A stretch of 64,000 nucleotides of DNA, taken from contig JAIPGM010000004.1 of NCBI GenBank assembly GCA_021735655.1, positions 64,001-128,000 of the forward strand. The letters are read 5' to 3'. This document shows, piece by piece, positions 1-64,000 of this stretch. The first letter of the stretch is position 1; each line of letters opens with the position of its first letter. This DNA is from Candidatus Omnitrophota bacterium. Its GTDB lineage: Bacteria > Omnitrophota > Gorgyraeia > Duberdicusellales > 4484-171. The position numbers and the translations under genes are program-made. Below the pieces are notes generated by a model, which worked only from the letters and a program-made list of their open reading frames with translations, was not told where the DNA came from and ran no database searches.

Positions 1-160
1 AAACCTACCGTGGGCCTAGCTTCAGTTTTAAGAAAATCATTCGGCCGGAGAATTTTTCTAACCTGTTCTTTAAATTGGCTAATCGGTAAGGATTTTTTGA
101 ATCGCTTCAAAACAGACTGCGATTGAATTGCTTTTAGAAAAACATTAGCCTTGATCATCA
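1..160 (-). CDS. partial ORF running off the left edge (N-terminal 53 aa, MMIKANVFLKAIQ...); function unknown
   Basis: ATG at 158-160 on the minus strand with no stop before position 1. Lies immediately downstream of a TTGACA-N17-TAGTAT promoter (166-194); possibly leaderless. Missed by the ORF track because it is shorter than 60 aa inside the window. Confidence 0.3.
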
Positions 161-165
161 TATAT

Positions 166-194
166 ATACTATTATAGTCATTACGGCTTGTCAA
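166..194 (-). promoter_or_regulatory. sigma70-like promoter (TTGACA-N17-TAGTAT) sharing the GCGTTGACAAGC box with the pilin promoter at 3931-3960
   Basis: Minus-strand read gcgTTGACAagccgtaatgactataaTAGTATat; -35 at 189-194, -10 at 166-171. Confidence 0.4.
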
Positions 195-210
195 CGCAAT
201 AGGAAGAATT

Positions 211-669
211 TTACTCTACTTCGGAAAAGCCAACAGGACAACTTGTTCCGATATGAATATTTGGGGCAGGAGTGTTTACAGAATTAGATCTACAAAGAAG
301 ACCGTCCTCGTCAATATAATAAGTTTTAGCTTGAGCTAAATTCTGCGGTGTGGCCGTAGCGTAGAAATCAATGTAAGTATTAGGAACCGCTTTAATAATA
401 TATTCCTGCTTTATGCCGCTAGCTAAAGAAACGTCAATATAGGGAGGCTGGGCAGAAGCTAACTCCTGTAAAGTTGCATATTCCGGGTTAGTTGCCCGCC
501 ACTGCACTTCAGCAGAACAAACAATGCGAAGAAGATTCGCCGAAATAGCTGCTCGGGCAGACATCCGCGAACGCAATAAATTAGGTATAGCCAAAGCTGC
601 CAAGACAGATATTATGGTTACAACTATCATAAGCTCCATGAGAGTTATGGCCTTTTTTAATTTTTCCAT
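211..669 (-). CDS. type IV pilin-like protein (prepilin-type N-terminal methylation domain), paralog of the pilin at 3328-3777
   Basis: N-terminus KAITLMELMIVVTIISVLAALAIPN is a class III signal / N-methylation motif. C-terminal YIDEDGLLCRSN...C region and Cys pair are shared with the second pilin. Confidence 0.8.
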   Translation of the reverse strand: MEKLKKAITLMELMIVVTIISVLAALAIPNLLRSRMSARAAISANLLRIVCSAEVQWRATNPEYATLQELASAQPPYIDVSLASGIKQEYIIKAVPNTYIDFYATATPQNLAQAKTYYIDEDGLLCRSNSVNTPAPNIHIGTSCPVGFSEVE

Positions 670-3203
670 TTTATCTTAAAAGCATAAAGGTTAGCTTTAT
701 CTAACGCTATAAACGGTTCAAAGTAATCAAGAGTCTTTGCTTTTGTAAAATAAAGCTTAGCAAGCAAGCTCTCGCCTAAAGCTTTATTCGAAACTCCGAT
801 ACATTTCCACTGACCGTTATCCTTAAAAAAGAAACCACCAGAATTAAATCGCATTGGCTGGCTCATTTTAGATTCATTATAGGTCAAGTTGTCGCCATCA
901 AAAATAAAAGTAAAACTAAGCTCTTTGAATTTTTTTTCCGGCTGTTGAAACATCGTAGCCCGAGAACTATTCAGAGCTAAAACTATGCCATTGTCAAAAT
1001 AAACAGTTCCTGAATCCTCCCTACCTGCCGCCAAATAAAGCGGAAATGTCCACTTCTCAGAAACTACCTCGTTTACCTCTCGGCCAATTCTAGAAAACAT
1101 TACCTCTTCGTAAAGAAGTTCTGCTTCTGACTGCTTTAAACCAAACACCCGAAAAAGATTATTAATCACTTCCAACTTCGGCAGATCTTGATGCTTGATT
1201 ATATAAACTTTGGCAAAATTCCAATTACCTAAAAAAGAAATGGCTGAAATTTTATAGATCATGGTCTCATCAATAAACAAATAGGCTGGTGCCGGAATTT
1301 TAACAAAAATTACATCTTTTATTTTCTTAGCTAATCCTTTAGGTATTTTGTACTCTTTAAAAATAGCCTCGATATTTTTTTCTTCAGATCTCAATATCTT
1401 ATTAAGAAAAACAATTGAGGAAAAGTCGTCACCAAGGAAAGAATTAATTTGATCAAAAAGTGCGTCTGAAGAATTATTGATCATACGTAAAATTCGTACA
1501 GCTTCCTCTTCGTTACCAGCCAAGAAAACCCTCGCCATCCAATAAGTAATCGGTGCATCTTGAATTTGTGGGTCGACTAAGGTACGTCGATTAGCTATCT
1601 CTTTAAACCAGTTGCCATAATCCCACCAACTATTAATTACGCTATTCTCAGGTGTTTTTTCCTTTATTTGGATCATAAGATCATACCAACCATCATTAAG
1701 TATTGGAAACTGTATACTGGCTTGAGAAAAGCTTCTTCGCACCGGAATTGAAACTACAAGGCAAATTAAACAAACCGCACTCAAAATAAGGCCACTTCTA
1801 ACCTTATGGCTACTAACGCCTCTTACCCAATTCGGAAGTAACCGCCAGACATCGCCCAAGCTAACACTTAAAAAAATACCTAAAGGCACAAAAAGGAATT
1901 GAGTAAAACGCAACCCTTTTAGGCTGGCAAAAAACATAACAAAGGTCCAACAGCTAAGAATCAATACTATATCTGCCCGCTTGCCTCTTTTCTCTCGCAA
2001 ATATGTCCAAAGCAAACCAAACAAAGACAACATAAATATAGCCCAACCGCCAGTATATACCGGAATACTTGTAAAGCTTCCTTGCTTTAGCTCTGACACC
2101 GTATATAAAACTGAGGGCCAAATCGAGAAAGAAAGAGAGTTGCCCAATCTTAAATTGCTAGCTAAAGAACCATAAAGAAAAGAAAAAGGTTCAACCTTTG
2201 CAATAAGTAAACAAAAAATTACACTCCCCGATAAGAAAACAGCCAGAGAAACTAGATAGGGTGCATTTTTTTTCTTCAGGGTATCTCTATCTTTAAAATG
2301 TAAACAAAAATTATTAGCCAAGGTCGCAAGAAAAAATATAACGATTACCGCGAAAATAAACCACCAACCAACCCAGCTAAAAGCATATAATCCTAAAAGC
2401 AATGAAGCTAATAAAGAGTACTTAACGATTTGTATAAAAGTTTTGCTTTTTAGCCCTATACCAAGAAACCAAACTATCAACAAAGGAAATAAAACATTAA
2501 ATACATCCTGGTCAAACCAACCAGCAGAACTACGATGAATAAACACCGGAGAAAGACCAATAAAGATAATCGCAAATATTCCGGAAATGTTCGAAAAGAA
2601 ATAACGACAGAATAGGTAAAGAACAATACAAAACACAAAGGTAAGGAAAACCGGCAAATAAAAAACAAATTTCTCCAAAGACAGGTTGGGGAAAATAAAT
2701 GAAACTGCCCTATATAAATAGGCTGAAAAATAATAAAGAAACCTCTCAGGTGGAACTAACCCTCCCTGGGGGGCAAGCATAAACTTATCATAGATCTTGC
2801 CGTCTACTATCTTATTTCCCGGATAACCATTTTCTAAGGTAAGCCTAGTAAAACGTTTTCGACAATAAGGATCAACTTCAAGTAAGTAAGTCTGACCACT
2901 ATCATCTTGATATTGTGACTTTAGCCGCTCGTATTCCTTATTAACTCGCAGTTTAAAGCCTTTAGAATTCTTTCTGCCCTCTTTGACTACCTGCTTAGCA
3001 ATTTTTTCCTTTATCAAAGAGTTATAGCCAGGATACTGCTTTTGGGTAAATTCTCGAGCCTGAGAAAGCATCCGATCCTCTATATTAAGATGGGCTCTTT
3101 TCTTAAGTTGGGGAAAGTTGGCCGGAAATAAACGTAGGTAGACATTTAGCCCCAATACAGTTGCGAGGATTAAAAAAATGGTTACTTTTTTTAGCTTATC
3201 CAT
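657..3203 (-). CDS. oligosaccharyltransferase of the STT3/AglB/PglB family (N-glycosylation OST-like), 848 aa polytopic membrane protein
   Basis: More than 10 predicted TM helices followed by a soluble C-terminal domain containing NSWWDYGNWF (WWDYG hallmark motif). First-loop LEVDPYCRKR resembles the E-x-DPY..YR loop-1 motif of STT3/AglB. The domain order (TM core then WWDYG domain) matches OSTs. Confidence 0.7.
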   Translation of the reverse strand: MDKLKKVTIFLILATVLGLNVYLRLFPANFPQLKKRAHLNIEDRMLSQAREFTQKQYPGYNSLIKEKIAKQVVKEGRKNSKGFKLRVNKEYERLKSQYQDDSGQTYLLEVDPYCRKRFTRLTLENGYPGNKIVDGKIYDKFMLAPQGGLVPPERFLYYFSAYLYRAVSFIFPNLSLEKFVFYLPVFLTFVFCIVLYLFCRYFFSNISGIFAIIFIGLSPVFIHRSSAGWFDQDVFNVLFPLLIVWFLGIGLKSKTFIQIVKYSLLASLLLGLYAFSWVGWWFIFAVIVIFFLATLANNFCLHFKDRDTLKKKNAPYLVSLAVFLSGSVIFCLLIAKVEPFSFLYGSLASNLRLGNSLSFSIWPSVLYTVSELKQGSFTSIPVYTGGWAIFMLSLFGLLWTYLREKRGKRADIVLILSCWTFVMFFASLKGLRFTQFLFVPLGIFLSVSLGDVWRLLPNWVRGVSSHKVRSGLILSAVCLICLVVSIPVRRSFSQASIQFPILNDGWYDLMIQIKEKTPENSVINSWWDYGNWFKEIANRRTLVDPQIQDAPITYWMARVFLAGNEEEAVRILRMINNSSDALFDQINSFLGDDFSSIVFLNKILRSEEKNIEAIFKEYKIPKGLAKKIKDVIFVKIPAPAYLFIDETMIYKISAISFLGNWNFAKVYIIKHQDLPKLEVINNLFRVFGLKQSEAELLYEEVMFSRIGREVNEVVSEKWTFPLYLAAGREDSGTVYFDNGIVLALNSSRATMFQQPEKKFKELSFTFIFDGDNLTYNESKMSQPMRFNSGGFFFKDNGQWKCIGVSNKALGESLLAKLYFTKAKTLDYFEPFIALDKANLYAFKIKWKN

Positions 3204-3269
3204 ATCTTTATCGATATTTTACCATACTAAGTTTAAATCGCAATAACCGGATTGACTTTAAAGGCGGGT

Positions 3270-3306
3270 CGTAAAAATAATAAGGCGGTGGGAATCCCAC
3301 CGCCTT
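3270..3306 (-). terminator. intrinsic terminator downstream of the major pilin gene
   Basis: Stem GGCGGTGGG-aatc-CCCACCGCC at 3284-3304, followed on the minus strand by ATTATTTTTAC. Confidence 0.6.
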
Positions 3307-3327
3307 ATTATTTAATCACTTTTTTGC

Positions 3328-3777
3328 TTACTGCATTTCAGCATAACCAGATGGACAAGCATTCGTACCTTCATGAGCTGCGGCAGCAGTGCCAACAGCA
3401 GTAGATCTACATAGAATTCCATCTTCATCTATATAGAAAGAATGACCTTGTGCAGCAGTATTAACTGCTCTAGCTGCAAAAGTCCCATTAGTGTTGTCGG
3501 TAACAACTGAAAAAGTATATCCCTGTTTAGTTCCACCAGCCAAAGTTGTATCAATATAGGGTGGATTCTCACTGCCTAAAGTTGCCAAGGCAGCATAACC
3601 AGGATTAGTTGCTCGATATTGAATCTCAGCGGCAGCAACTGTATGAGCGGCTGCAGCTGCAGCAGCTTCTTGGGCTGACAAACGAGCCCTCAAAAGATTG
3701 GGTATAGCTATCGCCGCTAAAAGAGCAATGATAGCTACAACGATCATAATTTCAACAAGAGTAAAACCTTTCTTCAT
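3328..3777 (-). CDS. type IV pilin (likely major pilin)
   Basis: MKKGFTLVEIMIVVAIIALLAAIAIPN is a canonical prepilin leader plus N-methyl-Phe motif. C-terminal Cys pair present. Strong SD GGAGGTG 6 nt upstream of ATG. Own near-consensus promoter and terminator make it monocistronic. Confidence 0.9.
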   Translation of the reverse strand: MKKGFTLVEIMIVVAIIALLAAIAIPNLLRARLSAQEAAAAAAAHTVAAAEIQYRATNPGYAALATLGSENPPYIDTTLAGGTKQGYTFSVVTDNTNGTFAARAVNTAAQGHSFYIDEDGILCRSTAVGTAAAAHEGTNACPSGYAEMQ

Positions 3778-3930
3778 CTTAACACCTCCAAATTTTCAAA
3801 TGGCGAGATCCTCTTTTTTAAACTTTTTCACCTCCTTTTCAAAAAAGAACCTCATTAATAAAATAATATAAAGAACACTGTTTCAAGGGCTTAACTTAAG
3901 GCTTCTTGCCTATTTTACCCGACCACTTCA

Positions 3931-3960
3931 AATATAGCATATCGACCTCAGCTTGTCAAC
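3931..3960 (-). promoter_or_regulatory. near-consensus sigma70 promoter for the major pilin (TTGACA-N17-TATATT)
   Basis: Minus-strand read ggcgTTGACAagctgaggtcgatatgcTATATTtg; -35 at 3955-3960, -10 at 3931-3936. Confidence 0.55.
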
Positions 3961-3976
3961 GCCAAGACTTAGCTTA

Positions 3977-5191
3977 TCAATGAACTCCGCCAATATATTG
4001 GGTAATTTTGATTATTGGCAAAAATAAAGAAACTACAATGCCACCAACGACTATTCCCAAAAAGCCAATAACTATAGGCTCGATTAAACTTGATAACCCA
4101 GCAACCATAGCATCAGTCTGCTCTTCATAAAATTGAGCTATCTTAGACAACATCTCCTCCAGCCTTCCGCTTTTTTCACCTACCGAAATCATCCTGGTAA
4201 CCATTGGAGGGAAAACTCCGGTTTTTTCTAAAGGAAAAGAAATCGGCTGTCCTTCTTGAATCGCTGTCCGGGACTCCATAACTGCCTCTTCAATAACAAC
4301 ATTTCCTGAGGTCTTGGCTACAATCTCCAAACACTTTAATATCGGAACTCCGCTACGAACCAAAGTAGAAAATGTCCGGGAAAATTTAGCAATCGCTAAC
4401 TTTCTAGCTAAATTTCCAAATACCGGAAGCCGTAAAATAAATTTATGGAAGTTGCGCTTGCCTTTTGGTGTTTTGATATAACGAGTAAAAAGCATGCCGC
4501 CGCCGCCTAAAATAATCAGTAAGCCAAGGATTGATGTTGGCTTTCGGGCCAAATCCGAAAAACTTATCAAAATTCTAGTAGGCAAAGGTAAAACCCCGCC
4601 AAGAGCAGAAAAAATCTCTTTAAAGGTAGGGATTACCTTAAAGATTAAAAACGAAGTTATGGCTATCGCCATAAGAACAATGATTACCGGATAATAAAGA
4701 GCCGAAATCACTTTCTTCCTTAAAGCACTGCTTTTTTCTAAGTAAAATGAAACCCGATCTAAAATCTCCGGCAAATTCCCAGAAGCTTCCGCTGCTTCAA
4801 CCATGCTTAAATAAATATCAGGAAAAACATCCTTATGCCCAGAAAGGCTGGCTGAAAGAGATGTTCCTTCTTTAACCTCGCGCAAAATAGCCCAGATAAC
4901 TTCCTTAAAATAAGCCTGCTCGGTTTGTTCGCCTAGAATGCCCAAACACTCAACTACCGGAATTCCGCTTTCAATTAAAGTAGTGAATTGACGCGAAAAA
5001 ATTACTAAATCATCGGTTTTTATCTTGCCTTTTCTTTTTTTCCTAGCCTTTTCCTTAGTCTCTTCAATTGAAAAAATAATACTCTCTTGGCCATGAAAAT
5101 GCTCAATAAGCTTTTGTTTAGACTCAGCCTCAATAACCCCCTTGGTTGTTTTTCCTTCCTTGTCCTTAACGATATATGAAAATAACTTCAT
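3977..5191 (-). CDS. pilC: type IV pilus / T2SS inner-membrane platform protein (GspF/PilC family)
   Basis: 404 aa, two T2SS-F repeats, 3 TM segments; sits immediately downstream of the PilB ATPases. Confidence 0.85.
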   Translation of the reverse strand: MKLFSYIVKDKEGKTTKGVIEAESKQKLIEHFHGQESIIFSIEETKEKARKKRKGKIKTDDLVIFSRQFTTLIESGIPVVECLGILGEQTEQAYFKEVIWAILREVKEGTSLSASLSGHKDVFPDIYLSMVEAAEASGNLPEILDRVSFYLEKSSALRKKVISALYYPVIIVLMAIAITSFLIFKVIPTFKEIFSALGGVLPLPTRILISFSDLARKPTSILGLLIILGGGGMLFTRYIKTPKGKRNFHKFILRLPVFGNLARKLAIAKFSRTFSTLVRSGVPILKCLEIVAKTSGNVVIEEAVMESRTAIQEGQPISFPLEKTGVFPPMVTRMISVGEKSGRLEEMLSKIAQFYEEQTDAMVAGLSSLIEPIVIGFLGIVVGGIVVSLFLPIIKITQYIGGVH

Positions 5192-5192
5192 C

Positions 5193-6914
5193 TCACTCCG
5201 AGATTACCCGAATAACTTCCTCTGCCGAAGTTACCCCTTCGCTACATTTTAAAAAACCATCTTCGGCCAAAGATTGGTAACCCTTAAATTCTCGAGCGTA
5301 CTGGATAATCGTTTCCTCAGTTGCTAATTCAATAATCATCTCTCTTATTTTATCATCTAAAAGAATAATTTCCAGTATTGCTACTCTACCTCTATAACCG
5401 CTGTGAGCGCAGTGAGGACAGCCCTTGGCTCGATAAATCTTTTTTGGCTCGTTGTTCCCCATTATTTTACTACTTAATCCAAACCCCAAACGCTTCAATA
5501 AATCCTTATCCGGGATATATCCTTCCTTACATTTAGGACAAAGCTTACGCACTAAACGCTGAGCAGTAAGGGCAACTAACGATGAAGCTAACAGGAATGG
5601 CTCTGTACCCATATCGCGCAGACGAGCTATTGCTCCCACTGCGCTATTGGTATGAAGAGTAGAAAGTATGGTCTCGCCGGTTAAAGAAGCTTTAATCGCT
5701 GTGTCGGCAGTCTCAGCATCTCTGATTTCACCAACCATAATTACATCCGGTGATTGACGCAAAACCGACCGTAAACCAGCAGAAAAAGTTAAGCCGATTT
5801 CAGCATTAACTTGAATTTGAGTTATACCTTCTAAATGATACTCAACCGGCTCTTCAATAGTTATAATATTTTTATCAGTCGAGTTAATCTGATTAATGAT
5901 TGAATAAAGAGTTGTTGATTTACCGCTTCCAGTTGGCCCAGTAACTAACATTATTCCAAAGGGAGCTTTGATTGCCTCTTCAAACAAAGCCAGCGGCCCG
6001 GGCGAAAACCCTAGTTTTTTTAACCCTATCGATAAGCTCTCTCTATCGAGCACCCGGAGAACAAACTTCTCGCCAAAGTGGGTAGGTAAACTAGAAACTC
6101 TAAAATCTATTTCCCGAGACTCAAATTTAACCCGAAATCTACCGTCTTGAGGAAGCCGCGACTCAGTAATGTCTAGAGATGAAATGATCTTCAAGCGAGC
6201 AATTACGGCTTGCTGGCTGGTTTTAGGAAAACTAAACTCATCGGCCAAGGATCCATCTACTCGATAACGAATTAATAATTTATCTTCACAAGGCTCAATA
6301 TGGATATCTGATGCCCGCTTCTTTAAGGCATTATAAATAATAACATCAATTGCTCTCACGACCGGAGGATGCTTGCTTTCTGAAATTGAACTCTCTAGAT
6401 CTTGTTTAGACTCTTGATGCAACAATCCTTCGCCAACCGAATCAAGAGATACATCGCTACTAAGGGTTTCGGAAATATGTTCAGCCGACTTGTATAAAAA
6501 ATTTATGGCTCTACTTATATCCTTCTCACGAGAAAGAACCAAATCAACCTTTTCGGCATTGGTAATAATCTTTATGTCGTCATGAGTAATAACATCTAAA
6601 GGATTGGCTGTGGCCAAAGTCAGAACATTGCCGATCTTGCATAAAGGAAGAACCTTATGCTTAATTGCTATATCTTTAGGTAATAGCTCTTGATTCTTGT
6701 AAGGTAGTTTATATTTTTTTAAATCAAGAAAAGGGATCTTAAGTTCTTTGGAAAACATCAATAAGAGCTCTTCTTCGCTGATAAGCCCGCTCTCAATCAA
6801 AAGGCTCCTTAAATCAGCATAGGTACGAGCTCGTTTGGCAATATCGATAAGGACCTTCTTGTCACATTTTTTGTCCTCTTGAATGTACTTTATTATCTTC
6901 TCTTTTATGGTCAT
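5193..6914 (-). CDS. pilB: type IV pilus assembly ATPase (GspE/PilB family) with N-terminal GSPII_E_N/MshEN-like domain
   Basis: Walker A GPTGSGKST, Walker B DVIMVGEIRD, His box STLHTNSA, tetracysteine CPKC...CPHC; 573 aa. Confidence 0.9.
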   Translation of the reverse strand: MTIKEKIIKYIQEDKKCDKKVLIDIAKRARTYADLRSLLIESGLISEEELLLMFSKELKIPFLDLKKYKLPYKNQELLPKDIAIKHKVLPLCKIGNVLTLATANPLDVITHDDIKIITNAEKVDLVLSREKDISRAINFLYKSAEHISETLSSDVSLDSVGEGLLHQESKQDLESSISESKHPPVVRAIDVIIYNALKKRASDIHIEPCEDKLLIRYRVDGSLADEFSFPKTSQQAVIARLKIISSLDITESRLPQDGRFRVKFESREIDFRVSSLPTHFGEKFVLRVLDRESLSIGLKKLGFSPGPLALFEEAIKAPFGIMLVTGPTGSGKSTTLYSIINQINSTDKNIITIEEPVEYHLEGITQIQVNAEIGLTFSAGLRSVLRQSPDVIMVGEIRDAETADTAIKASLTGETILSTLHTNSAVGAIARLRDMGTEPFLLASSLVALTAQRLVRKLCPKCKEGYIPDKDLLKRLGFGLSSKIMGNNEPKKIYRAKGCPHCAHSGYRGRVAILEIILLDDKIREMIIELATEETIIQYAREFKGYQSLAEDGFLKCSEGVTSAEEVIRVISE

Positions 6915-6915
6915 C

Positions 6916-8619
6916 TTATTTTAATGGTTCATCTGGCGCAGTAACTTTAAGTACTTCTTCTAAAGTAGTAATTCCTTTTTCGACTTTCAAAATTCCATCC
7001 TGGCGCAAAGTACGCATACCTAGGTTACGGGCTTTTTTCTTAATGATACTTTCTGAAGCCGAAGAGTTTACTAAATTTTTTATTTGTTGATCAACGTGCA
7101 GATACTCACAAAGGGCAACTCTTCCCTTATAGCCAGTATTCTGGCAATTTCTACAGCCTTTTGATTTATAAATTAAAACTTCTTTATTAATAAGATATCG
7201 CTCGCGAACCGAATCAGATAATTCAAATTCCTCTTTACACTTAGGACACAACATTCGCACTAAACGCTGAGTGAGCACCCCAACCAATGTCGAAGAAAGC
7301 AAAAATGGCTCAACTCCCATATTAATAAGACGAGTGATTGAACCTGCGCTGGTCGTAGTATGAAGTGTGGAAAGAACTAAGTGCCCGGTTAAAGCTGACT
7401 TTATGGCCATGTCAGCAGTGTCAGCATCTCTGACCTCACCGATCATTATTATGTCCGGATCCTGACGCAATATTGAACGTAAACAGGCAGAAAAAGTCAA
7501 ATGAATCGAAGGATTAATACTGGTTTGGTTGATCCCTTTTAATTGGTATTCTATCGGATCTTCTACGGTAACTATGTTCTTCTCCGGTGCGTAAACATGT
7601 TTAATCACCGAATAAAGGCTGGTGGTCTTACCGGCCCCAGTAGGACCACAAACCAAAAGAAGACCGTGAGACTTAAGACTATCTTCCCGTAACTGTTTTA
7701 AAACATCTTCTTCAAACCCCAAAAGATCCAAATTAAGTAAAGCAGTTGCCTTATCTAAAACTCTAATCGCGACTTTTTCTCCAACACTAGTAGGAAGAAC
7801 TGAAACTCGAAAATCAACATTTTTATTTGAAATTCTGCTCCGAAATCTTCCTTCTTGAGGCAAACGGTGTTCGGCAATGTTTAAATTACACATTACCTTT
7901 ATCCGTGATATAGCAAAAGGATGAATTTTTTTTGAAAAGGTATCGATTTCTTGCAAAATTCCGTCAATCCGAAATCGAATCCGACTTACGTTTTCTAAGG
8001 GTTCTATCAGAATATCTGAAGCGGCCTCTTCAACTGCCTTAGTTAAAAAAGAATTGGTAAACTTTATTACCGGAGCCTCTTCAATTGAACGGACGATTTC
8101 TTCTTGAGTTACTTCCTTTTTGACCTTTTTTACAAACTCTAAGCTTTCGGCATGCTGCCCCTTAATAATATCCTCAATCGAAACCATATGGACCTGAGAA
8201 TAATGCATTGAGATGGCTTCTTTTATTTCTGAAAGCGGGGCAATTATCGGATTTACTTCACACTTAGTAATTTTTTTAATATCGTCAATAACTAAAATAT
8301 CTAAAGGATCACCCATGGCCAAGGTTAAGGTGTTGCCAATCTTGCCGATTGGTAAAACCTTATGGTCTCGGGCGACTCTTTCCGGAACTAAAGATATGAT
8401 CTCCTTGGGAATATTAAGATTAAGGATTCGAACCGGTGGGATTGAAAGATAGCTAGATAGTAAATCGAGAAGATCTGGTTCTTTTATGTAGCCTAACTGC
8501 ATAAGCTGCTCAACTAAAGAACCGCCCTTCTCCTTGTGGACGACTAAGACTTTATCTAAATCCTGTTTAGTTAAAAGTCCTTTTTCTAATATGTAATCGG
8601 TAAATTTTTTACTCTTCAT
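6916..8619 (-). CDS. second GspE/PilB-family secretion ATPase paralog with N-terminal GSPII_E_N domain
   Basis: Walker A GPTGAGKTT, DIIMIGEVRD, TLHTTTS, CPKC...CRNC; 567 aa. Tandem to pilB with a 1-nt spacer. Confidence 0.85.
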   Translation of the reverse strand: MKSKKFTDYILEKGLLTKQDLDKVLVVHKEKGGSLVEQLMQLGYIKEPDLLDLLSSYLSIPPVRILNLNIPKEIISLVPERVARDHKVLPIGKIGNTLTLAMGDPLDILVIDDIKKITKCEVNPIIAPLSEIKEAISMHYSQVHMVSIEDIIKGQHAESLEFVKKVKKEVTQEEIVRSIEEAPVIKFTNSFLTKAVEEAASDILIEPLENVSRIRFRIDGILQEIDTFSKKIHPFAISRIKVMCNLNIAEHRLPQEGRFRSRISNKNVDFRVSVLPTSVGEKVAIRVLDKATALLNLDLLGFEEDVLKQLREDSLKSHGLLLVCGPTGAGKTTSLYSVIKHVYAPEKNIVTVEDPIEYQLKGINQTSINPSIHLTFSACLRSILRQDPDIIMIGEVRDADTADMAIKSALTGHLVLSTLHTTTSAGSITRLINMGVEPFLLSSTLVGVLTQRLVRMLCPKCKEEFELSDSVRERYLINKEVLIYKSKGCRNCQNTGYKGRVALCEYLHVDQQIKNLVNSSASESIIKKKARNLGMRTLRQDGILKVEKGITTLEEVLKVTAPDEPLK

Positions 8620-9060
8620 TTAAGGGTAGAATCTACCTATACCACTACGTATGTCTGAAGGGGTACTAACAAATATTTGGATATCGCAATGGGTCAGGTC
8701 TTCTAAATCTTCAATGGCATGAATATTAAGAGGATTGGCCATAGCTAAAGTCAAAGTGTTCCCTATTTTATCTATTGGAAGTAAACAATAATGACCGCAA
8801 ACGTTTTTGGGGACTAAAGAAACTACCTCTTCGGAAACTTGATAGTTCTCTAAAGGAAGATAGGGATAACCAAACTGTAAAGACAAGCAATAGGCAATAT
8901 CTTCCTCTTTGGCAAAGCCTAAACTTACAATGACTTCACCGATTAAACCTCCTTGACGTTTCTGGCTTGTTATAGCTTCCTTCAGTTGATCGGGAGTAAT
9001 TACCCCTCTTTCTGCTAAAATCTGCCCCAAAGGCTTATCTATTTTTTTGTGAGATTTCAT
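8620..9060 (-). CDS. standalone MshEN-type (T2SS-E N-terminal) domain protein, putative c-di-GMP receptor
   Basis: 146 aa with no ATPase domain. Carries two tandem 24-aa motifs PLGQILAERGVITPDQLKEAITSQ and LIGEVIVSLGFAKEEDIAYCLSLQ separated by the 5-aa spacer KRQGG. This matches the MshEN c-di-GMP-binding motif RLGxxLLxxGLLxxxxLxxxLxxQ x2. Confidence 0.65.
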   Translation of the reverse strand: MKSHKKIDKPLGQILAERGVITPDQLKEAITSQKRQGGLIGEVIVSLGFAKEEDIAYCLSLQFGYPYLPLENYQVSEEVVSLVPKNVCGHYCLLPIDKIGNTLTLAMANPLNIHAIEDLEDLTHCDIQIFVSTPSDIRSGIGRFYP

Positions 9061-10380
9061 TTAATTATCTTGCTTATTTTTCTTAAGCTTGGTGAATTTA
9101 ATCAACTCTTTGGCAGTTGTCCCGTCCAATGGGCTTGCTGCCACCGAAAAAGAAAGCTTAACTTTTCCCTGAGTTATTACCTTAAGAGCGGCTTCTGCCT
9201 TCTTCGCTGCCTCTTGAGAATGACGCTTATTGCTTTCTATAATAATGGCACCTAAGGTTTGGGGGCCTATTCTTCCGGCGATATCAATCGGACGCAAACT
9301 TCTCTTAAAGCCATGGGCGATTTTTTTAAGTATCTTCTCAGATTCAATCAAACCAAATTCTTTCTGATATTTATCAGGATCTAACAAACTAACCGAGATA
9401 AAGCCACAGGGACGCTGATAAATGCTTGAGCGCCTTATTTCTTCATCAAGCCTTCTAATAATTACCTTTTCATTATATAGATCAGTCAAATCGTCAAGCA
9501 CCTCTAAATCTTCAATCTTTGAAGAAAGACGTCGATGCTCCCAAATAAGAGTTACATTTTGAGAAAATAGGTTCAAAACATCTATTTCGTCTTTGCTAAA
9601 ATTATACTCATCCTGATTATTGCCGACTCCGACGATACCAACAACTATGCCTTTAGCAACAACCGGGACTAAAGCCATATTCACAAGCCCCAATTCTTTA
9701 GCCCACCCCAGATAAGGCTTAGGTTTATTGCTAGAATCAACAACTGACAGCTTCATCCTCTGAGGTAAATCACTATTACGATTTTCAATAAAAGAATCGA
9801 TAATCGGTATTTCTACTCCTAAAAAGGAAATTGGTTTTAGCTTACTTTGAGCATCATCTTTTAAGCTACAAAAACAAACATTAGTTTCCAAAATCTTCTT
9901 TAAATGCTCACTTAAAAACTTAATAATCTCTTCAGCCGGAGCATCCTTAGAAAATAAATCATTGGCCTGTAGAATAGCTGAGAGGACAAGAACTTTCTTA
10001 GTGACCTCTCGGTTGAGTTCTTCGGTTTTTTGAGTAAAGTCTTTTAATTCTTCAAACCCGCTTTTAACTTTATCCGAAAGTACGTTAATAACTGTCTCTA
10101 GGCTCTGGACTTCATCTGAAATTTCTGGAGCCTGTTCGCCAATATCTTCTAAAGCAGTCTTTGATTGTGTATATAGTCTAATAATTGATGAAAAAACCTC
10201 AAAAACAACTCGCCATCCCAAAATTACAACTAATAATAATGTCGTAGCTGCAAAAAAAGATATCTGGTATCCGAATAAATAGTAAAGAAGCACAATCAAC
10301 GGAATGAGAGAAACCAAAGCAATCGAAATCCAAATCCTTCTGGCTAGACTTAAATTAGTTATTCTATTTTTTGTTTTCAC
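9061..10380 (-). CDS. membrane protein with GAF-like domain and degenerate GGDEF domain retaining an RxxD I-site (PelD-like c-di-GMP receptor candidate)
   Basis: Two N-terminal TM helices and a coiled-coil. C-terminal domain reads DDLTDLYNEK...VSLLDPDKYQKEFG...SLRPIDIAGRIGPQTLGAII, i.e. the GGDEF fold with GGDEF replaced by GPQTL but RPID kept 5 residues upstream. Confidence 0.5.
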   Translation of the reverse strand: MKTKNRITNLSLARRIWISIALVSLIPLIVLLYYLFGYQISFFAATTLLLVVILGWRVVFEVFSSIIRLYTQSKTALEDIGEQAPEISDEVQSLETVINVLSDKVKSGFEELKDFTQKTEELNREVTKKVLVLSAILQANDLFSKDAPAEEIIKFLSEHLKKILETNVCFCSLKDDAQSKLKPISFLGVEIPIIDSFIENRNSDLPQRMKLSVVDSSNKPKPYLGWAKELGLVNMALVPVVAKGIVVGIVGVGNNQDEYNFSKDEIDVLNLFSQNVTLIWEHRRLSSKIEDLEVLDDLTDLYNEKVIIRRLDEEIRRSSIYQRPCGFISVSLLDPDKYQKEFGLIESEKILKKIAHGFKRSLRPIDIAGRIGPQTLGAIIIESNKRHSQEAAKKAEAALKVITQGKVKLSFSVAASPLDGTTAKELIKFTKLKKNKQDN

Positions 10381-10662
10381 TCTGCCCCCTCTTATAATAA
10401 TATAGTATTTATACGCTTACTACAAAATACTAACACCTTTCATTGCTAGTGTCAACTCGACTGAACCGAAAACATATTATATTTACTGTAATTTTAGACA
10501 AAACCGCTAGTTTAATTCAACTAAAGTAAGCCCCCTTTGGCTTCATGATCTTACCTCAGTTAAGAGGATAAATATTCTGAGCATCCCTCCAAGAAATAAA
10601 CTGAGCATCGGCATCTAAGCCCAAGGGCTCTATTGCCAATATGTCATCTTTACTGTATTTAT

Positions 10663-11532
10663 CTATTCAATATCTTGCCAAGACACTGTCTCCGAAGATG
10701 AGAACCCCAAATTAGCTAAAGCTGCACTTATCAGGTCAGGGTCATAAGCTAAATCGACACTGCCCTTAATGGTAGTATCTATACCGGCGCCGCTTTCAGC
10801 AAGAACTGACCCGCTGATAGCAACATTACCGGTAATTGAAAGTTCCCCGATAACATAAATTATACCTTCAAAATTTTCAGTTCCCGACATGTGAACGTCC
10901 CCTTCTATGACTAAAATCCCGCTGCCCTGTAAATTTCCTGCCGTTGTCAAAGTTACCCCCGGAGAAACCTCAACCCAGGTTATGCCGTCAACCGGCTCAC
11001 CAAAAGTGCTTTCATCGTAAAGGTGCGTGGCCATATTCTTTACTGATTCTTTACTATTTGCAAACAAATCCGAAAAATTTAAAACCGCTTGTTCATTGAA
11101 CGAATCCTCAGGAGTAATGGTATATGCCTGGCCTTTAATTACTAAATCACCTGTTGTCTCAATCGCGTATTGGAACTTGGAGGAATCAGGAGGATCTACT
11201 CTTACAATTGCGCGTAAAGACTTTTCGATTGTTGCCCCGGAAGATAAAGTAACTGTGCCGGTTGAGTCGATCTGATAATACCAATTACCTAACGCTTCTG
11301 TGGTTGCCGCATAACAATAGTTACTTTTCATACATCCAGATGTATTGTCGGGTAGATTACCCTTGCTCATTGCAATACCAGCCTCGGCCAGCCAAAAAGC
11401 TTCGACAGCCCCTACATATCTTGTGGTAAGCTTGTTCTCATTTATAGTTTTTAAAAAAAGTGCTGTCGATAGCATAATCATAATCAACATCATTAAAAGA
11501 CTAAGGATTAAAACACCGCCTCTTTTATTCAT
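10663..11532 (-). CDS. PilX-N-terminal-domain pilus assembly / minor pilin-like protein
   Basis: N-terminus MNKRGGVLILSLLMMLIMIMLSTALFL is the PilX_N pattern; repetitive beta-rich C-terminal region. Confidence 0.5.
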   Translation of the reverse strand: MNKRGGVLILSLLMMLIMIMLSTALFLKTINENKLTTRYVGAVEAFWLAEAGIAMSKGNLPDNTSGCMKSNYCYAATTEALGNWYYQIDSTGTVTLSSGATIEKSLRAIVRVDPPDSSKFQYAIETTGDLVIKGQAYTITPEDSFNEQAVLNFSDLFANSKESVKNMATHLYDESTFGEPVDGITWVEVSPGVTLTTAGNLQGSGILVIEGDVHMSGTENFEGIIYVIGELSITGNVAISGSVLAESGAGIDTTIKGSVDLAYDPDLISAALANLGFSSSETVSWQDIE

Positions 11533-12154
11533 TTCTTATTTTCACATCCAGTTCTAAGGTAATTGGAAGAAGGTCCCTCTCCCGAACCTGACTTTGGCCG
11601 GTGATCGCGACAACCATCCTCTTACTATTATTAAGATTATCTTTAAAATTATCCGTCGTTCTCGCGCCGCCAGTATCGATAGTATAAAAAGGCGGCTCTG
11701 TTATGCCTATAAACTCCCTGCTTTCTGTTGTATTGTTGCCGCTATCAATAACACTGCGCGTAATCTTACTTAAAGTATTATCGTAATCATACTCAATATA
11801 GTCCAGACTTAATATATAATTACCGGTAGTTGTATTTATCCCGTCAACCGTCCGAAATTTAATATACGAAGCAGAAGGGTTATTGTTGGCTATGTCCCAG
11901 CAAGGAGCCTGGCGGATATCTCTAACTATTAAATTCCCTATCGACCTTATCTTAGCCTGAAAATCTATTTTGGCAGTCATTACCGGAAAAACTGATTCTC
12001 CTGCTTGAAGAACTCTAACCACTGCAGTAGCAATAAGTGACAGCACCAGAGAAGCAATCAATATCTCCGTAAGGGTAAATGCTTTCTGCTTAGCGATGAA
12101 TGCATGTTGAGAGCTCAAAATATCTTGTTTTCTGCCTTTCAGACCAGCTAACAT
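11525..12154 (-). CDS. prepilin-type N-terminal cleavage/methylation domain protein (pseudopilin/minor pilin)
   Basis: KAFTLTEILIASLVLSLIATAVV motif. The listed start overlaps the upstream gene by 65 nt, so the true start is probably internal or an alternative codon. Confidence 0.6.
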   Translation of the reverse strand: MLAGLKGRKQDILSSQHAFIAKQKAFTLTEILIASLVLSLIATAVVRVLQAGESVFPVMTAKIDFQAKIRSIGNLIVRDIRQAPCWDIANNNPSASYIKFRTVDGINTTTGNYILSLDYIEYDYDNTLSKITRSVIDSGNNTTESREFIGITEPPFYTIDTGGARTTDNFKDNLNNSKRMVVAITGQSQVRERDLLPITLELDVKIRNE

Positions 12155-12497
12155 TTGCTATTACCTCCGTAAGCGACGTTTCTGTACCTGCCGCCTGAAC
12201 AGTAACATTCTCATCTATCAAATTATCAAACACCGGCGGAGAATAAACATCTATATCCCCATAAGATAAGGTCTTGATCTCCTCTAATACACATTGAGCA
12301 TCGTTAGCCGCAGCTACTAAGTTATTGCTTGATTCATTGAGAAAAGCGCAAGAAACAAAAGCCATAATCAACCCACTAGCAACTATCATTATAATAGCCG
12401 CAGCTATCATCACTTCCAATAGAGTAAACCCAGCCCGCTTAGAAAAACTCTTACGCATAGCTTTATTTATTTGGCCTTTTTCCTTAAAATTCCTCAT
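12090..12497 (-). CDS. prepilin-type N-terminal cleavage/methylation domain protein (GspG/PilV-like pseudopilin)
   Basis: KRAGFTLLEVMIAAAIIMIVASGL motif; 135 aa. Confidence 0.65.
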   Translation of the reverse strand: MRNFKEKGQINKAMRKSFSKRAGFTLLEVMIAAAIIMIVASGLIMAFVSCAFLNESSNNLVAAANDAQCVLEEIKTLSYGDIDVYSPPVFDNLIDENVTVQAAGTETSLTEVIANVSWSERQKTRYFELSTCIHR

Positions 12498-12597
12498 AAC
12501 CCAATATTTAACCTACCCTCTCAATTCAATTTTACCATTTAAGGGGAGACCTTTCAACTAGACTAAAAAAGTAAACTCAGTTAAGGATTTTTAGTCC

Positions 12598-13113
12598 TTA
12601 GTAATCCTTAACAATGCCGATAATTTCATCAACAAAGGTTTCCTCGGCACTTAAGAGATTAAGGTGATGTTTAAGAAGGAGGCGTTGGTGAACTGGAAAT
12701 TCTTCTTCAATCGCAATGTTCTCAGACAACCATTGCTTTACTTTCTCTAAGAATCGTTTCCTCAAACGCAAGCGGGCCATTACTTCTTTTGTATCTAAAA
12801 AAGGAAGGAAATATAAAGGAATGTCGATATCGATAAACGGCCGCTTCTCGCTCAATAAAGCTTCTAGGGCCAGCCTTAAAAATTCTTTATTACCATGAGG
12901 AGTAATAGAGTATACGTATCTAGGCAGTCTTCCTTTATCTTTAGCAGTAGTCTTTTTGATGAGCCCTTCTCGGGCCATAATCTTTAAAGGATAGTAGATT
13001 GATTTATTTTCAAGAGAGGTAAAAACAGCGAGGTCTTTCTTTATAATCTTTTTTATCTCGTAACCGTGTCGTGGGCTATTTTTTAAAATACCTAATATTA
13101 TTAGGCGTTGCAT
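12598..13113 (-). CDS. PadR family transcriptional regulator
   Basis: N-terminal wHTH MQRLIILGILKNSPRHGYEIKKIIKK...IYYPLKIMAREGLI is typical of PadR. Confidence 0.8.
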   Translation of the reverse strand: MQRLIILGILKNSPRHGYEIKKIIKKDLAVFTSLENKSIYYPLKIMAREGLIKKTTAKDKGRLPRYVYSITPHGNKEFLRLALEALLSEKRPFIDIDIPLYFLPFLDTKEVMARLRLRKRFLEKVKQWLSENIAIEEEFPVHQRLLLKHHLNLLSAEETFVDEIIGIVKDY

Positions 13114-13116
13114 CCG

Positions 13117-14070
13117 TTACTCGTTAAAAACTCCCATCTTTCTGTAACGCTGTTGTCTAGAGCTTAGCAATTGCGGTACAGAGAGCTGAGTAAGTTCGTC
13201 TAAATTTTTATTAACTGCTTTTTTTAAATTACCGGCTGATGCTTCATACTCCCAATGAGCGCCACCCTCAACTTCAGGAATCACCCCATCAATGAGCCCC
13301 AAAGAAAGAAGCTCCGGAGCAGTAAGCTTTAAAACATCAGCTGCTTTTTCACGTTTAGATGCATCTTTCCAAAGAATTGCTGCGCAACCTTCAGGTGAAA
13401 TAACCGAATAATAAGAATACTCCATAACCAAAACCCTGTCTCCAACACCGATACCTAAAGCCCCGCCGCTTCCACCTTCGCCGATGACTACGACTAAAAT
13501 CGGCACTTTGAGCAAAAACATATCTCTAATATTTTCAGCAATTGCCTGAGCCTGGCCCCTCTCTTCGGCCCCTACTCCCGGGTAAGCTCCCGGAGTATCA
13601 ACTAAACAAAGAATTGGCATTGAAAAACGCTCAGCCAATTTCATCACCCGCATAGCTTTGCGATATCCTTCCGGATGAGCACAGCCAAAATTACGCTCAA
13701 TGTTTTCCTTGGTATCTTTACCCTTTTGATGCCCGATGATAGCAATTTTTCTATCATCCAGCTTAGCAAGACCTGAGATTAAAGCTAGATCATCACCATA
13801 AAGACGATCGCCACAAAGAGAAACAAAATCTTTAAAAATTAAATTTATATAATCAAGGGTGGTTGGCCGATTAGGATGACGGGCGATTTGAACTTTTTGC
13901 CAAGCCGATAGGCCAGAATAAACTTCTTTCTTCAAAGTTTGCAGCTTCTCTTCCAAATCGGAAATCTCAGAGTTAAGATCAACCGCCTTATCCTTGGAGA
14001 ACTTTCGTAACTCCTCAATTTTATTCTCTAGCTCAATAATTGGTTTTTCAAAATCCCAAGTCTGCATCAT
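13117..14070 (-). CDS. accA: acetyl-CoA carboxylase carboxyltransferase subunit alpha
   Basis: MMQTWDFEKPIIELENKIEELRK... and the conserved CT-alpha core (GGSGGALGIGVGD, oxyanion region); 317 aa. Confidence 0.9.
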   Translation of the reverse strand: MMQTWDFEKPIIELENKIEELRKFSKDKAVDLNSEISDLEEKLQTLKKEVYSGLSAWQKVQIARHPNRPTTLDYINLIFKDFVSLCGDRLYGDDLALISGLAKLDDRKIAIIGHQKGKDTKENIERNFGCAHPEGYRKAMRVMKLAERFSMPILCLVDTPGAYPGVGAEERGQAQAIAENIRDMFLLKVPILVVVIGEGGSGGALGIGVGDRVLVMEYSYYSVISPEGCAAILWKDASKREKAADVLKLTAPELLSLGLIDGVIPEVEGGAHWEYEASAGNLKKAVNKNLDELTQLSVPQLLSSRQQRYRKMGVFNE

Positions 14071-14075
14071 AATAT

Positions 14076-14906
14076 CTAATCAATGATTAACACTTCGGTT
14101 CCTATCGGAACAATATCAAAAAGTTCCTCAACCTCTTGATTCCTCATCCGTATGCAGCCCAAGGTAATCTGTTTACCTAATTCTTGAGGTTTGGTTGTTC
14201 CATGAATGCCGTACCCTTTTATATCTTCTCCGTTTGCATCTTTACCCTCTAAACCCATCCAACGAGAACCCAAAATATTTTCTGGATCTGCAGGATCAAC
14301 GATAGCCCCGGTCCTAAACCAAGTAGGATTTCTAAGCTTATTCCGATCGATAGTAAACTTACCTACCGGAGTTGAGTTATCCTTCCCCGTAGAAACAATA
14401 TAGGTTTTTACTACTTCACCTTTTCGTTTTAAAAAAAGTAAATTTTGCGACTTATCAACTACTATCGAAAATTCACAAGAAGCTACCTTTAACTTTTGCT
14501 TAGGACGAATCGTATCCGACGACAAATTATTAGAACGTTTAATTAGACTTACCGTGGTTTTAAATTTCTTGGAAATTTTTGTTAGAGTATCCTTGGGTTG
14601 AACAACATAGGTAGTGCTGCACTGATCAAGATCTTTTGAAAAAATAATTCTTATATTGATATCTTCAATCTTCTGGCGAATACTATTGATTAGGTTAGGA
14701 TCATCGACATTTTCTAAACTTTCCTGATACAACCTCTTGGCCTCTTTGAACGATCCAACCGAAAAAGCTGATTCAGCTTCCTTTAAAACTGCCGATTTAA
14801 AAATAGTTTTTTTAGGTATGGTTGATTTTTTTGAAGATAGGGCTATAAGCGTAAAAATTATCACCATACTGATACTGACAATAATAACTATGTGAATTTT
14901 CTTCAT
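14076..14906 (-). CDS. L,D-transpeptidase with LysM domain
   Basis: LysM (YVVQPKDTLTKISKKF) plus YkuD catalytic motif GYGIHGTTKPQELGKQITLGCIRM; N-terminal TM/signal anchor. Confidence 0.8.
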   Translation of the reverse strand: MKKIHIVIIVSISMVIIFTLIALSSKKSTIPKKTIFKSAVLKEAESAFSVGSFKEAKRLYQESLENVDDPNLINSIRQKIEDINIRIIFSKDLDQCSTTYVVQPKDTLTKISKKFKTTVSLIKRSNNLSSDTIRPKQKLKVASCEFSIVVDKSQNLLFLKRKGEVVKTYIVSTGKDNSTPVGKFTIDRNKLRNPTWFRTGAIVDPADPENILGSRWMGLEGKDANGEDIKGYGIHGTTKPQELGKQITLGCIRMRNQEVEELFDIVPIGTEVLIID

Positions 14907-14928
14907 TAAGCCTTTCCTTTTATTTTAA

Positions 14929-15378
14929 TTATCGGTAAAAGAAAAGAGTTACTACTATGCCGACTATGGCCCCGATAAAAACTTCTATCGGAGTATGACC
15001 AACAAGTTCTCGCAAACGAGATTCTCCAATCTTCTTTCCTTCCTGAAAATCCTCAACCATTCGATTAAGCACTTTTGCCTGGAAGCCTATCGAACGCCGC
15101 CAAGTTTGGGCATCAAACATATTAATCACCGCGAACAAAACACTCATCGCAAAAAGAATAGATCCGGTTCCAGCCTCTTTGGCCACGCAAACAACCAAAG
15201 AAACCACTGCGGCACTATGAGCTGATGGCATGCCGCCAGTACCCATAACCCAAAAAAAGTTAAACTTCTTATCTTTTATGAGCCCGGTAAAAATCTTTAA
15301 AACTTGGGCTACGAAAATTGTGGTTACAATAGCCCAAAAAGCCCTATTTCTATATATTCCTTCCCAAAACCCCTGCAT
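14929..15378 (-). CDS. divergent PAP2 / DUF212 (YuiD-like) membrane protein
   Basis: GGMPSAHSAAVVSL motif and 4 TM segments, typical of pfam02681. Confidence 0.6.
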   Translation of the reverse strand: MQGFWEGIYRNRAFWAIVTTIFVAQVLKIFTGLIKDKKFNFFWVMGTGGMPSAHSAAVVSLVVCVAKEAGTGSILFAMSVLFAVINMFDAQTWRRSIGFQAKVLNRMVEDFQEGKKIGESRLRELVGHTPIEVFIGAIVGIVVTLFFYR

Positions 15379-15588
15379 ATAGGCCTTATTATAAAAAGAA
15401 AAGGTGATTTAAGCAACAACTATTTAGTCCATCTTCAAATTGCAATATCTACCCATGGAAATCTCTTAAAAAATCTAATCTGCTCTGCTTCTAAAGCGCT
15501 CTCTGGGTTAGCCCGAGCTTTAGGGTTTCCTTTTGCTCCATTTATCAAAACATAAAAATCTGTATCAGCGGCTATCGCGGCTCTGGTT

Positions 15589-16491
15589 TTAAATTCCAAA
15601 ATAAATTACTAAAATGCAAACTATACACCAGAGGGCCAAATTAAGCTGCAACTTTAAGTCAGCAAAAAGTATTCGCGTAGGATCTCCGTGTTTAAAGCGT
15701 TGATGAATTATGTAAAGATAACGAAATATACCATAATATACAAACGGCAGGCTGTACATAAGATGATTACTTCCAAATGCATTAATAGTCCTTGTGTCTA
15801 CTGTATAAAGCATATAGATAACTACCATCGAAGACGTCAGCACCGCTATCATTTGATCTATAAAGTATACGCTATATTTAGACAAAACCTTCCGGTGTAA
15901 AACAGCCTTTTTTTGCAAAATTATCAGCTCCTGACGCCTTTTAATAAATCCCAAAAATAATGCCAGCAAAACCGTCATTAATATAATCCAATGTGACATT
16001 TCAATTCCGGTAGCCACGCTGCCGGCTATTATTCGCAAAAGGAAAAACCCACCAACACAAAAAACATCGACAATAACAAAGTTTTTAAGCACCTTTGTAT
16101 AAATTAAATTAAACAACAGATAAATAAGCATAACCAAACCCAAATATCTGTTCAAAACAAAAGCTAGGCCAATAGACAAAAAAGATAAAATAATTGCCGC
16201 TATCAACGCGTTGGCGATGCTTAGCTTACCGGAAGCAATTGGCCGAAATTTCTTTAAGGGATGAACCCGATCATTCCTTACGTCAATTAAATCATTAAAC
16301 AGATAAACCGCACCCGATGTCATTGAAAACAAAACCATAGCGATTACGGCATCAAGATTAGCAGGATAAGAAAAAAGCTTCTTTCCGAAAATTAAAGGCA
16401 AAAGTATAAAAGAATTCTTAATCCATTGCCTTGGTCTTATAGAATATAAAAAGTTTTTCATTAAACTAAAGTTTCCATTACAATTAACCAC
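15589..16491 (-). CDS. UbiA-family prenyltransferase, decaprenyl-phosphate phosphoribosyltransferase (DPPRS)-like
   Basis: NDLIDVRNDRVH (NDxxDxxxD) and RPIASGKLS motifs; 8-9 TM helices. Confidence 0.65.
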   Translation of the reverse strand: MVNCNGNFSLMKNFLYSIRPRQWIKNSFILLPLIFGKKLFSYPANLDAVIAMVLFSMTSGAVYLFNDLIDVRNDRVHPLKKFRPIASGKLSIANALIAAIILSFLSIGLAFVLNRYLGLVMLIYLLFNLIYTKVLKNFVIVDVFCVGGFFLLRIIAGSVATGIEMSHWIILMTVLLALFLGFIKRRQELIILQKKAVLHRKVLSKYSVYFIDQMIAVLTSSMVVIYMLYTVDTRTINAFGSNHLMYSLPFVYYGIFRYLYIIHQRFKHGDPTRILFADLKLQLNLALWCIVCILVIYFGI

Positions 16492-16544
16492 CTATCAGGT
16501 TGACGGAAAAGTACCTGTCCAAGCTATTAACTGTTTCTAAATTA

Positions 16545-17183
16545 TTATTCGGCTTCTTCGATGGAAAATAACTGAAAATGTTGTGGGCAAATAAAAGTAG
16601 TGTCAAAATCAGAAGTTCCTTTATAAAAAACGGCCTTATCTACAAAATTACTTAAATCCCCAACCTGTGAAATATCTAGCCTGGCACACCCTCTTAGCTT
16701 TCGACCATTAAATACTATCGTATTTCCTTTGCTCGCCTTCAGACAATAACAAGCTCCACAAGCCCTGCTGCCAGCCCGGTAGTTACATCTAGTTATAACG
16801 CCTTCACCCTTCTGAATAACTACTTCTGGCTGATCAGACTCTTCTTCTGAATCATCAATGTCTAGTTTGTTTTGAAAAGAACCCTTTTTTAACTCTCGGA
16901 GCTTACCAAAAAGCTCCTGAGTTGCCTTTTTATCTCTAAAGCAATCTTTCGGGCAACTTTCTGCCGTTTCGCAACAAGTAAATCCGCGAGAACCACAGCC
17001 TTTATCTTGACAAAATCCATCACCGCAACGATCAGTACATCTATCTAAAGGCTCATCATTAGCCTTCCCCTCTATGCCCGGCAGACCAGTTTCGATATCT
17101 ACAACTCTACCTTCAGAAAAAACATTCTGAAAGACAAAAAATGAAAATACCATAATTGAAATACTTATAGTTACTGGTTTCAT
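16545..17183 (-). CDS. secreted cysteine-rich hypothetical protein
   Basis: Signal peptide. Dense Cys cluster CTDRCGDGFCQDKGCGSRGFTCCETAESCPKDC. No family recognised. Confidence 0.4.
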   Translation of the reverse strand: MKPVTISISIMVFSFFVFQNVFSEGRVVDIETGLPGIEGKANDEPLDRCTDRCGDGFCQDKGCGSRGFTCCETAESCPKDCFRDKKATQELFGKLRELKKGSFQNKLDIDDSEEESDQPEVVIQKGEGVITRCNYRAGSRACGACYCLKASKGNTIVFNGRKLRGCARLDISQVGDLSNFVDKAVFYKGTSDFDTTFICPQHFQLFSIEEAE

Positions 17184-17193
17184 TTATTTGCCT

Positions 17194-17697
17194 CTACATC
17201 TTGGTAAAATTAACATCTTTGTCTTTCTTTTGTCTGTCAGTAATTTCTTTTTCCTCTTCCTCCTTGTCTACCACTCTCCTAAAAGACCCTTCTGAGGAAG
17301 ACCCTCCTCCAATTAGGATATTTTTTTCGGCATAGCCTTCAACAAGTTCAGCAAGCCGATCTCCTAATAATTTTCTTACACTCTTTAACTTCCGTTCATA
17401 GTAAACAATTAGCTTCTCCCCTTCCCCGGAAGCTTTCTCGTTAGCTTTCTTTATTTCTTCCTGGCTAGGTAAATCTTTATCTTCAGAAATAAAATTACTG
17501 ATTTCTTGCCAACGCTTAAGCAAGGAGCTGTCTTCTGAATTCTTTGCTTTCTCCACCTCTTCTTTTAGGTCTTTCTCTAGCTCTTTTGAAATCTCTAATG
17601 AAGTCTGGTTCTTTGTCTGATCTCCTCTTATCTCATCCAGTCGCAACTGGACTAAGCGGTACTCATCGACTAAACATTTTAAACGGTCTTTTCTCAT
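17194..17697 (-). CDS. hypothetical charged coiled-coil protein
   Basis: ORF with E/K-rich low-complexity regions; coding context only. Confidence 0.35.
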   Translation of the reverse strand: MRKDRLKCLVDEYRLVQLRLDEIRGDQTKNQTSLEISKELEKDLKEEVEKAKNSEDSSLLKRWQEISNFISEDKDLPSQEEIKKANEKASGEGEKLIVYYERKLKSVRKLLGDRLAELVEGYAEKNILIGGGSSSEGSFRRVVDKEEEEKEITDRQKKDKDVNFTKM

Positions 17698-17705
17698 AAT
17701 CCCTC

Positions 17706-18521
17706 CTAATTATTAATAAAATACTTATCGTACATATCTCGATAAAAATTAAAATAACTCTCTCTGCCAAACATCATATATCCATATTCTAAATCAGTTG
17801 GTGCTGTGGCATAACCGGCAAAAAGTGATTTTGAACTGGTCTTAAACCGATGCTTAATAGCCCAGGGCTGCCAAACCCGATAATAAAATTCCTTTGTCTT
17901 CTTAACTGCTTCAAATTCTACCTTGGCAATTTGCATAACAAACTCTTCTTTAGTAATTTTTCTATCTGCGGCTTTTTCAAAAATATCATTAAACTCATCT
18001 TTGTTGTTAATATTAATTAATTCAAATATAGCACAAGCCCACAGATCTTCAAAGGAAAGATCTCTGCCAATACTTTTCCGATTATGAGCCGTCTCTTTTG
18101 TATAAATTATATTTATACTAATAGATCCTCTGCGACCGGTTTGATTACGATTTACAGCTAACCAACCCTGAGGAGGATATTTGGGGTTCCAATCGACTAA
18201 CTCTCTAGAATCTTGACCAGCATATTTTCTAACTACCCACTGCCAAATAGAGTCTTCCTCGCTGACCGATCTTAGAAAATGGAACCTATTAACATACTTG
18301 GACATCCCCGGCCTGTCTTTAAGCATTTTTCGAATTTGTTGCTTCCCGTGGCGGATAGCCCGCTCCGATAAGTTTGTCCCTGAATATCGTGGGTCACTTC
18401 CGTATATTAGCCGATCCTCGAAAAGCACAAGATCAATCTTCAAATAAAGAAAAATTGCCCCTAAAACAAGAAAGCTGGCTATTATAAAAATTTTCCTCTG
18501 AGAAAAACCTTTAAAAACCAT
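17706..18521 (-). CDS. hypothetical membrane-anchored protein
   Basis: N-terminal TM helix; 271 aa; no recognisable motif. Confidence 0.4.
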   Translation of the reverse strand: MVFKGFSQRKIFIIASFLVLGAIFLYLKIDLVLFEDRLIYGSDPRYSGTNLSERAIRHGKQQIRKMLKDRPGMSKYVNRFHFLRSVSEEDSIWQWVVRKYAGQDSRELVDWNPKYPPQGWLAVNRNQTGRRGSISINIIYTKETAHNRKSIGRDLSFEDLWACAIFELININNKDEFNDIFEKAADRKITKEEFVMQIAKVEFEAVKKTKEFYYRVWQPWAIKHRFKTSSKSLFAGYATAPTDLEYGYMMFGRESYFNFYRDMYDKYFINN

Positions 18522-18605
18522 ATGCTCATTCTATCAAAACCTAACCAGTTTTCAATAAAGAAAACCTTGACAAAACCCGAGTTTTAGCCATAATCGAAGA
18601 TATTA

Positions 18606-18773
18606 TGGGAAGGCCAAAAAAAGAATTAAAAAAGCTCCACCGGAAAAAAATCAGAAAGGCTAAAGAAAAGGTACGGCTACACGCAAAAAAAGAGCTGCCC
18701 TTTGAAAAGCTAACTGAACGCGGTAAACATTTTCTAGAGAAGAAAAGAAAACAGGAAAGAAAAACTTCTTAGT
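18606..18773 (+). CDS. possible small Lys/Arg-rich protein (55 aa), not in ORF track
   Basis: ATG at 18606, MGRPKKELKKLHRKKIRKAKEK...; the only plus-strand coding candidate in a 250-bp gap. Weak RBS. Speculative. Confidence 0.2.
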
Positions 18774-19043
18774 TTATTCGAACTTGTAATGTTTTCGAAC
18801 GTCTCTCTGAATATGCCACTTGCAGCTTAAGCCTTTGGGGAAAGTTGCAAAATCGCCTTTCTTAATTTTAATCTTTTCACCACTCTCAACCTCTACTTCA
18901 ACTTCTCCTTCTAAAAAATAACAAGACTCTTTTTGGTCATAATACCAATCAAAGCTACTCGCTTCCTTTTCCCAAATCGGCCAACTCTTAACTCCTAAAA
19001 CTTCTAACTCTTGCTCTGTAGGTTTCTTAACTTCAATATTCAT
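18774..19043 (-). CDS. cupin-domain protein
   Basis: 89 aa with a small cupin barrel signature (GEVEVEVESGEKIKIKKGDFATFPKGLSCKWH). Confidence 0.55.
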   Translation of the reverse strand: MNIEVKKPTEQELEVLGVKSWPIWEKEASSFDWYYDQKESCYFLEGEVEVEVESGEKIKIKKGDFATFPKGLSCKWHIQRDVRKHYKFE

Positions 19044-19108
19044 CCGATCTTTTACCTCCTCTTCTTTTTCATTTATTTAAACTATTCTTTTGCTTTAGAG
19101 TAAGTGAA

Positions 19109-19378
19109 CTACCCAACAAAAAGAGATATTAAGCTGCCAATAAACACAATTACTCCCATGAACATCGTGAATTTACCTACTTTTACAGACTTAAATACTT
19201 TAATTGTCTTATTAGGTGACTCTTTATTAAGTTTCATGCCTTGGATAACAAAGTAAATTGCAGCTATTAACATACCGATATTTGCTATCTTATTTGTAAT
19301 CTTACCATACACACATGCCATAATTACACCAATAATGACAAAAACAATCATTACGACAACTAAACTTTTCTTTTCCAT
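19109..19378 (-). CDS. small membrane protein (3 TM), hypothetical
   Basis: 89 aa, hydrophobic. Confidence 0.4.
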   Translation of the reverse strand: MEKKSLVVVMIVFVIIGVIMACVYGKITNKIANIGMLIAAIYFVIQGMKLNKESPNKTIKVFKSVKVGKFTMFMGVIVFIGSLISLFVG

Positions 19379-19421
19379 TATTTATCCTTTTTAGCCACCA
19401 GCATTTAAGGAAGGAAGACAA

Positions 19422-19495
19422 TGGCGGCGAGTGGACTTGAACCACCGACAAAACGGGTATGAGCCGTTTGCTCTACCAGCCTGAGCTACGCCGCC
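19422..19495 (-). tRNA. tRNA-Met (anticodon CAU; elongator-type G1-C72), 74 nt, no encoded CCA
   Basis: Reverse complement folds as a cloverleaf: GGCGGCGTAGCTCAGGCTGGTAGAGCAAACGGCTCATACCCGTTTTGTCGGTGGTTCAAGTCCACTCGCCGCCA. CAU could also be the tRNA-Ile2 lysidine species. Confidence 0.85.
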
Positions 19496-19530
19496 AACGG
19501 GGAAAAATTATACCACATCTTTGAAAAAAA

Positions 19531-20559
19531 TTAGAATCTTTTAATAAATTCTATTTTTTCAATCACTGTTCCATCATTAGTACTAATTTTAAAATCATCA
19601 AGCGAACCATTGTTAGTAACATTATTTATCCGAAGGCGATAATATATTGGCTCGTCTCTTCTTTTTATCATTCGAAATTTTTCTTGCGGTACTACCCCCC
19701 TATAAAGAGTAACTCCAGTTATCGGACCATTAGCATAAACATGAATTTCCAAATTAATTTCCAACTGAGGGAATCCTTCTTCTTTGAGAAAAAATTCAGG
19801 AGCTTGCGGATAAACGATTAGCTTCGTTTTTCTTCCCTCAAGGTCTATCTCCGCTCTTTTTACATTTTTTATCTTTTTGCTAATCTTCTGCGCGGCTTGA
19901 TACCTAGATACTTTATCTTTTTGATAGTGGAAAAATGAAATTAAATTTATAAATGCTGTCTTCTCTTGATTCTCCGAAAAATAATACTTAGCCAAACATA
20001 AATAAATAATCGGATTTTCTGGTTGAGTCTGGGCTGCTTTAATTAACTCTGATTCCAAGCCCTTAATTAAATAATATTCAAAAAGATAAGAATAAGTATT
20101 CGGATCTTTGGAATATAGTTGGGTTGCCTTAATTAATTCAGATTTAGCCCTTTCATCGCCTTCGATTGTATAAAACCGACCCAACCTTAAGTGATAATCA
20201 AAATTGGTCGGGTTCAACCTTATTGCTTTCTTGTAAAGACTCTCTATTTGGACCTTATCGATAGAAAGCTCATCAGCCAACCCCTCTTCCTTGGCCTCTA
20301 ATAGATAGTCCCCTTTTTTTGCATAATAGTCAGCTTTATCAGGACTTATTTTTATGGCTTTAAATACTGATTTTAAAACCTTGCGGTAATAACTTAAACT
20401 AGCCGCATTTAAATCTGGTTTCTGAAAAGTAGAAAGATTTTCGTAAATGCAATTTGCTCTATAATTAGAACTGATATAAAAAGTGAGGTAGATTAATAAA
20501 AAAATGCTTCCTATAAAAAAAATATATTTTTCTTTCCGATCAAAAACCTTTTCTTTCAT
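19531..20559 (-). CDS. TPR-repeat protein with N-terminal membrane anchor
   Basis: TPR-like repeats (AKKGDYLLEAKEEG..., YKKAIRLNP...). Confidence 0.55.
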   Translation of the reverse strand: MKEKVFDRKEKYIFFIGSIFLLIYLTFYISSNYRANCIYENLSTFQKPDLNAASLSYYRKVLKSVFKAIKISPDKADYYAKKGDYLLEAKEEGLADELSIDKVQIESLYKKAIRLNPTNFDYHLRLGRFYTIEGDERAKSELIKATQLYSKDPNTYSYLFEYYLIKGLESELIKAAQTQPENPIIYLCLAKYYFSENQEKTAFINLISFFHYQKDKVSRYQAAQKISKKIKNVKRAEIDLEGRKTKLIVYPQAPEFFLKEEGFPQLEINLEIHVYANGPITGVTLYRGVVPQEKFRMIKRRDEPIYYRLRINNVTNNGSLDDFKISTNDGTVIEKIEFIKRF

Positions 20560-21882
20560 TTAAGTTCTATTCTTATTAGTCACATGGTGATTAAACTGAG
20601 TATTAACGCACTTATAAATTAAAGCCAAAATTAGCCAAAATAGGAATGTCGTCGCTGGAATATGAAAATTAAACTCAAAAAAGCTATGCAACAAAACCCC
20701 AATGAGACCGCAGGCGCCGCTTAAGGTAATTATCTTTACAAAACTGTCCTGCCTTTGACTAATCTTTTTTAAAATGCTTTTAAAAATCGTAACTATAAAC
20801 CCCAGATAAAAAAAAGCTCCGATAAGTCCGGTTTCAACAACCATCTGGAGATGGTCGTTATGAAGATGGTAAAAAAATTTACTCCATGCGAATTCTTGAT
20901 AGTAGGGAAAAATATATGAAAAATTTCCTAGACCTATACCGAATAAAGGAAAATCTTTTATAATAGCCAAAGAATTAGCCGCTATCTTAAGACGACCCAA
21001 AAATCCCTCTTCAATCATAATAAATCGCGCTTTTATTGGGGCTAAGCCTGGAATTAGAACTAATCCCAAACCGAAAATTAATACCAAGGGAATAATCCAG
21101 CCGCTACTCTTTATTAAAAATTTTCGTTTAGAAAATATCCCCATCAATAACAAGGAAAAAATTAAACTCAGCGATCCGGCTCGCGAAAGAGAAATAAATA
21201 CACTGGCTGAAATCAAAACTGCTAGGAATCCAAAAATAATTTTTTTAGCCTTGTCTCGGTAATACAAAGCATGGCCGACAGCCAAAGGCGCAACCATAAC
21301 CATATAGCCGGCAAAATGGTTACGATTACCGAAAGTGCTAAAAGCACCAGTTATCTCAGCATTAATTATAAAATACTTTTTTATGACCCCATAAAATGAA
21401 AGAATCGCTCCCCAAATGATTATCGTTAAAAACAGACGCTCGAATTGAGAGCGTTTCTTTATAGTATTAAGTGTAACCAAAAATAAAATCAAAAATGATA
21501 ACAGATTTATGCTTTCTGCTTTAGTTGCTGCTCTATAAAAAGATAACGATAAAAATCCCGACTGACTATCAAGCGGCATATAGTTATGCTTAAAAAAATA
21601 GGTTTTTGATGAAATAAATTTTATTGCAGCTTGTGGAAGCGGTAAAATCTGGAAAATAACAATAGCGATAAAAACAACTAAAAGATAGGTCTGCCGCGGA
21701 TAAACAATTTGCAACTGACCAGGAAAACTCCTCGCCAGATATAAAGCTAAAATAACTAGTATAGTTATCTGAACGACAAAAAGAAATGTTCCTTTAACTG
21801 AACCGTAACCGAGGGGAACAAAAACTATAAGAAAAACCAAGATAGCTTCAAATAGCCAATCCGGAATTACTTTTTTTATCAT
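20560..21882 (-). CDS. O-antigen ligase / Wzy_C-domain polysaccharide polymerase-like membrane protein
   Basis: About 12 TM helices; motif FFYHLHNDHLQMVVETGLIGAFFY matches the Wzy_C periplasmic-loop signature. Confidence 0.7.
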   Translation of the reverse strand: MIKKVIPDWLFEAILVFLIVFVPLGYGSVKGTFLFVVQITILVILALYLARSFPGQLQIVYPRQTYLLVVFIAIVIFQILPLPQAAIKFISSKTYFFKHNYMPLDSQSGFLSLSFYRAATKAESINLLSFLILFLVTLNTIKKRSQFERLFLTIIIWGAILSFYGVIKKYFIINAEITGAFSTFGNRNHFAGYMVMVAPLAVGHALYYRDKAKKIIFGFLAVLISASVFISLSRAGSLSLIFSLLLMGIFSKRKFLIKSSGWIIPLVLIFGLGLVLIPGLAPIKARFIMIEEGFLGRLKIAANSLAIIKDFPLFGIGLGNFSYIFPYYQEFAWSKFFYHLHNDHLQMVVETGLIGAFFYLGFIVTIFKSILKKISQRQDSFVKIITLSGACGLIGVLLHSFFEFNFHIPATTFLFWLILALIYKCVNTQFNHHVTNKNRT

Positions 21883-23720
21883 TTTTTAGTTTCCGGGGAG
21901 TAAGAATAATGATAAAAATAGTAACCACCCTTACTTTGCTCAATACCATTCAAAACAGCGCCGATAATTTTTGTTTTATTGCCTAATATTTTCCTAGCTT
22001 CAGCTATATGCTTAAGTGGAGTAACTCCGGCTCGAATCACAAAAACTAACCCATCGCATTTATCCGCTAAAAGAATAGCCTCAGATACACTCAAAACCGG
22101 GGTGGAATCAATAATAACTCTTTTATACTTTTTCTCTACCTCGCGCAATATATCTTTTAAAGTGGCTGAGCCCAAAAGCTCTGTGGGGTTAGGCGTGTAA
22201 TGACCACAACCAATAAAATCAAGATTCGGGACATCAGTTGACACTATTACTTCCTCTAAAGAAGCTACGCCAGCCAGCAGGCTACTTAAGCCAATTTCGG
22301 AAGAAGGACTAAAAGATTTCGCTAAGTGCCCCTTGCGCATATCAGCATCGATAAGTAAAGTTGAGTCGCCGGTTTGTGCAAAAGCTATTGCTAAATTAGC
22401 AGAAGTAAAACTTTTTCCCTCCTGCGGAATAGTACTACCAATGACTATAGTTCGTAGAGGCTTATCCTCCGGAAAAGAAAAAATTAAGGCTGTTCTTAAA
22501 TTCTTAAAGTTTTCAGCAACTATAGAAAAAGGCTGGGTGTGAGACAATAAATTTAGTTTTTCTCGGGTTTGCTCTTCCTTTGCCAAGTTGATTGCTCCAA
22601 GAAAGGGGAGCTTAGCGTAAAATTCTACATCGTCCGATGTCTTCAAGGTAGAATCGGTATATTCTAGAAAAAAACAAAAAGATAAGCTTAGAAAAATGCT
22701 CATCGCTAAAGCTAGAATGATATCCCGCTTCGGCCGAGGCCAAACCGGAGACAAAGGAACATCAGCTTCATCAACTATGCGTATATTAGAAATAGAAAGT
22801 TCTTTAGAAACATCTAATTCCTTAGCCCGCTGCAGAAGGTTTTCATATATCGATTTATTCGAATCTACTCTTCGTTTAAGAATTCTGTACTCAGCCGAAA
22901 TATCTTGAATGGCCATGAATTTTTCAGTCTCACTTTTAATCGTTAAAATAACCGTATTTAGCTCCTCATTCAAAGCAAGTATTTCAGGATGTTTTCCTTT
23001 GTATTTCTTAGATAAGGAAGCCACTTCATTTTCCAAGTCAGATTTTTGTTTTTCGAGGTCACGCAAAATACTTTTATCATACTCTTTCTCCATGTCTGGA
23101 ATATTAACGATCTTATTTTTACGAACAAAATTATTTAACTCTTTGTCCGATTGTTGTATTTTCTTTAATGCTTCTTCAAGCTGTCCTTCCAACCAAGAAA
23201 CACCATATTTGGCAATCCCAGTCCTTCTTTCTATATCCTGATAAATAAATTCCCTAGCCCAAGTGTTAGCGATACTGGTTATTTTTAAACGGTCCCTACC
23301 GGTAACCGTAATGATAACTAAATTGCTCATCCGCTCAGGCTTAACATCAACCCAAGACAAAAGAACTCTAGCCGGATTTCTCTTCCCGCCAATTTCAGGA
23401 TCATTAGCAAGATCCAACTTATCAATAACCCGTTCAGCCAAAGAAAGTGATTTCAACAAACCATACTGGCTATAATAATACTCTCTATCTCTGACTTCGC
23501 CCTGATAAGCATACCCACCCTTTTCAGACATAATCTGCGGGTTTTGCTTTTCAATATGCATTGTCATCTCTGCCCGATATTTTTTAGGTTGAGTGAAATC
23601 ATAAAAAGCAACTAGGCTTACGGTTATCAAGATAAAAGACACAACTAACCATTTACGCTTCAAAAAAATTTCCCAATAATCCTTAATGCCTAACACTTTT
23701 ACTTCTGCGGGTGGTATCAT
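21879..23720 (-). CDS. polysaccharide biosynthesis tyrosine autokinase (Wzc/EpsG type: Wzz domain + CpsD/BY-kinase ATPase)
   Basis: Two TM helices flank a periplasmic coiled-coil domain. Walker A IPQEGKSFTSANLA. Tyr-rich C-terminus GGYYFYHYSYSP. 4-nt overlap with the downstream gene. Confidence 0.85.
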   Translation of the reverse strand: MIPPAEVKVLGIKDYWEIFLKRKWLVVSFILITVSLVAFYDFTQPKKYRAEMTMHIEKQNPQIMSEKGGYAYQGEVRDREYYYSQYGLLKSLSLAERVIDKLDLANDPEIGGKRNPARVLLSWVDVKPERMSNLVIITVTGRDRLKITSIANTWAREFIYQDIERRTGIAKYGVSWLEGQLEEALKKIQQSDKELNNFVRKNKIVNIPDMEKEYDKSILRDLEKQKSDLENEVASLSKKYKGKHPEILALNEELNTVILTIKSETEKFMAIQDISAEYRILKRRVDSNKSIYENLLQRAKELDVSKELSISNIRIVDEADVPLSPVWPRPKRDIILALAMSIFLSLSFCFFLEYTDSTLKTSDDVEFYAKLPFLGAINLAKEEQTREKLNLLSHTQPFSIVAENFKNLRTALIFSFPEDKPLRTIVIGSTIPQEGKSFTSANLAIAFAQTGDSTLLIDADMRKGHLAKSFSPSSEIGLSSLLAGVASLEEVIVSTDVPNLDFIGCGHYTPNPTELLGSATLKDILREVEKKYKRVIIDSTPVLSVSEAILLADKCDGLVFVIRAGVTPLKHIAEARKILGNKTKIIGAVLNGIEQSKGGYYFYHYSYSPETKK

Positions 23721-23721
23721 T

Positions 23722-24954
23722 TTAAAAATCCATTGATAGCTTTAAAGACACTATATTATTATCATGCTCAGCCAAGGTTGAGTCTGAACCTATTTTTTCA
23801 AATTCATAATTACCGATTATTTTTAGCTGTTTTGTTAAAGTGTACTCTGAGCTTAACAAAATATTGTATTGTTTATCTTGTCTCCCAGATTCATATTCAT
23901 CAAAATTAAAAGAGACGTTAGATATTAATTTTAGCTTTCGGTTAAACGGCGGAAAGTATCGAAACCCGAAACCGAAGTTAGAATAAGAATCTAGCTCATC
24001 AGTGCTAATAGAAGACGCTCCCACTCCCTGTTCAGCGTTAACATTAAGAATGAATCTTCGAGAAAGTAAATAATCTAAATTTATATTCACAGCATTGGAA
24101 GATACGTGCTCTTCTGGATAGTGCCCTTCCTCATAACCAAATTTTATTAGCCCCTTAATCTTTGAAAATATATCCCCTCTTACTCCGATCCAATATTCAT
24201 CGCGATCCCGGTCTACACTCCCACCTTTATAGAAATCTTTCCATTCATGATCGTACTCCAAAAAAGCATAGGTTTTAGAAGCAATCCTTAAAGACCCAGT
24301 AAAACTAACTGTATCGGCTTTATAGCTATGAGTTGTTCGAAAATCGCCTTCTTCGTAGGCCTTATCGCGATGTAGATAGGCCATCTCCCAACGAAACCGA
24401 TTCCAATTTACATCCAGGCTTAGTTTTGGATAATGCTCTAAATAATCCACAAACCCTTCGTCAGTAGTAAGGCTCAAGTCGGTCAAAGTAGCCTGTTCCT
24501 TTATGAATCGATAGTCTAGAGTTAAAGCAAACATACCCAGGCCATGGCTAACCAAAAAACTAAAATAGGGATTTTCAACGTTATGCTCGTCATGTTCAGC
24601 ATATTGTTTAACCAAAATCCCGGTATCAACAAAAATATTAGTTTTTTTCTGACTGCTTAGATCTCCATATCTTACCCCCGGGCTAATCTCAGTAACAAAA
24701 TCTCCCTCAATATCTTCAGTGGTAAGAAAAATATTATCGTTAATAGTCGTTTTAAGCTCAACGTAAGGAGTAAGATTGTCTAAAAATTTTCTTATTGCGC
24801 TAAGTCTTCCCCCCTGAGCTTCCTGAACCAAGACATCAAAGCTATTCTGATCCGGCTCGGTCTCGGCGTAGGCTCCAACTGACCCCACCCCAATCAAACA
24901 GACAGCAGCTATAATTATCACTCTTAATAACAAAGTTCTCTGCTGATATTGCAT
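23722..24954 (-). CDS. outer-membrane beta-barrel protein (polysaccharide-export associated?)
   Basis: Signal peptide, alternating amphipathic beta strands, C-terminal Phe (LSMDF). Confidence 0.5.
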   Translation of the reverse strand: MQYQQRTLLLRVIIIAAVCLIGVGSVGAYAETEPDQNSFDVLVQEAQGGRLSAIRKFLDNLTPYVELKTTINDNIFLTTEDIEGDFVTEISPGVRYGDLSSQKKTNIFVDTGILVKQYAEHDEHNVENPYFSFLVSHGLGMFALTLDYRFIKEQATLTDLSLTTDEGFVDYLEHYPKLSLDVNWNRFRWEMAYLHRDKAYEEGDFRTTHSYKADTVSFTGSLRIASKTYAFLEYDHEWKDFYKGGSVDRDRDEYWIGVRGDIFSKIKGLIKFGYEEGHYPEEHVSSNAVNINLDYLLSRRFILNVNAEQGVGASSISTDELDSYSNFGFGFRYFPPFNRKLKLISNVSFNFDEYESGRQDKQYNILLSSEYTLTKQLKIIGNYEFEKIGSDSTLAEHDNNIVSLKLSMDF

Positions 24955-24961
24955 AACCTTA

Positions 24962-25372
24962 TTAATGCCTTTCTCCCTCTCTAATATTCTTGCCTCGAGC
25001 CTTATAACTATTTACAATGCTATTATTAATAAACTCTTTCGCCTTCTCATCAATATTGACAAATTCGGTTGCAAGATCATATCCACCCATTTTCTTCAAA
25101 GCCCTGCTTCTTAAAACTTTAGCCACGACTTTAATTGAATCAACCCGTGGCGGAAAATTTATCTCTATTTCTACTATGTTGTTAACCGGAATATTTTCCT
25201 TGGCATGGAAGAGAACCCCGCCAGCACTTATATCTCTGGCAAAAGACAACTTTGACTGGCCATCAATGCTTTTATATTTCAATAAACAGTGCACTCGAAT
25301 CCTAGCAAAATTTCTATTTCTCTTCTTAAAAAATTTACTGGCCAATCTTGAAAAAAACAGCGACTTCATCAC
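24962..25372 (-). CDS. PilZ-domain c-di-GMP binding protein
   Basis: RNRNFARIRV (RxxxR) and DISAGGV (DxSxGG) motifs with the right spacing. Confidence 0.7.
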   Translation of the reverse strand: MMKSLFFSRLASKFFKKRNRNFARIRVHCLLKYKSIDGQSKLSFARDISAGGVLFHAKENIPVNNIVEIEINFPPRVDSIKVVAKVLRSRALKKMGGYDLATEFVNIDEKAKEFINNSIVNSYKARGKNIREGERH

Positions 25373-27133
25373 TTAGTAGCCCATCCTTTCTTTAATCCTG
25401 GTTAAATATTGTTCGGTTTTTCTGTAACCTGATTGCAGACCAACTACCTGATTAAACATTTCCCGCGACCTAGCATAGTCTCCCAAAGAAAATAAAACTA
25501 CGGCTAAGTTATACTTTGGCTCGATATAATCGAGCTTTAAAGCTATGGCCTTTCTGAAATATTTTTGAGCTGTGCGGTGATCACGCTCAAGCCAAAAAAT
25601 ATAACCTAAATTATTATAGGCTTCAGCAAAATCAGGATTAACTTTTATAGCTCGGATAAGTAAAGTCTTAGCTTTTGCATAATCCTTGTCTAACAGATAA
25701 AGAGTTCCTAAATTGTAATTCGATACATCCAAACTGGGGTTAATTTTTGAGGCCCTCTTGTACTCAGCTATTGCCTCATCACCCATGCCCAAATTGTAAT
25801 AAATTGAACCTAAAACAATTGTACTTTCAGCCCCTTTCTCAGAAAGTTGCTGCGTTTTTTCGACTTCTTCTAGAGCCTCTTCGGTTTTATTAAGCAAATT
25901 ATAAGCCAAGCTTTTTCCGCTATAGGCTAAGTCTAAATCAGAAGAAACTCCTAAAGCTAAATCAAATTGTTTCAAAGCTTGGTAATATTTTTCGGGATTG
26001 GAAGTTCGATACCCTTCCCTCAACAAATTAAAACCTTCATAGCCATAATGATCGGCTAAATCGTATTTAATCTTTTCCTCATAATAATCGCTGTACTCAG
26101 TTTCTCCGGACTTAGTTTTTAGCTTATCAAACGCAGCCTTAGCTGCTTTCATATCTTCCATATCACGCATATAAATATAACCTACCCGAAGTTGCGATAA
26201 CTGTCCCGTTTTTTGAGATAAACCTGCCTCAAAATTTTCCTTAAACATAGCTAAAGCTTTCTCAGTTTCCCCTAAAGCGTAAAGAGAGCTAGCCTCCTGA
26301 TAGCTAGAAAACCCCTGCCATTCTTTGGGCAAGTTTTGTTTTATTTCATTAAAAACTAACTGTGCTTTTTTAAAATCTTTTTTGGCTTTATAAGCAATAC
26401 CTGAATAGAACTTAGCCGCCAAGGCTTCTATGTTGTTGGGATCAGCTTCTACCACCTTATTCAAATAAACTAAAGAATTATCAAAATCTTTCATCTGCAA
26501 ATATAGCTGGCCCAATTTTAAATATTCTCGCTGGAGATCTTCTTTGCTATAAGACCCTTGCTTACTATAAGCGACTAGCTTACTTCTTACATCTTCGATA
26601 TCTTTATTTAAATTTCTCTTCACGCCTTTTTTGCCAACAGTCGTGAGAGCAATCACAAAATCATCGAGCTTGGAACGTAAAAACGATTTATCTTTCTGTT
26701 TCTTTACGATAGTTGCTCGAATGAAATGTTTTGCATCTTCGATGTGGTCGCCGCTAGAAGCTTGAGAAAGAAGATCGCTGGCAACATCAATTTCAGTTGC
26801 AGCAATCATGCCTTCTATATACTTTTTATTAGTTTCCCGTTGTTGGAAAGAAATTTTTTCGCTTGCTAAATCACCAATTTCTATTTTTAAAGCCGCTGCT
26901 AGATCAAATCCTTCTTTGGTTGACTCTGCCACAAAGGCATTATCTAAAATATCTTTAACTGCCCTTATTTGGCTTACTGTTTCCGCTCCATCTAGCTCCC
27001 TTAAAGAAAGCTTTAAGTTGACTAATGAATTATCTAATAAATAATGGTTATAGCCAGCGAAAAAGACAAAAGCTCCCCCAAGAGCAACAATCAAAGGAAG
27101 AAAATTTTTGAAAAATATCCTTTTACTCATCAC
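25373..27133 (-). CDS. TPR-repeat protein, N-terminal TM anchor
   Basis: More than 8 TPR units (e.g. AEAYNNLGYIFWLERDHRTAQKYFRKAIALKLDY). Confidence 0.7.
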   Translation of the reverse strand: MMSKRIFFKNFLPLIVALGGAFVFFAGYNHYLLDNSLVNLKLSLRELDGAETVSQIRAVKDILDNAFVAESTKEGFDLAAALKIEIGDLASEKISFQQRETNKKYIEGMIAATEIDVASDLLSQASSGDHIEDAKHFIRATIVKKQKDKSFLRSKLDDFVIALTTVGKKGVKRNLNKDIEDVRSKLVAYSKQGSYSKEDLQREYLKLGQLYLQMKDFDNSLVYLNKVVEADPNNIEALAAKFYSGIAYKAKKDFKKAQLVFNEIKQNLPKEWQGFSSYQEASSLYALGETEKALAMFKENFEAGLSQKTGQLSQLRVGYIYMRDMEDMKAAKAAFDKLKTKSGETEYSDYYEEKIKYDLADHYGYEGFNLLREGYRTSNPEKYYQALKQFDLALGVSSDLDLAYSGKSLAYNLLNKTEEALEEVEKTQQLSEKGAESTIVLGSIYYNLGMGDEAIAEYKRASKINPSLDVSNYNLGTLYLLDKDYAKAKTLLIRAIKVNPDFAEAYNNLGYIFWLERDHRTAQKYFRKAIALKLDYIEPKYNLAVVLFSLGDYARSREMFNQVVGLQSGYRKTEQYLTRIKERMGY

Positions 27134-27155
27134 TAAGTCTTAGTGTAGCAAAATA

Positions 27156-27572
27156 TTAGACATTGTCAACGAAATAGGCCTTTCGTTTCATTAAATAAAT
27201 TATTATTAATATATTAATTACTATACCTAAAACAACAATTAAATTTTCACCATTATGTCTAGTTGCCCTTAGGCCTTCTATTTTTAAAAACGCCGTCTTC
27301 TGATTGGCAATAAGAATGCCATTAATTAGAAAAATAATATGCAAAAACAAAGCAGCCACAAAGCCGCTTTTTTTAGCTTCCCTCATTGCTAAATAAAGAA
27401 ACCAAAATAAAATAAGAAAGTTAAAATGAATGATTTTGGCCAAAAAAGGGCTAACCGCTACTCCAAAAATCACCAGTTGGGTAGAAAAGACGAAAAGAGG
27501 TAGCCCGTAAAGGATACTTAAGCAGAGATAAAAATAACCGATGGTTCTTATTCCTAACTTCCTGTCTACCAA
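27156..27572 (-). CDS. hypothetical 4-TM membrane protein
   Basis: Hydrophobic 138-aa ORF. Confidence 0.4.
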   Translation of the reverse strand: MVDRKLGIRTIGYFYLCLSILYGLPLFVFSTQLVIFGVAVSPFLAKIIHFNFLILFWFLYLAMREAKKSGFVAALFLHIIFLINGILIANQKTAFLKIEGLRATRHNGENLIVVLGIVINILIIIYLMKRKAYFVDNV

Positions 27573-27637
27573 TAAGTTACCTCCTTGACAATGGTCCTAA
27601 CTAATGTTATACTTAAATTGAAGGAGAAAAGGACAAT

Positions 27638-27862
27638 ATGAGTAAAAAAATACTGTTTATTCTAATAGTGTTGTTTGTAAATGGGCTAATTTTCAATGGG
27701 GTTGTATTCTCCGATAAAGACAAAAAGGATGCTGCTTCACCGAAAATCCACTATGATGAGAAAACCTCTCGCGAACGCGACAGCGATAAAATTAGCACTA
27801 AGGCAGTTGCCGAAGACCTCGTAGTAAGCGAACCTTTGATTTACTTTCCTAAGGAATCTTAA
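27638..27862 (+). CDS. small secreted hypothetical protein (only convincing plus-strand gene in the window)
   Basis: Signal peptide MSKKILFILIVLFVNGLIFNG; SD-like GGAGAAAAGGA upstream. Confidence 0.4.
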   Translation: MSKKILFILIVLFVNGLIFNGVVFSDKDKKDAASPKIHYDEKTSRERDSDKISTKAVAEDLVVSEPLIYFPKES

Positions 27863-27892
27863 AGATACTACTCATTAAATTATTTTTATAGC

Positions 27893-29359
27893 TTAGGCCT
27901 CTGCTGGCCTATCACCCTTCCTTTTGTCTAAAACAAAACAGCTTCTTGGCTCATTCTTGGCTTTTTTCTTTACTTCAGCGGCAATATTAGTTACTTCGGC
28001 ATAAGATTCAATCGACCGGTGAGCATTAGTTATGCCGGCCAAAGATATGGTCATAATCGGAAACTGCTTTACTGAACCGTCCCGAGCATGAGCAACAATA
28101 TGCCCTCTTTCTAAATCTTCCTGATTGTACAAAGCTCTGACCTTCTCATCAAAGGTAGAAGTTATGTGATCGGCTAGATCTTGTGCTCTTTCCGGTTCAG
28201 TCACCAAAAGAAAGTCATCGCCGCCTTCATGCCCGATAAAATCCGTAGCGGCTCCCTTGGTTTTAACTGCCTCCTTAAATATACCCCCGGTTAACATGAT
28301 CGCTTCATCACCTTTATGAATTCCATACTTATCATTAAAAGCCTTAAAATTATCTAAATCGCAATAAATAACTGTAAATTTCTTACCCTCTTCAATTCTT
28401 CTAGTCACATCTTCCATAATTACGATGTTGCCAGGGAGCTTGGTAAGAGGATTCGCATCCTCTGCCTTTTCCTTCATTAAGGCTAATTCTTTAGTCATGG
28501 TATTAAAAGTATCAGCCAGCTCTTCGAGTTCATCATTAGTAGAGATTCTTACGCGCGAATCGAGTTGGCCAGAAGCAATGGTTTTAGCTGCCCGGTTAAA
28601 AACCCTTATTGGCCTGACTACTAAGCGGGATAAAAAAATGCCTAAAAAGATATTGGTTATTACCAACAACACTCCTACTATGATCGCCGGTTGATAAACT
28701 TTTTTTATGGCTAACCAGACGTCACCCAAAGGGAAAAAGGCTCGGACCACTAAGGGAATGCGTTTCTGGCTATCGGTGAGTGGAATATATACAGAAAATT
28801 GTTTTAAGCTCTTATTCACTACCGACTGGCCGCTAACCGTCTCGTTTCGTCTTAATTTCTTAATTATATCCAGATCATCATAATCGCCTTGAGCCCCGGA
28901 AAACCATTTCTCGGTTGAGAATACTATTTGGCCTTTTCTGTCCAAGATATAAGCTGCCTGCAAAGACTCTGCATTCTTTAGAAACTCCAAACCTTTGCCA
29001 AGATAGCCAATTCTTTCTTCAATTGGCAAATCAATACTTAGTTGTCGATTTAACAACCGTAGCCCTTTATTTACAGCTTTAATCTTTTCGCTGTCCGCTA
29101 TTGAAGATGCTAGAGTTTCACTTAACAATTGTAAACCCTTACCTAAGGCCTCTAGCTTGGTCTCTGCTCCTGATGAATTTAATACCTCAGTTAGTTTTTC
29201 TTCAATATGTAAAGAAGTTGTTTTTGCCTTATACTTTATCGACCCGTCAACCGTCCCCACTTCGTGAGCGAGCTGGATTACAAGAAACATACTAATAGTA
29301 ACTATGGTAAAAATCGTTACTATAAGAATGATTCTGGTTTTTAAACTAATAGCTTTCAT
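27893..29359 (-). CDS. membrane sensor with HAMP and GGDEF domain (GGDDF variant), putative diguanylate cyclase
   Basis: N-terminal TM, periplasmic domain, second TM, HAMP. GGDEF core reads YCDLDNFKAFNDKYGIHKGDEAI...IGHEGGDDFLLV. Confidence 0.7.
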   Translation of the reverse strand: MKAISLKTRIILIVTIFTIVTISMFLVIQLAHEVGTVDGSIKYKAKTTSLHIEEKLTEVLNSSGAETKLEALGKGLQLLSETLASSIADSEKIKAVNKGLRLLNRQLSIDLPIEERIGYLGKGLEFLKNAESLQAAYILDRKGQIVFSTEKWFSGAQGDYDDLDIIKKLRRNETVSGQSVVNKSLKQFSVYIPLTDSQKRIPLVVRAFFPLGDVWLAIKKVYQPAIIVGVLLVITNIFLGIFLSRLVVRPIRVFNRAAKTIASGQLDSRVRISTNDELEELADTFNTMTKELALMKEKAEDANPLTKLPGNIVIMEDVTRRIEEGKKFTVIYCDLDNFKAFNDKYGIHKGDEAIMLTGGIFKEAVKTKGAATDFIGHEGGDDFLLVTEPERAQDLADHITSTFDEKVRALYNQEDLERGHIVAHARDGSVKQFPIMTISLAGITNAHRSIESYAEVTNIAAEVKKKAKNEPRSCFVLDKRKGDRPAEA

Positions 29360-29640
29360 TTAATTTTAATCGGTTCATTTAAAAACTTTTAGTGATCAAC
29401 TGTATTTTCATAATTCTTGCTAGCCTATATTATACATCGGCCATCACCAATACAAACAAATATTTTATCTACGCCTTATTGTTTTACCCTCTCAACGCCT
29501 CCAAAATAATCTAGCTGATCAAGTGAATCCTCCCCGGCCTAAAGGCCAGGGCTTCCTCCCGAGCAGAAATCCTAAAAGAGCATTCATCCCTCGGGCTAAA
29601 GCCCGGGGATTTCTGCGAGGGATTAAAATTACCCTTTAGC

Positions 29641-30321
29641 TTAGTAACCTTTAGCCTCAATATTTTGTTTTATGCCTCGGGCCATGATTTTAAAGTCAGT
29701 CAATAAAAGACGCCAAGCCGAAAACTCCATATATTTTTTGATATAGTCGTACTCCAAAACTAAATTATGTAAATCTGGTGTACCCTTACGAACATCCGTT
29801 TCGCTCCACAAAGCAGCCTTTAAAACTTTTTTATGCACATAGCCTTCTTGCAAAACATCCTGATAAACCTCCCAAGCAATAGCTCGTGTTCCAACAAAGG
29901 ACATATCGCCTTTAACGATATTGAAAAGTTGGGGAAGCTCATCTAAGTAAGCTTTTTTTAAAATTTTTCCCACCCGAGTTAATTTTTCGGGAAACTCTTC
30001 CGGATAAGCCGCAACATCATATTGCTCTCTTAAGCGTTTGTTGATAAAACGCATTTTAGTAATTCTAAATTTATACTTTATGAATTTTTTTCCTCGGTCT
30101 GAAGCAATATAGGAAGCTAAAATCCCGCCTCGATCGTCGGGATAAAAAAGATTATCAATTAGGTAGGCAAAAAATATCAGTAGAAAAACCGGCGAAGCAA
30201 ATAAAATCGCAATGACTGAAGCACAACGGTCAAATATCGCTTTACAAGGCCTAACCGGCAATGGCCCCTTTAAAGCAAAAATTTCTTTATAATTTTCTCG
30301 TAACTGCTCAACTTTTTCCAT
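29641..30321 (-). CDS. bacterial sugar transferase (PglC/WbaP-C-like phosphoglycosyltransferase), divergent paralog
   Basis: Re-entrant helix, KYKFRIT, LDELPQLFNIVKGDMSFVGTRA. The DE dyad is kept but the canonical PRP motif reads TRA. Confidence 0.65.
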   Translation of the reverse strand: MEKVEQLRENYKEIFALKGPLPVRPCKAIFDRCASVIAILFASPVFLLIFFAYLIDNLFYPDDRGGILASYIASDRGKKFIKYKFRITKMRFINKRLREQYDVAAYPEEFPEKLTRVGKILKKAYLDELPQLFNIVKGDMSFVGTRAIAWEVYQDVLQEGYVHKKVLKAALWSETDVRKGTPDLHNLVLEYDYIKKYMEFSAWRLLLTDFKIMARGIKQNIEAKGY

Positions 30322-30336
30322 ATAAATAACTTAAAA

Positions 30337-30978
30337 TTAATTAGGGTCGTTTAGTTGGCTTTCTATTTTGTTTTTAAGAGCTCCTCCTAAAAAACGAAAT
30401 TTATCGCCTTCTACTTCCCACTTGCTGTTAAACGTTACTAAAAATGATAGAAAAATAAGATAAAAATCTAAAAAAAAGGTCCGATTTTTTACATACCAGA
30501 TATCGTATTTAAACTTTTCGCGAAAATTAAGATAGTGAGAACCAAACACTTGAGCCACCCCGGTCAGTCCCGGCCTTATAGCATTTCGCTTAGTAAAATC
30601 GGGAAACTCCAGACAAAACTTTTTAACAAATTCCGGTCTTTCAGTCCGCGGGCCAACGAAACTCATATCTCCTTTTAAAATATTAATTAATTGCGGAAGC
30701 TCGTCTAAAGCCGACTTCCTTAGCCTTTTCCCGATCTTTGTACTTCTGGCATCATTTCCTAAGGATAGAGTTGGGCCAATATCCTTTTCAGCGTTAGGGA
30801 CCATTGAACGAAACTTAAGTATTTTGAATACTTTATTATCTTTGCCAATTCTGGCTTGAGAATAAAAAATAGGCCCGCCGTCTTCCACTTTAATCAATAA
30901 AGCAATGACAACCCCCAAGGGAAAAGCTAAGATTAAGCCAGTTAAGGAAAAAATAATATCGAATGATCGTTTAAGCAT
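30337..30978 (-). CDS. small monotopic phosphoglycosyltransferase (PglC-like, undecaprenyl/polyprenyl-phosphate sugar-1-phosphate transferase)
   Basis: KRSFDIIFSLTGLILAFPL...KFRSM...LDELPQLINILKGDMSFVGPRTERPEF are canonical motifs. Confidence 0.85.
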   Translation of the reverse strand: MLKRSFDIIFSLTGLILAFPLGVVIALLIKVEDGGPIFYSQARIGKDNKVFKILKFRSMVPNAEKDIGPTLSLGNDARSTKIGKRLRKSALDELPQLINILKGDMSFVGPRTERPEFVKKFCLEFPDFTKRNAIRPGLTGVAQVFGSHYLNFREKFKYDIWYVKNRTFFLDFYLIFLSFLVTFNSKWEVEGDKFRFLGGALKNKIESQLNDPN

Positions 30979-31028
30979 TTAAGTTAAGCCATAAATCTAA
31001 AAATTATTTCCGAAGGCATTTTACTATA

Positions 31029-32147
31029 TTACAATCTACATTTCAATATCTCTTCATACACCTGTTGGCTCTCGACCAGCATCCGATCTAAACTAAACTT
31101 TCTTAGGGCCCGTTGATAACCTGCTTCCCCCATATCTTTGCGCAATTTCTTATCTTCGATTAGCTTCTCTAAGGCTCCGGCTAAAGCCGCGGGGTCGCGC
31201 GGCGGGACTAAAAACCCGGTAACTGAATTTTTAACCAACTCACTCACTCCCCCGACATCTGTGGCTACTACTGGCAGCTTAGCTAACATTGCTTCAATGA
31301 TTGAGCGCGGAAGGCCTTCCCAATTCGAAGATAGCACAAAAATATCTGAAGCAACTAAAAACTCTTCCACCCGCTTTTGTTCGCCGACGAGCACCACCCG
31401 ATCAGCTAAATTACTCTTACCGATCATCCCTTGCACTTGCTGACGCAAAGGGCCATCACCAACAATAATTATTTTTGCTTTTGCGATAAGCTTTGCCGCT
31501 TTGATAAGAGTAGATAAATCTTTCTGAGGGTTTAGGCGGCCAACAAAAGTTATCACCGTGGCCTTCTCTAGTTTTAGCTCCTTTCGAATTTTCATTCTAT
31601 CAGCTTCGCCAATTGGGGCTGGATCTATGCCATTATGAATGATTGCCAGCTTGTTCGGCGGTGCGATTCTGAACTTAAGCGCTAGCCTATAGTCATACTC
31701 GGAAACGCAGATAATCTTAACTGTAGATTTAGCAGCTAAACGTTCAAGCCATGACAAAAACCAACGTTTCCCAAAAGAGCGTCCTTCGCCAAAACTCCAT
31801 CCATGAGCTGTAAAGATTACTGGCTTACGCTCCCAGGCTGCGCTAAGCCGCGCCGCCAACCCAGCTTTAGTGCTATGGCTGCTTATTATATCCGGCTTAA
31901 AAAACTTTATTGCCCGCCATACTGAAATTAAAGCCCTCAAATCGTGGTAAGGAGAAATAGGATAAATAAAATGGGGCTCGGGGAAAACTTTGGCTCCAAT
32001 AACTTTGGCCGCCTGCATTAAGCGCGGTTCGGGACCGGCAACTAAACCGACCCTACAACCCTTTGCGGCGAAATAACGCATTAAATGAACCACATGCTTA
32101 GTAGCCCCGCCAAAAGCAGCTGCTGTAGTAATATATAAAATCCTCAT
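31029..32147 (-). CDS. glycosyltransferase family 4
   Basis: EGLPRSIIEAMLAKLPVVATDVGG GT-B motif. Confidence 0.8.
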   Translation of the reverse strand: MRILYITTAAAFGGATKHVVHLMRYFAAKGCRVGLVAGPEPRLMQAAKVIGAKVFPEPHFIYPISPYHDLRALISVWRAIKFFKPDIISSHSTKAGLAARLSAAWERKPVIFTAHGWSFGEGRSFGKRWFLSWLERLAAKSTVKIICVSEYDYRLALKFRIAPPNKLAIIHNGIDPAPIGEADRMKIRKELKLEKATVITFVGRLNPQKDLSTLIKAAKLIAKAKIIIVGDGPLRQQVQGMIGKSNLADRVVLVGEQKRVEEFLVASDIFVLSSNWEGLPRSIIEAMLAKLPVVATDVGGVSELVKNSVTGFLVPPRDPAALAGALEKLIEDKKLRKDMGEAGYQRALRKFSLDRMLVESQQVYEEILKCRL

Positions 32148-32209
32148 CTGAAATCACCTTGCCGGCATTTTACTTGTTTTCGATTAATCTCTCTACGAAA
32201 AAATTACCC

Positions 32210-33343
32210 CTATGATGGCCCTAATCGTTCATACAATCTTTCATATTGCTCTAAGTTCCGACTCAAGGGAAAATTGTCCTTAATCCGCTGCCGGGCTGCT
32301 GTTCCCAGTTTTCGGCGGCCTTCCGAACCCAATTCTATAAGTTGCTGCCAAGCCTCGGTAAGCGCTTTTGGGTTTTTTGGCGGAACAACCAGTCCGGTCT
32401 CGCCAACCACAAAGGCTGAATCTCCCACATCGGTTGTGACACAAGGAGTGCCACAAGCCATGGCTTCCCCTAATACATTAGGAAATCCTTCTCCGCAGGA
32501 AGACGATAAAGTTACAATATCTAAACCTGACAATATTTGTGGTAAATCATTTCTTTCCCCTAATAGGTAAACCCGTTGCTGAAGACCCTTTTCAACAACC
32601 CATTGGAAAAGTTGTTTATTGCTTTCAGTGACCCTTGGCCCAATTAAAATGAAATAGACTGCCGGAACTTTTTTACTTAAACCTTCGGCAGCCTCAATAA
32701 AACCTCGCTGGTCCTTTTGGGGATGAAACCGGGCAACTAAACCTATTAACAGCGCCTCCTTGGAAAGTTTAAGTTCCTGAAGAAGCTTGGCTCGAGCCGA
32801 TAGATCGGGTTTAAACTCAACTAAATCGTAACCGTTAAAAATTACAACCATTTTGTCGCTACGGTAGCGATATTTAAGGTGTATTCGCCGGGTTTCTCGT
32901 GAGCAGCATACTATAACCTCAGGGACCCAACCTGACAGCAAAGCCCCGGCCTTTACTACCGATAAAGTGGTTTTTTTCACAAACCCTACACTGGTATCAC
33001 TATGATGCAGCCCCCAAATAACCGGGATTCCGCCGGCAAGCTTAGCGGCGATGCCTCCGATTAAATTCGCATGATACATCCAGGTTTGAACCAAGTCAAA
33101 CCGGCTGCGCTTCAAATAAACTATTAACTGGATTAGAGCTTTAAGGTCAGAAACTCTATAGCGCATGTTTAGGGCTTTTACATTTATACCTAAATTTTGG
33201 ATTTTTTCTCCGACCGGACCGAGCTCAGTTAAAGAAACAACTGAAACTTTATACTTTTCTTTATCCAAACCCAAAAGGAGCCGATACAATACCATCTCGG
33301 CACCACCAATATTTAGACCAGTTATAATATGACAGATTCTCAT
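32210..33343 (-). CDS. glycosyltransferase family 4
   Basis: EGFPNVLGEAMACGTPCVTTDVGD motif. Confidence 0.8.
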   Translation of the reverse strand: MRICHIITGLNIGGAEMVLYRLLLGLDKEKYKVSVVSLTELGPVGEKIQNLGINVKALNMRYRVSDLKALIQLIVYLKRSRFDLVQTWMYHANLIGGIAAKLAGGIPVIWGLHHSDTSVGFVKKTTLSVVKAGALLSGWVPEVIVCCSRETRRIHLKYRYRSDKMVVIFNGYDLVEFKPDLSARAKLLQELKLSKEALLIGLVARFHPQKDQRGFIEAAEGLSKKVPAVYFILIGPRVTESNKQLFQWVVEKGLQQRVYLLGERNDLPQILSGLDIVTLSSSCGEGFPNVLGEAMACGTPCVTTDVGDSAFVVGETGLVVPPKNPKALTEAWQQLIELGSEGRRKLGTAARQRIKDNFPLSRNLEQYERLYERLGPS

Positions 33344-33366
33344 TAAATTAACTGTCCCGTTTATTT

Positions 33367-34464
33367 TTAGCTCTTAAGCAGTTTAAAATATTCCCCAACA
33401 ACTGCCTCTCTAGTAAATATTTTTAACTCTTCGGCCTCAATACCTTTACCGGGTCGATCGAGTGTAGCAATAATCGCTGCGGCTAACCTCTCCCAATCAC
33501 CTACCGGAACTAGCTTTCCCAGCCGTCCGCCTTGTAATATTTCCCTAGAACCCCCCGGACTATCAGTAGCCACTACTGCTACCCCCAAAGCTAAGGCCTC
33601 AATCAAAACTGTGGGAAGCCCTTCCCAGGCTGAAGACAAAACAAATATTTTAGCTTTAGCCATCCAAGCATAAGGATTTTCAACAAACCCAGGCATCGCT
33701 ACGTCTGCCTCCAAGTTTAATTCCTTAATTAACTTTTCAAGGCTGCCGCGTTCCTCCCCCTCGCCTAAAATTATTAACCGAGCTGGGCGTTGCTCCAAAA
33801 TCCGTCTAAACGCTCGAAGCAGCGTCCCAAAATCCTTTTGCGCTGTTAGCCGGCCTACCGAAAGTAAAACTGGTATATCTTTTTCAATAAACCACTTGTG
33901 TTTAGGGTTATCCCTGCCTTTAGCTATAAGCTCTGAGGTAATAACTGGGTTAGGGATAATCTTAATTTGGCTTAACTTAGCCATGCCCAATTTAGCTATT
34001 TCCGCGGCGACAGCTTGCGATACTGCTACCACCGTCTGGGCTCGAAAATAAATTAGCTTAGCTAAAAATAAACCCACCCTATCCTTTAACCTGAATTGTT
34101 TTGACCGGCTGGCCAAAACCGTATTTTGAACTATAACGATAATTTTTGTATTCACTCTAGCAAACCAACCTGCCAAAATAGCTATGACATTAGCATGTCT
34201 CATAGCTGAAAGCAAACTCGCTGGCTGTTCTTTTTTAAGATATCCAACTAACCCTTTAAGGCTGGTTAAAACTCGTTGAGCCCCTAAATTTATTACTTTG
34301 ACCTCGGGTGGGATTTGAGATAGATAAGGGCCTTGGGCTTTAGCCAACACTATTTCTACAGTCAAGCCGCGTTCCTGCAACCCAATAGCTAAGTTAAGCA
34401 TCGCTCGTTCGGCTCCCCCACCACGCATTGAAGGCACAAAAATAGCTACCTTGTCTTTATTCAT
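33367..34464 (-). CDS. glycosyltransferase family 4
   Basis: EGLPTVLIEALALGVAVVATD motif. Confidence 0.8.
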   Translation of the reverse strand: MNKDKVAIFVPSMRGGGAERAMLNLAIGLQERGLTVEIVLAKAQGPYLSQIPPEVKVINLGAQRVLTSLKGLVGYLKKEQPASLLSAMRHANVIAILAGWFARVNTKIIVIVQNTVLASRSKQFRLKDRVGLFLAKLIYFRAQTVVAVSQAVAAEIAKLGMAKLSQIKIIPNPVITSELIAKGRDNPKHKWFIEKDIPVLLSVGRLTAQKDFGTLLRAFRRILEQRPARLIILGEGEERGSLEKLIKELNLEADVAMPGFVENPYAWMAKAKIFVLSSAWEGLPTVLIEALALGVAVVATDSPGGSREILQGGRLGKLVPVGDWERLAAAIIATLDRPGKGIEAEELKIFTREAVVGEYFKLLKS

Positions 34465-35588
34465 GGTTTTTTCGAATTAGCTCCAGACTGATAAACTTCA
34501 TCGACCACCCTTCGCCACATTTCTAAAATTCTTGAAGAGCCAAATCTTTCCAACACTTCTGGAGCACGCAAAGCCAATCGTTTCCTTTCATTCTCATCAC
34601 GCATCAGCTTAGCAATGGTTGTAGCTAAAGCCGCCACATTTTCTGGCGGTACCAACACTCCGTCAATTTTATCTCTGATAATTTCACTTGGCCCGCAGGG
34701 GCAATCAAAACTTACCACCGCCACCCCTTGAGCCATTGCTTCAAGAATGACCATCGGAAAACCCTCAAACCGCGATGACATTGCAAAAATGTCAGCCTGT
34801 TTTAAAATAGCTAGCGGGTTAGGAACTAGCCCTAACAAAAATATGCGATTTTTCAAATTTAATGAGCCGATCAACCTCTCTAGTTCCCCTTGCATCTGCC
34901 CTTGCCCTAAGATGACTAAGTTCCAATCAAGATTATTGGAAGAAACCTTGGCAAAACTCTCAATCAACAAATCAAACCCTTTTTGCCGAACCAGCCTCCC
35001 GATAGCAACTATTAATTTACCCTTGGGGAGCTTAACCTGATTAGAAATATTACTCCTTTCATCCTCAAGCCTGATCGGATTAGGGATTATGACTACCTGT
35101 TCACTAGCCAACCAATTAGTGAAATATTTTTTCATGCTTTTAGTTAGCACCACAACCCGGCTAGCCCAACGATAAGCAATTCTTCGCAATAAAATCAGCA
35201 TTCGTCTTCCCTGTTTTGAATCCATATGTTCTGAAACAATTACTGGGATCTTTGAACCAAACAAAGAAAATAAAGTTAGCACATTGGTCTTATCCATAAA
35301 ACTTACAACGACATCGGGGTTGCTTCTTTTTATTTCCCTGCGCAGCCGATAACTTCGACGCAGGCTCCTTATTACGGTTTGGAAAATATTATTTGATACA
35401 GACAATAAGCCAAGTGAACGCTGAGTTATTGTTTCATCTATTTTAAAAAAAGGTTTCCTGCCCCAATCCAAGGTAAGTAAAGTAACTGAATAGCCTTGCT
35501 TTGCAAAATAATTAGCCACCGTACTCATCACTCTTTCTGCTCCGCCGGCTGAAAGAGATGGGATAACAAAAGTTATACGTATCGCCAT
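34461..35588 (-). CDS. glycosyltransferase family 4
   Basis: EGFPMVILEAMAQGVAVVSFD motif; 4-nt overlap indicates translational coupling. Confidence 0.8.
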   Translation of the reverse strand: MAIRITFVIPSLSAGGAERVMSTVANYFAKQGYSVTLLTLDWGRKPFFKIDETITQRSLGLLSVSNNIFQTVIRSLRRSYRLRREIKRSNPDVVVSFMDKTNVLTLFSLFGSKIPVIVSEHMDSKQGRRMLILLRRIAYRWASRVVVLTKSMKKYFTNWLASEQVVIIPNPIRLEDERSNISNQVKLPKGKLIVAIGRLVRQKGFDLLIESFAKVSSNNLDWNLVILGQGQMQGELERLIGSLNLKNRIFLLGLVPNPLAILKQADIFAMSSRFEGFPMVILEAMAQGVAVVSFDCPCGPSEIIRDKIDGVLVPPENVAALATTIAKLMRDENERKRLALRAPEVLERFGSSRILEMWRRVVDEVYQSGANSKKP

Positions 35589-35639
35589 TTTTTAATCTTT
35601 AATCCTTACCCGTCCCCGATATTATAACTGCGCCTCTAA

Positions 35640-36908
35640 TTAATCCCTTAAACAAGAAACAAGAAATGAAGTAATCCGTCCATAAGTATCTTGGAAAGAA
35701 AACTTTTCTTCAATCTGTTTGCGGGCAAAAAGACTTTGTTTTTTGGCTTGTTCGGCCGAAGCTAAAAATTTGTTTACTGCTTCAGCTATCCCTTGATCAT
35801 TATTCTGAATAATTAGGCCCCGCTCATTATCTAAATTCATTCCATAAATTGCCTCATCAGTAGCTATAACCGGAACCCCCAAAGCCATGGCCTCGATAAC
35901 CCGGCTCCTAAAACCATAAGTTCCTTTTAAAGGACAGATCATAACCGTAGCTGAGGCTAGCGTCTCCTGAACTCGCTCAATAAATCCCGTTATCTTCACC
36001 CGGCTATCCCCGGCTAAAGCCTGCAGTTTATTTGAAGGCCTTGCCCCCACTAGCCATAGTTCGGCATCAGGAACCTTAGGCCAAACCAAGGGCATAATTC
36101 TATTGGCGCAACGTAAGGCAGCTTGCTCATTCTGCTCACCGGAAAGCGAACCATAAAAAATAATTCGTTGCGGTTTAGCCGGTTTCCAACAATATGGCCA
36201 CTCCGCCAAATCAACTCCCATGCCGGCAATTAGCGTAGAAATATTCTGAGGTATTTTTTGGCGAAGATACTCATCTTCAACATGGTTTATCGATATGATC
36301 TGGCTAAATTGTCGCCAGATTTTCTCTTCTATTGTACGATATCGTTTAATCAAAAATTTTTGGTAAAGCCTGCCCGGCCCCTTTCTACTCTTTCCGGCAT
36401 TATTAAAACTTCCTATCGCATCTATCTGAGCGGCCCGCCATTGCCAAAGAATATCATGCATATCCAAAACACAAGGGATACCCTTATTTTTAAAATAGCT
36501 TAATGATGCTGCGCTGTACCAATATTCGAAAAGAACAATAGCGAACTCATCGTTGTCAAGAGCCTTCTTCACTCTTTTCGGCGATAGATTAAGACTGCCT
36601 AGATAATAACTTTTTGGAATACCAAAAAGATAGCAGGCTAAACCAGATAAGGTACGATGTAGCGCCCGGGTAATGAAGTTTTTTGTGTAACAACTAGGCA
36701 AAATTATTACCCGTGAACATAGCGATTGTAAAACTTTTTTATCGGTAAGAATATCTCGTTGGTTACTAGTAGAAAGAAAAGTTATTTCAAATTTTTCCCG
36801 CGCAGCCCGCAAAATGTTAAAAATCCGCACTCGGCAACCCATTTCTAAAAGAGATAGGTTGGCGATTGGCGAAATCACTAAAAGTTTTGGCCGGCCGGTT
36901 TTTTTCAT
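35640..36908 (-). CDS. glycosyltransferase family 4
   Basis: GFRSRVIEAMALGVPVIATDEAIYG. Confidence 0.75.
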   Translation of the reverse strand: MKKTGRPKLLVISPIANLSLLEMGCRVRIFNILRAAREKFEITFLSTSNQRDILTDKKVLQSLCSRVIILPSCYTKNFITRALHRTLSGLACYLFGIPKSYYLGSLNLSPKRVKKALDNDEFAIVLFEYWYSAASLSYFKNKGIPCVLDMHDILWQWRAAQIDAIGSFNNAGKSRKGPGRLYQKFLIKRYRTIEEKIWRQFSQIISINHVEDEYLRQKIPQNISTLIAGMGVDLAEWPYCWKPAKPQRIIFYGSLSGEQNEQAALRCANRIMPLVWPKVPDAELWLVGARPSNKLQALAGDSRVKITGFIERVQETLASATVMICPLKGTYGFRSRVIEAMALGVPVIATDEAIYGMNLDNERGLIIQNNDQGIAEAVNKFLASAEQAKKQSLFARKQIEEKFSFQDTYGRITSFLVSCLRD

Positions 36909-37750
36909 TTTAGCTTTTTTAATTTTCGTCTAATTAAAGAAAATATCTTAAAAGGATTCCTAAAATAATAACTGATTCGCCGCACTTTAAATTTCCGAAA
37001 AAGGATATATTTAATCATTGTTAATACTCTTAAAGGGAAAGAAAGCTTTTGCCGGTGCCTTTCTAAAAGCTGATTATAATAAATATCATGCAACCCTTTT
37101 TCTTTAAGGGTTGTGGTTTTGGCCCCTTTAATTAACCGCAAATTCCCCCAAATCTCATCAATATACTTAACCTTGGCAACCAGCACCGCCCTAATAATAA
37201 AATCTATATCCATCATGTACGGGCCATAAGGCTCATCGGTCAAATACAGCCCTATTTTTTGGTGCAGCGATTTATGATAGAAGTATGCCGAAGGGTTCCA
37301 AGGAAAAGGCTCTTTTAAAGACAATAGGTCAGTTATCCCCATTTTTTTCGGTTTATTTATCTGTAAAATTTTACCTTCATCCCCCCAAACATTGCAATTA
37401 CCCACCAATAAACTAGGCTCGGGCAAATCTTTAAAAAGTTCTAATATCTGATTTAAAACACCGGGCTCATAAAAATCATCTACATTCAAAGAGCTGATTA
37501 TTTCCCCTTTAGACATGGCCAAACCCTTATTCAAAGCCTGCGACTGCCCTTGGTCTTTTTCGGAAACCCACCTAATATGCCGATAGCGCTTGGCATATTT
37601 ACTGATAATTGCTACGGTCTTATCGGTTGATCCGCCATCAATAAGCAGATGCTCTGCTTCCGGGCATTTCTGTTCGATCACATTTTCTAAACAGCCCTGG
37701 ATAAACCGCTCACCATTATAAACTGGGGTAATGACGCTAATCATAGTCAA
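36905..37750 (-). CDS. glycosyltransferase family 2
   Basis: ISVITPVYNGERFI...LLIDGGSTD...NVDDFY (DxD). Confidence 0.8.
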   Translation of the reverse strand: MTMISVITPVYNGERFIQGCLENVIEQKCPEAEHLLIDGGSTDKTVAIISKYAKRYRHIRWVSEKDQGQSQALNKGLAMSKGEIISSLNVDDFYEPGVLNQILELFKDLPEPSLLVGNCNVWGDEGKILQINKPKKMGITDLLSLKEPFPWNPSAYFYHKSLHQKIGLYLTDEPYGPYMMDIDFIIRAVLVAKVKYIDEIWGNLRLIKGAKTTTLKEKGLHDIYYNQLLERHRQKLSFPLRVLTMIKYILFRKFKVRRISYYFRNPFKIFSLIRRKLKKLK

Positions 37751-39024
37751 AAATTCTTTTCCGGTTTTCCTATTATTTCTTGATATAGATTTATGTAGTG
37801 TGCTACCTGATTCTTAAGGGCGTATTTCTTCTCTACTCTTTCCCTAGCGTGATGTCCGAGCCTTTGACGCTCCTGAGGGTGATTTATCAGCCAAGCTATT
37901 TTTGCGGCTAGCTCTTGGCTATTTTTTACCTCAGCCCAAAGCCCAGTTTCGTTTGGTACCATTATTTCGTTAATCCCCCCAATATTAAAGGCTACCGCTG
38001 GAATGCCGCAAGCCATTGATTCTAACAACAATAGACCAAAAGCCTCCTCTAAAGAGGGGATCACTACTACATCAGCGGCACTATAAACATTGGCTAGACT
38101 TTCTTCATCATAAAAATACCCCAATTGATAAATAGCTAAATCACTTCTTCTTAATTTATCCTCTATATCTTGTTTGGCGCCAAAAATAACTAAGGCTAGT
38201 TTGGAGGTATTAATTTTCTGCCCTAATATACTTAAAGCCTCCACTAAATATTGGAAGCCTTTGTTTTTACTCTTGTAATCTGCTCCGAATAAAATAATAG
38301 TTTTATCTTGAGGCAGCCCCAATAAATTCCTCGATTTAAACCGATCCTTCTTAATAAATACATTAATAGGGACTCCGTGGGGAATAACTTTTATCGGGCA
38401 GTCTTTAAAAAGTTGGCTTTGCCTAGCTTGTTCGGCAAGCCAAAAGCTGGGAGCAACAATATTAATATTGGCCTTCTCTAAAACCTTTTTCTTTCTTTCC
38501 AATATTTTCCGGGAAAGGTCTCTGTTTTTCCTTGAACCCAGCTGAGGACAATATCCACAACCAATCTCATATTTGTTACACCCCTCAAGACAATGGCACC
38601 CGCCGGTAAAAGGATTGTGATCGTGCAGCGTCCAAACTATCGGTTTAGGCCCTAAATTTAGAAAAAAATCTTTATAGTCGACCATTTTTACTACCCAATG
38701 CAAGTTAATAACCTCTGCCTCACGCACCACTGGCTGCCTTTTTAGCCGATAGATTGACCGCTCATTACTAAAGATTAATTCCTCTTTTTGCTTTCGCTGT
38801 TGGCCCTTAATCTCTCTAAAAATCAGTTTTTTCTTGATTTTGTTTTTAAACCGAGTAACTAAACTATCGCTTTCAGTTAGTTCAACAACATCACAATCCT
38901 GCGATGAGCGGCGCAAAACTAACATTTTAGAATCTACCTTTGCCTGTTTTAAACCACAATGAATTCTATAGGCTGCTTTGCCGGCCCCGCCAGAATCATA
39001 AGTACTTAAATGAAGAGTTTTCAT
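37747..39024 (-). CDS. glycosyltransferase family 4 with N-terminal extension
   Basis: EEAFGLLLLESMACGIPAVAFNIGG. Confidence 0.75.
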   Translation of the reverse strand: MKTLHLSTYDSGGAGKAAYRIHCGLKQAKVDSKMLVLRRSSQDCDVVELTESDSLVTRFKNKIKKKLIFREIKGQQRKQKEELIFSNERSIYRLKRQPVVREAEVINLHWVVKMVDYKDFFLNLGPKPIVWTLHDHNPFTGGCHCLEGCNKYEIGCGYCPQLGSRKNRDLSRKILERKKKVLEKANINIVAPSFWLAEQARQSQLFKDCPIKVIPHGVPINVFIKKDRFKSRNLLGLPQDKTIILFGADYKSKNKGFQYLVEALSILGQKINTSKLALVIFGAKQDIEDKLRRSDLAIYQLGYFYDEESLANVYSAADVVVIPSLEEAFGLLLLESMACGIPAVAFNIGGINEIMVPNETGLWAEVKNSQELAAKIAWLINHPQERQRLGHHARERVEKKYALKNQVAHYINLYQEIIGKPEKNF

Positions 39025-40112
39025 ATCAGTTGTTTTTTGATTGTTCGCCTTATTGCCCTTTTTAGTCTATTAATAAACCCCCATAATTTAAAAAACTTTT
39101 TTCCTAGCCAATACCTTGGCGAACCCAAAAGGTGCTCAATATCATCAACCTTTCGCCTCTCTACTTGGATTATTCCTTCATTTACATCTTTTATCATTTT
39201 TTTAATTTCTGGCGGATGTTGGCCGGAAAATCGTTCCAGCCAAGCCGGATAGTTATAAACATTATGCACTCGATAGCCGCTTTCTAAACCCAAAAATATT
39301 TTTTGGTACCACTCTTGGAATCCTTTAAGTTGCGCCCATTTAGCTTGGTCGTAATACCGGCTTTTATCCAAGACTTGTTTGGGGAAAACTAGCGAATAAT
39401 GGTACAAAAAAATACCTTTCTTAATTAAGCTGTCTCCGTTGACCCATTTCAAGTTACGTAAATCCACACCTTCTGGATTGCAAACCGTTGGCGGCCGATG
39501 GTCAATATATCTATAGCCCGGCCCCCATTTAAATAAGCGATGATACCTTTGGGCCCAATATTTAGCAGGCTTTTCACGAAACAACCATCCATCAACCACA
39601 TAATCAAATCCACCAAAAAAAGTTATCTGTTTAAAAGAAACAGCGGTGATCTTCGAATCGCTGCGCAGCATTTCTAATATCGCCTGCATGTCTTGGGGTT
39701 TATAAAACTCATCTACATCAACCTGCCAAAGATAATTTCCCGTTGCCCGTTGCGCATAGGCTTGCGACATTTCCTCTTTTTCGCTCCAAAATCCTTTAGC
39801 TGTAATGATCTCGATTTTGTTATCGGGGTCTTCCTCCTGTTTAAACCGCTGGAGTACATCAAGTGTCCCATCAACTGAATGTCCGTTAGCTGTGGCTAGA
39901 TCTGCTGCCGCGCGAACCGCGCCCTCTACCACAATGATTTGATGAGCGAAAGGATATAAAGACCGTAAACAGTAGCGTGTAAACGGCTCTCCGTTAAACA
40001 CGATCAGGCCAAAAGTGATTTTCGGATAATTACTCATTTTTCGCCAAGGTAACCGCAGCAAAAGTAATACCGAAAGGTGTCCAAAGCATGAATAACTGCC
40101 AGGGAGTAACAA
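39021..40112 (-). CDS. putative GT2-like glycosyltransferase
   Basis: ITFGLIVFNGEPF N-terminal Rossmann-like start and VDVDEF DxD-like motif. Divergent. Confidence 0.4.
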   Translation of the reverse strand: MLLPGSYSCFGHLSVLLLLRLPWRKMSNYPKITFGLIVFNGEPFTRYCLRSLYPFAHQIIVVEGAVRAAADLATANGHSVDGTLDVLQRFKQEEDPDNKIEIITAKGFWSEKEEMSQAYAQRATGNYLWQVDVDEFYKPQDMQAILEMLRSDSKITAVSFKQITFFGGFDYVVDGWLFREKPAKYWAQRYHRLFKWGPGYRYIDHRPPTVCNPEGVDLRNLKWVNGDSLIKKGIFLYHYSLVFPKQVLDKSRYYDQAKWAQLKGFQEWYQKIFLGLESGYRVHNVYNYPAWLERFSGQHPPEIKKMIKDVNEGIIQVERRKVDDIEHLLGSPRYWLGKKFFKLWGFINRLKRAIRRTIKKQLI

Positions 40113-41469
40113 AAAATGTAGAAGAGGTAATACTTACCAAAGACAAAGCAACCACACAAGCTATTCCGCTGAAAGCTAAGGTTTGACAACCAGCATCGCT
40201 AGAATGCAAAGCCCGAAGATAGGCCTTTGTGAACCGGACAAAAATCCAAATAAAACCAATAAATCCGATGATCCCAAAAGAAAGCCATAAATATAAATAG
40301 GTGTTATGGGCAAACCAAGTATAGACATAGCCATATTTTTGGAATCCCTCCAGGCCCACACCAAAAAAAGGATGCTCCAAAGCTACCAAAGCCGACTCTT
40401 GCCACCGCCAAATGCGGTCAGCTAATCCGGGTGCTTGGCTGGGGTCGTTCAAAACTTCTAAGACGCGCTGTTGAGCCCGCGCCCCCAAAGAAAACTTAGC
40501 GTAATACCAAAAACCAAAAAATAAGGCAAATGCCGGTAAGCCTATCTTCCATAAAGTTCCGGCAAAGCTTGCCGGAGAGTGTTTCTTTACTTTCAAAGCC
40601 AATACAGCCAACACCACTGTAGAAATTCCGGTTGCAATTAACGCCATTCTTCCCTGGGACTTGATAATTATTAAAGCCGCTACCAACATAATTCCGGCAG
40701 CCGCTAGGCGCTTCCCAAAAGACCGGTCGTTTAACCAGAGATTGAATGCTAATATCGCTACAAAAGCATAGCTAATCGGGGTGACTTCAGCCCCCATAAA
40801 TAAAGAGTCACACAAAGGTAGATTAATTATCTTCATCAAGCGCTCGCTGCCGATAACTGAGGCGCTCATAAGTTCCTGCTCATAACTAGCTAGCTGCGGC
40901 GCATAAAGAAAAACTAAACCCAGCAATCCAGCTGAAATTAAAAAACACCAAAGCAGGCGCTCGGCTTGTTTAATATTTCTAATTAACCAAAAACATAAAA
41001 AACAAAACAACGGCGGCAGAAAGCACACCGTTCGAATCACGATAAGCGAATATTCGCCTTTGTACTCAGCTGATATGTAAGCGAGTAAAGCACCGATAAC
41101 AAATAGCGTAAAAGGTAAAAAAGGAAAACCGCCTCGGGTAGGGATAGATGGGACCTTCTTAGAAACACTGCCAAGAAGCAGTCCGAGAATAATTAGCCCC
41201 CAGATAACTAGTTCAGTTGGATAGACCCGGGTCAATGCCGGAGAGAAACTCTGTAACCTTGAGTCCAAAGGCAGCCAATAGACAAAGACCGCCACGCACA
41301 AAAAGGGAAACAAGCCGATCCTTTTAATCAAATAAAGACTACCGGCCAAGCCGCCAAGCCCCAAAATCAAATATAAAAACCTTAGATTTTGAGAAACAAT
41401 TGCCTGGCTGATTATGACTGCGGCACCTACCAAAGCAAAAAAGAATATTAGTTTTTTTATTCTCGCCAT
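40030..41469 (-). CDS. Wzy/O-antigen-ligase-family membrane protein (second copy in window)
   Basis: At least 11 TM helices. WFAHNTYLYLWLSFGIIG Wzy_C-type motif. The listed start overlaps the upstream gene by 83 nt, so the real start is probably later. Confidence 0.65.
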   Translation of the reverse strand: MARIKKLIFFFALVGAAVIISQAIVSQNLRFLYLILGLGGLAGSLYLIKRIGLFPFLCVAVFVYWLPLDSRLQSFSPALTRVYPTELVIWGLIILGLLLGSVSKKVPSIPTRGGFPFLPFTLFVIGALLAYISAEYKGEYSLIVIRTVCFLPPLFCFLCFWLIRNIKQAERLLWCFLISAGLLGLVFLYAPQLASYEQELMSASVIGSERLMKIINLPLCDSLFMGAEVTPISYAFVAILAFNLWLNDRSFGKRLAAAGIMLVAALIIIKSQGRMALIATGISTVVLAVLALKVKKHSPASFAGTLWKIGLPAFALFFGFWYYAKFSLGARAQQRVLEVLNDPSQAPGLADRIWRWQESALVALEHPFFGVGLEGFQKYGYVYTWFAHNTYLYLWLSFGIIGFIGFIWIFVRFTKAYLRALHSSDAGCQTLAFSGIACVVALSLVSITSSTFFVTPWQLFMLWTPFGITFAAVTLAKNE

Positions 41470-41485
41470 CTCTTAAGCCGCCCTT

Positions 41486-43300
41486 TCAATAAAACTTTTG
41501 CTCTTCCCAATATTGGTAAAACTTACCTTTCTTCTTAAGGAGCTCGGTTAAATCCCCCTCCTCTATGAATCGACCATCCTCGATTACCACGATCTTATCG
41601 GCATTCTTTATCGTAGAAAGCCTATGAGCAATAGTTATCGCAGTTTTCCCTTTAACCATCTGCTCAACCGCCTCCTGTATAAGCCGTTCGGTATGTGTGT
41701 CAAGAGAGCTGGTAGCTTCGTCTAAAATTAAAATCTCAGACCTTCTAAGCACTGCTCGCGCGATAGAAACTCTCTGCTTTTCCCCGCCTGAAAGCTGGAC
41801 CCCCCTATCTCCTACCAAGCTATCCAAGCCCTTCGATGCTTTCAAAATAACTTCGTGCAATCTTGCCTTTTTGGCAACAACCATTATTTCTTCTTCCGAG
41901 CATTCTCTATCTAAGCCATAGGTAATGTTATTTCTAAGGGTATCATTAAAAAGTGCTGAGTCTTGACTTACCAGGGCTATTTGCCCTCTCAACGATTCCA
42001 CTGTAAACTCTCTTATATCGGTGCCGTCGATAAAAATTGTTGAAGGTGGGCAATCGTAAAAACGTAAAATCAAACTGATAAGCGTGGTTTTCCCGGCTCC
42101 GGTCGAACCAACTATCGCAGTCATTTTTCCCTTTTCGACCGAAAAACTAACATCTTTTAATGTTTGTATTCCTTTTTTATAAAAAAAGTTTAGATGCCTA
42201 AAATCTATGCTTTCGTTTAATTGTTTAAACTCTTTTCGGCCGCCGTTTACAAAAAATTTATTTTTATCGTCAAAAACCTTTAATATGCTCCTCATCGGGC
42301 CTTCTATATTAGCTAAAGAAACTCTAAACAAACCTAGCCCTTTTGAGTAGGTAAAAATCCTCTTGATAATAACGATGTACACCGCAAAGATTGCTACATC
42401 CCCTGACTGTTTTTTTACGATCAAAAAGGCGGTGGCAGCGATAAATAATAAGAGCATTACTAAGGCAATAATTTCATGAACCAAAGGCACTAAATAACGC
42501 TTTCTATCAACATTAAATTCCAGCTCTTCTATGGCATCGCTGGCCTTACTGAAACGATGTTCCTCCTTCTTCTCTGCAACACAGGCTTTAACTAAAAGCA
42601 TATTAGATAATATATTGAAAATACTTTGGCCCAAAACCGTATGGGCACCGGCCCAAACAACTGAACTTTTTTTGATCTTATCAATAAGCCATTGCGAAGA
42701 ATAAAATACCAGGGGAAAAACAAGCATTGCGAAAATTGTCAACTTCCAAGAAATCATCACCATTATAATAATGTATACAACAAGCATAAGTATCAAAATG
42801 CATGAATTTTCTAAAATCATGAGCTGACTCGAAATTTTGTTGGTAAAACCGATGAGCACCTGGTTAAGACTCCCTGTGCTGTTAAGGTCGAAATGCTTTT
42901 TCCCAAAACCAAGGTAGCGCTTGAAGATATTTTTTCTTAATTGATTGGAAAACTTCCTTACCTGACGAGCTATGCCAACGGCGGATAGATATTGAAAAAT
43001 GTTTTTTGCGACTGCTGTCGTCGCAATCATGACCAAAAGCAAGATAAATAATGAAGTATTTGTTGCGCTAAGCGAATCTGGAATTTGTTCAATAATATTT
43101 TTTAGAATGGGGACTTCTCTGACAAAGATAAAATCTGCTTTAATGATTCCCCTTACCGTGGGGATTAAAAGCGTTATACTAAGACCCTCAAACAGCGCTG
43201 CCCCTAAAGCTAAAACTACCGGAAAAATAAAATGCGACAACTTTACATCTATTCTGTGAAAGAATTTTATTAACCGTACAAGATTCAAATACAGTTTCAT
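41486..43300 (-). CDS. ABC exporter, fused permease-ATPase (MsbA/PglK-like lipid or lipid-linked-oligosaccharide flippase family)
   Basis: 6 TM helices plus NBD; Walker A GSTGAGKTT, signature LSGGEKQRVSIARA, Walker B ILILDEATS. Confidence 0.85.
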   Translation of the reverse strand: MKLYLNLVRLIKFFHRIDVKLSHFIFPVVLALGAALFEGLSITLLIPTVRGIIKADFIFVREVPILKNIIEQIPDSLSATNTSLFILLLVMIATTAVAKNIFQYLSAVGIARQVRKFSNQLRKNIFKRYLGFGKKHFDLNSTGSLNQVLIGFTNKISSQLMILENSCILILMLVVYIIIMVMISWKLTIFAMLVFPLVFYSSQWLIDKIKKSSVVWAGAHTVLGQSIFNILSNMLLVKACVAEKKEEHRFSKASDAIEELEFNVDRKRYLVPLVHEIIALVMLLLFIAATAFLIVKKQSGDVAIFAVYIVIIKRIFTYSKGLGLFRVSLANIEGPMRSILKVFDDKNKFFVNGGRKEFKQLNESIDFRHLNFFYKKGIQTLKDVSFSVEKGKMTAIVGSTGAGKTTLISLILRFYDCPPSTIFIDGTDIREFTVESLRGQIALVSQDSALFNDTLRNNITYGLDRECSEEEIMVVAKKARLHEVILKASKGLDSLVGDRGVQLSGGEKQRVSIARAVLRRSEILILDEATSSLDTHTERLIQEAVEQMVKGKTAITIAHRLSTIKNADKIVVIEDGRFIEEGDLTELLKKKGKFYQYWEEQKFY

Positions 43301-43327
43301 TTCCTTAGCTCCTTAAATTTCTACATC

Positions 43328-43567
43328 CTAAATGCGTGTGATTTTACCTTCCTGCTCGCTAGTTTTATTTATTTTGTTTGCTATCCAGGAATCAAGTAAA
43401 TCTTTTTTAAAGCGCCATTGCCCACCAAGCTTGAAACCCGGTAGCTGACCTTTCTTTGTAAGACGATAAACCGTGATTGGATGTAACCCTAAATATTTAG
43501 CCGCCTCTTTAGGGTTCATAATTCCCGAATACTCGAACTGCTTTTGTTTTGGGTTTTTAGGTTTCAT
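43328..43567 (-). CDS. excisionase-family (HTH_17/MerR-like) DNA-binding protein
   Basis: AAKYLGLHPITVYRLTKKGQLPGFKLGGQWRFKKDLLDSWI. It is the first gene of the minus-strand operon and has a GGAGG SD. Confidence 0.6.
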   Translation of the reverse strand: MKPKNPKQKQFEYSGIMNPKEAAKYLGLHPITVYRLTKKGQLPGFKLGGQWRFKKDLLDSWIANKINKTSEQEGKITRI

Positions 43568-43752
43568 TTTCCTCCAACATTATACAAATAGCACATTTTT
43601 GCAAAGAAGTCAACGAATGATGACTTTTTTTATTAAAGATTAATAATAATCATCATTTGCTAGCTATTGCTAATAATTGCTAAAAGAACTAAAAAAATAC
43701 CCAAGGAGCATAGCTATTTGGCTAAAACTACTAGAAATTAAATTTCGGGGGG

Positions 43753-44880
43753 TTATTGGCTATTGCCTAGACTCGCCTTAAGTATCTTGAAAAGAATCGC
43801 GGTCAACTCTCCTGAACTTTTAGGATTTCGTAACAGCTCCCAAACTAGGGTTGCGTGGCGCTCAAAATCGCCTTCGCGCTCAATGGTGGTAATATTTTTT
43901 TTAGCGAAGGAAAATATTCGCTTAACATCTTGATCGCTTAGCTTTTGAAATATCTTTCGAGCTCTCAAGGGTATTTTTAATTCTCGGCCAAATCTCTGCA
44001 TCCAAAGCGAAGGATAGCTAGAATACCTCTTCTCAATAATACACTCGGCTAATGTTTCAGCACCACGCATACCCATATAAATTCCGCCATAAGTTAGTGG
44101 CTTAGTTTGAGAAGCGCTATCACCGACCAAAAATACTTTCTCCCGAGATATATCCTTATGCTGAGTTAATGGCACAGCTCCAGCAAATTTTTCAATAACC
44201 TCCCCGTTCATTTTTTGCCTTTTAATGAAAGTCAATAAATCTTGATAAGGGTTTTTAGAGATAACCCCGACTCGGGCCACCCGCTCTGACTCTGGAATTA
44301 CCCAATAAAAATAAGGCCGCTCTATATATACTTCTACTAAATCCTTTCTCTGGGATTTATGTGCCATGCGAAACTGGACCCCCTTCAAGGTGCTCCCCTT
44401 ATAATTATTAGTAACAAACCCTTTGGTTGCAGAGTTAGCTCCGTCAGCACCAACAACAATATCTGCCAAAATCTCTCCCTTGTCGGTTTCGATAATATAG
44501 CTGCCGTTTTCTTTTTCCAGACCAAGGAATTTAGTTTCAAAAAGTATATTAAGACCTTTGCTTAAGTTTTTATCGAAAGTTTCTCGGTCAACCACATAAG
44601 CGACTTTCTTCTTTTTAAGCACAAACTTGTCTTTCCCCAAACGAATAACTGCTCCATTTATCGTATTTGAAACGCAGCCCCGAGCAATCGACACCTTGGC
44701 TTCGCTAAAAACCTTTCCACCGACCAGCCCGGCGCAATGCACTGGTCGGCCTATTTCCTTATGATCTTCTATAAGTAAAGGGTTTAGCCCCGATCCCTTA
44801 AGAAGCTGTGCCAAATAACAACCTACTGGGCCCGCTCCTATAATAACTATTTTTTTTTGTTTCTTGGTTTCTCTCTTCAT
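43753..44880 (-). CDS. FAD-dependent oxidoreductase, geranylgeranyl reductase family
   Basis: KKIVIIGAGPVGCYLA dinucleotide-binding motif, RPVHCAGLVGG, overall GGR-like length and profile. Confidence 0.6.
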   Translation of the reverse strand: MKRETKKQKKIVIIGAGPVGCYLAQLLKGSGLNPLLIEDHKEIGRPVHCAGLVGGKVFSEAKVSIARGCVSNTINGAVIRLGKDKFVLKKKKVAYVVDRETFDKNLSKGLNILFETKFLGLEKENGSYIIETDKGEILADIVVGADGANSATKGFVTNNYKGSTLKGVQFRMAHKSQRKDLVEVYIERPYFYWVIPESERVARVGVISKNPYQDLLTFIKRQKMNGEVIEKFAGAVPLTQHKDISREKVFLVGDSASQTKPLTYGGIYMGMRGAETLAECIIEKRYSSYPSLWMQRFGRELKIPLRARKIFQKLSDQDVKRIFSFAKKNITTIEREGDFERHATLVWELLRNPKSSGELTAILFKILKASLGNSQ

Positions 44881-44918
44881 AACCTCTACTCTTATTGATT
44901 GTTGTTTTTTTCCGATAT

Positions 44919-45359
44919 TTAAAGATTCAAATCAAATATTAATTTATCGCCAGCTCTTAGCCCCACATCTTCAACTATACCAGCGCTTACTTCCAAAACA
45001 TAAAGAGCTTTCTTATCCGGACTCAATACCGAACAATTATCTAAAGTGCATGGCTTAGCGTTTTCTTTAATAAAAACTGCTTCCTTATTTTTATTCAACC
45101 AAACTATGTCTAAAGGTATCTCAGTGTTTTTCATCCAAAAATTATGGATTTGTTCTTCGGTAAAAATAAACAGCATCCCTCTATCCCGATCAAGCCTCTT
45201 GCGAAACATTAATCCTTGCTCGCGCTGTTCCTGAGTTGCAGCAATCTCCACAACAAAGCAGTGCTGTTTAAAACAAACTTTGCTCGGCTGGTCATAATGG
45301 CAACCAACCACAGCAAGGATTAAAACTGTTACGCCAATTAAAATAGACCGAAAATACAC
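44919..45359 (-). CDS. DUF192 domain protein (secreted / lipoprotein-like)
   Basis: GMLFIF...FWMKNTEIPLDIVWLN matches the DUF192 core. Confidence 0.6.
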   Translation of the reverse strand: MYFRSILIGVTVLILAVVGCHYDQPSKVCFKQHCFVVEIAATQEQREQGLMFRKRLDRDRGMLFIFTEEQIHNFWMKNTEIPLDIVWLNKNKEAVFIKENAKPCTLDNCSVLSPDKKALYVLEVSAGIVEDVGLRAGDKLIFDLNL

Positions 45360-45371
45360 CTTAACTCTGCC

Positions 45372-46250
45372 TTACTTGAGCCAATTTGAAAGATCTCTTT
45401 GGATAAGTTTTTCTAGTTCTAAAATATCTTGTCTATACAAATTAACTATCCGCCTTCGTGCCTCGGGTGATAGAGATGGTTTAACCAGGCAGGCTTTCCA
45501 AAATCGATCACGAAGAGCCGAAAAAAAACGCAAAACTATTTTTGGCAAAAAACTTCTAAGGCGTTTAACCACCGCTGTAGCCTTGCGCCCAAGCACTAGC
45601 CACCCACGCATGACGATATTTTTTGGCAGGCCAGAAGGGTTATGTCTAATAGAGATATCTGGTAAAAAATTCTCATCTACATTCAAAAACCTAAAAATAT
45701 CTCTTAATAAGTCAAAAGGGTTAGTTTGTAAATCTTCGTAAAGAAAAATTTTTATCTGCGAACGGTCAAAAAGTTTAAAATAATGCTTAAGGTGCCGATA
45801 ATAAGAGTTGTTTTCTAGATGCTGTCTGCGGTATCCAGGCGACCCCGTATCTATTTGTCCAAGGAAATCACTAAAGCTGTCGGGCTTCTCTTTGCCTTCT
45901 CGACACCGATGCATAAAATTCGAATATAGTTTATCAGCCGGGTCACGAAAGATAACAATGAGTTTTACTTTTGGGATATAGCGCTTTATTTGCTCAGCGG
46001 CTTTTGGCTTAGACAAATAAATAATTGATGCTTCGCCAATAGCCCTTTCTCTTGAAACATTTTTGAATAACTCTTTGTAATTTTCTAAATTAGCTATTCT
46101 CCCGTTTTTTTTCTTTTCGCCTTCAAAGCCAAAAAAATTTGGCTCCTTAACCGGACTCATATAAATTTCGGGATGCTGCCCCAGATAGTTATAAAGCGAG
46201 GTCGTACCAACCCTCCCAGTACCAATAATCAAAAAATTAGGCATTGCCAT
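45372..46250 (-). CDS. sulfotransferase-family protein
   Basis: N-terminal PAPS 5'-phosphosulfate-binding-like loop IIGTGRVGTTSLYNYL and RDP region. Confidence 0.6.
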   Translation of the reverse strand: MAMPNFLIIGTGRVGTTSLYNYLGQHPEIYMSPVKEPNFFGFEGEKKKNGRIANLENYKELFKNVSRERAIGEASIIYLSKPKAAEQIKRYIPKVKLIVIFRDPADKLYSNFMHRCREGKEKPDSFSDFLGQIDTGSPGYRRQHLENNSYYRHLKHYFKLFDRSQIKIFLYEDLQTNPFDLLRDIFRFLNVDENFLPDISIRHNPSGLPKNIVMRGWLVLGRKATAVVKRLRSFLPKIVLRFFSALRDRFWKACLVKPSLSPEARRRIVNLYRQDILELEKLIQRDLSNWLK

Positions 46251-46451
46251 AGGTTTGTGTCGGTCCCCTCTGAGGCTGGAGTTTATCCCCGCGAAATCCC
46301 TTTAATTTCTTTTATAAACGGGGTCAACGGCATTGCCGCCCATTGATTTAAAAACCCCTTAAACTCATTGCGCATTGTAGCCTTCGTTTATCTTTCTGTG
46401 TATAGTTTATAAACTTACTCAAGGCACCCTGTCGTACCTCAAATCGTTATA

Positions 46452-48842
46452 TTACTCAATCGTATAAAGATAATCGCCTATCGCACGAGCAACCGTTTCC
46501 ATGCTTTGTGCGCTGCATTTATCAACTGTATCACCTGTTGTATGGGAATACGGGTATTCAAAATCAATCAGCAAAAAGCTTGGAATTCCGGCTTGATTAA
46601 GCGGAATGTGATCGTCTCTAATATCTTGCCCAACTCTTTTTTGAAAAACATTACCGTTGATTTCCTGTGCGATACTCCAAAAAGATTCTACTTGGTTAGG
46701 AGAATTTTTAACCGATAATCCTTCTTTCAAGATTCTTAAATCTTTATCGCACACCATATCCAATACAATCCCACCGATTGGCTTGGTATTGCTGTATATT
46801 TCGCTCAAATGCTCAGCAAAGTAAGTGGAGCCGAGCGGCTTCCAATAAGTATAATCTCCACCTTGATTTTCTTCACCTTCTTCTCCATCAAAGAAAACAA
46901 CATCAATCCCTATGCTTGGCTCCGCCTGTGCGTTGGCGAATAAACGAGCTAATTCCACAAGAACTGCCACTCCCGAAGCAGAGTCATTTGCCCCCGGCAC
47001 TGGGTGGTCGGGGTTCCTTTTGTCCTTGTCGGCAAATTTTTTGCTGTCGTAATGCGCTCCAAGTATAATCCGCCGCTCTTGGGCGGGAAACAATCGACCA
47101 ATGATATTTGTCAATCTATGAACTTTCCCGTCTTGTCCAGCCTGCTCCCAGGTCTGAATTTTTACCTCCGGCGCAAGTTCTTTCATTTCGGCCAATATAA
47201 AATTTTGGGCTTTTTCGTGTCCACCTGCGCTTAGGTAACGTGGGCCATAGCGAAGTTGCTGAGCAACGAGAGCTAGCATTTCTTCACCCTTAAGGGATGA
47301 CTTCTGATTAAAGCTATTGCGCAAAATTTGTCCGGTCAAATATTCAACTGGCGAAAAATTGTCGGTCAATACAGGATAAACCGAAAACTCAAATCGGTTC
47401 ATATCGATAATCTTATTTTGTAGGGATCGAATAATTTCATTAGGATGTTCAACTACCGAAGCTGCGCCTAGATCTATCCTTTTATCGCTATTGTGGCCAA
47501 CTAAAACGATATTCTGTGATTCGATTATCCCCGGCGAATCAACCGCAAAAAAATAACTATTCGGAAAAACCGATTGGAATGTCTTTATCTCGGACATAAT
47601 AAGCGATGGTTGTTGACGAGACAAACTCCCAATCAGGCTTGCGATAAAAAGACCCTCGTCACTAAGTTTCTCTTTCGCGATTGTAAAAAATTCTTTGGTA
47701 GTAAAGTGTGCCGGAACAGAAAAAAACGAGTAGTATACATCGCTAAAAATTAAATCGTATTTTTTATTTGAGTCTCGCAACAGGCGACGTCCATCCTCTA
47801 TATAGTTTCTCAGCCGCGGTGTGTTGGTTACCCGAAAATACTTTCTTGAAAGGTTAAACAAAGAAGGTTCTATCTCAGAAACATCTACTGTCGCCTCTGG
47901 CAACTCCGCGAGCAATGCTCTGGGGAGAGAATACGCACCACCACCGATAACAAGAGCATTTTTTACGTCGGGCGTAAAAATCTTATAAAGAGCATAGTAT
48001 TTTGCATAGCCCCCTACCAGATCGATCGGATCATCGGAATCGAGAAACATAGCCCCTGAGATGCTGCGGTCTTGCTGAAAAAACCTTGTTAGTCGCCCAT
48101 CAAAAACACTATCATAGATAGTAATTCTTTCATAAACGCCATCTTTACTGTAAACAACACCTTCATTTTCTTGGTATTCAATAAACAGCGCCATGATGAA
48201 AAAAAGCATAAACACAAATAGAACACCATACAAATATTTCTTTTTCAAACCGAGCACAAAAAGAGGGACTAGCCCGAGAAGAAACAAAACTACTCCATTA
48301 GCAATAACAATTTGATTTATTCCAAAATTAGGTATGAGCACAAATCCTGCCAACAAGCTTCCGAATATACTTCCTAAAGTTGAACAAAAGAAAACTTTTC
48401 CGGCGATCGTTCCAACGCCTTGGTTTGGAGAGTGAACGCTTTGTAATTTAATTGTATAGGGAGACAATGTGCCGAGCAATAATGCTGGTAGCAGAAATAA
48501 AAATATTGAGGACACTAAAGGTCCGGCGGAAATTGAAAAGGCCAAGCTCAAAATCGGCAAAAGAATAACGCCGACAAAATGAAACAAAAGTAGCGTAAGT
48601 CCGCTCAGAAGAATGATGCTAAAGAACCAACTCGAAGATGGATAACGATCAGCCAGCTTGCCGCCGGCATAGTATCCAAAACTTAGCGCGGCAAGGATAA
48701 CACTTATTACGCTCGATACGGTAAAAATCGTATTGCCGTAATAAGGAGACAAAATACGAACCGCAACCACTTCGATAACAAGTACCGAGGCGCCAGTGAC
48801 AAAAACTACAAAAAGCAAAAAATATTTTTTAAGAAATTCCAT
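46452..48842 (-). CDS. tri-domain fusion: polytopic membrane domain + spermidine-synthase-like fold + C-terminal M28 peptidase domain
   Basis: N-terminal ~7 TM helices. VIGGGAYSLP...DLIFSDVY is the aminopropyltransferase-like part. The C-terminus carries M28 motifs GAHYDS, GANDSASGVAVLVELAR, FFDGEEGE. Start placed at ATG 48840-48842 (MEFLKKYF...); the ORF-track TTG at 48866 would read through a tRNA-like fragment. Confidence 0.65.
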   Translation of the reverse strand: MEFLKKYFLLFVVFVTGASVLVIEVVAVRILSPYYGNTIFTVSSVISVILAALSFGYYAGGKLADRYPSSSWFFSIILLSGLTLLLFHFVGVILLPILSLAFSISAGPLVSSIFLFLLPALLLGTLSPYTIKLQSVHSPNQGVGTIAGKVFFCSTLGSIFGSLLAGFVLIPNFGINQIVIANGVVLFLLGLVPLFVLGLKKKYLYGVLFVFMLFFIMALFIEYQENEGVVYSKDGVYERITIYDSVFDGRLTRFFQQDRSISGAMFLDSDDPIDLVGGYAKYYALYKIFTPDVKNALVIGGGAYSLPRALLAELPEATVDVSEIEPSLFNLSRKYFRVTNTPRLRNYIEDGRRLLRDSNKKYDLIFSDVYYSFFSVPAHFTTKEFFTIAKEKLSDEGLFIASLIGSLSRQQPSLIMSEIKTFQSVFPNSYFFAVDSPGIIESQNIVLVGHNSDKRIDLGAASVVEHPNEIIRSLQNKIIDMNRFEFSVYPVLTDNFSPVEYLTGQILRNSFNQKSSLKGEEMLALVAQQLRYGPRYLSAGGHEKAQNFILAEMKELAPEVKIQTWEQAGQDGKVHRLTNIIGRLFPAQERRIILGAHYDSKKFADKDKRNPDHPVPGANDSASGVAVLVELARLFANAQAEPSIGIDVVFFDGEEGEENQGGDYTYWKPLGSTYFAEHLSEIYSNTKPIGGIVLDMVCDKDLRILKEGLSVKNSPNQVESFWSIAQEINGNVFQKRVGQDIRDDHIPLNQAGIPSFLLIDFEYPYSHTTGDTVDKCSAQSMETVARAIGDYLYTIE

Positions 48843-48861
48843 CGAAACGAAGTATAGCGAG

Positions 48862-48890
48862 GTCAATGGGATTCGACCCCACGATCACCT
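48862..48890 (-). other. degenerate tRNA 3'-end-like fragment (T-arm + acceptor 3' strand), candidate att site of the adjacent mobile element
   Basis: Minus-strand read CGTGGGGTCGAATCCCATTGACCTCG resembles the GGTTCGAATCC T-loop region with one T missing. No 5' acceptor or D arm, so it is not a functional tRNA. Confidence 0.35.
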
Positions 48891-49449
48891 GCGTGATAGG
48901 CAATAGCCCCTAAATAAAAACTCCTCTATTTTTAATGTCAACTACGTTTTAATTATAACATGTTGGTCAAATAGTGTCTATGCCCGGTTTAGATCTATAT
49001 GGCCTAGGCTGGATTTGTGTCAATTAAGATAAAAAAATAAATTATCGATTTTTGATTGTTCATAAAATAAAATTTATTTTGCTATCGCTAATATTATACT
49101 TCTTCCCGAAACTAAAGCAAACTTTATTAATCTTCACCCTTCTAATATCGAAATTAAAATATAAATTGCTTTAGTCTCTGTGAGCATGTTTTCGGGGATT
49201 TGATAGATAATGAAGACGGGCCGAATGTGACACTACTCAAACTACACAAGCCCAATCAATACAACTACTTGTGAAACTTTATAAAAAGCGTTCTATGGGC
49301 ACTTTGATGTCCCTCGGCCAACCCATTAATAATTCAGCACCTTATCGAAAAGGTGTTTTATCACAACACCGGCAAAAAACCATGAAAATGGTCACTCAAA
49401 ACTAAAATTCTCGATCCCTATACAAGCGCTAATCTTGGCGAGTGAAAAT

Positions 49450-50307
49450 CTACCTTTTACCGATAACCCGCCTATACCTACCACGTTTTGGGTTTATCAT
49501 AAGCTGACGAAAAGCCTCAGCTCGCTGATTTTCCCTCCACTTTTGTTCTTCAGCTTGTTGTTTCTCTTTTTCTCGTTGCTCATCCATGTGAGATAGAATA
49601 TCTTGAGCTAAAAGCAAACGTGAATTATTTAAGGCACATTCTACAAAGTCTTTTCGACTAAGGCTGGCAACTACAGCCCATCCGCCCATATCTCCCGGAA
49701 AAAGACACCAAAGAAAAGATCGCCTTTCATCTGCCTGATCGACAGGGGGAATACCTTGAAAATCAAAATAAACTGGTACTGAGCTTTCAAGCCACCTTTT
49801 AGGAAAACATTCTTCTGGGAAATAGGTAAAATATATGCCTTTCCAAATTGAAGATCCAAAGTCTTTATGCCCTGACCCGGCATGGAAATCATTAGACCCT
49901 TTACAAAAACGTCGGTAGTCCATCGACAATCGTGTACCGTTAACAAGCCACACCATATTTTTATAAAAATTTTCACGACTCTTTATCTCATCAGAGTCGA
50001 TTGCCGAATGCTGAAATTCTATTACAAGCCCACTGATCGTTTTTACATCTGCAATATGTTTTTCTTCATTCATAGAATCAAAGTGCCCAAGCTCCTGCCA
50101 TTCTTTCGGAAAATGTTTCTTCCATTCTCTGTGCCACTCCGCTTCATTCTCCCACCATGGATCACACAACGATTTTCGCTTATGCTTCCAATGCCAAACT
50201 TTTTCTGCCCCACAATAAGCGATCATATCGCTTTGGCAATGCACACACGAACCTCGTAACCCCGGCTGAGCTTCCGTCTTATCTCCGCCAACCAGAGCAA
50301 ATCTCAT
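49450..50307 (-). CDS. competence protein CoiA-like family nuclease-related protein
   Basis: N-terminus MRFALVGGDK...CVHCQSDMIAYCGAEKVWHWKH matches the CoiA N-terminal zinc-ribbon-like region. Confidence 0.55.
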   Translation of the reverse strand: MRFALVGGDKTEAQPGLRGSCVHCQSDMIAYCGAEKVWHWKHKRKSLCDPWWENEAEWHREWKKHFPKEWQELGHFDSMNEEKHIADVKTISGLVIEFQHSAIDSDEIKSRENFYKNMVWLVNGTRLSMDYRRFCKGSNDFHAGSGHKDFGSSIWKGIYFTYFPEECFPKRWLESSVPVYFDFQGIPPVDQADERRSFLWCLFPGDMGGWAVVASLSRKDFVECALNNSRLLLAQDILSHMDEQREKEKQQAEEQKWRENQRAEAFRQLMINPKRGRYRRVIGKR

Positions 50308-50552
50308 ATTTTATTCCTTTTTTTTTCGGTGTTATTAGTGCAAGCCCATACTAAAGCGACAATCCACGCAATTCCCCCAGTAAAAACCATAAACAGGTTT
50401 AAGATAAATATGGCTAAAGCATTATTATGCTTCCTCTTTCTAGCAACAACAGTCGGCAAGAAATAAAAACCGATGGCAACGATACCGCCAATAATTCCCA
50501 AAACAATCCATGCTACAGGGGCTTGATCCCACCAAGCAATAAAATCGCCCAT
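50304..50552 (-). CDS. superinfection immunity (Imm-like) small membrane protein
   Basis: YFLPTVVARKRKHNNALAIFILNLFMVFTGGIAWIVALVWA matches the pfam14373 pattern. Confidence 0.6.
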   Translation of the reverse strand: MGDFIAWWDQAPVAWIVLGIIGGIVAIGFYFLPTVVARKRKHNNALAIFILNLFMVFTGGIAWIVALVWACTNNTEKKRNKI

Positions 50553-50583
50553 TCATTACTCCTAGAGAAAATCTCTTAAACTT

Positions 50584-50829
50584 TTACTTTTGTTCCTCAT
50601 TTTCAAGAACATAACCTTGACCATAATCTATTATCTCTACCCATTGTTTACCTTTGTTTATGTTTAAATCCCAGACTCTGCCGGTTATGGTGTCACATTT
50701 CATCCACATCATTCCACCCAACTGACCACTTCCTTGATAAGTTGTGACTTGATATCTACCATTCAGTGCAAACAAAAAGGCTGATACTGCCAAAGAAATA
50801 CACAGAATCATTATTCCAAAATTCTTCAT
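50584..50829 (-). CDS. small secreted hypothetical protein
   Basis: Signal peptide, 81 aa. Confidence 0.4.
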   Translation of the reverse strand: MKNFGIMILCISLAVSAFLFALNGRYQVTTYQGSGQLGGMMWMKCDTITGRVWDLNINKGKQWVEIIDYGQGYVLENEEQK

Positions 50830-50870
50830 ATATCCTCCTGAGTCATTTAAACACTACCGTTTTGTAATCT

Positions 50871-51266
50871 CTATTCTTCCTCATTTACAAAAATCGCCGT
50901 TCCTTTAACAACCTTGGCATTTACAGGCGCAACCCATATTGCACCACTCCCATAACCACCGGCCATAGTAGATGTCTGAGTTCCCGTATTTGTTAATAAC
51001 ACACCGTTTGCGCCGATTTTTGCCGCTTGTTTTTTAAGCTCCGCAACTGCATAATCTTGTGAGTCTTGATCCGTCCATCCCGAATCACTTGATGCTTCAA
51101 CAACCCCAAGCACATCATATTTCTTTGGTTCCTCTAAATAAAGCTTTACTGATTGTGGATCCGTAGATGGCCGGGCAGTTCCAGTAAGGATAACACTACC
51201 CGTTGCACAGCCTATGAGAAACGAAGCTACTAGGCAACAAACAATAATTTTGGAATATTGTTTCAT
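50871..51266 (-). CDS. lipoprotein, hypothetical
   Basis: Lipobox LIGC after signal peptide. Confidence 0.45.
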   Translation of the reverse strand: MKQYSKIIVCCLVASFLIGCATGSVILTGTARPSTDPQSVKLYLEEPKKYDVLGVVEASSDSGWTDQDSQDYAVAELKKQAAKIGANGVLLTNTGTQTSTMAGGYGSGAIWVAPVNAKVVKGTAIFVNEEE

Positions 51267-52027
51267 CTTTTTGCCCCCTCTATTTTTTCTTTATCAGAAA
51301 ATATGGAAATAACAGAAGCTTTGTTGTTGTCACCGCCAAACCATATCCAAAACACATTGTCATCTGAAGTCATCATCGCACCGGTATATTTAGAGAACAT
51401 ATTTTTAGGGTTTGCTTCCTTAAAAGCATCCAAAAATTCGGGATAAAAAATCTCATCAAATTTTACCAAAAATTCATCTCTATTTTTAATTTCGCCGAGA
51501 TCTGTGTTTAATGGGTAATAAACCATGTTGGAGACTTTTTCTTTGTCTCGATTTAGGACTGATCTTTTGAAATCTTGGGCAAAATTATCCACCATTTCAT
51601 CATCGTCCATTCCGCCAATAGCATACATGGAATTCAAATCGCCTGCACTGCCATAATCCATTTTAAGCCTTATATGCCCAGTTGCTTCCGCAGAACTTAT
51701 GTCTCCCGCAATAACTTCACGATTCAGCTTGGAATCTCCATAAGCGTCATCTTGATCTTGAAAAGACGCATTGATCACTATGCCATCCTCATTTTTTAAA
51801 GTAATTTTTCTGCCATCAAGAGTTCCGGAAAGCGGAATGCTCATATAATCCGAATCAAAATATAACTCACCAATTACATTCTCCTGATCATATACAAGAG
51901 TTAATCCACCAGTTTGACCTGCAATGTCGCCCCTGTATGTCCAGTGCCAATCTTTGGTGAATGAATCACAATGCCCCTCTGCGCCAGTGAACAACAGACA
52001 AAAAACAAATATAAGCAATGCCCGCAT
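51263..52027 (-). CDS. secreted hypothetical protein
   Basis: Signal peptide; 254 aa; 4-nt overlap with downstream gene. Confidence 0.4.
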   Translation of the reverse strand: MRALLIFVFCLLFTGAEGHCDSFTKDWHWTYRGDIAGQTGGLTLVYDQENVIGELYFDSDYMSIPLSGTLDGRKITLKNEDGIVINASFQDQDDAYGDSKLNREVIAGDISSAEATGHIRLKMDYGSAGDLNSMYAIGGMDDDEMVDNFAQDFKRSVLNRDKEKVSNMVYYPLNTDLGEIKNRDEFLVKFDEIFYPEFLDAFKEANPKNMFSKYTGAMMTSDDNVFWIWFGGDNNKASVISIFSDKEKIEGAKR

Positions 52028-52029
52028 TC

Positions 52030-53340
52030 CTAGACCTCTTTTTCCTTTAAGAAATCAAGTACGGGCTTGAATTTCTTTATTGTACTGATGATTTCGCCCT
52101 CTAACTCTACTGATTCTGTAAGCACCTTAGTTCCTCTGTCAATAGAATACCTAAAGTGTATACCGGGAGCCCCCGGCTCTTTATCCGCTTTTTTCAAAAC
52201 ATCACAAATATATTGAACGTCTTTTTGCGTATTAATATCACTCAACTTCATTTCAAAGAATTTAACCCATTTTTCATTGCCGGGCATTATGCGTTTCCCT
52301 GTTCTCGGCAAACGTTTTGAAACTACCAGCCTCGATTCCTTTCTGGCACCGCTTATAACCTGAAGGAATTTATTTGTATTTGTAGATATCCGATTAAAAA
52401 ATATGCCGATAGGGGTCTTACTCTGAGATGTCCGACCGTTGCGGACAACAGTGTTGATATCCAAACAACTCTTTGAAACCTCAATAGTAAAATTACATTG
52501 GTTAAAAACGTCCTTGCCATCCTTTGGTCTTTTAATTGCGACCCAAGCAAACCTCTCATCCTTGCCACTTCTCGATATGTTCCCGGGCTTAATAAATGAA
52601 TATTCAGAACCGATTTCTTTCGGCAGTTTTTCTTTTATGATATTTGCCAGAGCTTTAAGTTTTTTCCTGAGAATAGGGACGTAATACGGATTGGGGTCAA
52701 TCCAAAAATCAAAATCCGAGTCTTTGAATCCATTAAATTCGGTCATTACGACTACCTCCATGTAATCAATAAACTGCTCAATTAATTGTGCAACCGCAGA
52801 TAGCGATTTATTTCCTTTTATTTTCTCAACTGTGCGACGGCATATTTTATGAACCTTCGACCAGCTAAGGTATCTAACACGGTTATCGCTAATGCTATTT
52901 AAACTGCTTTTGTCATCTAAATTGTTCGTTATAACAACAAGGACATCTTTAGCACCTATATCGCTCAAATGCCGTCTAATTTGATCAAGATCCAATCTTG
53001 CCCGAACTTTCGATTCAATATGGATATTGTAATCTGCCAAATCGATCAAAGCATCAGGTCTGCTACCGCTTAATCCTTTCTGCAGTTTAAAAGAAACCAC
53101 CGGGCGATTTGGTGCCTCGATTGCTTTTAAGAATCCAGACAAAAGGTCGACAAAACCTGCCTGACAGCAAAATTCGAATATATTGACCAGCCCTTTGGTA
53201 GTGTTATCCTCAACTTGGAAATCATACAAGGATTCTTTATCTCGCTTAGAAGGCCCCCGGTAATAAAAAAATATGTTCTGATGAGGATCTCTCACGCTTT
53301 TCTCCCATATTCGGTCTTTAAAAATTTGCCATAAGCCCAC
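52030..53340 (-). CDS. PD-(D/E)XK nuclease-fold protein with unknown C-terminal domain (candidate defence effector)
   Basis: RPDALIDLADYNIHIESK is a PD...D...ExK arrangement near the N-terminal third; 436 aa. Confidence 0.45.
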   Translation of the reverse strand: MGLWQIFKDRIWEKSVRDPHQNIFFYYRGPSKRDKESLYDFQVEDNTTKGLVNIFEFCCQAGFVDLLSGFLKAIEAPNRPVVSFKLQKGLSGSRPDALIDLADYNIHIESKVRARLDLDQIRRHLSDIGAKDVLVVITNNLDDKSSLNSISDNRVRYLSWSKVHKICRRTVEKIKGNKSLSAVAQLIEQFIDYMEVVVMTEFNGFKDSDFDFWIDPNPYYVPILRKKLKALANIIKEKLPKEIGSEYSFIKPGNISRSGKDERFAWVAIKRPKDGKDVFNQCNFTIEVSKSCLDINTVVRNGRTSQSKTPIGIFFNRISTNTNKFLQVISGARKESRLVVSKRLPRTGKRIMPGNEKWVKFFEMKLSDINTQKDVQYICDVLKKADKEPGAPGIHFRYSIDRGTKVLTESVELEGEIISTIKKFKPVLDFLKEKEV

Positions 53341-53885
53341 AGGGCTTCATCAAGCCGCTTCCATGCAACCCCTTTTTTGCATAGCTCATTAAAAAATGGG
53401 GCATACTCCGCAAAATATATTTGTTCTTTTTGCTTGTTGCTATTTGGAATTTCATTGCGTCGGTTTTGACTCAAAAAGATAAAAGCCCTATAAACATGCT
53501 GATCAAATATCGGGAAATCATTCGGCGTGATTATGTGTAAAAGATATATTTTCCAGATAGCTCCGTTTACAAAACTGAAATCTTTTAAGAAAGAATCGAG
53601 GGAAAAAAAGTCCTTAAGGTTATTGATGACATTCAGCTTGGCTTTAATATTCGATAGCACTACTTCTTTTTTCTGGGATAGTTTACTCCCATTTTTCCAA
53701 ATAAATAATTTATCAATATCATCGATGCTGAATTTTTTCTTTCCGATAATAGGGACGTAATAATCTTCCATAGGATAGTTATAAAAACTGCTCCAGAATT
53801 TAACAAACTCATCTATTGTGACATTTTTTGTGTTTAAAACCGGGAAATTCATTATTGCTCCGTTAAATTTTCCCCACTTGGACAA
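53292..53885 (-). CDS. hypothetical protein, probably co-transcribed with the PD-(D/E)XK gene
   Basis: 197-aa ORF overlapping the downstream gene by 49 nt; no recognised motif. Confidence 0.35.
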   Translation of the reverse strand: MSKWGKFNGAIMNFPVLNTKNVTIDEFVKFWSSFYNYPMEDYYVPIIGKKKFSIDDIDKLFIWKNGSKLSQKKEVVLSNIKAKLNVINNLKDFFSLDSFLKDFSFVNGAIWKIYLLHIITPNDFPIFDQHVYRAFIFLSQNRRNEIPNSNKQKEQIYFAEYAPFFNELCKKGVAWKRLDEALWAYGKFLKTEYGRKA

Positions 53886-53932
53886 TAGGCTTCATCAGAA
53901 AAAACATTGTGCAAAATGTTATGATTTTACTT

Positions 53933-54430
53933 TTACTCATTCTTCTCCTTTTTTCCGTTCTTTATTACCTTTTCTAATGCGTGGATAACTTTATCGACTT
54001 GAATGTTTATATCACGCTTTATTAGATGCTCCCATAAACGGACCACAATCCACCCTTTTCTTTTTAAAAATAGAGTGGTTTTTTTGTCTCGCAATCGATT
54101 CTTTTCTATTTTTGTTTTCCAAAAATCATTCTTTAATAAATGCTTCCAGCGAGAATACTGCCAACCATGCCAAAAATCGCTATCTAAGAAAACACACAGT
54201 TTAGCTCTTTTAAAAACGATATCTGGCTTCCCTTTTATAAGTTGCACATTTCTCTCAAATGTTTTCCTTGTTCGTTTTTTTAATGCGCGAATGAAATCTT
54301 CCTCAAATTTTGTGTCTCGAGACCGTATTTTTGACATTACAACAGAACGGTGTTCTTTTGTGATTTTGTCTGATTCTCGTTTTTTCTTAAAATTGCGACC
54401 TAAATAGTTTTTGATTCTTCTCTTTGTCAT
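53933..54430 (-). CDS. vsr: very-short-patch-repair endonuclease (Vsr)
   Basis: TKEHRSVVMSKIRSRDTKFE...GKPDIVF...VFLDSDFWHGW...NDFWKTKIEKNRLRD...GWIVVRLWEH matches the Vsr signature throughout. Confidence 0.85.
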   Translation of the reverse strand: MTKRRIKNYLGRNFKKKRESDKITKEHRSVVMSKIRSRDTKFEEDFIRALKKRTRKTFERNVQLIKGKPDIVFKRAKLCVFLDSDFWHGWQYSRWKHLLKNDFWKTKIEKNRLRDKKTTLFLKRKGWIVVRLWEHLIKRDINIQVDKVIHALEKVIKNGKKEKNE

Positions 54431-54433
54431 AGC

Positions 54434-55609
54434 CTAATAAGACAATCCATATTTCTTCATTGCTTCTTTTAGTAATGGCGGTGATTTCCGTTCACCAAAA
54501 GCGTCCCCTAAAAGATGTACTATAAATTTCTCAGTTTTAGGTAAAATAACACTTGAATGCTGAACGACTAAACTCACCCATTTATCAACCAGTTCTTTTG
54601 TTCTTATATATTCCTTTAATTCCCAATAGTGCCTGACCTCGTCAACCGTGAGTTTTGAAACAATTTCAATAATTTCTTTAGCGTTTCTTTGGAGGTAATA
54701 AAATATCTTTGGAATCTTATGGTACGCCACGTCATTAATAACAATTGTCTGTTGTCCTCCAGCGGTAAATCTATCTCTAAGCGAAGAATCCACCACACCA
54801 TGACGAGCCGCTAACCAAGTCGCGAAATTTTGATATTTTGTTTGACTCCTACCAAATATCTCAGGGAATCTTGCCATAGCTTCATTTCTAAAGCGATTCT
54901 GTTTATCTTCATGAAGATTGCCCCACAAAGTAACTGTGGGACTTAGCATGGCGTCAACTTCATCCCCGGGATCCATCCACCAAGGTTCTTCTCCTTTTTT
55001 AGAAATTTTGCGAAAATAACGAACAACTTCCTTAATCGGATTATCTTGTTTCCGCAAAATGTTATATTCCGTTCCCATCTTATCAAATATGGTTTTCCCA
55101 GAATCAAGCTCCATATCTATCAAATATCTCGGGGAATGGGTTACAGCGATGTCGTAAAGACATTCTTCATATCTTCGAAACTTAAACTTTGGTGGAGCGA
55201 CCAGTCTTCCAAAAAATAGATATATTCTTTCAACGCCTTCAACTCTTGTTGTTTCAAGGACACTATTGCCAGTACTACGCCAATGATCTTGTTTGGTAAT
55301 TTTTACTTCCACTCCGTAATATCGTTTCGCCACTATATCTGGAAATTTATGCCCTGATATAAGTTGTATCGTTCCTTCAAATTCAGTTTTTTTCGATGAA
55401 ATCAACATAGAACCGTAGACTTCTTTTTCAAAATCTGATGAAGATAATCCGCAATAGCGCTTTGGAGCTTTTGACGCTTCATCTTGAATGGTTTTAATCC
55501 CACCGTTCAATAAAGTCTCAAAAGAATTCTCACTCGCTTCTGTCCTTTTAGATATAATCATTTTAATCCTTTCTTGAAAATCTTTGGCCATAGCTCCTGT
55601 AGACGCCAC
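54434..55609 (-). CDS. putative type II restriction endonuclease (inferred from position between C5-MTase and Vsr)
   Basis: No motif recognised. The M-R-Vsr gene order is known from HpaII-type systems. 52-nt overlap with the MTase suggests a later start. Confidence 0.35.
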   Translation of the reverse strand: MASTGAMAKDFQERIKMIISKRTEASENSFETLLNGGIKTIQDEASKAPKRYCGLSSSDFEKEVYGSMLISSKKTEFEGTIQLISGHKFPDIVAKRYYGVEVKITKQDHWRSTGNSVLETTRVEGVERIYLFFGRLVAPPKFKFRRYEECLYDIAVTHSPRYLIDMELDSGKTIFDKMGTEYNILRKQDNPIKEVVRYFRKISKKGEEPWWMDPGDEVDAMLSPTVTLWGNLHEDKQNRFRNEAMARFPEIFGRSQTKYQNFATWLAARHGVVDSSLRDRFTAGGQQTIVINDVAYHKIPKIFYYLQRNAKEIIEIVSKLTVDEVRHYWELKEYIRTKELVDKWVSLVVQHSSVILPKTEKFIVHLLGDAFGERKSPPLLKEAMKKYGLSY

Positions 55610-56847
55610 GCCACATTAAAAGCTAATAATGGTGGCACAGCGTTGCCAATCACTCTGTAACCATCTGATGGGCTCAAAGCAAACTCCGATCCTAAAACCG
55701 AAGCGCTTCTCGTAAAAGCGAAATCATCGGGAAAGGTTTGAATTCTGGCGCATTCTCGAACTGTCAACCGTCGCTCTTTTAGCCCCATATCAATTTCTTT
55801 AAGATTTTTTCCGCCATGCTCTTTCGACAAACGTCTAAATTCTATATTCCCATGATGTTCAGCTCGAATCGTTGGCCCTAATCCCATCACATTAACTTCA
55901 CTTTGTCCTTGGCAATGTTTTCCATACCACTTAGCTCTTGAATAAGCTTTTTGAGAGGGGTCATTCGAGAATTCCGGTTCTTTCAGTCCAACAAAAGCGT
56001 CTTTAACTTTTACAAAGGGCAATAAGTGTGAATCTTCACTAATTTCACCATGCGTTCTTGGGGGATATGGGTTAAAGCACGAATCATCACTCAATAAGGT
56101 TAATTGTTCAATAGCTTTTCTAGTCAGAGCATCCCTTCTAAAACCGATAAAAACTACCCTCTCTCTAGTCTGGGGGGCACCATAATCCTGCGCTCTTAAT
56201 ACTTTAGCGTTAACAACCAAATAACCATTATCTCCAATAGATCCAAAATCATTTTCGATAATCTTCTTAGCGTCGGATAAAGATACTAGCCCCTTGACAT
56301 TTTCGGCAAGAAATACTTTTGGCCGGACAATTTCAATAACAGCTCTCATCCACATGTAAAGCTTCCCCCGATTTTCTTCTGATGGTTCCTTGCCGTTTAA
56401 CAATCCTCCATGATGTGCCTTGTGAGAATTAAAACCTTTGCGTTTTCCCGCCACGCTAAAATCTTGACACGGGAAACCACCAGTAACCAAATCAACTCTC
56501 GGAAAGACTCTCGCCGCTCCTGAAGAATGCTTCCTAACTAAATCAACAATACTTTCAGAATGAAAAAGCGATCCATTTTTTCCTTCTTTATCAAAATAAG
56601 GAACCCAACCAGCTTTAGCCGATTGTAAAATATCATTGGCAAAAACTGTTTTAAACACTGTTTTTGGCAATCGAACCCAATGCTTATTTATAGGATTTTT
56701 TAACCAATCTGGATGAATTATTGGATTAATGGATTTTTTAAGAACGATGAAATCACCTTCAAAACCTAAATCCATACCACCGCAACCAGAGAACAATGAA
56801 AGTACTTTCAACGTTTGTGTCTTTTTTTTCATTTTTAGTCCTATCAA
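55558..56847 (-). CDS. DNA (cytosine-5)-methyltransferase
   Basis: Motif I LSLFSGCGGMDLGF, motif IV GGFPCQDFSVAG, motif VI FLAENVKGL, plus variable region and C-terminal motifs. Confidence 0.9.
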   Translation of the reverse strand: MIGLKMKKKTQTLKVLSLFSGCGGMDLGFEGDFIVLKKSINPIIHPDWLKNPINKHWVRLPKTVFKTVFANDILQSAKAGWVPYFDKEGKNGSLFHSESIVDLVRKHSSGAARVFPRVDLVTGGFPCQDFSVAGKRKGFNSHKAHHGGLLNGKEPSEENRGKLYMWMRAVIEIVRPKVFLAENVKGLVSLSDAKKIIENDFGSIGDNGYLVVNAKVLRAQDYGAPQTRERVVFIGFRRDALTRKAIEQLTLLSDDSCFNPYPPRTHGEISEDSHLLPFVKVKDAFVGLKEPEFSNDPSQKAYSRAKWYGKHCQGQSEVNVMGLGPTIRAEHHGNIEFRRLSKEHGGKNLKEIDMGLKERRLTVRECARIQTFPDDFAFTRSASVLGSEFALSPSDGYRVIGNAVPPLLAFNVAWRLQELWPKIFKKGLK

Positions 56848-57566
56848 TTTTCCATAAACCCTTCATCAGCAAAGCTGAAGAAAGAATTATCACCAATTAT
56901 TACATGATCCAAAAAGTCAATTTTTATAGACTTGCTCACATTTAGAATATCCTTTGTTAAATTTCGATCGTCAATACTTGGATCACAATTCCCAGAAGGA
57001 TGATTGTGAGCGCAAATAAATGAACTAGAGCAACACTCTAGAGCCTTATGAAATATTTCCCTAACAATAGGATTAACTTCATCGACTGTTCCTTTTCCAA
57101 GCTCAACGATATTTATCAATCGACTCTTGGTGTCAAGATAAAGAACCTTAAATTCTTCTTTCTTTAAATCACGCATGCGAGGCGATAATAAGGTAAACAC
57201 ATCTTTGGCATTTTCAATCCTAATTTTTTTGGGAATGATTTTCCCTTCATGGAATCTTTTGCCAATTTCTATCGATGCTCGTATTTGAGCTATCTTAGCG
57301 ACACCAAGACCTTTAAACTCTTTCCAATCCAAATCCCCAGCCTGACTTAATTCCCGGAAAGAACCAAACTTTTTAATTACAGAACGAGCTAAATCCAAAG
57401 CGCTCTGTCCTCGTATCCCAATACGAAGAATAATTGCTAATAATTCGGCATCGCTTAAAGATTCTTCTCCTTTTTTTAAAAGCTTCTCTCTCGGTCGGTC
57501 ATCCACCGGCCAAGCGCTTATTCCTGATGGTTTTCTAGTCTTTGTTTTTCCCAATTTTATACCCAA
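56844..57566 (-). CDS. RadC-like JAB/MPN domain protein
   Basis: RPREKLLKKGEESLSDAELLAIILRIG, HNHPSG, DPSIDDRNLTKDI...IDFLDHVII. Start codon uncertain (TTG/GTG; no early ATG). Confidence 0.85.
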   Translation of the reverse strand: MGIKLGKTKTRKPSGISAWPVDDRPREKLLKKGEESLSDAELLAIILRIGIRGQSALDLARSVIKKFGSFRELSQAGDLDWKEFKGLGVAKIAQIRASIEIGKRFHEGKIIPKKIRIENAKDVFTLLSPRMRDLKKEEFKVLYLDTKSRLINIVELGKGTVDEVNPIVREIFHKALECCSSSFICAHNHPSGNCDPSIDDRNLTKDILNVSKSIKIDFLDHVIIGDNSFFSFADEGFMEN

Positions 57567-57602
57567 TTTAATCCCTCGTTTAATCCCTCATTTAATCCCT
57601 CA
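57567..57602. repeat. 3 tandem 12-bp direct repeats TTTAATCCCTCN immediately upstream of radC
   Basis: tttaatccctcg / tttaatccctca / tttaatccctca. Confidence 0.7.
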
Positions 57603-57619
57603 CGCACGCCAAATCATAC

Positions 57620-57820
57620 CTATTCCAGTACATCCCAATGTCCGCTTTTTCTCGAGCCAATACGCTTCAAAAAACCTTCTTCCTTTAGCTTGGCAATGGC
57701 ATTTTCCACTGTTCGCTGTGATAGCTGTATCTGATCCGCAATTTCATACGTTTTTATAAAAGAATCTGCCTCAATGGCGTTTAAAACTTTCTCCGCGTTT
57801 ATTCCGCACTTCTTCCGCAT
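57620..57820 (-). CDS. small winged-helix DNA-binding regulator
   Basis: 66 aa; IADQIQLSQRTVENAIAKLKEEGFLKR is an HTH plus wing. Confidence 0.6.
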   Translation of the reverse strand: MRKKCGINAEKVLNAIEADSFIKTYEIADQIQLSQRTVENAIAKLKEEGFLKRIGSRKSGHWDVLE

Positions 57821-57845
57821 TTCTTCCGCATTTTCTACCGCAATT
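57791..57845. repeat. 5 tandem about 11-bp repeats (minus-strand TGCGGAAGAAa) straddling the start codon of the wHTH gene
   Basis: Minus-strand read tgcggtagaaaa tgcggaagaaa tgcggaagaag tgcggaataaa cgcggagaaa. The ATG at 57818-57820 lies in the 3rd unit. Confidence 0.7.
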
Positions 57846-57856
57846 ACACTCTCATT

Positions 57857-58957
57857 TTAAACTATCCTTTTCTTGCTTCTTTTTTTTGAAGGTTTTTTAC
57901 TGATTTGCGATTCCACCAAAAAACGCTCACGTTTTAACTCTTTGACAAGCTCGTCTTCCGTTGGCAAATATAACTTATACCTCGAGGCAAATATCTGTTT
58001 GTTATCTTTAGGCAACGTGTACCTGACAACAGCGTCTTTTTTATCTTCGCACAAAATAAGTCCAACTGTTGGATTGTCATCTTTCTGTTTCATGGATCGG
58101 TCGTAATAGTTTACATACATCTGCATTTGTCCGATATCCTGATGAACTAGTTTCCCAATTTTTAAATCGATAAGGACAAAGCATTTCAAGATAGTATTGT
58201 AAAAAACCAGATCAACATAAAAATGATCGCCATCCAATGTAATGCGTTTCTGTCTGCCTACAAATGTAAATCCTTTTCCAAGCTCAAGCAAAAACCTGGA
58301 AAGGTTATCAATAAGCGCCTGTTCCAGCTTGCTCTCGTATAATTTTGAGTGAGGAGATAATCCGGTAAATTCTAAAACATAAGGATCTTTTATCATATCT
58401 TCATATGTTGCCAGCTCTTGTCCTTTGCGAGCCAGCCTCATAAGACCTTTTTTGTCTTTGCTTAAAGCAAGCCGCTCATAAAGAAGTGTTCCTTTTTGTC
58501 GTTCAAGTTCGCGAGCTGACCAATTATTAGCGACGCACTCCGCCTCATAAAAGGATCTTGCATCAGGCTTGTCGACTCGCATCAATATTCGATAATGCGT
58601 CCAGCTCAATTCTTGACGCACTGCGTCAAGAATTGGATATGCTAAATAAAACTTTCGCATATTCGTCAAATTCGTAAAATCAAAGCCCTTGCCAAATTCA
58701 TCTGAAAGTCGATGGGACAAATCTTCTATTGTTTTCTTTCCATATCCTGCGCGCTTCTTGCCTTTCTGTTCTTCTTCGACAATTTCTTTTCCGATATGCC
58801 AATAGGCTAAAACCATCTCCGTATTAACAGCGCGGGCGATATTGTTTCTTGCGTTCTCAATAATTGCGCAGATTCGTTCGTACGCATTTGTTTTATTATT
58901 AACTCTCTTTTTGGCGATACTTCGAGAGCTTTTTTGAATGGCTTTTTTTCGTGGCAT
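57857..58957 (-). CDS. YhcG/DUF1016-family PD-(D/E)XK nuclease
   Basis: C-terminal FVGRQKRITLDGDHFYVDLVFYNTILKCFVLIDLKIGKLVHQDIGQMQMYVNYY is the DUF1016 core. Confidence 0.75.
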   Translation of the reverse strand: MPRKKAIQKSSRSIAKKRVNNKTNAYERICAIIENARNNIARAVNTEMVLAYWHIGKEIVEEEQKGKKRAGYGKKTIEDLSHRLSDEFGKGFDFTNLTNMRKFYLAYPILDAVRQELSWTHYRILMRVDKPDARSFYEAECVANNWSARELERQKGTLLYERLALSKDKKGLMRLARKGQELATYEDMIKDPYVLEFTGLSPHSKLYESKLEQALIDNLSRFLLELGKGFTFVGRQKRITLDGDHFYVDLVFYNTILKCFVLIDLKIGKLVHQDIGQMQMYVNYYDRSMKQKDDNPTVGLILCEDKKDAVVRYTLPKDNKQIFASRYKLYLPTEDELVKELKRERFLVESQISKKPSKKRSKKRIV

Positions 58958-58958
58958 C

Positions 58959-59135
58959 TTAGCAATTCCTCCTGCTCTTAATAAATTCTTCTAAATCTTC
59001 CGGCTTGATCTTCCACTGACCGATCTTCACGGCTTTAATTTCTTTTTTGCGTATTAAGTCTCGAATCCATTCATCGGTAAGTCCGAGTTTTTCGGCTACT
59101 TCAGGTACAGTGAGATACTCTTTTATGTTTTCCAT
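58959..59135 (-). CDS. small Xis/AlpA-like excisionase-family HTH protein (58 aa), absent from the ORF track
   Basis: ATG at 59133-59135, TAA at 58959-58961. MENIKEYLTVPEVAEKLGLTDEWIRDLIRKKEIKAVKIGQWKIKPEDLEEFIKSRRNC is similar to the HTH_17 protein at 43328-43567. Confidence 0.6.
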   Translation of the reverse strand: MENIKEYLTVPEVAEKLGLTDEWIRDLIRKKEIKAVKIGQWKIKPEDLEEFIKSRRNC

Positions 59136-59516
59136 AATTTTACACCTCGTGGAGTTATTGACTATGTATTACCATATTCAAAACAGCATTAGTCCCTATT
59201 TTAGTACTATTAAACCCAATGGTCAAGCAAAATGCTCATAAACACTGCAATTACGATAATGCCGGATTATGCCCCGGATTTATAATCCCGCACCTCTGAT
59301 ATATCATTTCCCACGGCTAAAGACTCAAAATAATCGACTTTTGCGGAAATCTAATCAATTTCGGCGTATCTTGAAGCTGAAATGACCCAAAATAACTCCT
59401 TATTATCATTTAAGCCAGTAAATGATAATATGGCATTTTCTTATTATCACTTCCTTATAAGATTTGTGATGAAAATGGGCTCCGGATCAATTATCCTCAC
59501 ATCCGTTGTAACAGCC

Positions 59517-59564
59517 AAAACACGACAACACGACATTTTTCATGTCGTATAATGTCGTGTTTTT
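59517..59564. promoter_or_regulatory. palindromic operator-like element with four ACACGACA/TGTCGT half-sites and an embedded TATAAT
   Basis: aaacacgacaacacgacatttttcatgtcgTATAATgtcgtgtttt, inside a 490-bp non-coding stretch. Confidence 0.5.
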
Positions 59565-59625
59565 CAGGCTATTTTCGCCTTAAAAATTAGCTCTAAATAT
59601 CCATAACACACATAAATACAAGCAT

Positions 59626-59880
59626 TTACGCAATATTAGGCTTTTTGCCATCACCAGACAATAGGACATGACATCGATTTTTTATTTTAAGGTCACTGAC
59701 AGACTGCCCCTCGCCCGACCCTCGGCAAACCCCCATGGTAAGGACCCATCTTTTTATGGCTTCCGGAGTTATATTCAGCTTAAGCTTCACCTCATACCCA
59801 TCAGGTGATTTTATCGTCACATAGGTCCAGAAGCCCGGCTTCCATTTCTTCTTTTTACGCTTATATCTGTACCATCCCAT
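59626..59880 (-). CDS. hypothetical protein
   Basis: 84-aa ORF; Lys-rich N-terminus. Confidence 0.35.
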   Translation of the reverse strand: MGWYRYKRKKKKWKPGFWTYVTIKSPDGYEVKLKLNITPEAIKRWVLTMGVCRGSGEGQSVSDLKIKNRCHVLLSGDGKKPNIA

Positions 59881-60024
59881 AGATCACGTCCTTTTAAAAT
59901 GCGTGCGGAGAAGGGCGTCAAGGAGGTTTACCAAAACAACGCCCCTTATCAGTCGCATTTAACTGATAAAACCTCTGCGATGGAACAGTTAAGCATCGCA
60001 TACAGTTTCCCCGCATTATTTGTT

Positions 60025-60699
60025 TTAATCAATAACCGCTTCCTTTTTTTCCACAGGTTGAGGTCGATATCTTTTCATGATCTGGCGAATTTCTTTCTCA
60101 AGATCAAAGTTTGAAACCCAGTTGCTTTTACTTCTGATTTCTTCCTCAACATCAGCCACAGTAGGACGGTTTAACCCAGCGATAACCCTGTCTTTTTCAG
60201 CATGAAATACATCATACGCCTCAGTGCCTAAGCTCGGGCTAAATGCCGGATATGATTCCAGATCACGCTTTGTCACCGCAGGGTGTCCATGTAAAGCAAA
60301 AGCCAATCCAAAAAGTTTTCCTTTTGCTTTCCAGAGATCAAGTTTTGCCTTATCACGGTCACGATTAAGGCGTTTTCTGATCTCTATAACTTTCTGAGAT
60401 TCATCATCTTTCAAAGTGGTGAAAGCATCCTCAAGTTTTTCTTTTAGCTTCTCAAGGCTTTCGGACACCACGTCGAGATTGATATTGCATTCCTCCAAAG
60501 CTGAATCCGCTTCTTTTACAGCATTTGGATTAGCTTTTTCACCGCACATAATCCTGCTTCTGATTTCTTTTGCTTTTTCTTTAGCGTCTTGTTTTTCTTT
60601 TTCACATTGCTTCTGCTTCTCCTCAAGAGCTACGATCTGCTCGGCGATCTCATCTGGCGTGCTTTTGTCTTTTAACACATTTAAAAAATTAAGCTTCAT
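60025..60699 (-). CDS. hypothetical coiled-coil protein
   Basis: 224-aa ORF; charged heptad-like N-terminal half. Confidence 0.4.
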   Translation of the reverse strand: MKLNFLNVLKDKSTPDEIAEQIVALEEKQKQCEKEKQDAKEKAKEIRSRIMCGEKANPNAVKEADSALEECNINLDVVSESLEKLKEKLEDAFTTLKDDESQKVIEIRKRLNRDRDKAKLDLWKAKGKLFGLAFALHGHPAVTKRDLESYPAFSPSLGTEAYDVFHAEKDRVIAGLNRPTVADVEEEIRSKSNWVSNFDLEKEIRQIMKRYRPQPVEKKEAVID

Positions 60700-60703
60700 T
60701 GTC

Positions 60704-61117
60704 TTATCTCCTTTTTTTAGGTGCGGTTATTGATAATGCTTCTTCAAACGGACAATCCGTTTCGTTCTGATACTTTCGAGCACGCCAAACATGATCAAGC
60801 TGTTCTGCGATTACCACACTGCCTGAATCTGCTTCTTTTTCCGGTGCGGTCTTACTTAAAGCGTCAGTTAACGTGCATTCAAATTTCTCACGGTACTCAT
60901 ACGCTTTCTTTAAGTGGTCAAGACGGACATCGCCTTCACTCGCCATGCTATCGTTCTTCTTAGCAGTCGCCTGCAAGGCTTCTGTGAGTGAACAGTTGTG
61001 CCTCATCATATAAAGATTAGCGTCAATTAAATGAACGAGTTGTTTTTCTTCAGTTGACCCCGGAACATACCGGCTGTTCATCCCGCTTATTGTGTTTAAT
61101 AAATGAGCTTGTTTCAT
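60704..61117 (-). CDS. hypothetical protein
   Basis: 137 aa; GGAGG SD 8 nt upstream; 4-nt spacer to the downstream gene. Confidence 0.4.
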   Translation of the reverse strand: MKQAHLLNTISGMNSRYVPGSTEEKQLVHLIDANLYMMRHNCSLTEALQATAKKNDSMASEGDVRLDHLKKAYEYREKFECTLTDALSKTAPEKEADSGSVVIAEQLDHVWRARKYQNETDCPFEEALSITAPKKRR

Positions 61118-61210
61118 TTTTTATTCCTCCTGTTTTTTTGTTTATCCACACTAAAAATATCCTTAATTTTCAATCCATAATTACATCATTTTCACCCCCT
61201 TTTCTGATGA

Positions 61211-61510
61211 TCGTGAGCGTTGTGAACGTCGATTCCACTACTTTCTAAATCCCTCTTTACGCCTCTTTTACACCCCTTTTTTGTGACTTTCCTGACCCTT
61301 TCCCTTATATTTTTCTTTTTTTAGAACAGAGGGGTTTTTACGTTCACAATGTTCACAAACCACACAAATCCTTGTAGATTAAGAAGTTAACCACTGAGCG
61401 TAGGTGTGACCGTAGACTCTGGACGTTCACAACGTTCACACTTTTCAGTACGGTCTCGGGTCCTCACGGTCACAACGCTCACCGACGTTCACACCGACGC
61501 TCACACCATT
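61211..61510. repeat. iteron field: about 11 copies of CG(T/C)TCACA(A) in direct and inverted orientation (P4 type-I-iteron-like), putative replication origin
   Basis: Copies: gtgagcgttgtgaacgtc (61215-61232); cgttcacaatgttcacaa (61341-61358); gacgttcacaacgttcacac (61423-61442); cggtcacaacgctcaccgacgttcacaccgacgctcacac (61467-61506). Confidence 0.65.
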
Positions 61511-63808
61511 TTCAAAGAGCGAATTGCCCTTAGTTTTCCGTAAAATAAACAGCTTCCTGCCGGTACCGGCTTCACGTTTATTACTACGTAAAATATCAAT
61601 CCCCACACTCCTCATAACAGGTGCGATACGCATAAGTTCAGAAGCTAAAGCCCTAGCATTAGCGGGAATTGTTTTATCAAATCCTGTCTCAGGCTGAACA
61701 CTTGAAAGAAGCGTAGTCGCAGAACCTGCCCATTCACCACCGTTAAATTCCACAAGATAAGTAAGCCTCTGTGCAAGCGTGCTTTCTTCGGCAGTATCTT
61801 CCCATTTATGATCAACCGACTCCTGATACTTCTGTAAAAACTCATCCTGTGAAAAGCCTAAATATCCCGACAAGCCTGAACCCCATTTAGCGAAATCCGA
61901 CATCCTGAAACGTTCATGCCCTGATACTCCGTCAACAATAGCCATAGCTTTTGAAAGGGCGGTAAAGAATCCGCCGAGAATGCCCGGCAAAGAAGCCCTC
62001 CACTCATCAGCGATTTGTTTTTCAGGTCTTGTTTCTTTGAGAATAGGAATATCGAATATTATTGATCTATCTAAAAGGTCGGGTCGGCAGATGGAACTGC
62101 CTATGCCGTTTAAAACAAAACATCTGCGGTACGTCCTTATAAATTCTTCGTCATTAGTGTAGAGTGACCGTTTCATGTCGCCTTCACCGGTTACCGCACG
62201 ACATAAAAAATCACTGAACCATTCAGATACACGAGAGAGATTGTCGAAGTTATTCACCCAATGCTTATCAGCGATCATCTGAGCCTGTTCTAAGTCTTTG
62301 GGAGCCGAAATTGACATTACTTTTGACGGATCACATAAACTTTTTATTAATCGGGAATTATTTGACTTACCAGTGCCTTGCTCGCCGAGTTGGACAGGTA
62401 TAACATGGGGAATATCAGGAATGAAAAACGTAGCTATAACCGTCATAAAAAGGCAGGCGTCATCTTTATTAATATTACAGAAGTCTAAAAGTTTTATCGG
62501 ATCAAATCCTTTAACAGGCATGACCTGCTCAGACTGGTGAGGGTAACGCTTAAATATCGGCGGGAGAAAAACAATTTCCCAGCCGTCTTTTGTAATCACA
62601 ACTCCACGCCAGTCTTTAGTCGTAAGGTCGTAATAAATCGCTCCGTTATACCAGCCTACACGGTTATACAGCTCAATCTGCCGACCGCCTTCGCATTGTG
62701 CCTCAACCTGAATACGTGCCTGTTTTAACGCCTCATTGCCCGGAGGATGACCGAAATCCCTGCGGTACCGCATTGCAAAACAGTTCCTGAAACGTGAACT
62801 GCTCGTCTGGCATACTTCAAAGTGTTTATCATAAGGAAGGACAACATAAGGATTGCCCTGCTGATCGGAAAAATATTCCGTGATCATTTCTTCACAGTCC
62901 CGGGTTATTATCTCGCCTTGAGTAAGCTTCTTTTGCTTAGGAGTGTTTGAAGCAGTAAATTCGTCCTTAGTATCCTGAATCGCTTTATCAATTGCCGATT
63001 CTCCGTATGTCTTGCCATCGCTAAAATGCTTCTCATCCCACTTTGATCGCATAAGACCAGAGTGACGGAACAAAGAATCCATCCCCACAGAATCTTTGCC
63101 AGTCCAAAAGGCGAGTTTATTGCATAAAGCAAGATCCGCTTCTGATTGGGAAGGATAATCATCCTGCCATCTGCCTTCATATAATTTAAAGAAACTATCT
63201 GCGTCTTTGCTTTTCCTGATCCTGTTAAGGAGAGATTTTACTTTCTTATTCTCCGCGTCCAGATTTTCAAGATGTTCATACAAGGCTTTGAGCTTGTCGG
63301 AACATTCGACAATCTTGTCATTACAGCCCTTAACAATGTCTCCGGTCGTAATAAGAAATCTATTCCCTGAATACATCTCCACATTAAACGAGCTGAACTT
63401 GCGGTCTCTGGGAAGCGTGCCTTTGCAGATAGTGTGAAGTCCTGTTCCGCTGACTGAATATTCTGTGTAACTGTTAAGCTCGGATATTATTTTTTGGACG
63501 AAAGGCGTAATAATTCCGTCTTTAATACAGTTATCAAAATCTATTCCCGCATGTGGCGATCTAAGGGCAAAACCGATAGCATCAAATTTCAAGATTTCAG
63601 CTTTGGATAAAACCACATCCAACGCACACCATGTCTTTGGATTATTTGATTGGGCATGTCCGCCGGTAAGCGCATTGATAGGTTCTTTCCGTGGCTTTTT
63701 ACCTTTTTGAGGAACAAACCGGAAGCCCACCCATATAGGCAAGTCTTTCATTTCCTGCGGTATATTTTCCACATACCATTTCTTCTCTTTTCTTCTCTCT
63801 TTCTTCAT
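61445..63808 (-). CDS. replicative primase: N-terminal bifunctional prim-pol domain + P4-family primase C-terminal P-loop (D5/SF3-like) domain
   Basis: Prim-pol region IWVGFRFVPQKGKKPRKEP...DAIGFAL. Walker A GEQGTGKSN. The last ~20 codons (GVSVGVNVGERCDRE...) are translated from the iteron repeats. Confidence 0.75.
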   Translation of the reverse strand: MKKERRKEKKWYVENIPQEMKDLPIWVGFRFVPQKGKKPRKEPINALTGGHAQSNNPKTWCALDVVLSKAEILKFDAIGFALRSPHAGIDFDNCIKDGIITPFVQKIISELNSYTEYSVSGTGLHTICKGTLPRDRKFSSFNVEMYSGNRFLITTGDIVKGCNDKIVECSDKLKALYEHLENLDAENKKVKSLLNRIRKSKDADSFFKLYEGRWQDDYPSQSEADLALCNKLAFWTGKDSVGMDSLFRHSGLMRSKWDEKHFSDGKTYGESAIDKAIQDTKDEFTASNTPKQKKLTQGEIITRDCEEMITEYFSDQQGNPYVVLPYDKHFEVCQTSSSRFRNCFAMRYRRDFGHPPGNEALKQARIQVEAQCEGGRQIELYNRVGWYNGAIYYDLTTKDWRGVVITKDGWEIVFLPPIFKRYPHQSEQVMPVKGFDPIKLLDFCNINKDDACLFMTVIATFFIPDIPHVIPVQLGEQGTGKSNNSRLIKSLCDPSKVMSISAPKDLEQAQMIADKHWVNNFDNLSRVSEWFSDFLCRAVTGEGDMKRSLYTNDEEFIRTYRRCFVLNGIGSSICRPDLLDRSIIFDIPILKETRPEKQIADEWRASLPGILGGFFTALSKAMAIVDGVSGHERFRMSDFAKWGSGLSGYLGFSQDEFLQKYQESVDHKWEDTAEESTLAQRLTYLVEFNGGEWAGSATTLLSSVQPETGFDKTIPANARALASELMRIAPVMRSVGIDILRSNKREAGTGRKLFILRKTKGNSLFENGVSVGVNVGERCDREDPRPY

Positions 63809-63810
63809 TG

Positions 63811-63972
63811 TTATGCTCCGTTCTGAAATATGAAGTCTTTAACCTTCCTGTAACATTGAAATAACTGCTCCTCTTTGGAGTTATTGAAAAACTTATCCGC
63901 CAGCTTGCGTGTTTTCTCGGCATCATCGAAAAGGATTCGTTTCTGCCTGCCAACTCCCGATAAACCCTTCAT
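63811..63972 (-). CDS. possible small ORF (53 aa) translationally coupled to the primase
   Basis: ATG at 63970-63972. MKGLSGVGRQKRILFDDAEKTRKLADKFFNNSKEEQLFQCYRKVKDFIFQNGA. TAA ends 2 nt before the primase ATG. Confidence 0.3.
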   Translation of the reverse strand: MKGLSGVGRQKRILFDDAEKTRKLADKFFNNSKEEQLFQCYRKVKDFIFQNGA

Positions 63973-64000
63973 GTCGCACCCCTTTGATACGAGGTACGTG

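Follow-up and report, generated by a model that had tools for sequence, protein, structure and literature searches.

The gene of a predicted primase-helicase runs at its 3' end into a dense field of short repeats, and the question raised by this locus is what such a field does at that position. Both lie near the end of a 64,000-nucleotide stretch of DNA from a Candidatus Omnitrophota bacterium, which was analysed as a whole and is called here the window. The answer that we consider probable, drawn from comparisons of sequence and layout, is that the field (61212-61505) serves a small integrative island as its vegetative origin, of the iteron type. Besides the primase-helicase and the candidate origin, this island most likely carries genes for a large serine recombinase and for DUF5659 and HTH_17 proteins, together with variable defence cargo.

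The repeat is a 9-bp unit with the consensus ACGTTCACA, and its copies are concentrated in the field. The string CGYTCACA occurs exactly nine times in the 64 kb, against 1.4 +/- 1.1 times in shuffled sequences, none of which reached nine, and six of the nine matches fall in 61221-61505. Five of the window's six perfect copies of ACGTTCACA are inside the field. Allowing one mismatch raises the window total to 12, of which nine are in the field and three in the remaining 63.7 kb, where the density is 0.015 per 311 bp. With up to two mismatches allowed, the field holds 12 copies, among them a probably spurious one at 61418-61426. Mapping gave 11 credible copies and two degenerate ones, in agreement with the original prediction of about 11. 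The credible iterons are located on the minus strand at 61212-61220, 61221-61229 and 61405-61413, on the plus strand outside the gene at 61340-61348, 61349-61357, 61423-61431 and 61432-61440, and on the plus strand inside the gene at 61466-61474, 61475-61483, 61485-61493 and 61497-61505, while the degenerate ones are at 61358-61366 (plus) and 61393-61401 (minus). Spacing is mostly as pairs 9 bp or 12 bp apart, and the mapped positions bear out the head-to-tail pairs that had been described; the single inverted copy of that description has to be corrected to three or four.

These copies form a series of blocks, for which invariance was read from an alignment of 12 loci and conservation was expressed as the mean majority fraction over eight diverse loci. 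The four in-gene iterons (ACGGTCACA, ACGCTCACC, ACGTTCACA and ACGCTCACA; 61466-61505, plus strand) lie within the last 20 codons of the gene, which read NGVSVGVNVGERCDREDPRPY up to the stop, so that the predicted overlap between the repeats and the 3' end of the primase gene is real. Read in the orientation of the gene, pair A, two perfect head-to-tail iterons ACGTTCACAACGTTCACA (61423-61440, plus strand; conservation 0.73), follows the stop codon after a gap of 4 nt. Pair B (61393-61413, minus strand; 0.70) comprises an inverted ACGGTCACA and the degenerate ACGCTCAGT, 12 bp apart. Set C (61340-61366, plus strand; 0.78) is one arm of the conserved core and consists of ACGTTCACA, ATGTTCACA and the degenerate AACCACACA in 9-bp phase, with TTGTGAACATTGTGAACGT (gene strand) nearly invariant across the 12 aligned loci. 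The other arm is pair D (61212-61229, minus strand), the inverted iterons ACGTTCACA and ACGCTCACG, which with a conservation of 0.92 is the best-conserved intergenic block; within it, GTTCACAACG and TCA do not vary among the 12 aligned loci.

Between the two arms lies a spacer of 110 bp (61230-61339), which measures 87-110 bp in relatives. Its conservation is 0.57, yet its length range and the A-richness of the gene strand are kept, with 60-73% AT and 57-74% purine on that strand across loci. The strong feature of the spacer is this strand asymmetry: in the window it is 74% pyrimidine on the plus strand, which places it in the top 0.16% of window positions, whereas its overall AT content is 63% against about 61% for the genome. 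A core of about 25 bp (about 61300-61325) reaches 77% AT, with a local stability minimum at 61300, and this segment, ttcccttatatttttctttttttag, is the candidate unwinding element. An AT stretch of low stability at 61140-61180, outside the iteron-flanked spacer, is at least as unstable. As single-stranded DNA, sets C and D can pair (z = -2.8); a cruciform was considered and set aside, this pairing being a trivial consequence of inverted iterons. An Rfam search of 60600-61800 returned a chance-level lncRNA match only, and scanning for promoters and terminators gave nothing above shuffled sequences and no sigma-70-like promoter on the gene strand. Comparison of the DNA of the field and of 48-64 kb with phages, plasmids and E. 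coli genomes found no similarity.

The gene that meets the field (61445-63808, minus strand) encodes a putative primase-helicase initiator of 787 residues with more than 1,000 relatives. Residues 1-315 form an AEP PrimPol with the NrS-1 helix-bundle domain (Pfam PF22763, 96.3 bits against a cut-off of 27.9, E 9.3e-28); PHROG primase families also match this N-terminal third, and the PDB matches for it include SaPI5 PriRep5 (7OLA, 4.6e-28) and the NrS-1 primase chains (6A9W/6K9A, about 7e-27). For the other 490 residues, no Pfam or NCBIfam model gave a match. An AlphaFold2 model built with 46 homologues (pLDDT 87, pTM 0.82) presents a D5-like SF3 helicase fold at residues 296-654, with the Walker A motif GEQGTGKS, a winged-helix-like domain at 677-758 and a tail predicted to be disordered at 761-787 (pLDDT below 50). 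The fold matches of the model are ASFV PrimPol, the C-terminal region of NrS-1, poxvirus D5/E5 and SaPI5 PriRep5, and the predicted fold would place the C-terminal half in the D5-like SF3 helicase class. This helicase and winged-helix half (residues 296-787; 61448-62923, minus strand) also stands alone, in proteins of 480-530 residues, and is found fused to at least three types of primase: NrS-1-like AEP, Prim-Pol, and Prim-Pol with a DnaG-type zinc ribbon.

The in-gene iterons encode the VS/VN-rich part of the disordered tail. Valine codons there are GTG in 17 of 28 cases (pooled 32-residue tails), against 25% GTG in the gene bodies. The tail ends in a mostly acidic segment closed by an aromatic residue (61448-61480, minus strand, in the window): the endings read in the window protein and in those of L005, L019, L021, L010 and L027 are EDPRPY, DDTRPY, SDPRPF, ERQF and TELF. 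SSB and T7 gp4 have acidic, aromatic-ended C-terminal tails which dock partner proteins, and here, too, the tail may serve a purpose independent of the iterons that encode it.

The field had been put forward as a strong origin candidate, and absence or divergence of the repeats in close homologues was what we looked for; in the homologous loci read, the repeats are instead present, reduced in some cases, and the proposal stands. Where the protein is 57-92% identical, in metagenome-assembled genomes (MAGs) labelled Omnitrophota (including Velamenicoccus archaeovorus), Planctomycetia and Thermodesulfovibrionia, the same unit is found at the same position. Three or four in-gene copies are present in all homologues except L009 (59% identity), whose reduced field has none of them but keeps set C, the spacer and pair D. 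Because these three elements are the ones retained at L009, we regard them as the conserved core, and the opposed sets C and D around a spacer of 87-110 bp recur in 12 of 12 aligned loci. In two more distant homologues the layout is kept just after the stop codon while the repeat units have changed. At L022 (42% identity), a locus of high G+C with a T7-like RNA polymerase and a tyrosine integrase nearby, copies of GTGACG/ACGTCACA are arranged around a pyrimidine-rich spacer; at L023 (33% identity), an AT-rich spacer separates three ATGACAG copies from three inverted ones. The L023 field (5830-6030) is also bracketed by an inverted repeat containing G8/C8, ccacaggggggggg ... cccccccctgtgg. At L024 (31% identity) there is no field after the gene. 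The module is not described in the Dehalococcoides IME1 preprint or in the Omnitrophota complete-genome preprint.

Natural domain swaps among these loci point, at the level of sequence, to the part of the protein with which the field travels. At L010 the helicase and winged-helix half occurs without a primase domain and GTTCACA is kept. At L027 the same C-terminal half follows an N-terminus of Prim-Pol and zinc ribbon, the gene upstream encodes a cold-shock-domain protein in place of DUF5659, and the field is kept. At L026 an N-terminus of the same NrS-1-like type, with a DUF5659 neighbour, is joined to a C-terminus recognised by Pfam as D5_N/DUF5906/Pox_D5, and the repeats are ATGACA. The field thus appears to go with the helicase and winged-helix half. 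In each island read there is one cluster, always at the primase-helicase gene: no second GTTCAC cluster was found in L016, L019, L021 and others within 6-10 kb on each side of the gene, and L005 has one further weak grouping of three GTTCAC hits.

The genomic setting is that of an inserted element. The first 49 kb of the window are ordinary chromosome, with polysaccharide and glycosylation genes, a GGDEF protein, an ABC exporter and a tRNA-Met. In this chromosomal part, outside the island, the tRNA-Met is at 19421-19496 and an STT3/PglB-type oligosaccharyltransferase gene (657-3203) lies within a long run of polysaccharide genes. Island-like DNA extends from about 49.4 kb to the window end, and the island continues beyond base 64000. 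Five genes at 49450-53885 have no family match above threshold. They are followed by a type II restriction-modification cargo made of a REase_II (54434-55609) and a Dcm methylase (55558-56847), with a Vsr repair nuclease (53933-54430), and RadC (56844-57566) and YhcG (57857-58957) adjoin this set; the island also encodes an HTH_11 gene and an HTH_17 gene. The first gene downstream of the field (60704-61117, minus strand) encodes 137 residues with no family match. It starts at 61117 after a leader (61118-61211, minus strand) carrying an AGGAGG ribosome-binding site at 61128-61133, and no terminator was found between it and the primase gene. On the other side, a DUF5659 gene (76 residues), of which the 3' part is present (63811-64000, minus strand) before the window end cuts it, stops 3 bp before the primase start. 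This part is 100% identical to L025:2534-2764, on a 5.5-kb contig with an identical primase, where a divergent large serine recombinase of 547 residues (Pfam Resolvase, Recombinase and Zn_ribbon_recom) is found beyond DUF5659. The L025 assembly breaks 338 bp after the primase stop.

In relatives, the island core is mostly a serine recombinase, a small upstream gene and the primase-helicase, to which some islands add an HTH_17 gene or an S24-type repressor, and the cargo varies (type I restriction-modification, KAP NTPase, DpnI, TIR, Abi_2). The neighbours of one relative, greA-like and miaB-like, suggest an island of about 10.5 kb. Since close relatives carry a different downstream gene, the conserved module seems to end at the candidate origin, which would thus border the conserved replication module on one side and variable cargo on the other. 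At L001 (12690 onward), the origin region is near base-for-base the same up to the ribosome-binding site, and a different gene comes after it. The carrier MAGs are labelled Candidatus Omnitrophota (including Velamenicoccus archaeovorus LiM), Planctomycetia, Thermodesulfovibrionia, Victivallaceae and Dehalococcoidales. IMG/VR classes as viral a 52.8-kb contig (L148, IMGVR_UViG_3300014206_004182) that encodes a 90%-identical primase, and the Dehalococcoidales relative (L027:7174-8670) has a terminase-like gene nearby; some carriers of the module may be phages or phage satellites and not plain islands.

The closest known system is the Pri-Rep of the SaPI/PICI islands with its ori, in particular SaPI5 PriRep5 (PDB 7OLA). 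In SaPIs, 6-12 iterons lie immediately downstream of rep around an AT-rich centre, with at least two iterons per side pointing in opposite directions, and they are bound by a winged helix in the C-terminal domain of the self-loading SF3 helicase Rep (PMC9371898). The locus described here has an SF3 helicase with a winged helix near the C-terminus of the protein, iterons that begin at 61505, within the final 20 codons of the initiator ORF, and continue immediately 3' of it as far as 61212, in a number (11 credible copies) inside the SaPI range, with opposed sets of two or more copies on the two sides of a central spacer and, as host element, a small integrative island. The SaPI5 helicase is moreover fused to a primase homologous to that of the window protein (E 4.6e-28), and the helicase half superposes on 7ola_C with a TM of 0.51/0.57. 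It is because the layout fits the SaPI rule and the SaPI5 helicase carries a homologous primase that we favour an origin. The differences concern the unit, of 5-6 bp in SaPIs and 9 bp (ACGTTCACA) in the window; the four copies which, unlike in SaPIs, run into coding sequence; the spacer, A-rich and strand-asymmetric here (63% AT overall) but strongly AT-rich in SaPIs; the large serine recombinase carried by the islands read; and the hosts, which are here uncultivated Omnitrophota-like bacteria. Sequence similarity between the helicase half and that of SaPI5 is undetectable, the PDB match stopping at residue 287.

From this parallel, we infer a scenario of binding, melting, loading and episomal replication. 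The island would excise first. The winged-helix domain near the C-terminus of the primase-helicase would bind the ACGTTCACA iterons, and the A-rich spacer bracketed by the opposed set C (61340-61366) and pair D (61212-61229) would melt. The SF3 helicase could then load itself as a hexamer at the melted spacer, and the AEP PrimPol of the same polypeptide would prime, and perhaps extend, DNA synthesis. Pairs A and B and the in-gene iterons, which are additional to the core, may raise occupancy or affinity, or serve copy control.

Other replicons resemble the locus in part. The NrS-1 phage primase-polymerase-helicase has the AEP and the helix-bundle domain in common with the window protein (PF22763; PDB 6A9W/6K9A) and a helicase region of similar fold (6K9C/6K9E, E 3e-9), with sequence similarity confined to the N-terminal third of the window protein. 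In phage lambda, the ori iterons are inside the coding sequence of the initiator O itself, in a part that codes for a flexible segment; unlike the window protein, O is neither helicase nor primase and recruits the host DnaB through P, and the whole origin is internal to the O gene, unlike in the window. ORF904 of plasmid pRN1 combines, like the window protein, a Prim/pol domain, an SF3 helicase and a C-terminal winged helix, and an essential non-coding region is present downstream of its gene (PMC2777425). It differs in its Pfam domains (Prim-Pol, D5_N and Pox_D5), in belonging to an archaeal plasmid and in having no defined iterons.

The original prediction had gone further towards another replicon, phage P4, and had attributed a P4-family C-terminal domain to the protein. 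This part does not hold: TIGR01613, D5_N, DUF5906 and Pox_D5 all match P4 alpha, used as positive control (TIGR01613 at 108.7 bits, together with D5_N, DUF5906, Pox_D5, Zn_Ribbon_Prim and Toprim_3), whereas none of the P4-family models matches the window protein even at E up to 1 or 10. BLASTP between the two proteins gave E = 0.68, and hhalign of the family profile against P4 alpha aligned the Walker A/SF3 core only, weakly (probability 3.7%, E 0.011). The primases differ in type, a zinc ribbon with Toprim in P4 alpha and an AEP PrimPol in the window protein. With family models, BLASTP and primase type all failing, membership in the P4 family was rejected. The relation to P4 alpha, which likewise holds primase, SF3 helicase and winged helix in one polypeptide (PMC2777425), is one of broad fold class and domain order, not of family membership.

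The proposed comparison of the field with P4 ori/crr stands for the layout, the GTTCAC core and the 9-bp phasing, and fails for the protein family, the single cluster and the sense of the iterons. In the annotated P4 record, crr is directly 3' of alpha, as the window field is 3' of its gene. The type 1 repeats of crr (ctgttcacactgttcacc) stand head to tail in pairs with 9-bp phasing, further copies are inverted, and the spacer is rich in pyrimidines; the window field has the GTTCAC core and the phased pairs in common with it. The P4 type I iteron TGTTCACC has no exact copy in the field, the nearest being TGTTCACA at 61350-61357. P4 also has a second iteron region, ori, 4.5 kb from crr, plus type-2 repeats, whereas the window has one cluster, counted in an island that is cut at base 64000. 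Finally, the P4 plus strand reads GTTCAC-spacer-GTGAAC, and the window reads GTGAAC-spacer-GTTCAC on either strand, which is the opposite sense. The label P4-like is therefore a valid analogy but wrong as membership, and P4 is a functional analogue only.

The same unit was found beside quite different genes. Scanning viral contigs with the 15-mer of pair D returned mostly chance matches and four loci with true fields, in which three GTGAACGT copies in 9-bp phase, a spacer of 70-110 bp and three inverted copies lie at or over the 3' end of primase/helicase genes with other Pfam domain sets. These ACGTTCAC fields adjoin DUF7146 with Toprim_3 (L095:1300-1650 and L098:2300-2580), Toprim_2 (L064:2237-2615) and Prim-Pol with PriCT_2 followed by a DUF5906 helicase (L054:4920-5120), on contigs of widely different G+C. 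The winged-helix, SF3 and D5N-like HMMs of the window family matched neither P4 alpha nor the other GTTCAC-associated proteins, and pairwise BLAST of the C-termini aligned only peptides translated from iterons. At the two loci of high G+C, L095 (1265-4291, minus strand) and L098 (2274-5198, minus strand), the frame of the Toprim-type primase seems to span the entire field. Origin repeats would in that case code for about 115 residues at the C-terminus, and the overlap found in the window would have an extreme counterpart there.

Iteron class and initiator family do not correspond one-to-one, since initiators between which no similarity was detected share ACGTTCAC and ATGACA is common to L023, of the window protein's family, and L026, with its D5/P4-type C-terminus. 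This mismatch weakens the assignment of iteron binding to the winged helix without overturning it. Because ACGTTCAC also adjoins primase-helicases in which tblastn and the HMMs of the window family detected no similarity, a protein other than the primase-helicase may bind the field, and this counts against the reading proposed here. The weak AT-richness of the spacer, of which a stretch of about 25 bp alone is clearly easy to melt, the unstable DNA outside it and the lack of a field at L024 tell against it as well. A more speculative idea, which we put forward with more doubt than conviction, is that the 9-bp ACGTTCAC/GTTCAC iteron is an origin 'word' widely common to primase-SF3-helicase initiators with different domain sets. 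Its users may include the AEP family, the DUF7146 and Toprim_3 proteins, the Toprim_2 protein, the Prim-Pol and DUF5906 pair and P4 alpha. If this were true, an ancient recognition module too diverged for sequence comparison to detect, a repeated exchange of small units of recognition helix plus origin, or an unrecognised common binder would be implied, and the likeness to P4 would be a real kinship of the recognition system, not a coincidence.

A separate binder would also suit a regulatory role, in which the repeats are operators for another DNA-binding protein of the island (DUF5659, HTH_17 or S24/LexA-type) and control the downstream cargo operon. Pair D, the most conserved block, is indeed about 100 bp upstream of the next gene start, no terminator separates the genes, the islands encode HTH proteins and the occurrence of one unit beside initiators with no similarity detected could indicate such a binder. 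We nevertheless consider this role unlikely: 11-13 copies over 290 bp, partly in a coding tail, are unlike a typical operator, and the gene strand has no sigma-70-like promoter. L027 keeps its field although DUF5659 has given way to the cold-shock-domain gene, the downstream gene varies among loci that share the field, and the helicase and winged-helix module is its one constant neighbour. A very unlikely alternative, to our mind, would have the initiator bind the field as an element required in cis and comparable to P4 crr, with replication starting elsewhere in the island, past the window end. The position of P4 crr 3' of alpha, the GTTCAC core and the 9-bp phasing speak for it, as do the DNA of 61140-61180, at least as unstable and outside the iteron-flanked spacer, and the extension of the island past base 64000. 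Yet SaPI-type origins of such layout are complete origins (PMC9371898), the related islands lack a second GTTCAC cluster within 6-10 kb and the window protein is outside the P4 family.

Short-repeat arrays in both orientations also occur in partition sites, and a large serine recombinase gene is nearby, so that the repeats could be imagined to act in partition as a centromere-like site, in recombination as an accessory site for the recombinase, or in packaging. We hold these functions to be highly improbable. No ParA/ParB-type gene was seen in the islands read, and the att sites of serine recombinases are single imperfect palindromes, not arrays; the field moreover stays next to the initiator wherever the recombinase gene lies, upstream or downstream, and also where a tyrosine integrase takes its place.

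Read as a vegetative origin, the field would form with its primase-helicase a candidate origin-initiator pair for the mobile islands of a phylum that is uncultivated and has ultra-small cells, and whose islands have so far been described by their cargo and recombinases and not by a primase-helicase/origin module. The predicted minimal replicon (61.2-63.8 kb) could seed genetic tools, and the module is a marker for finding such islands and for detecting their episomal state in metagenomes. The analysis also flags a large helicase and winged-helix family, with more than 1,000 relatives, which no Pfam or NCBIfam model covers. Finally, it raises the general question of why one iteron word recurs across initiator architectures.
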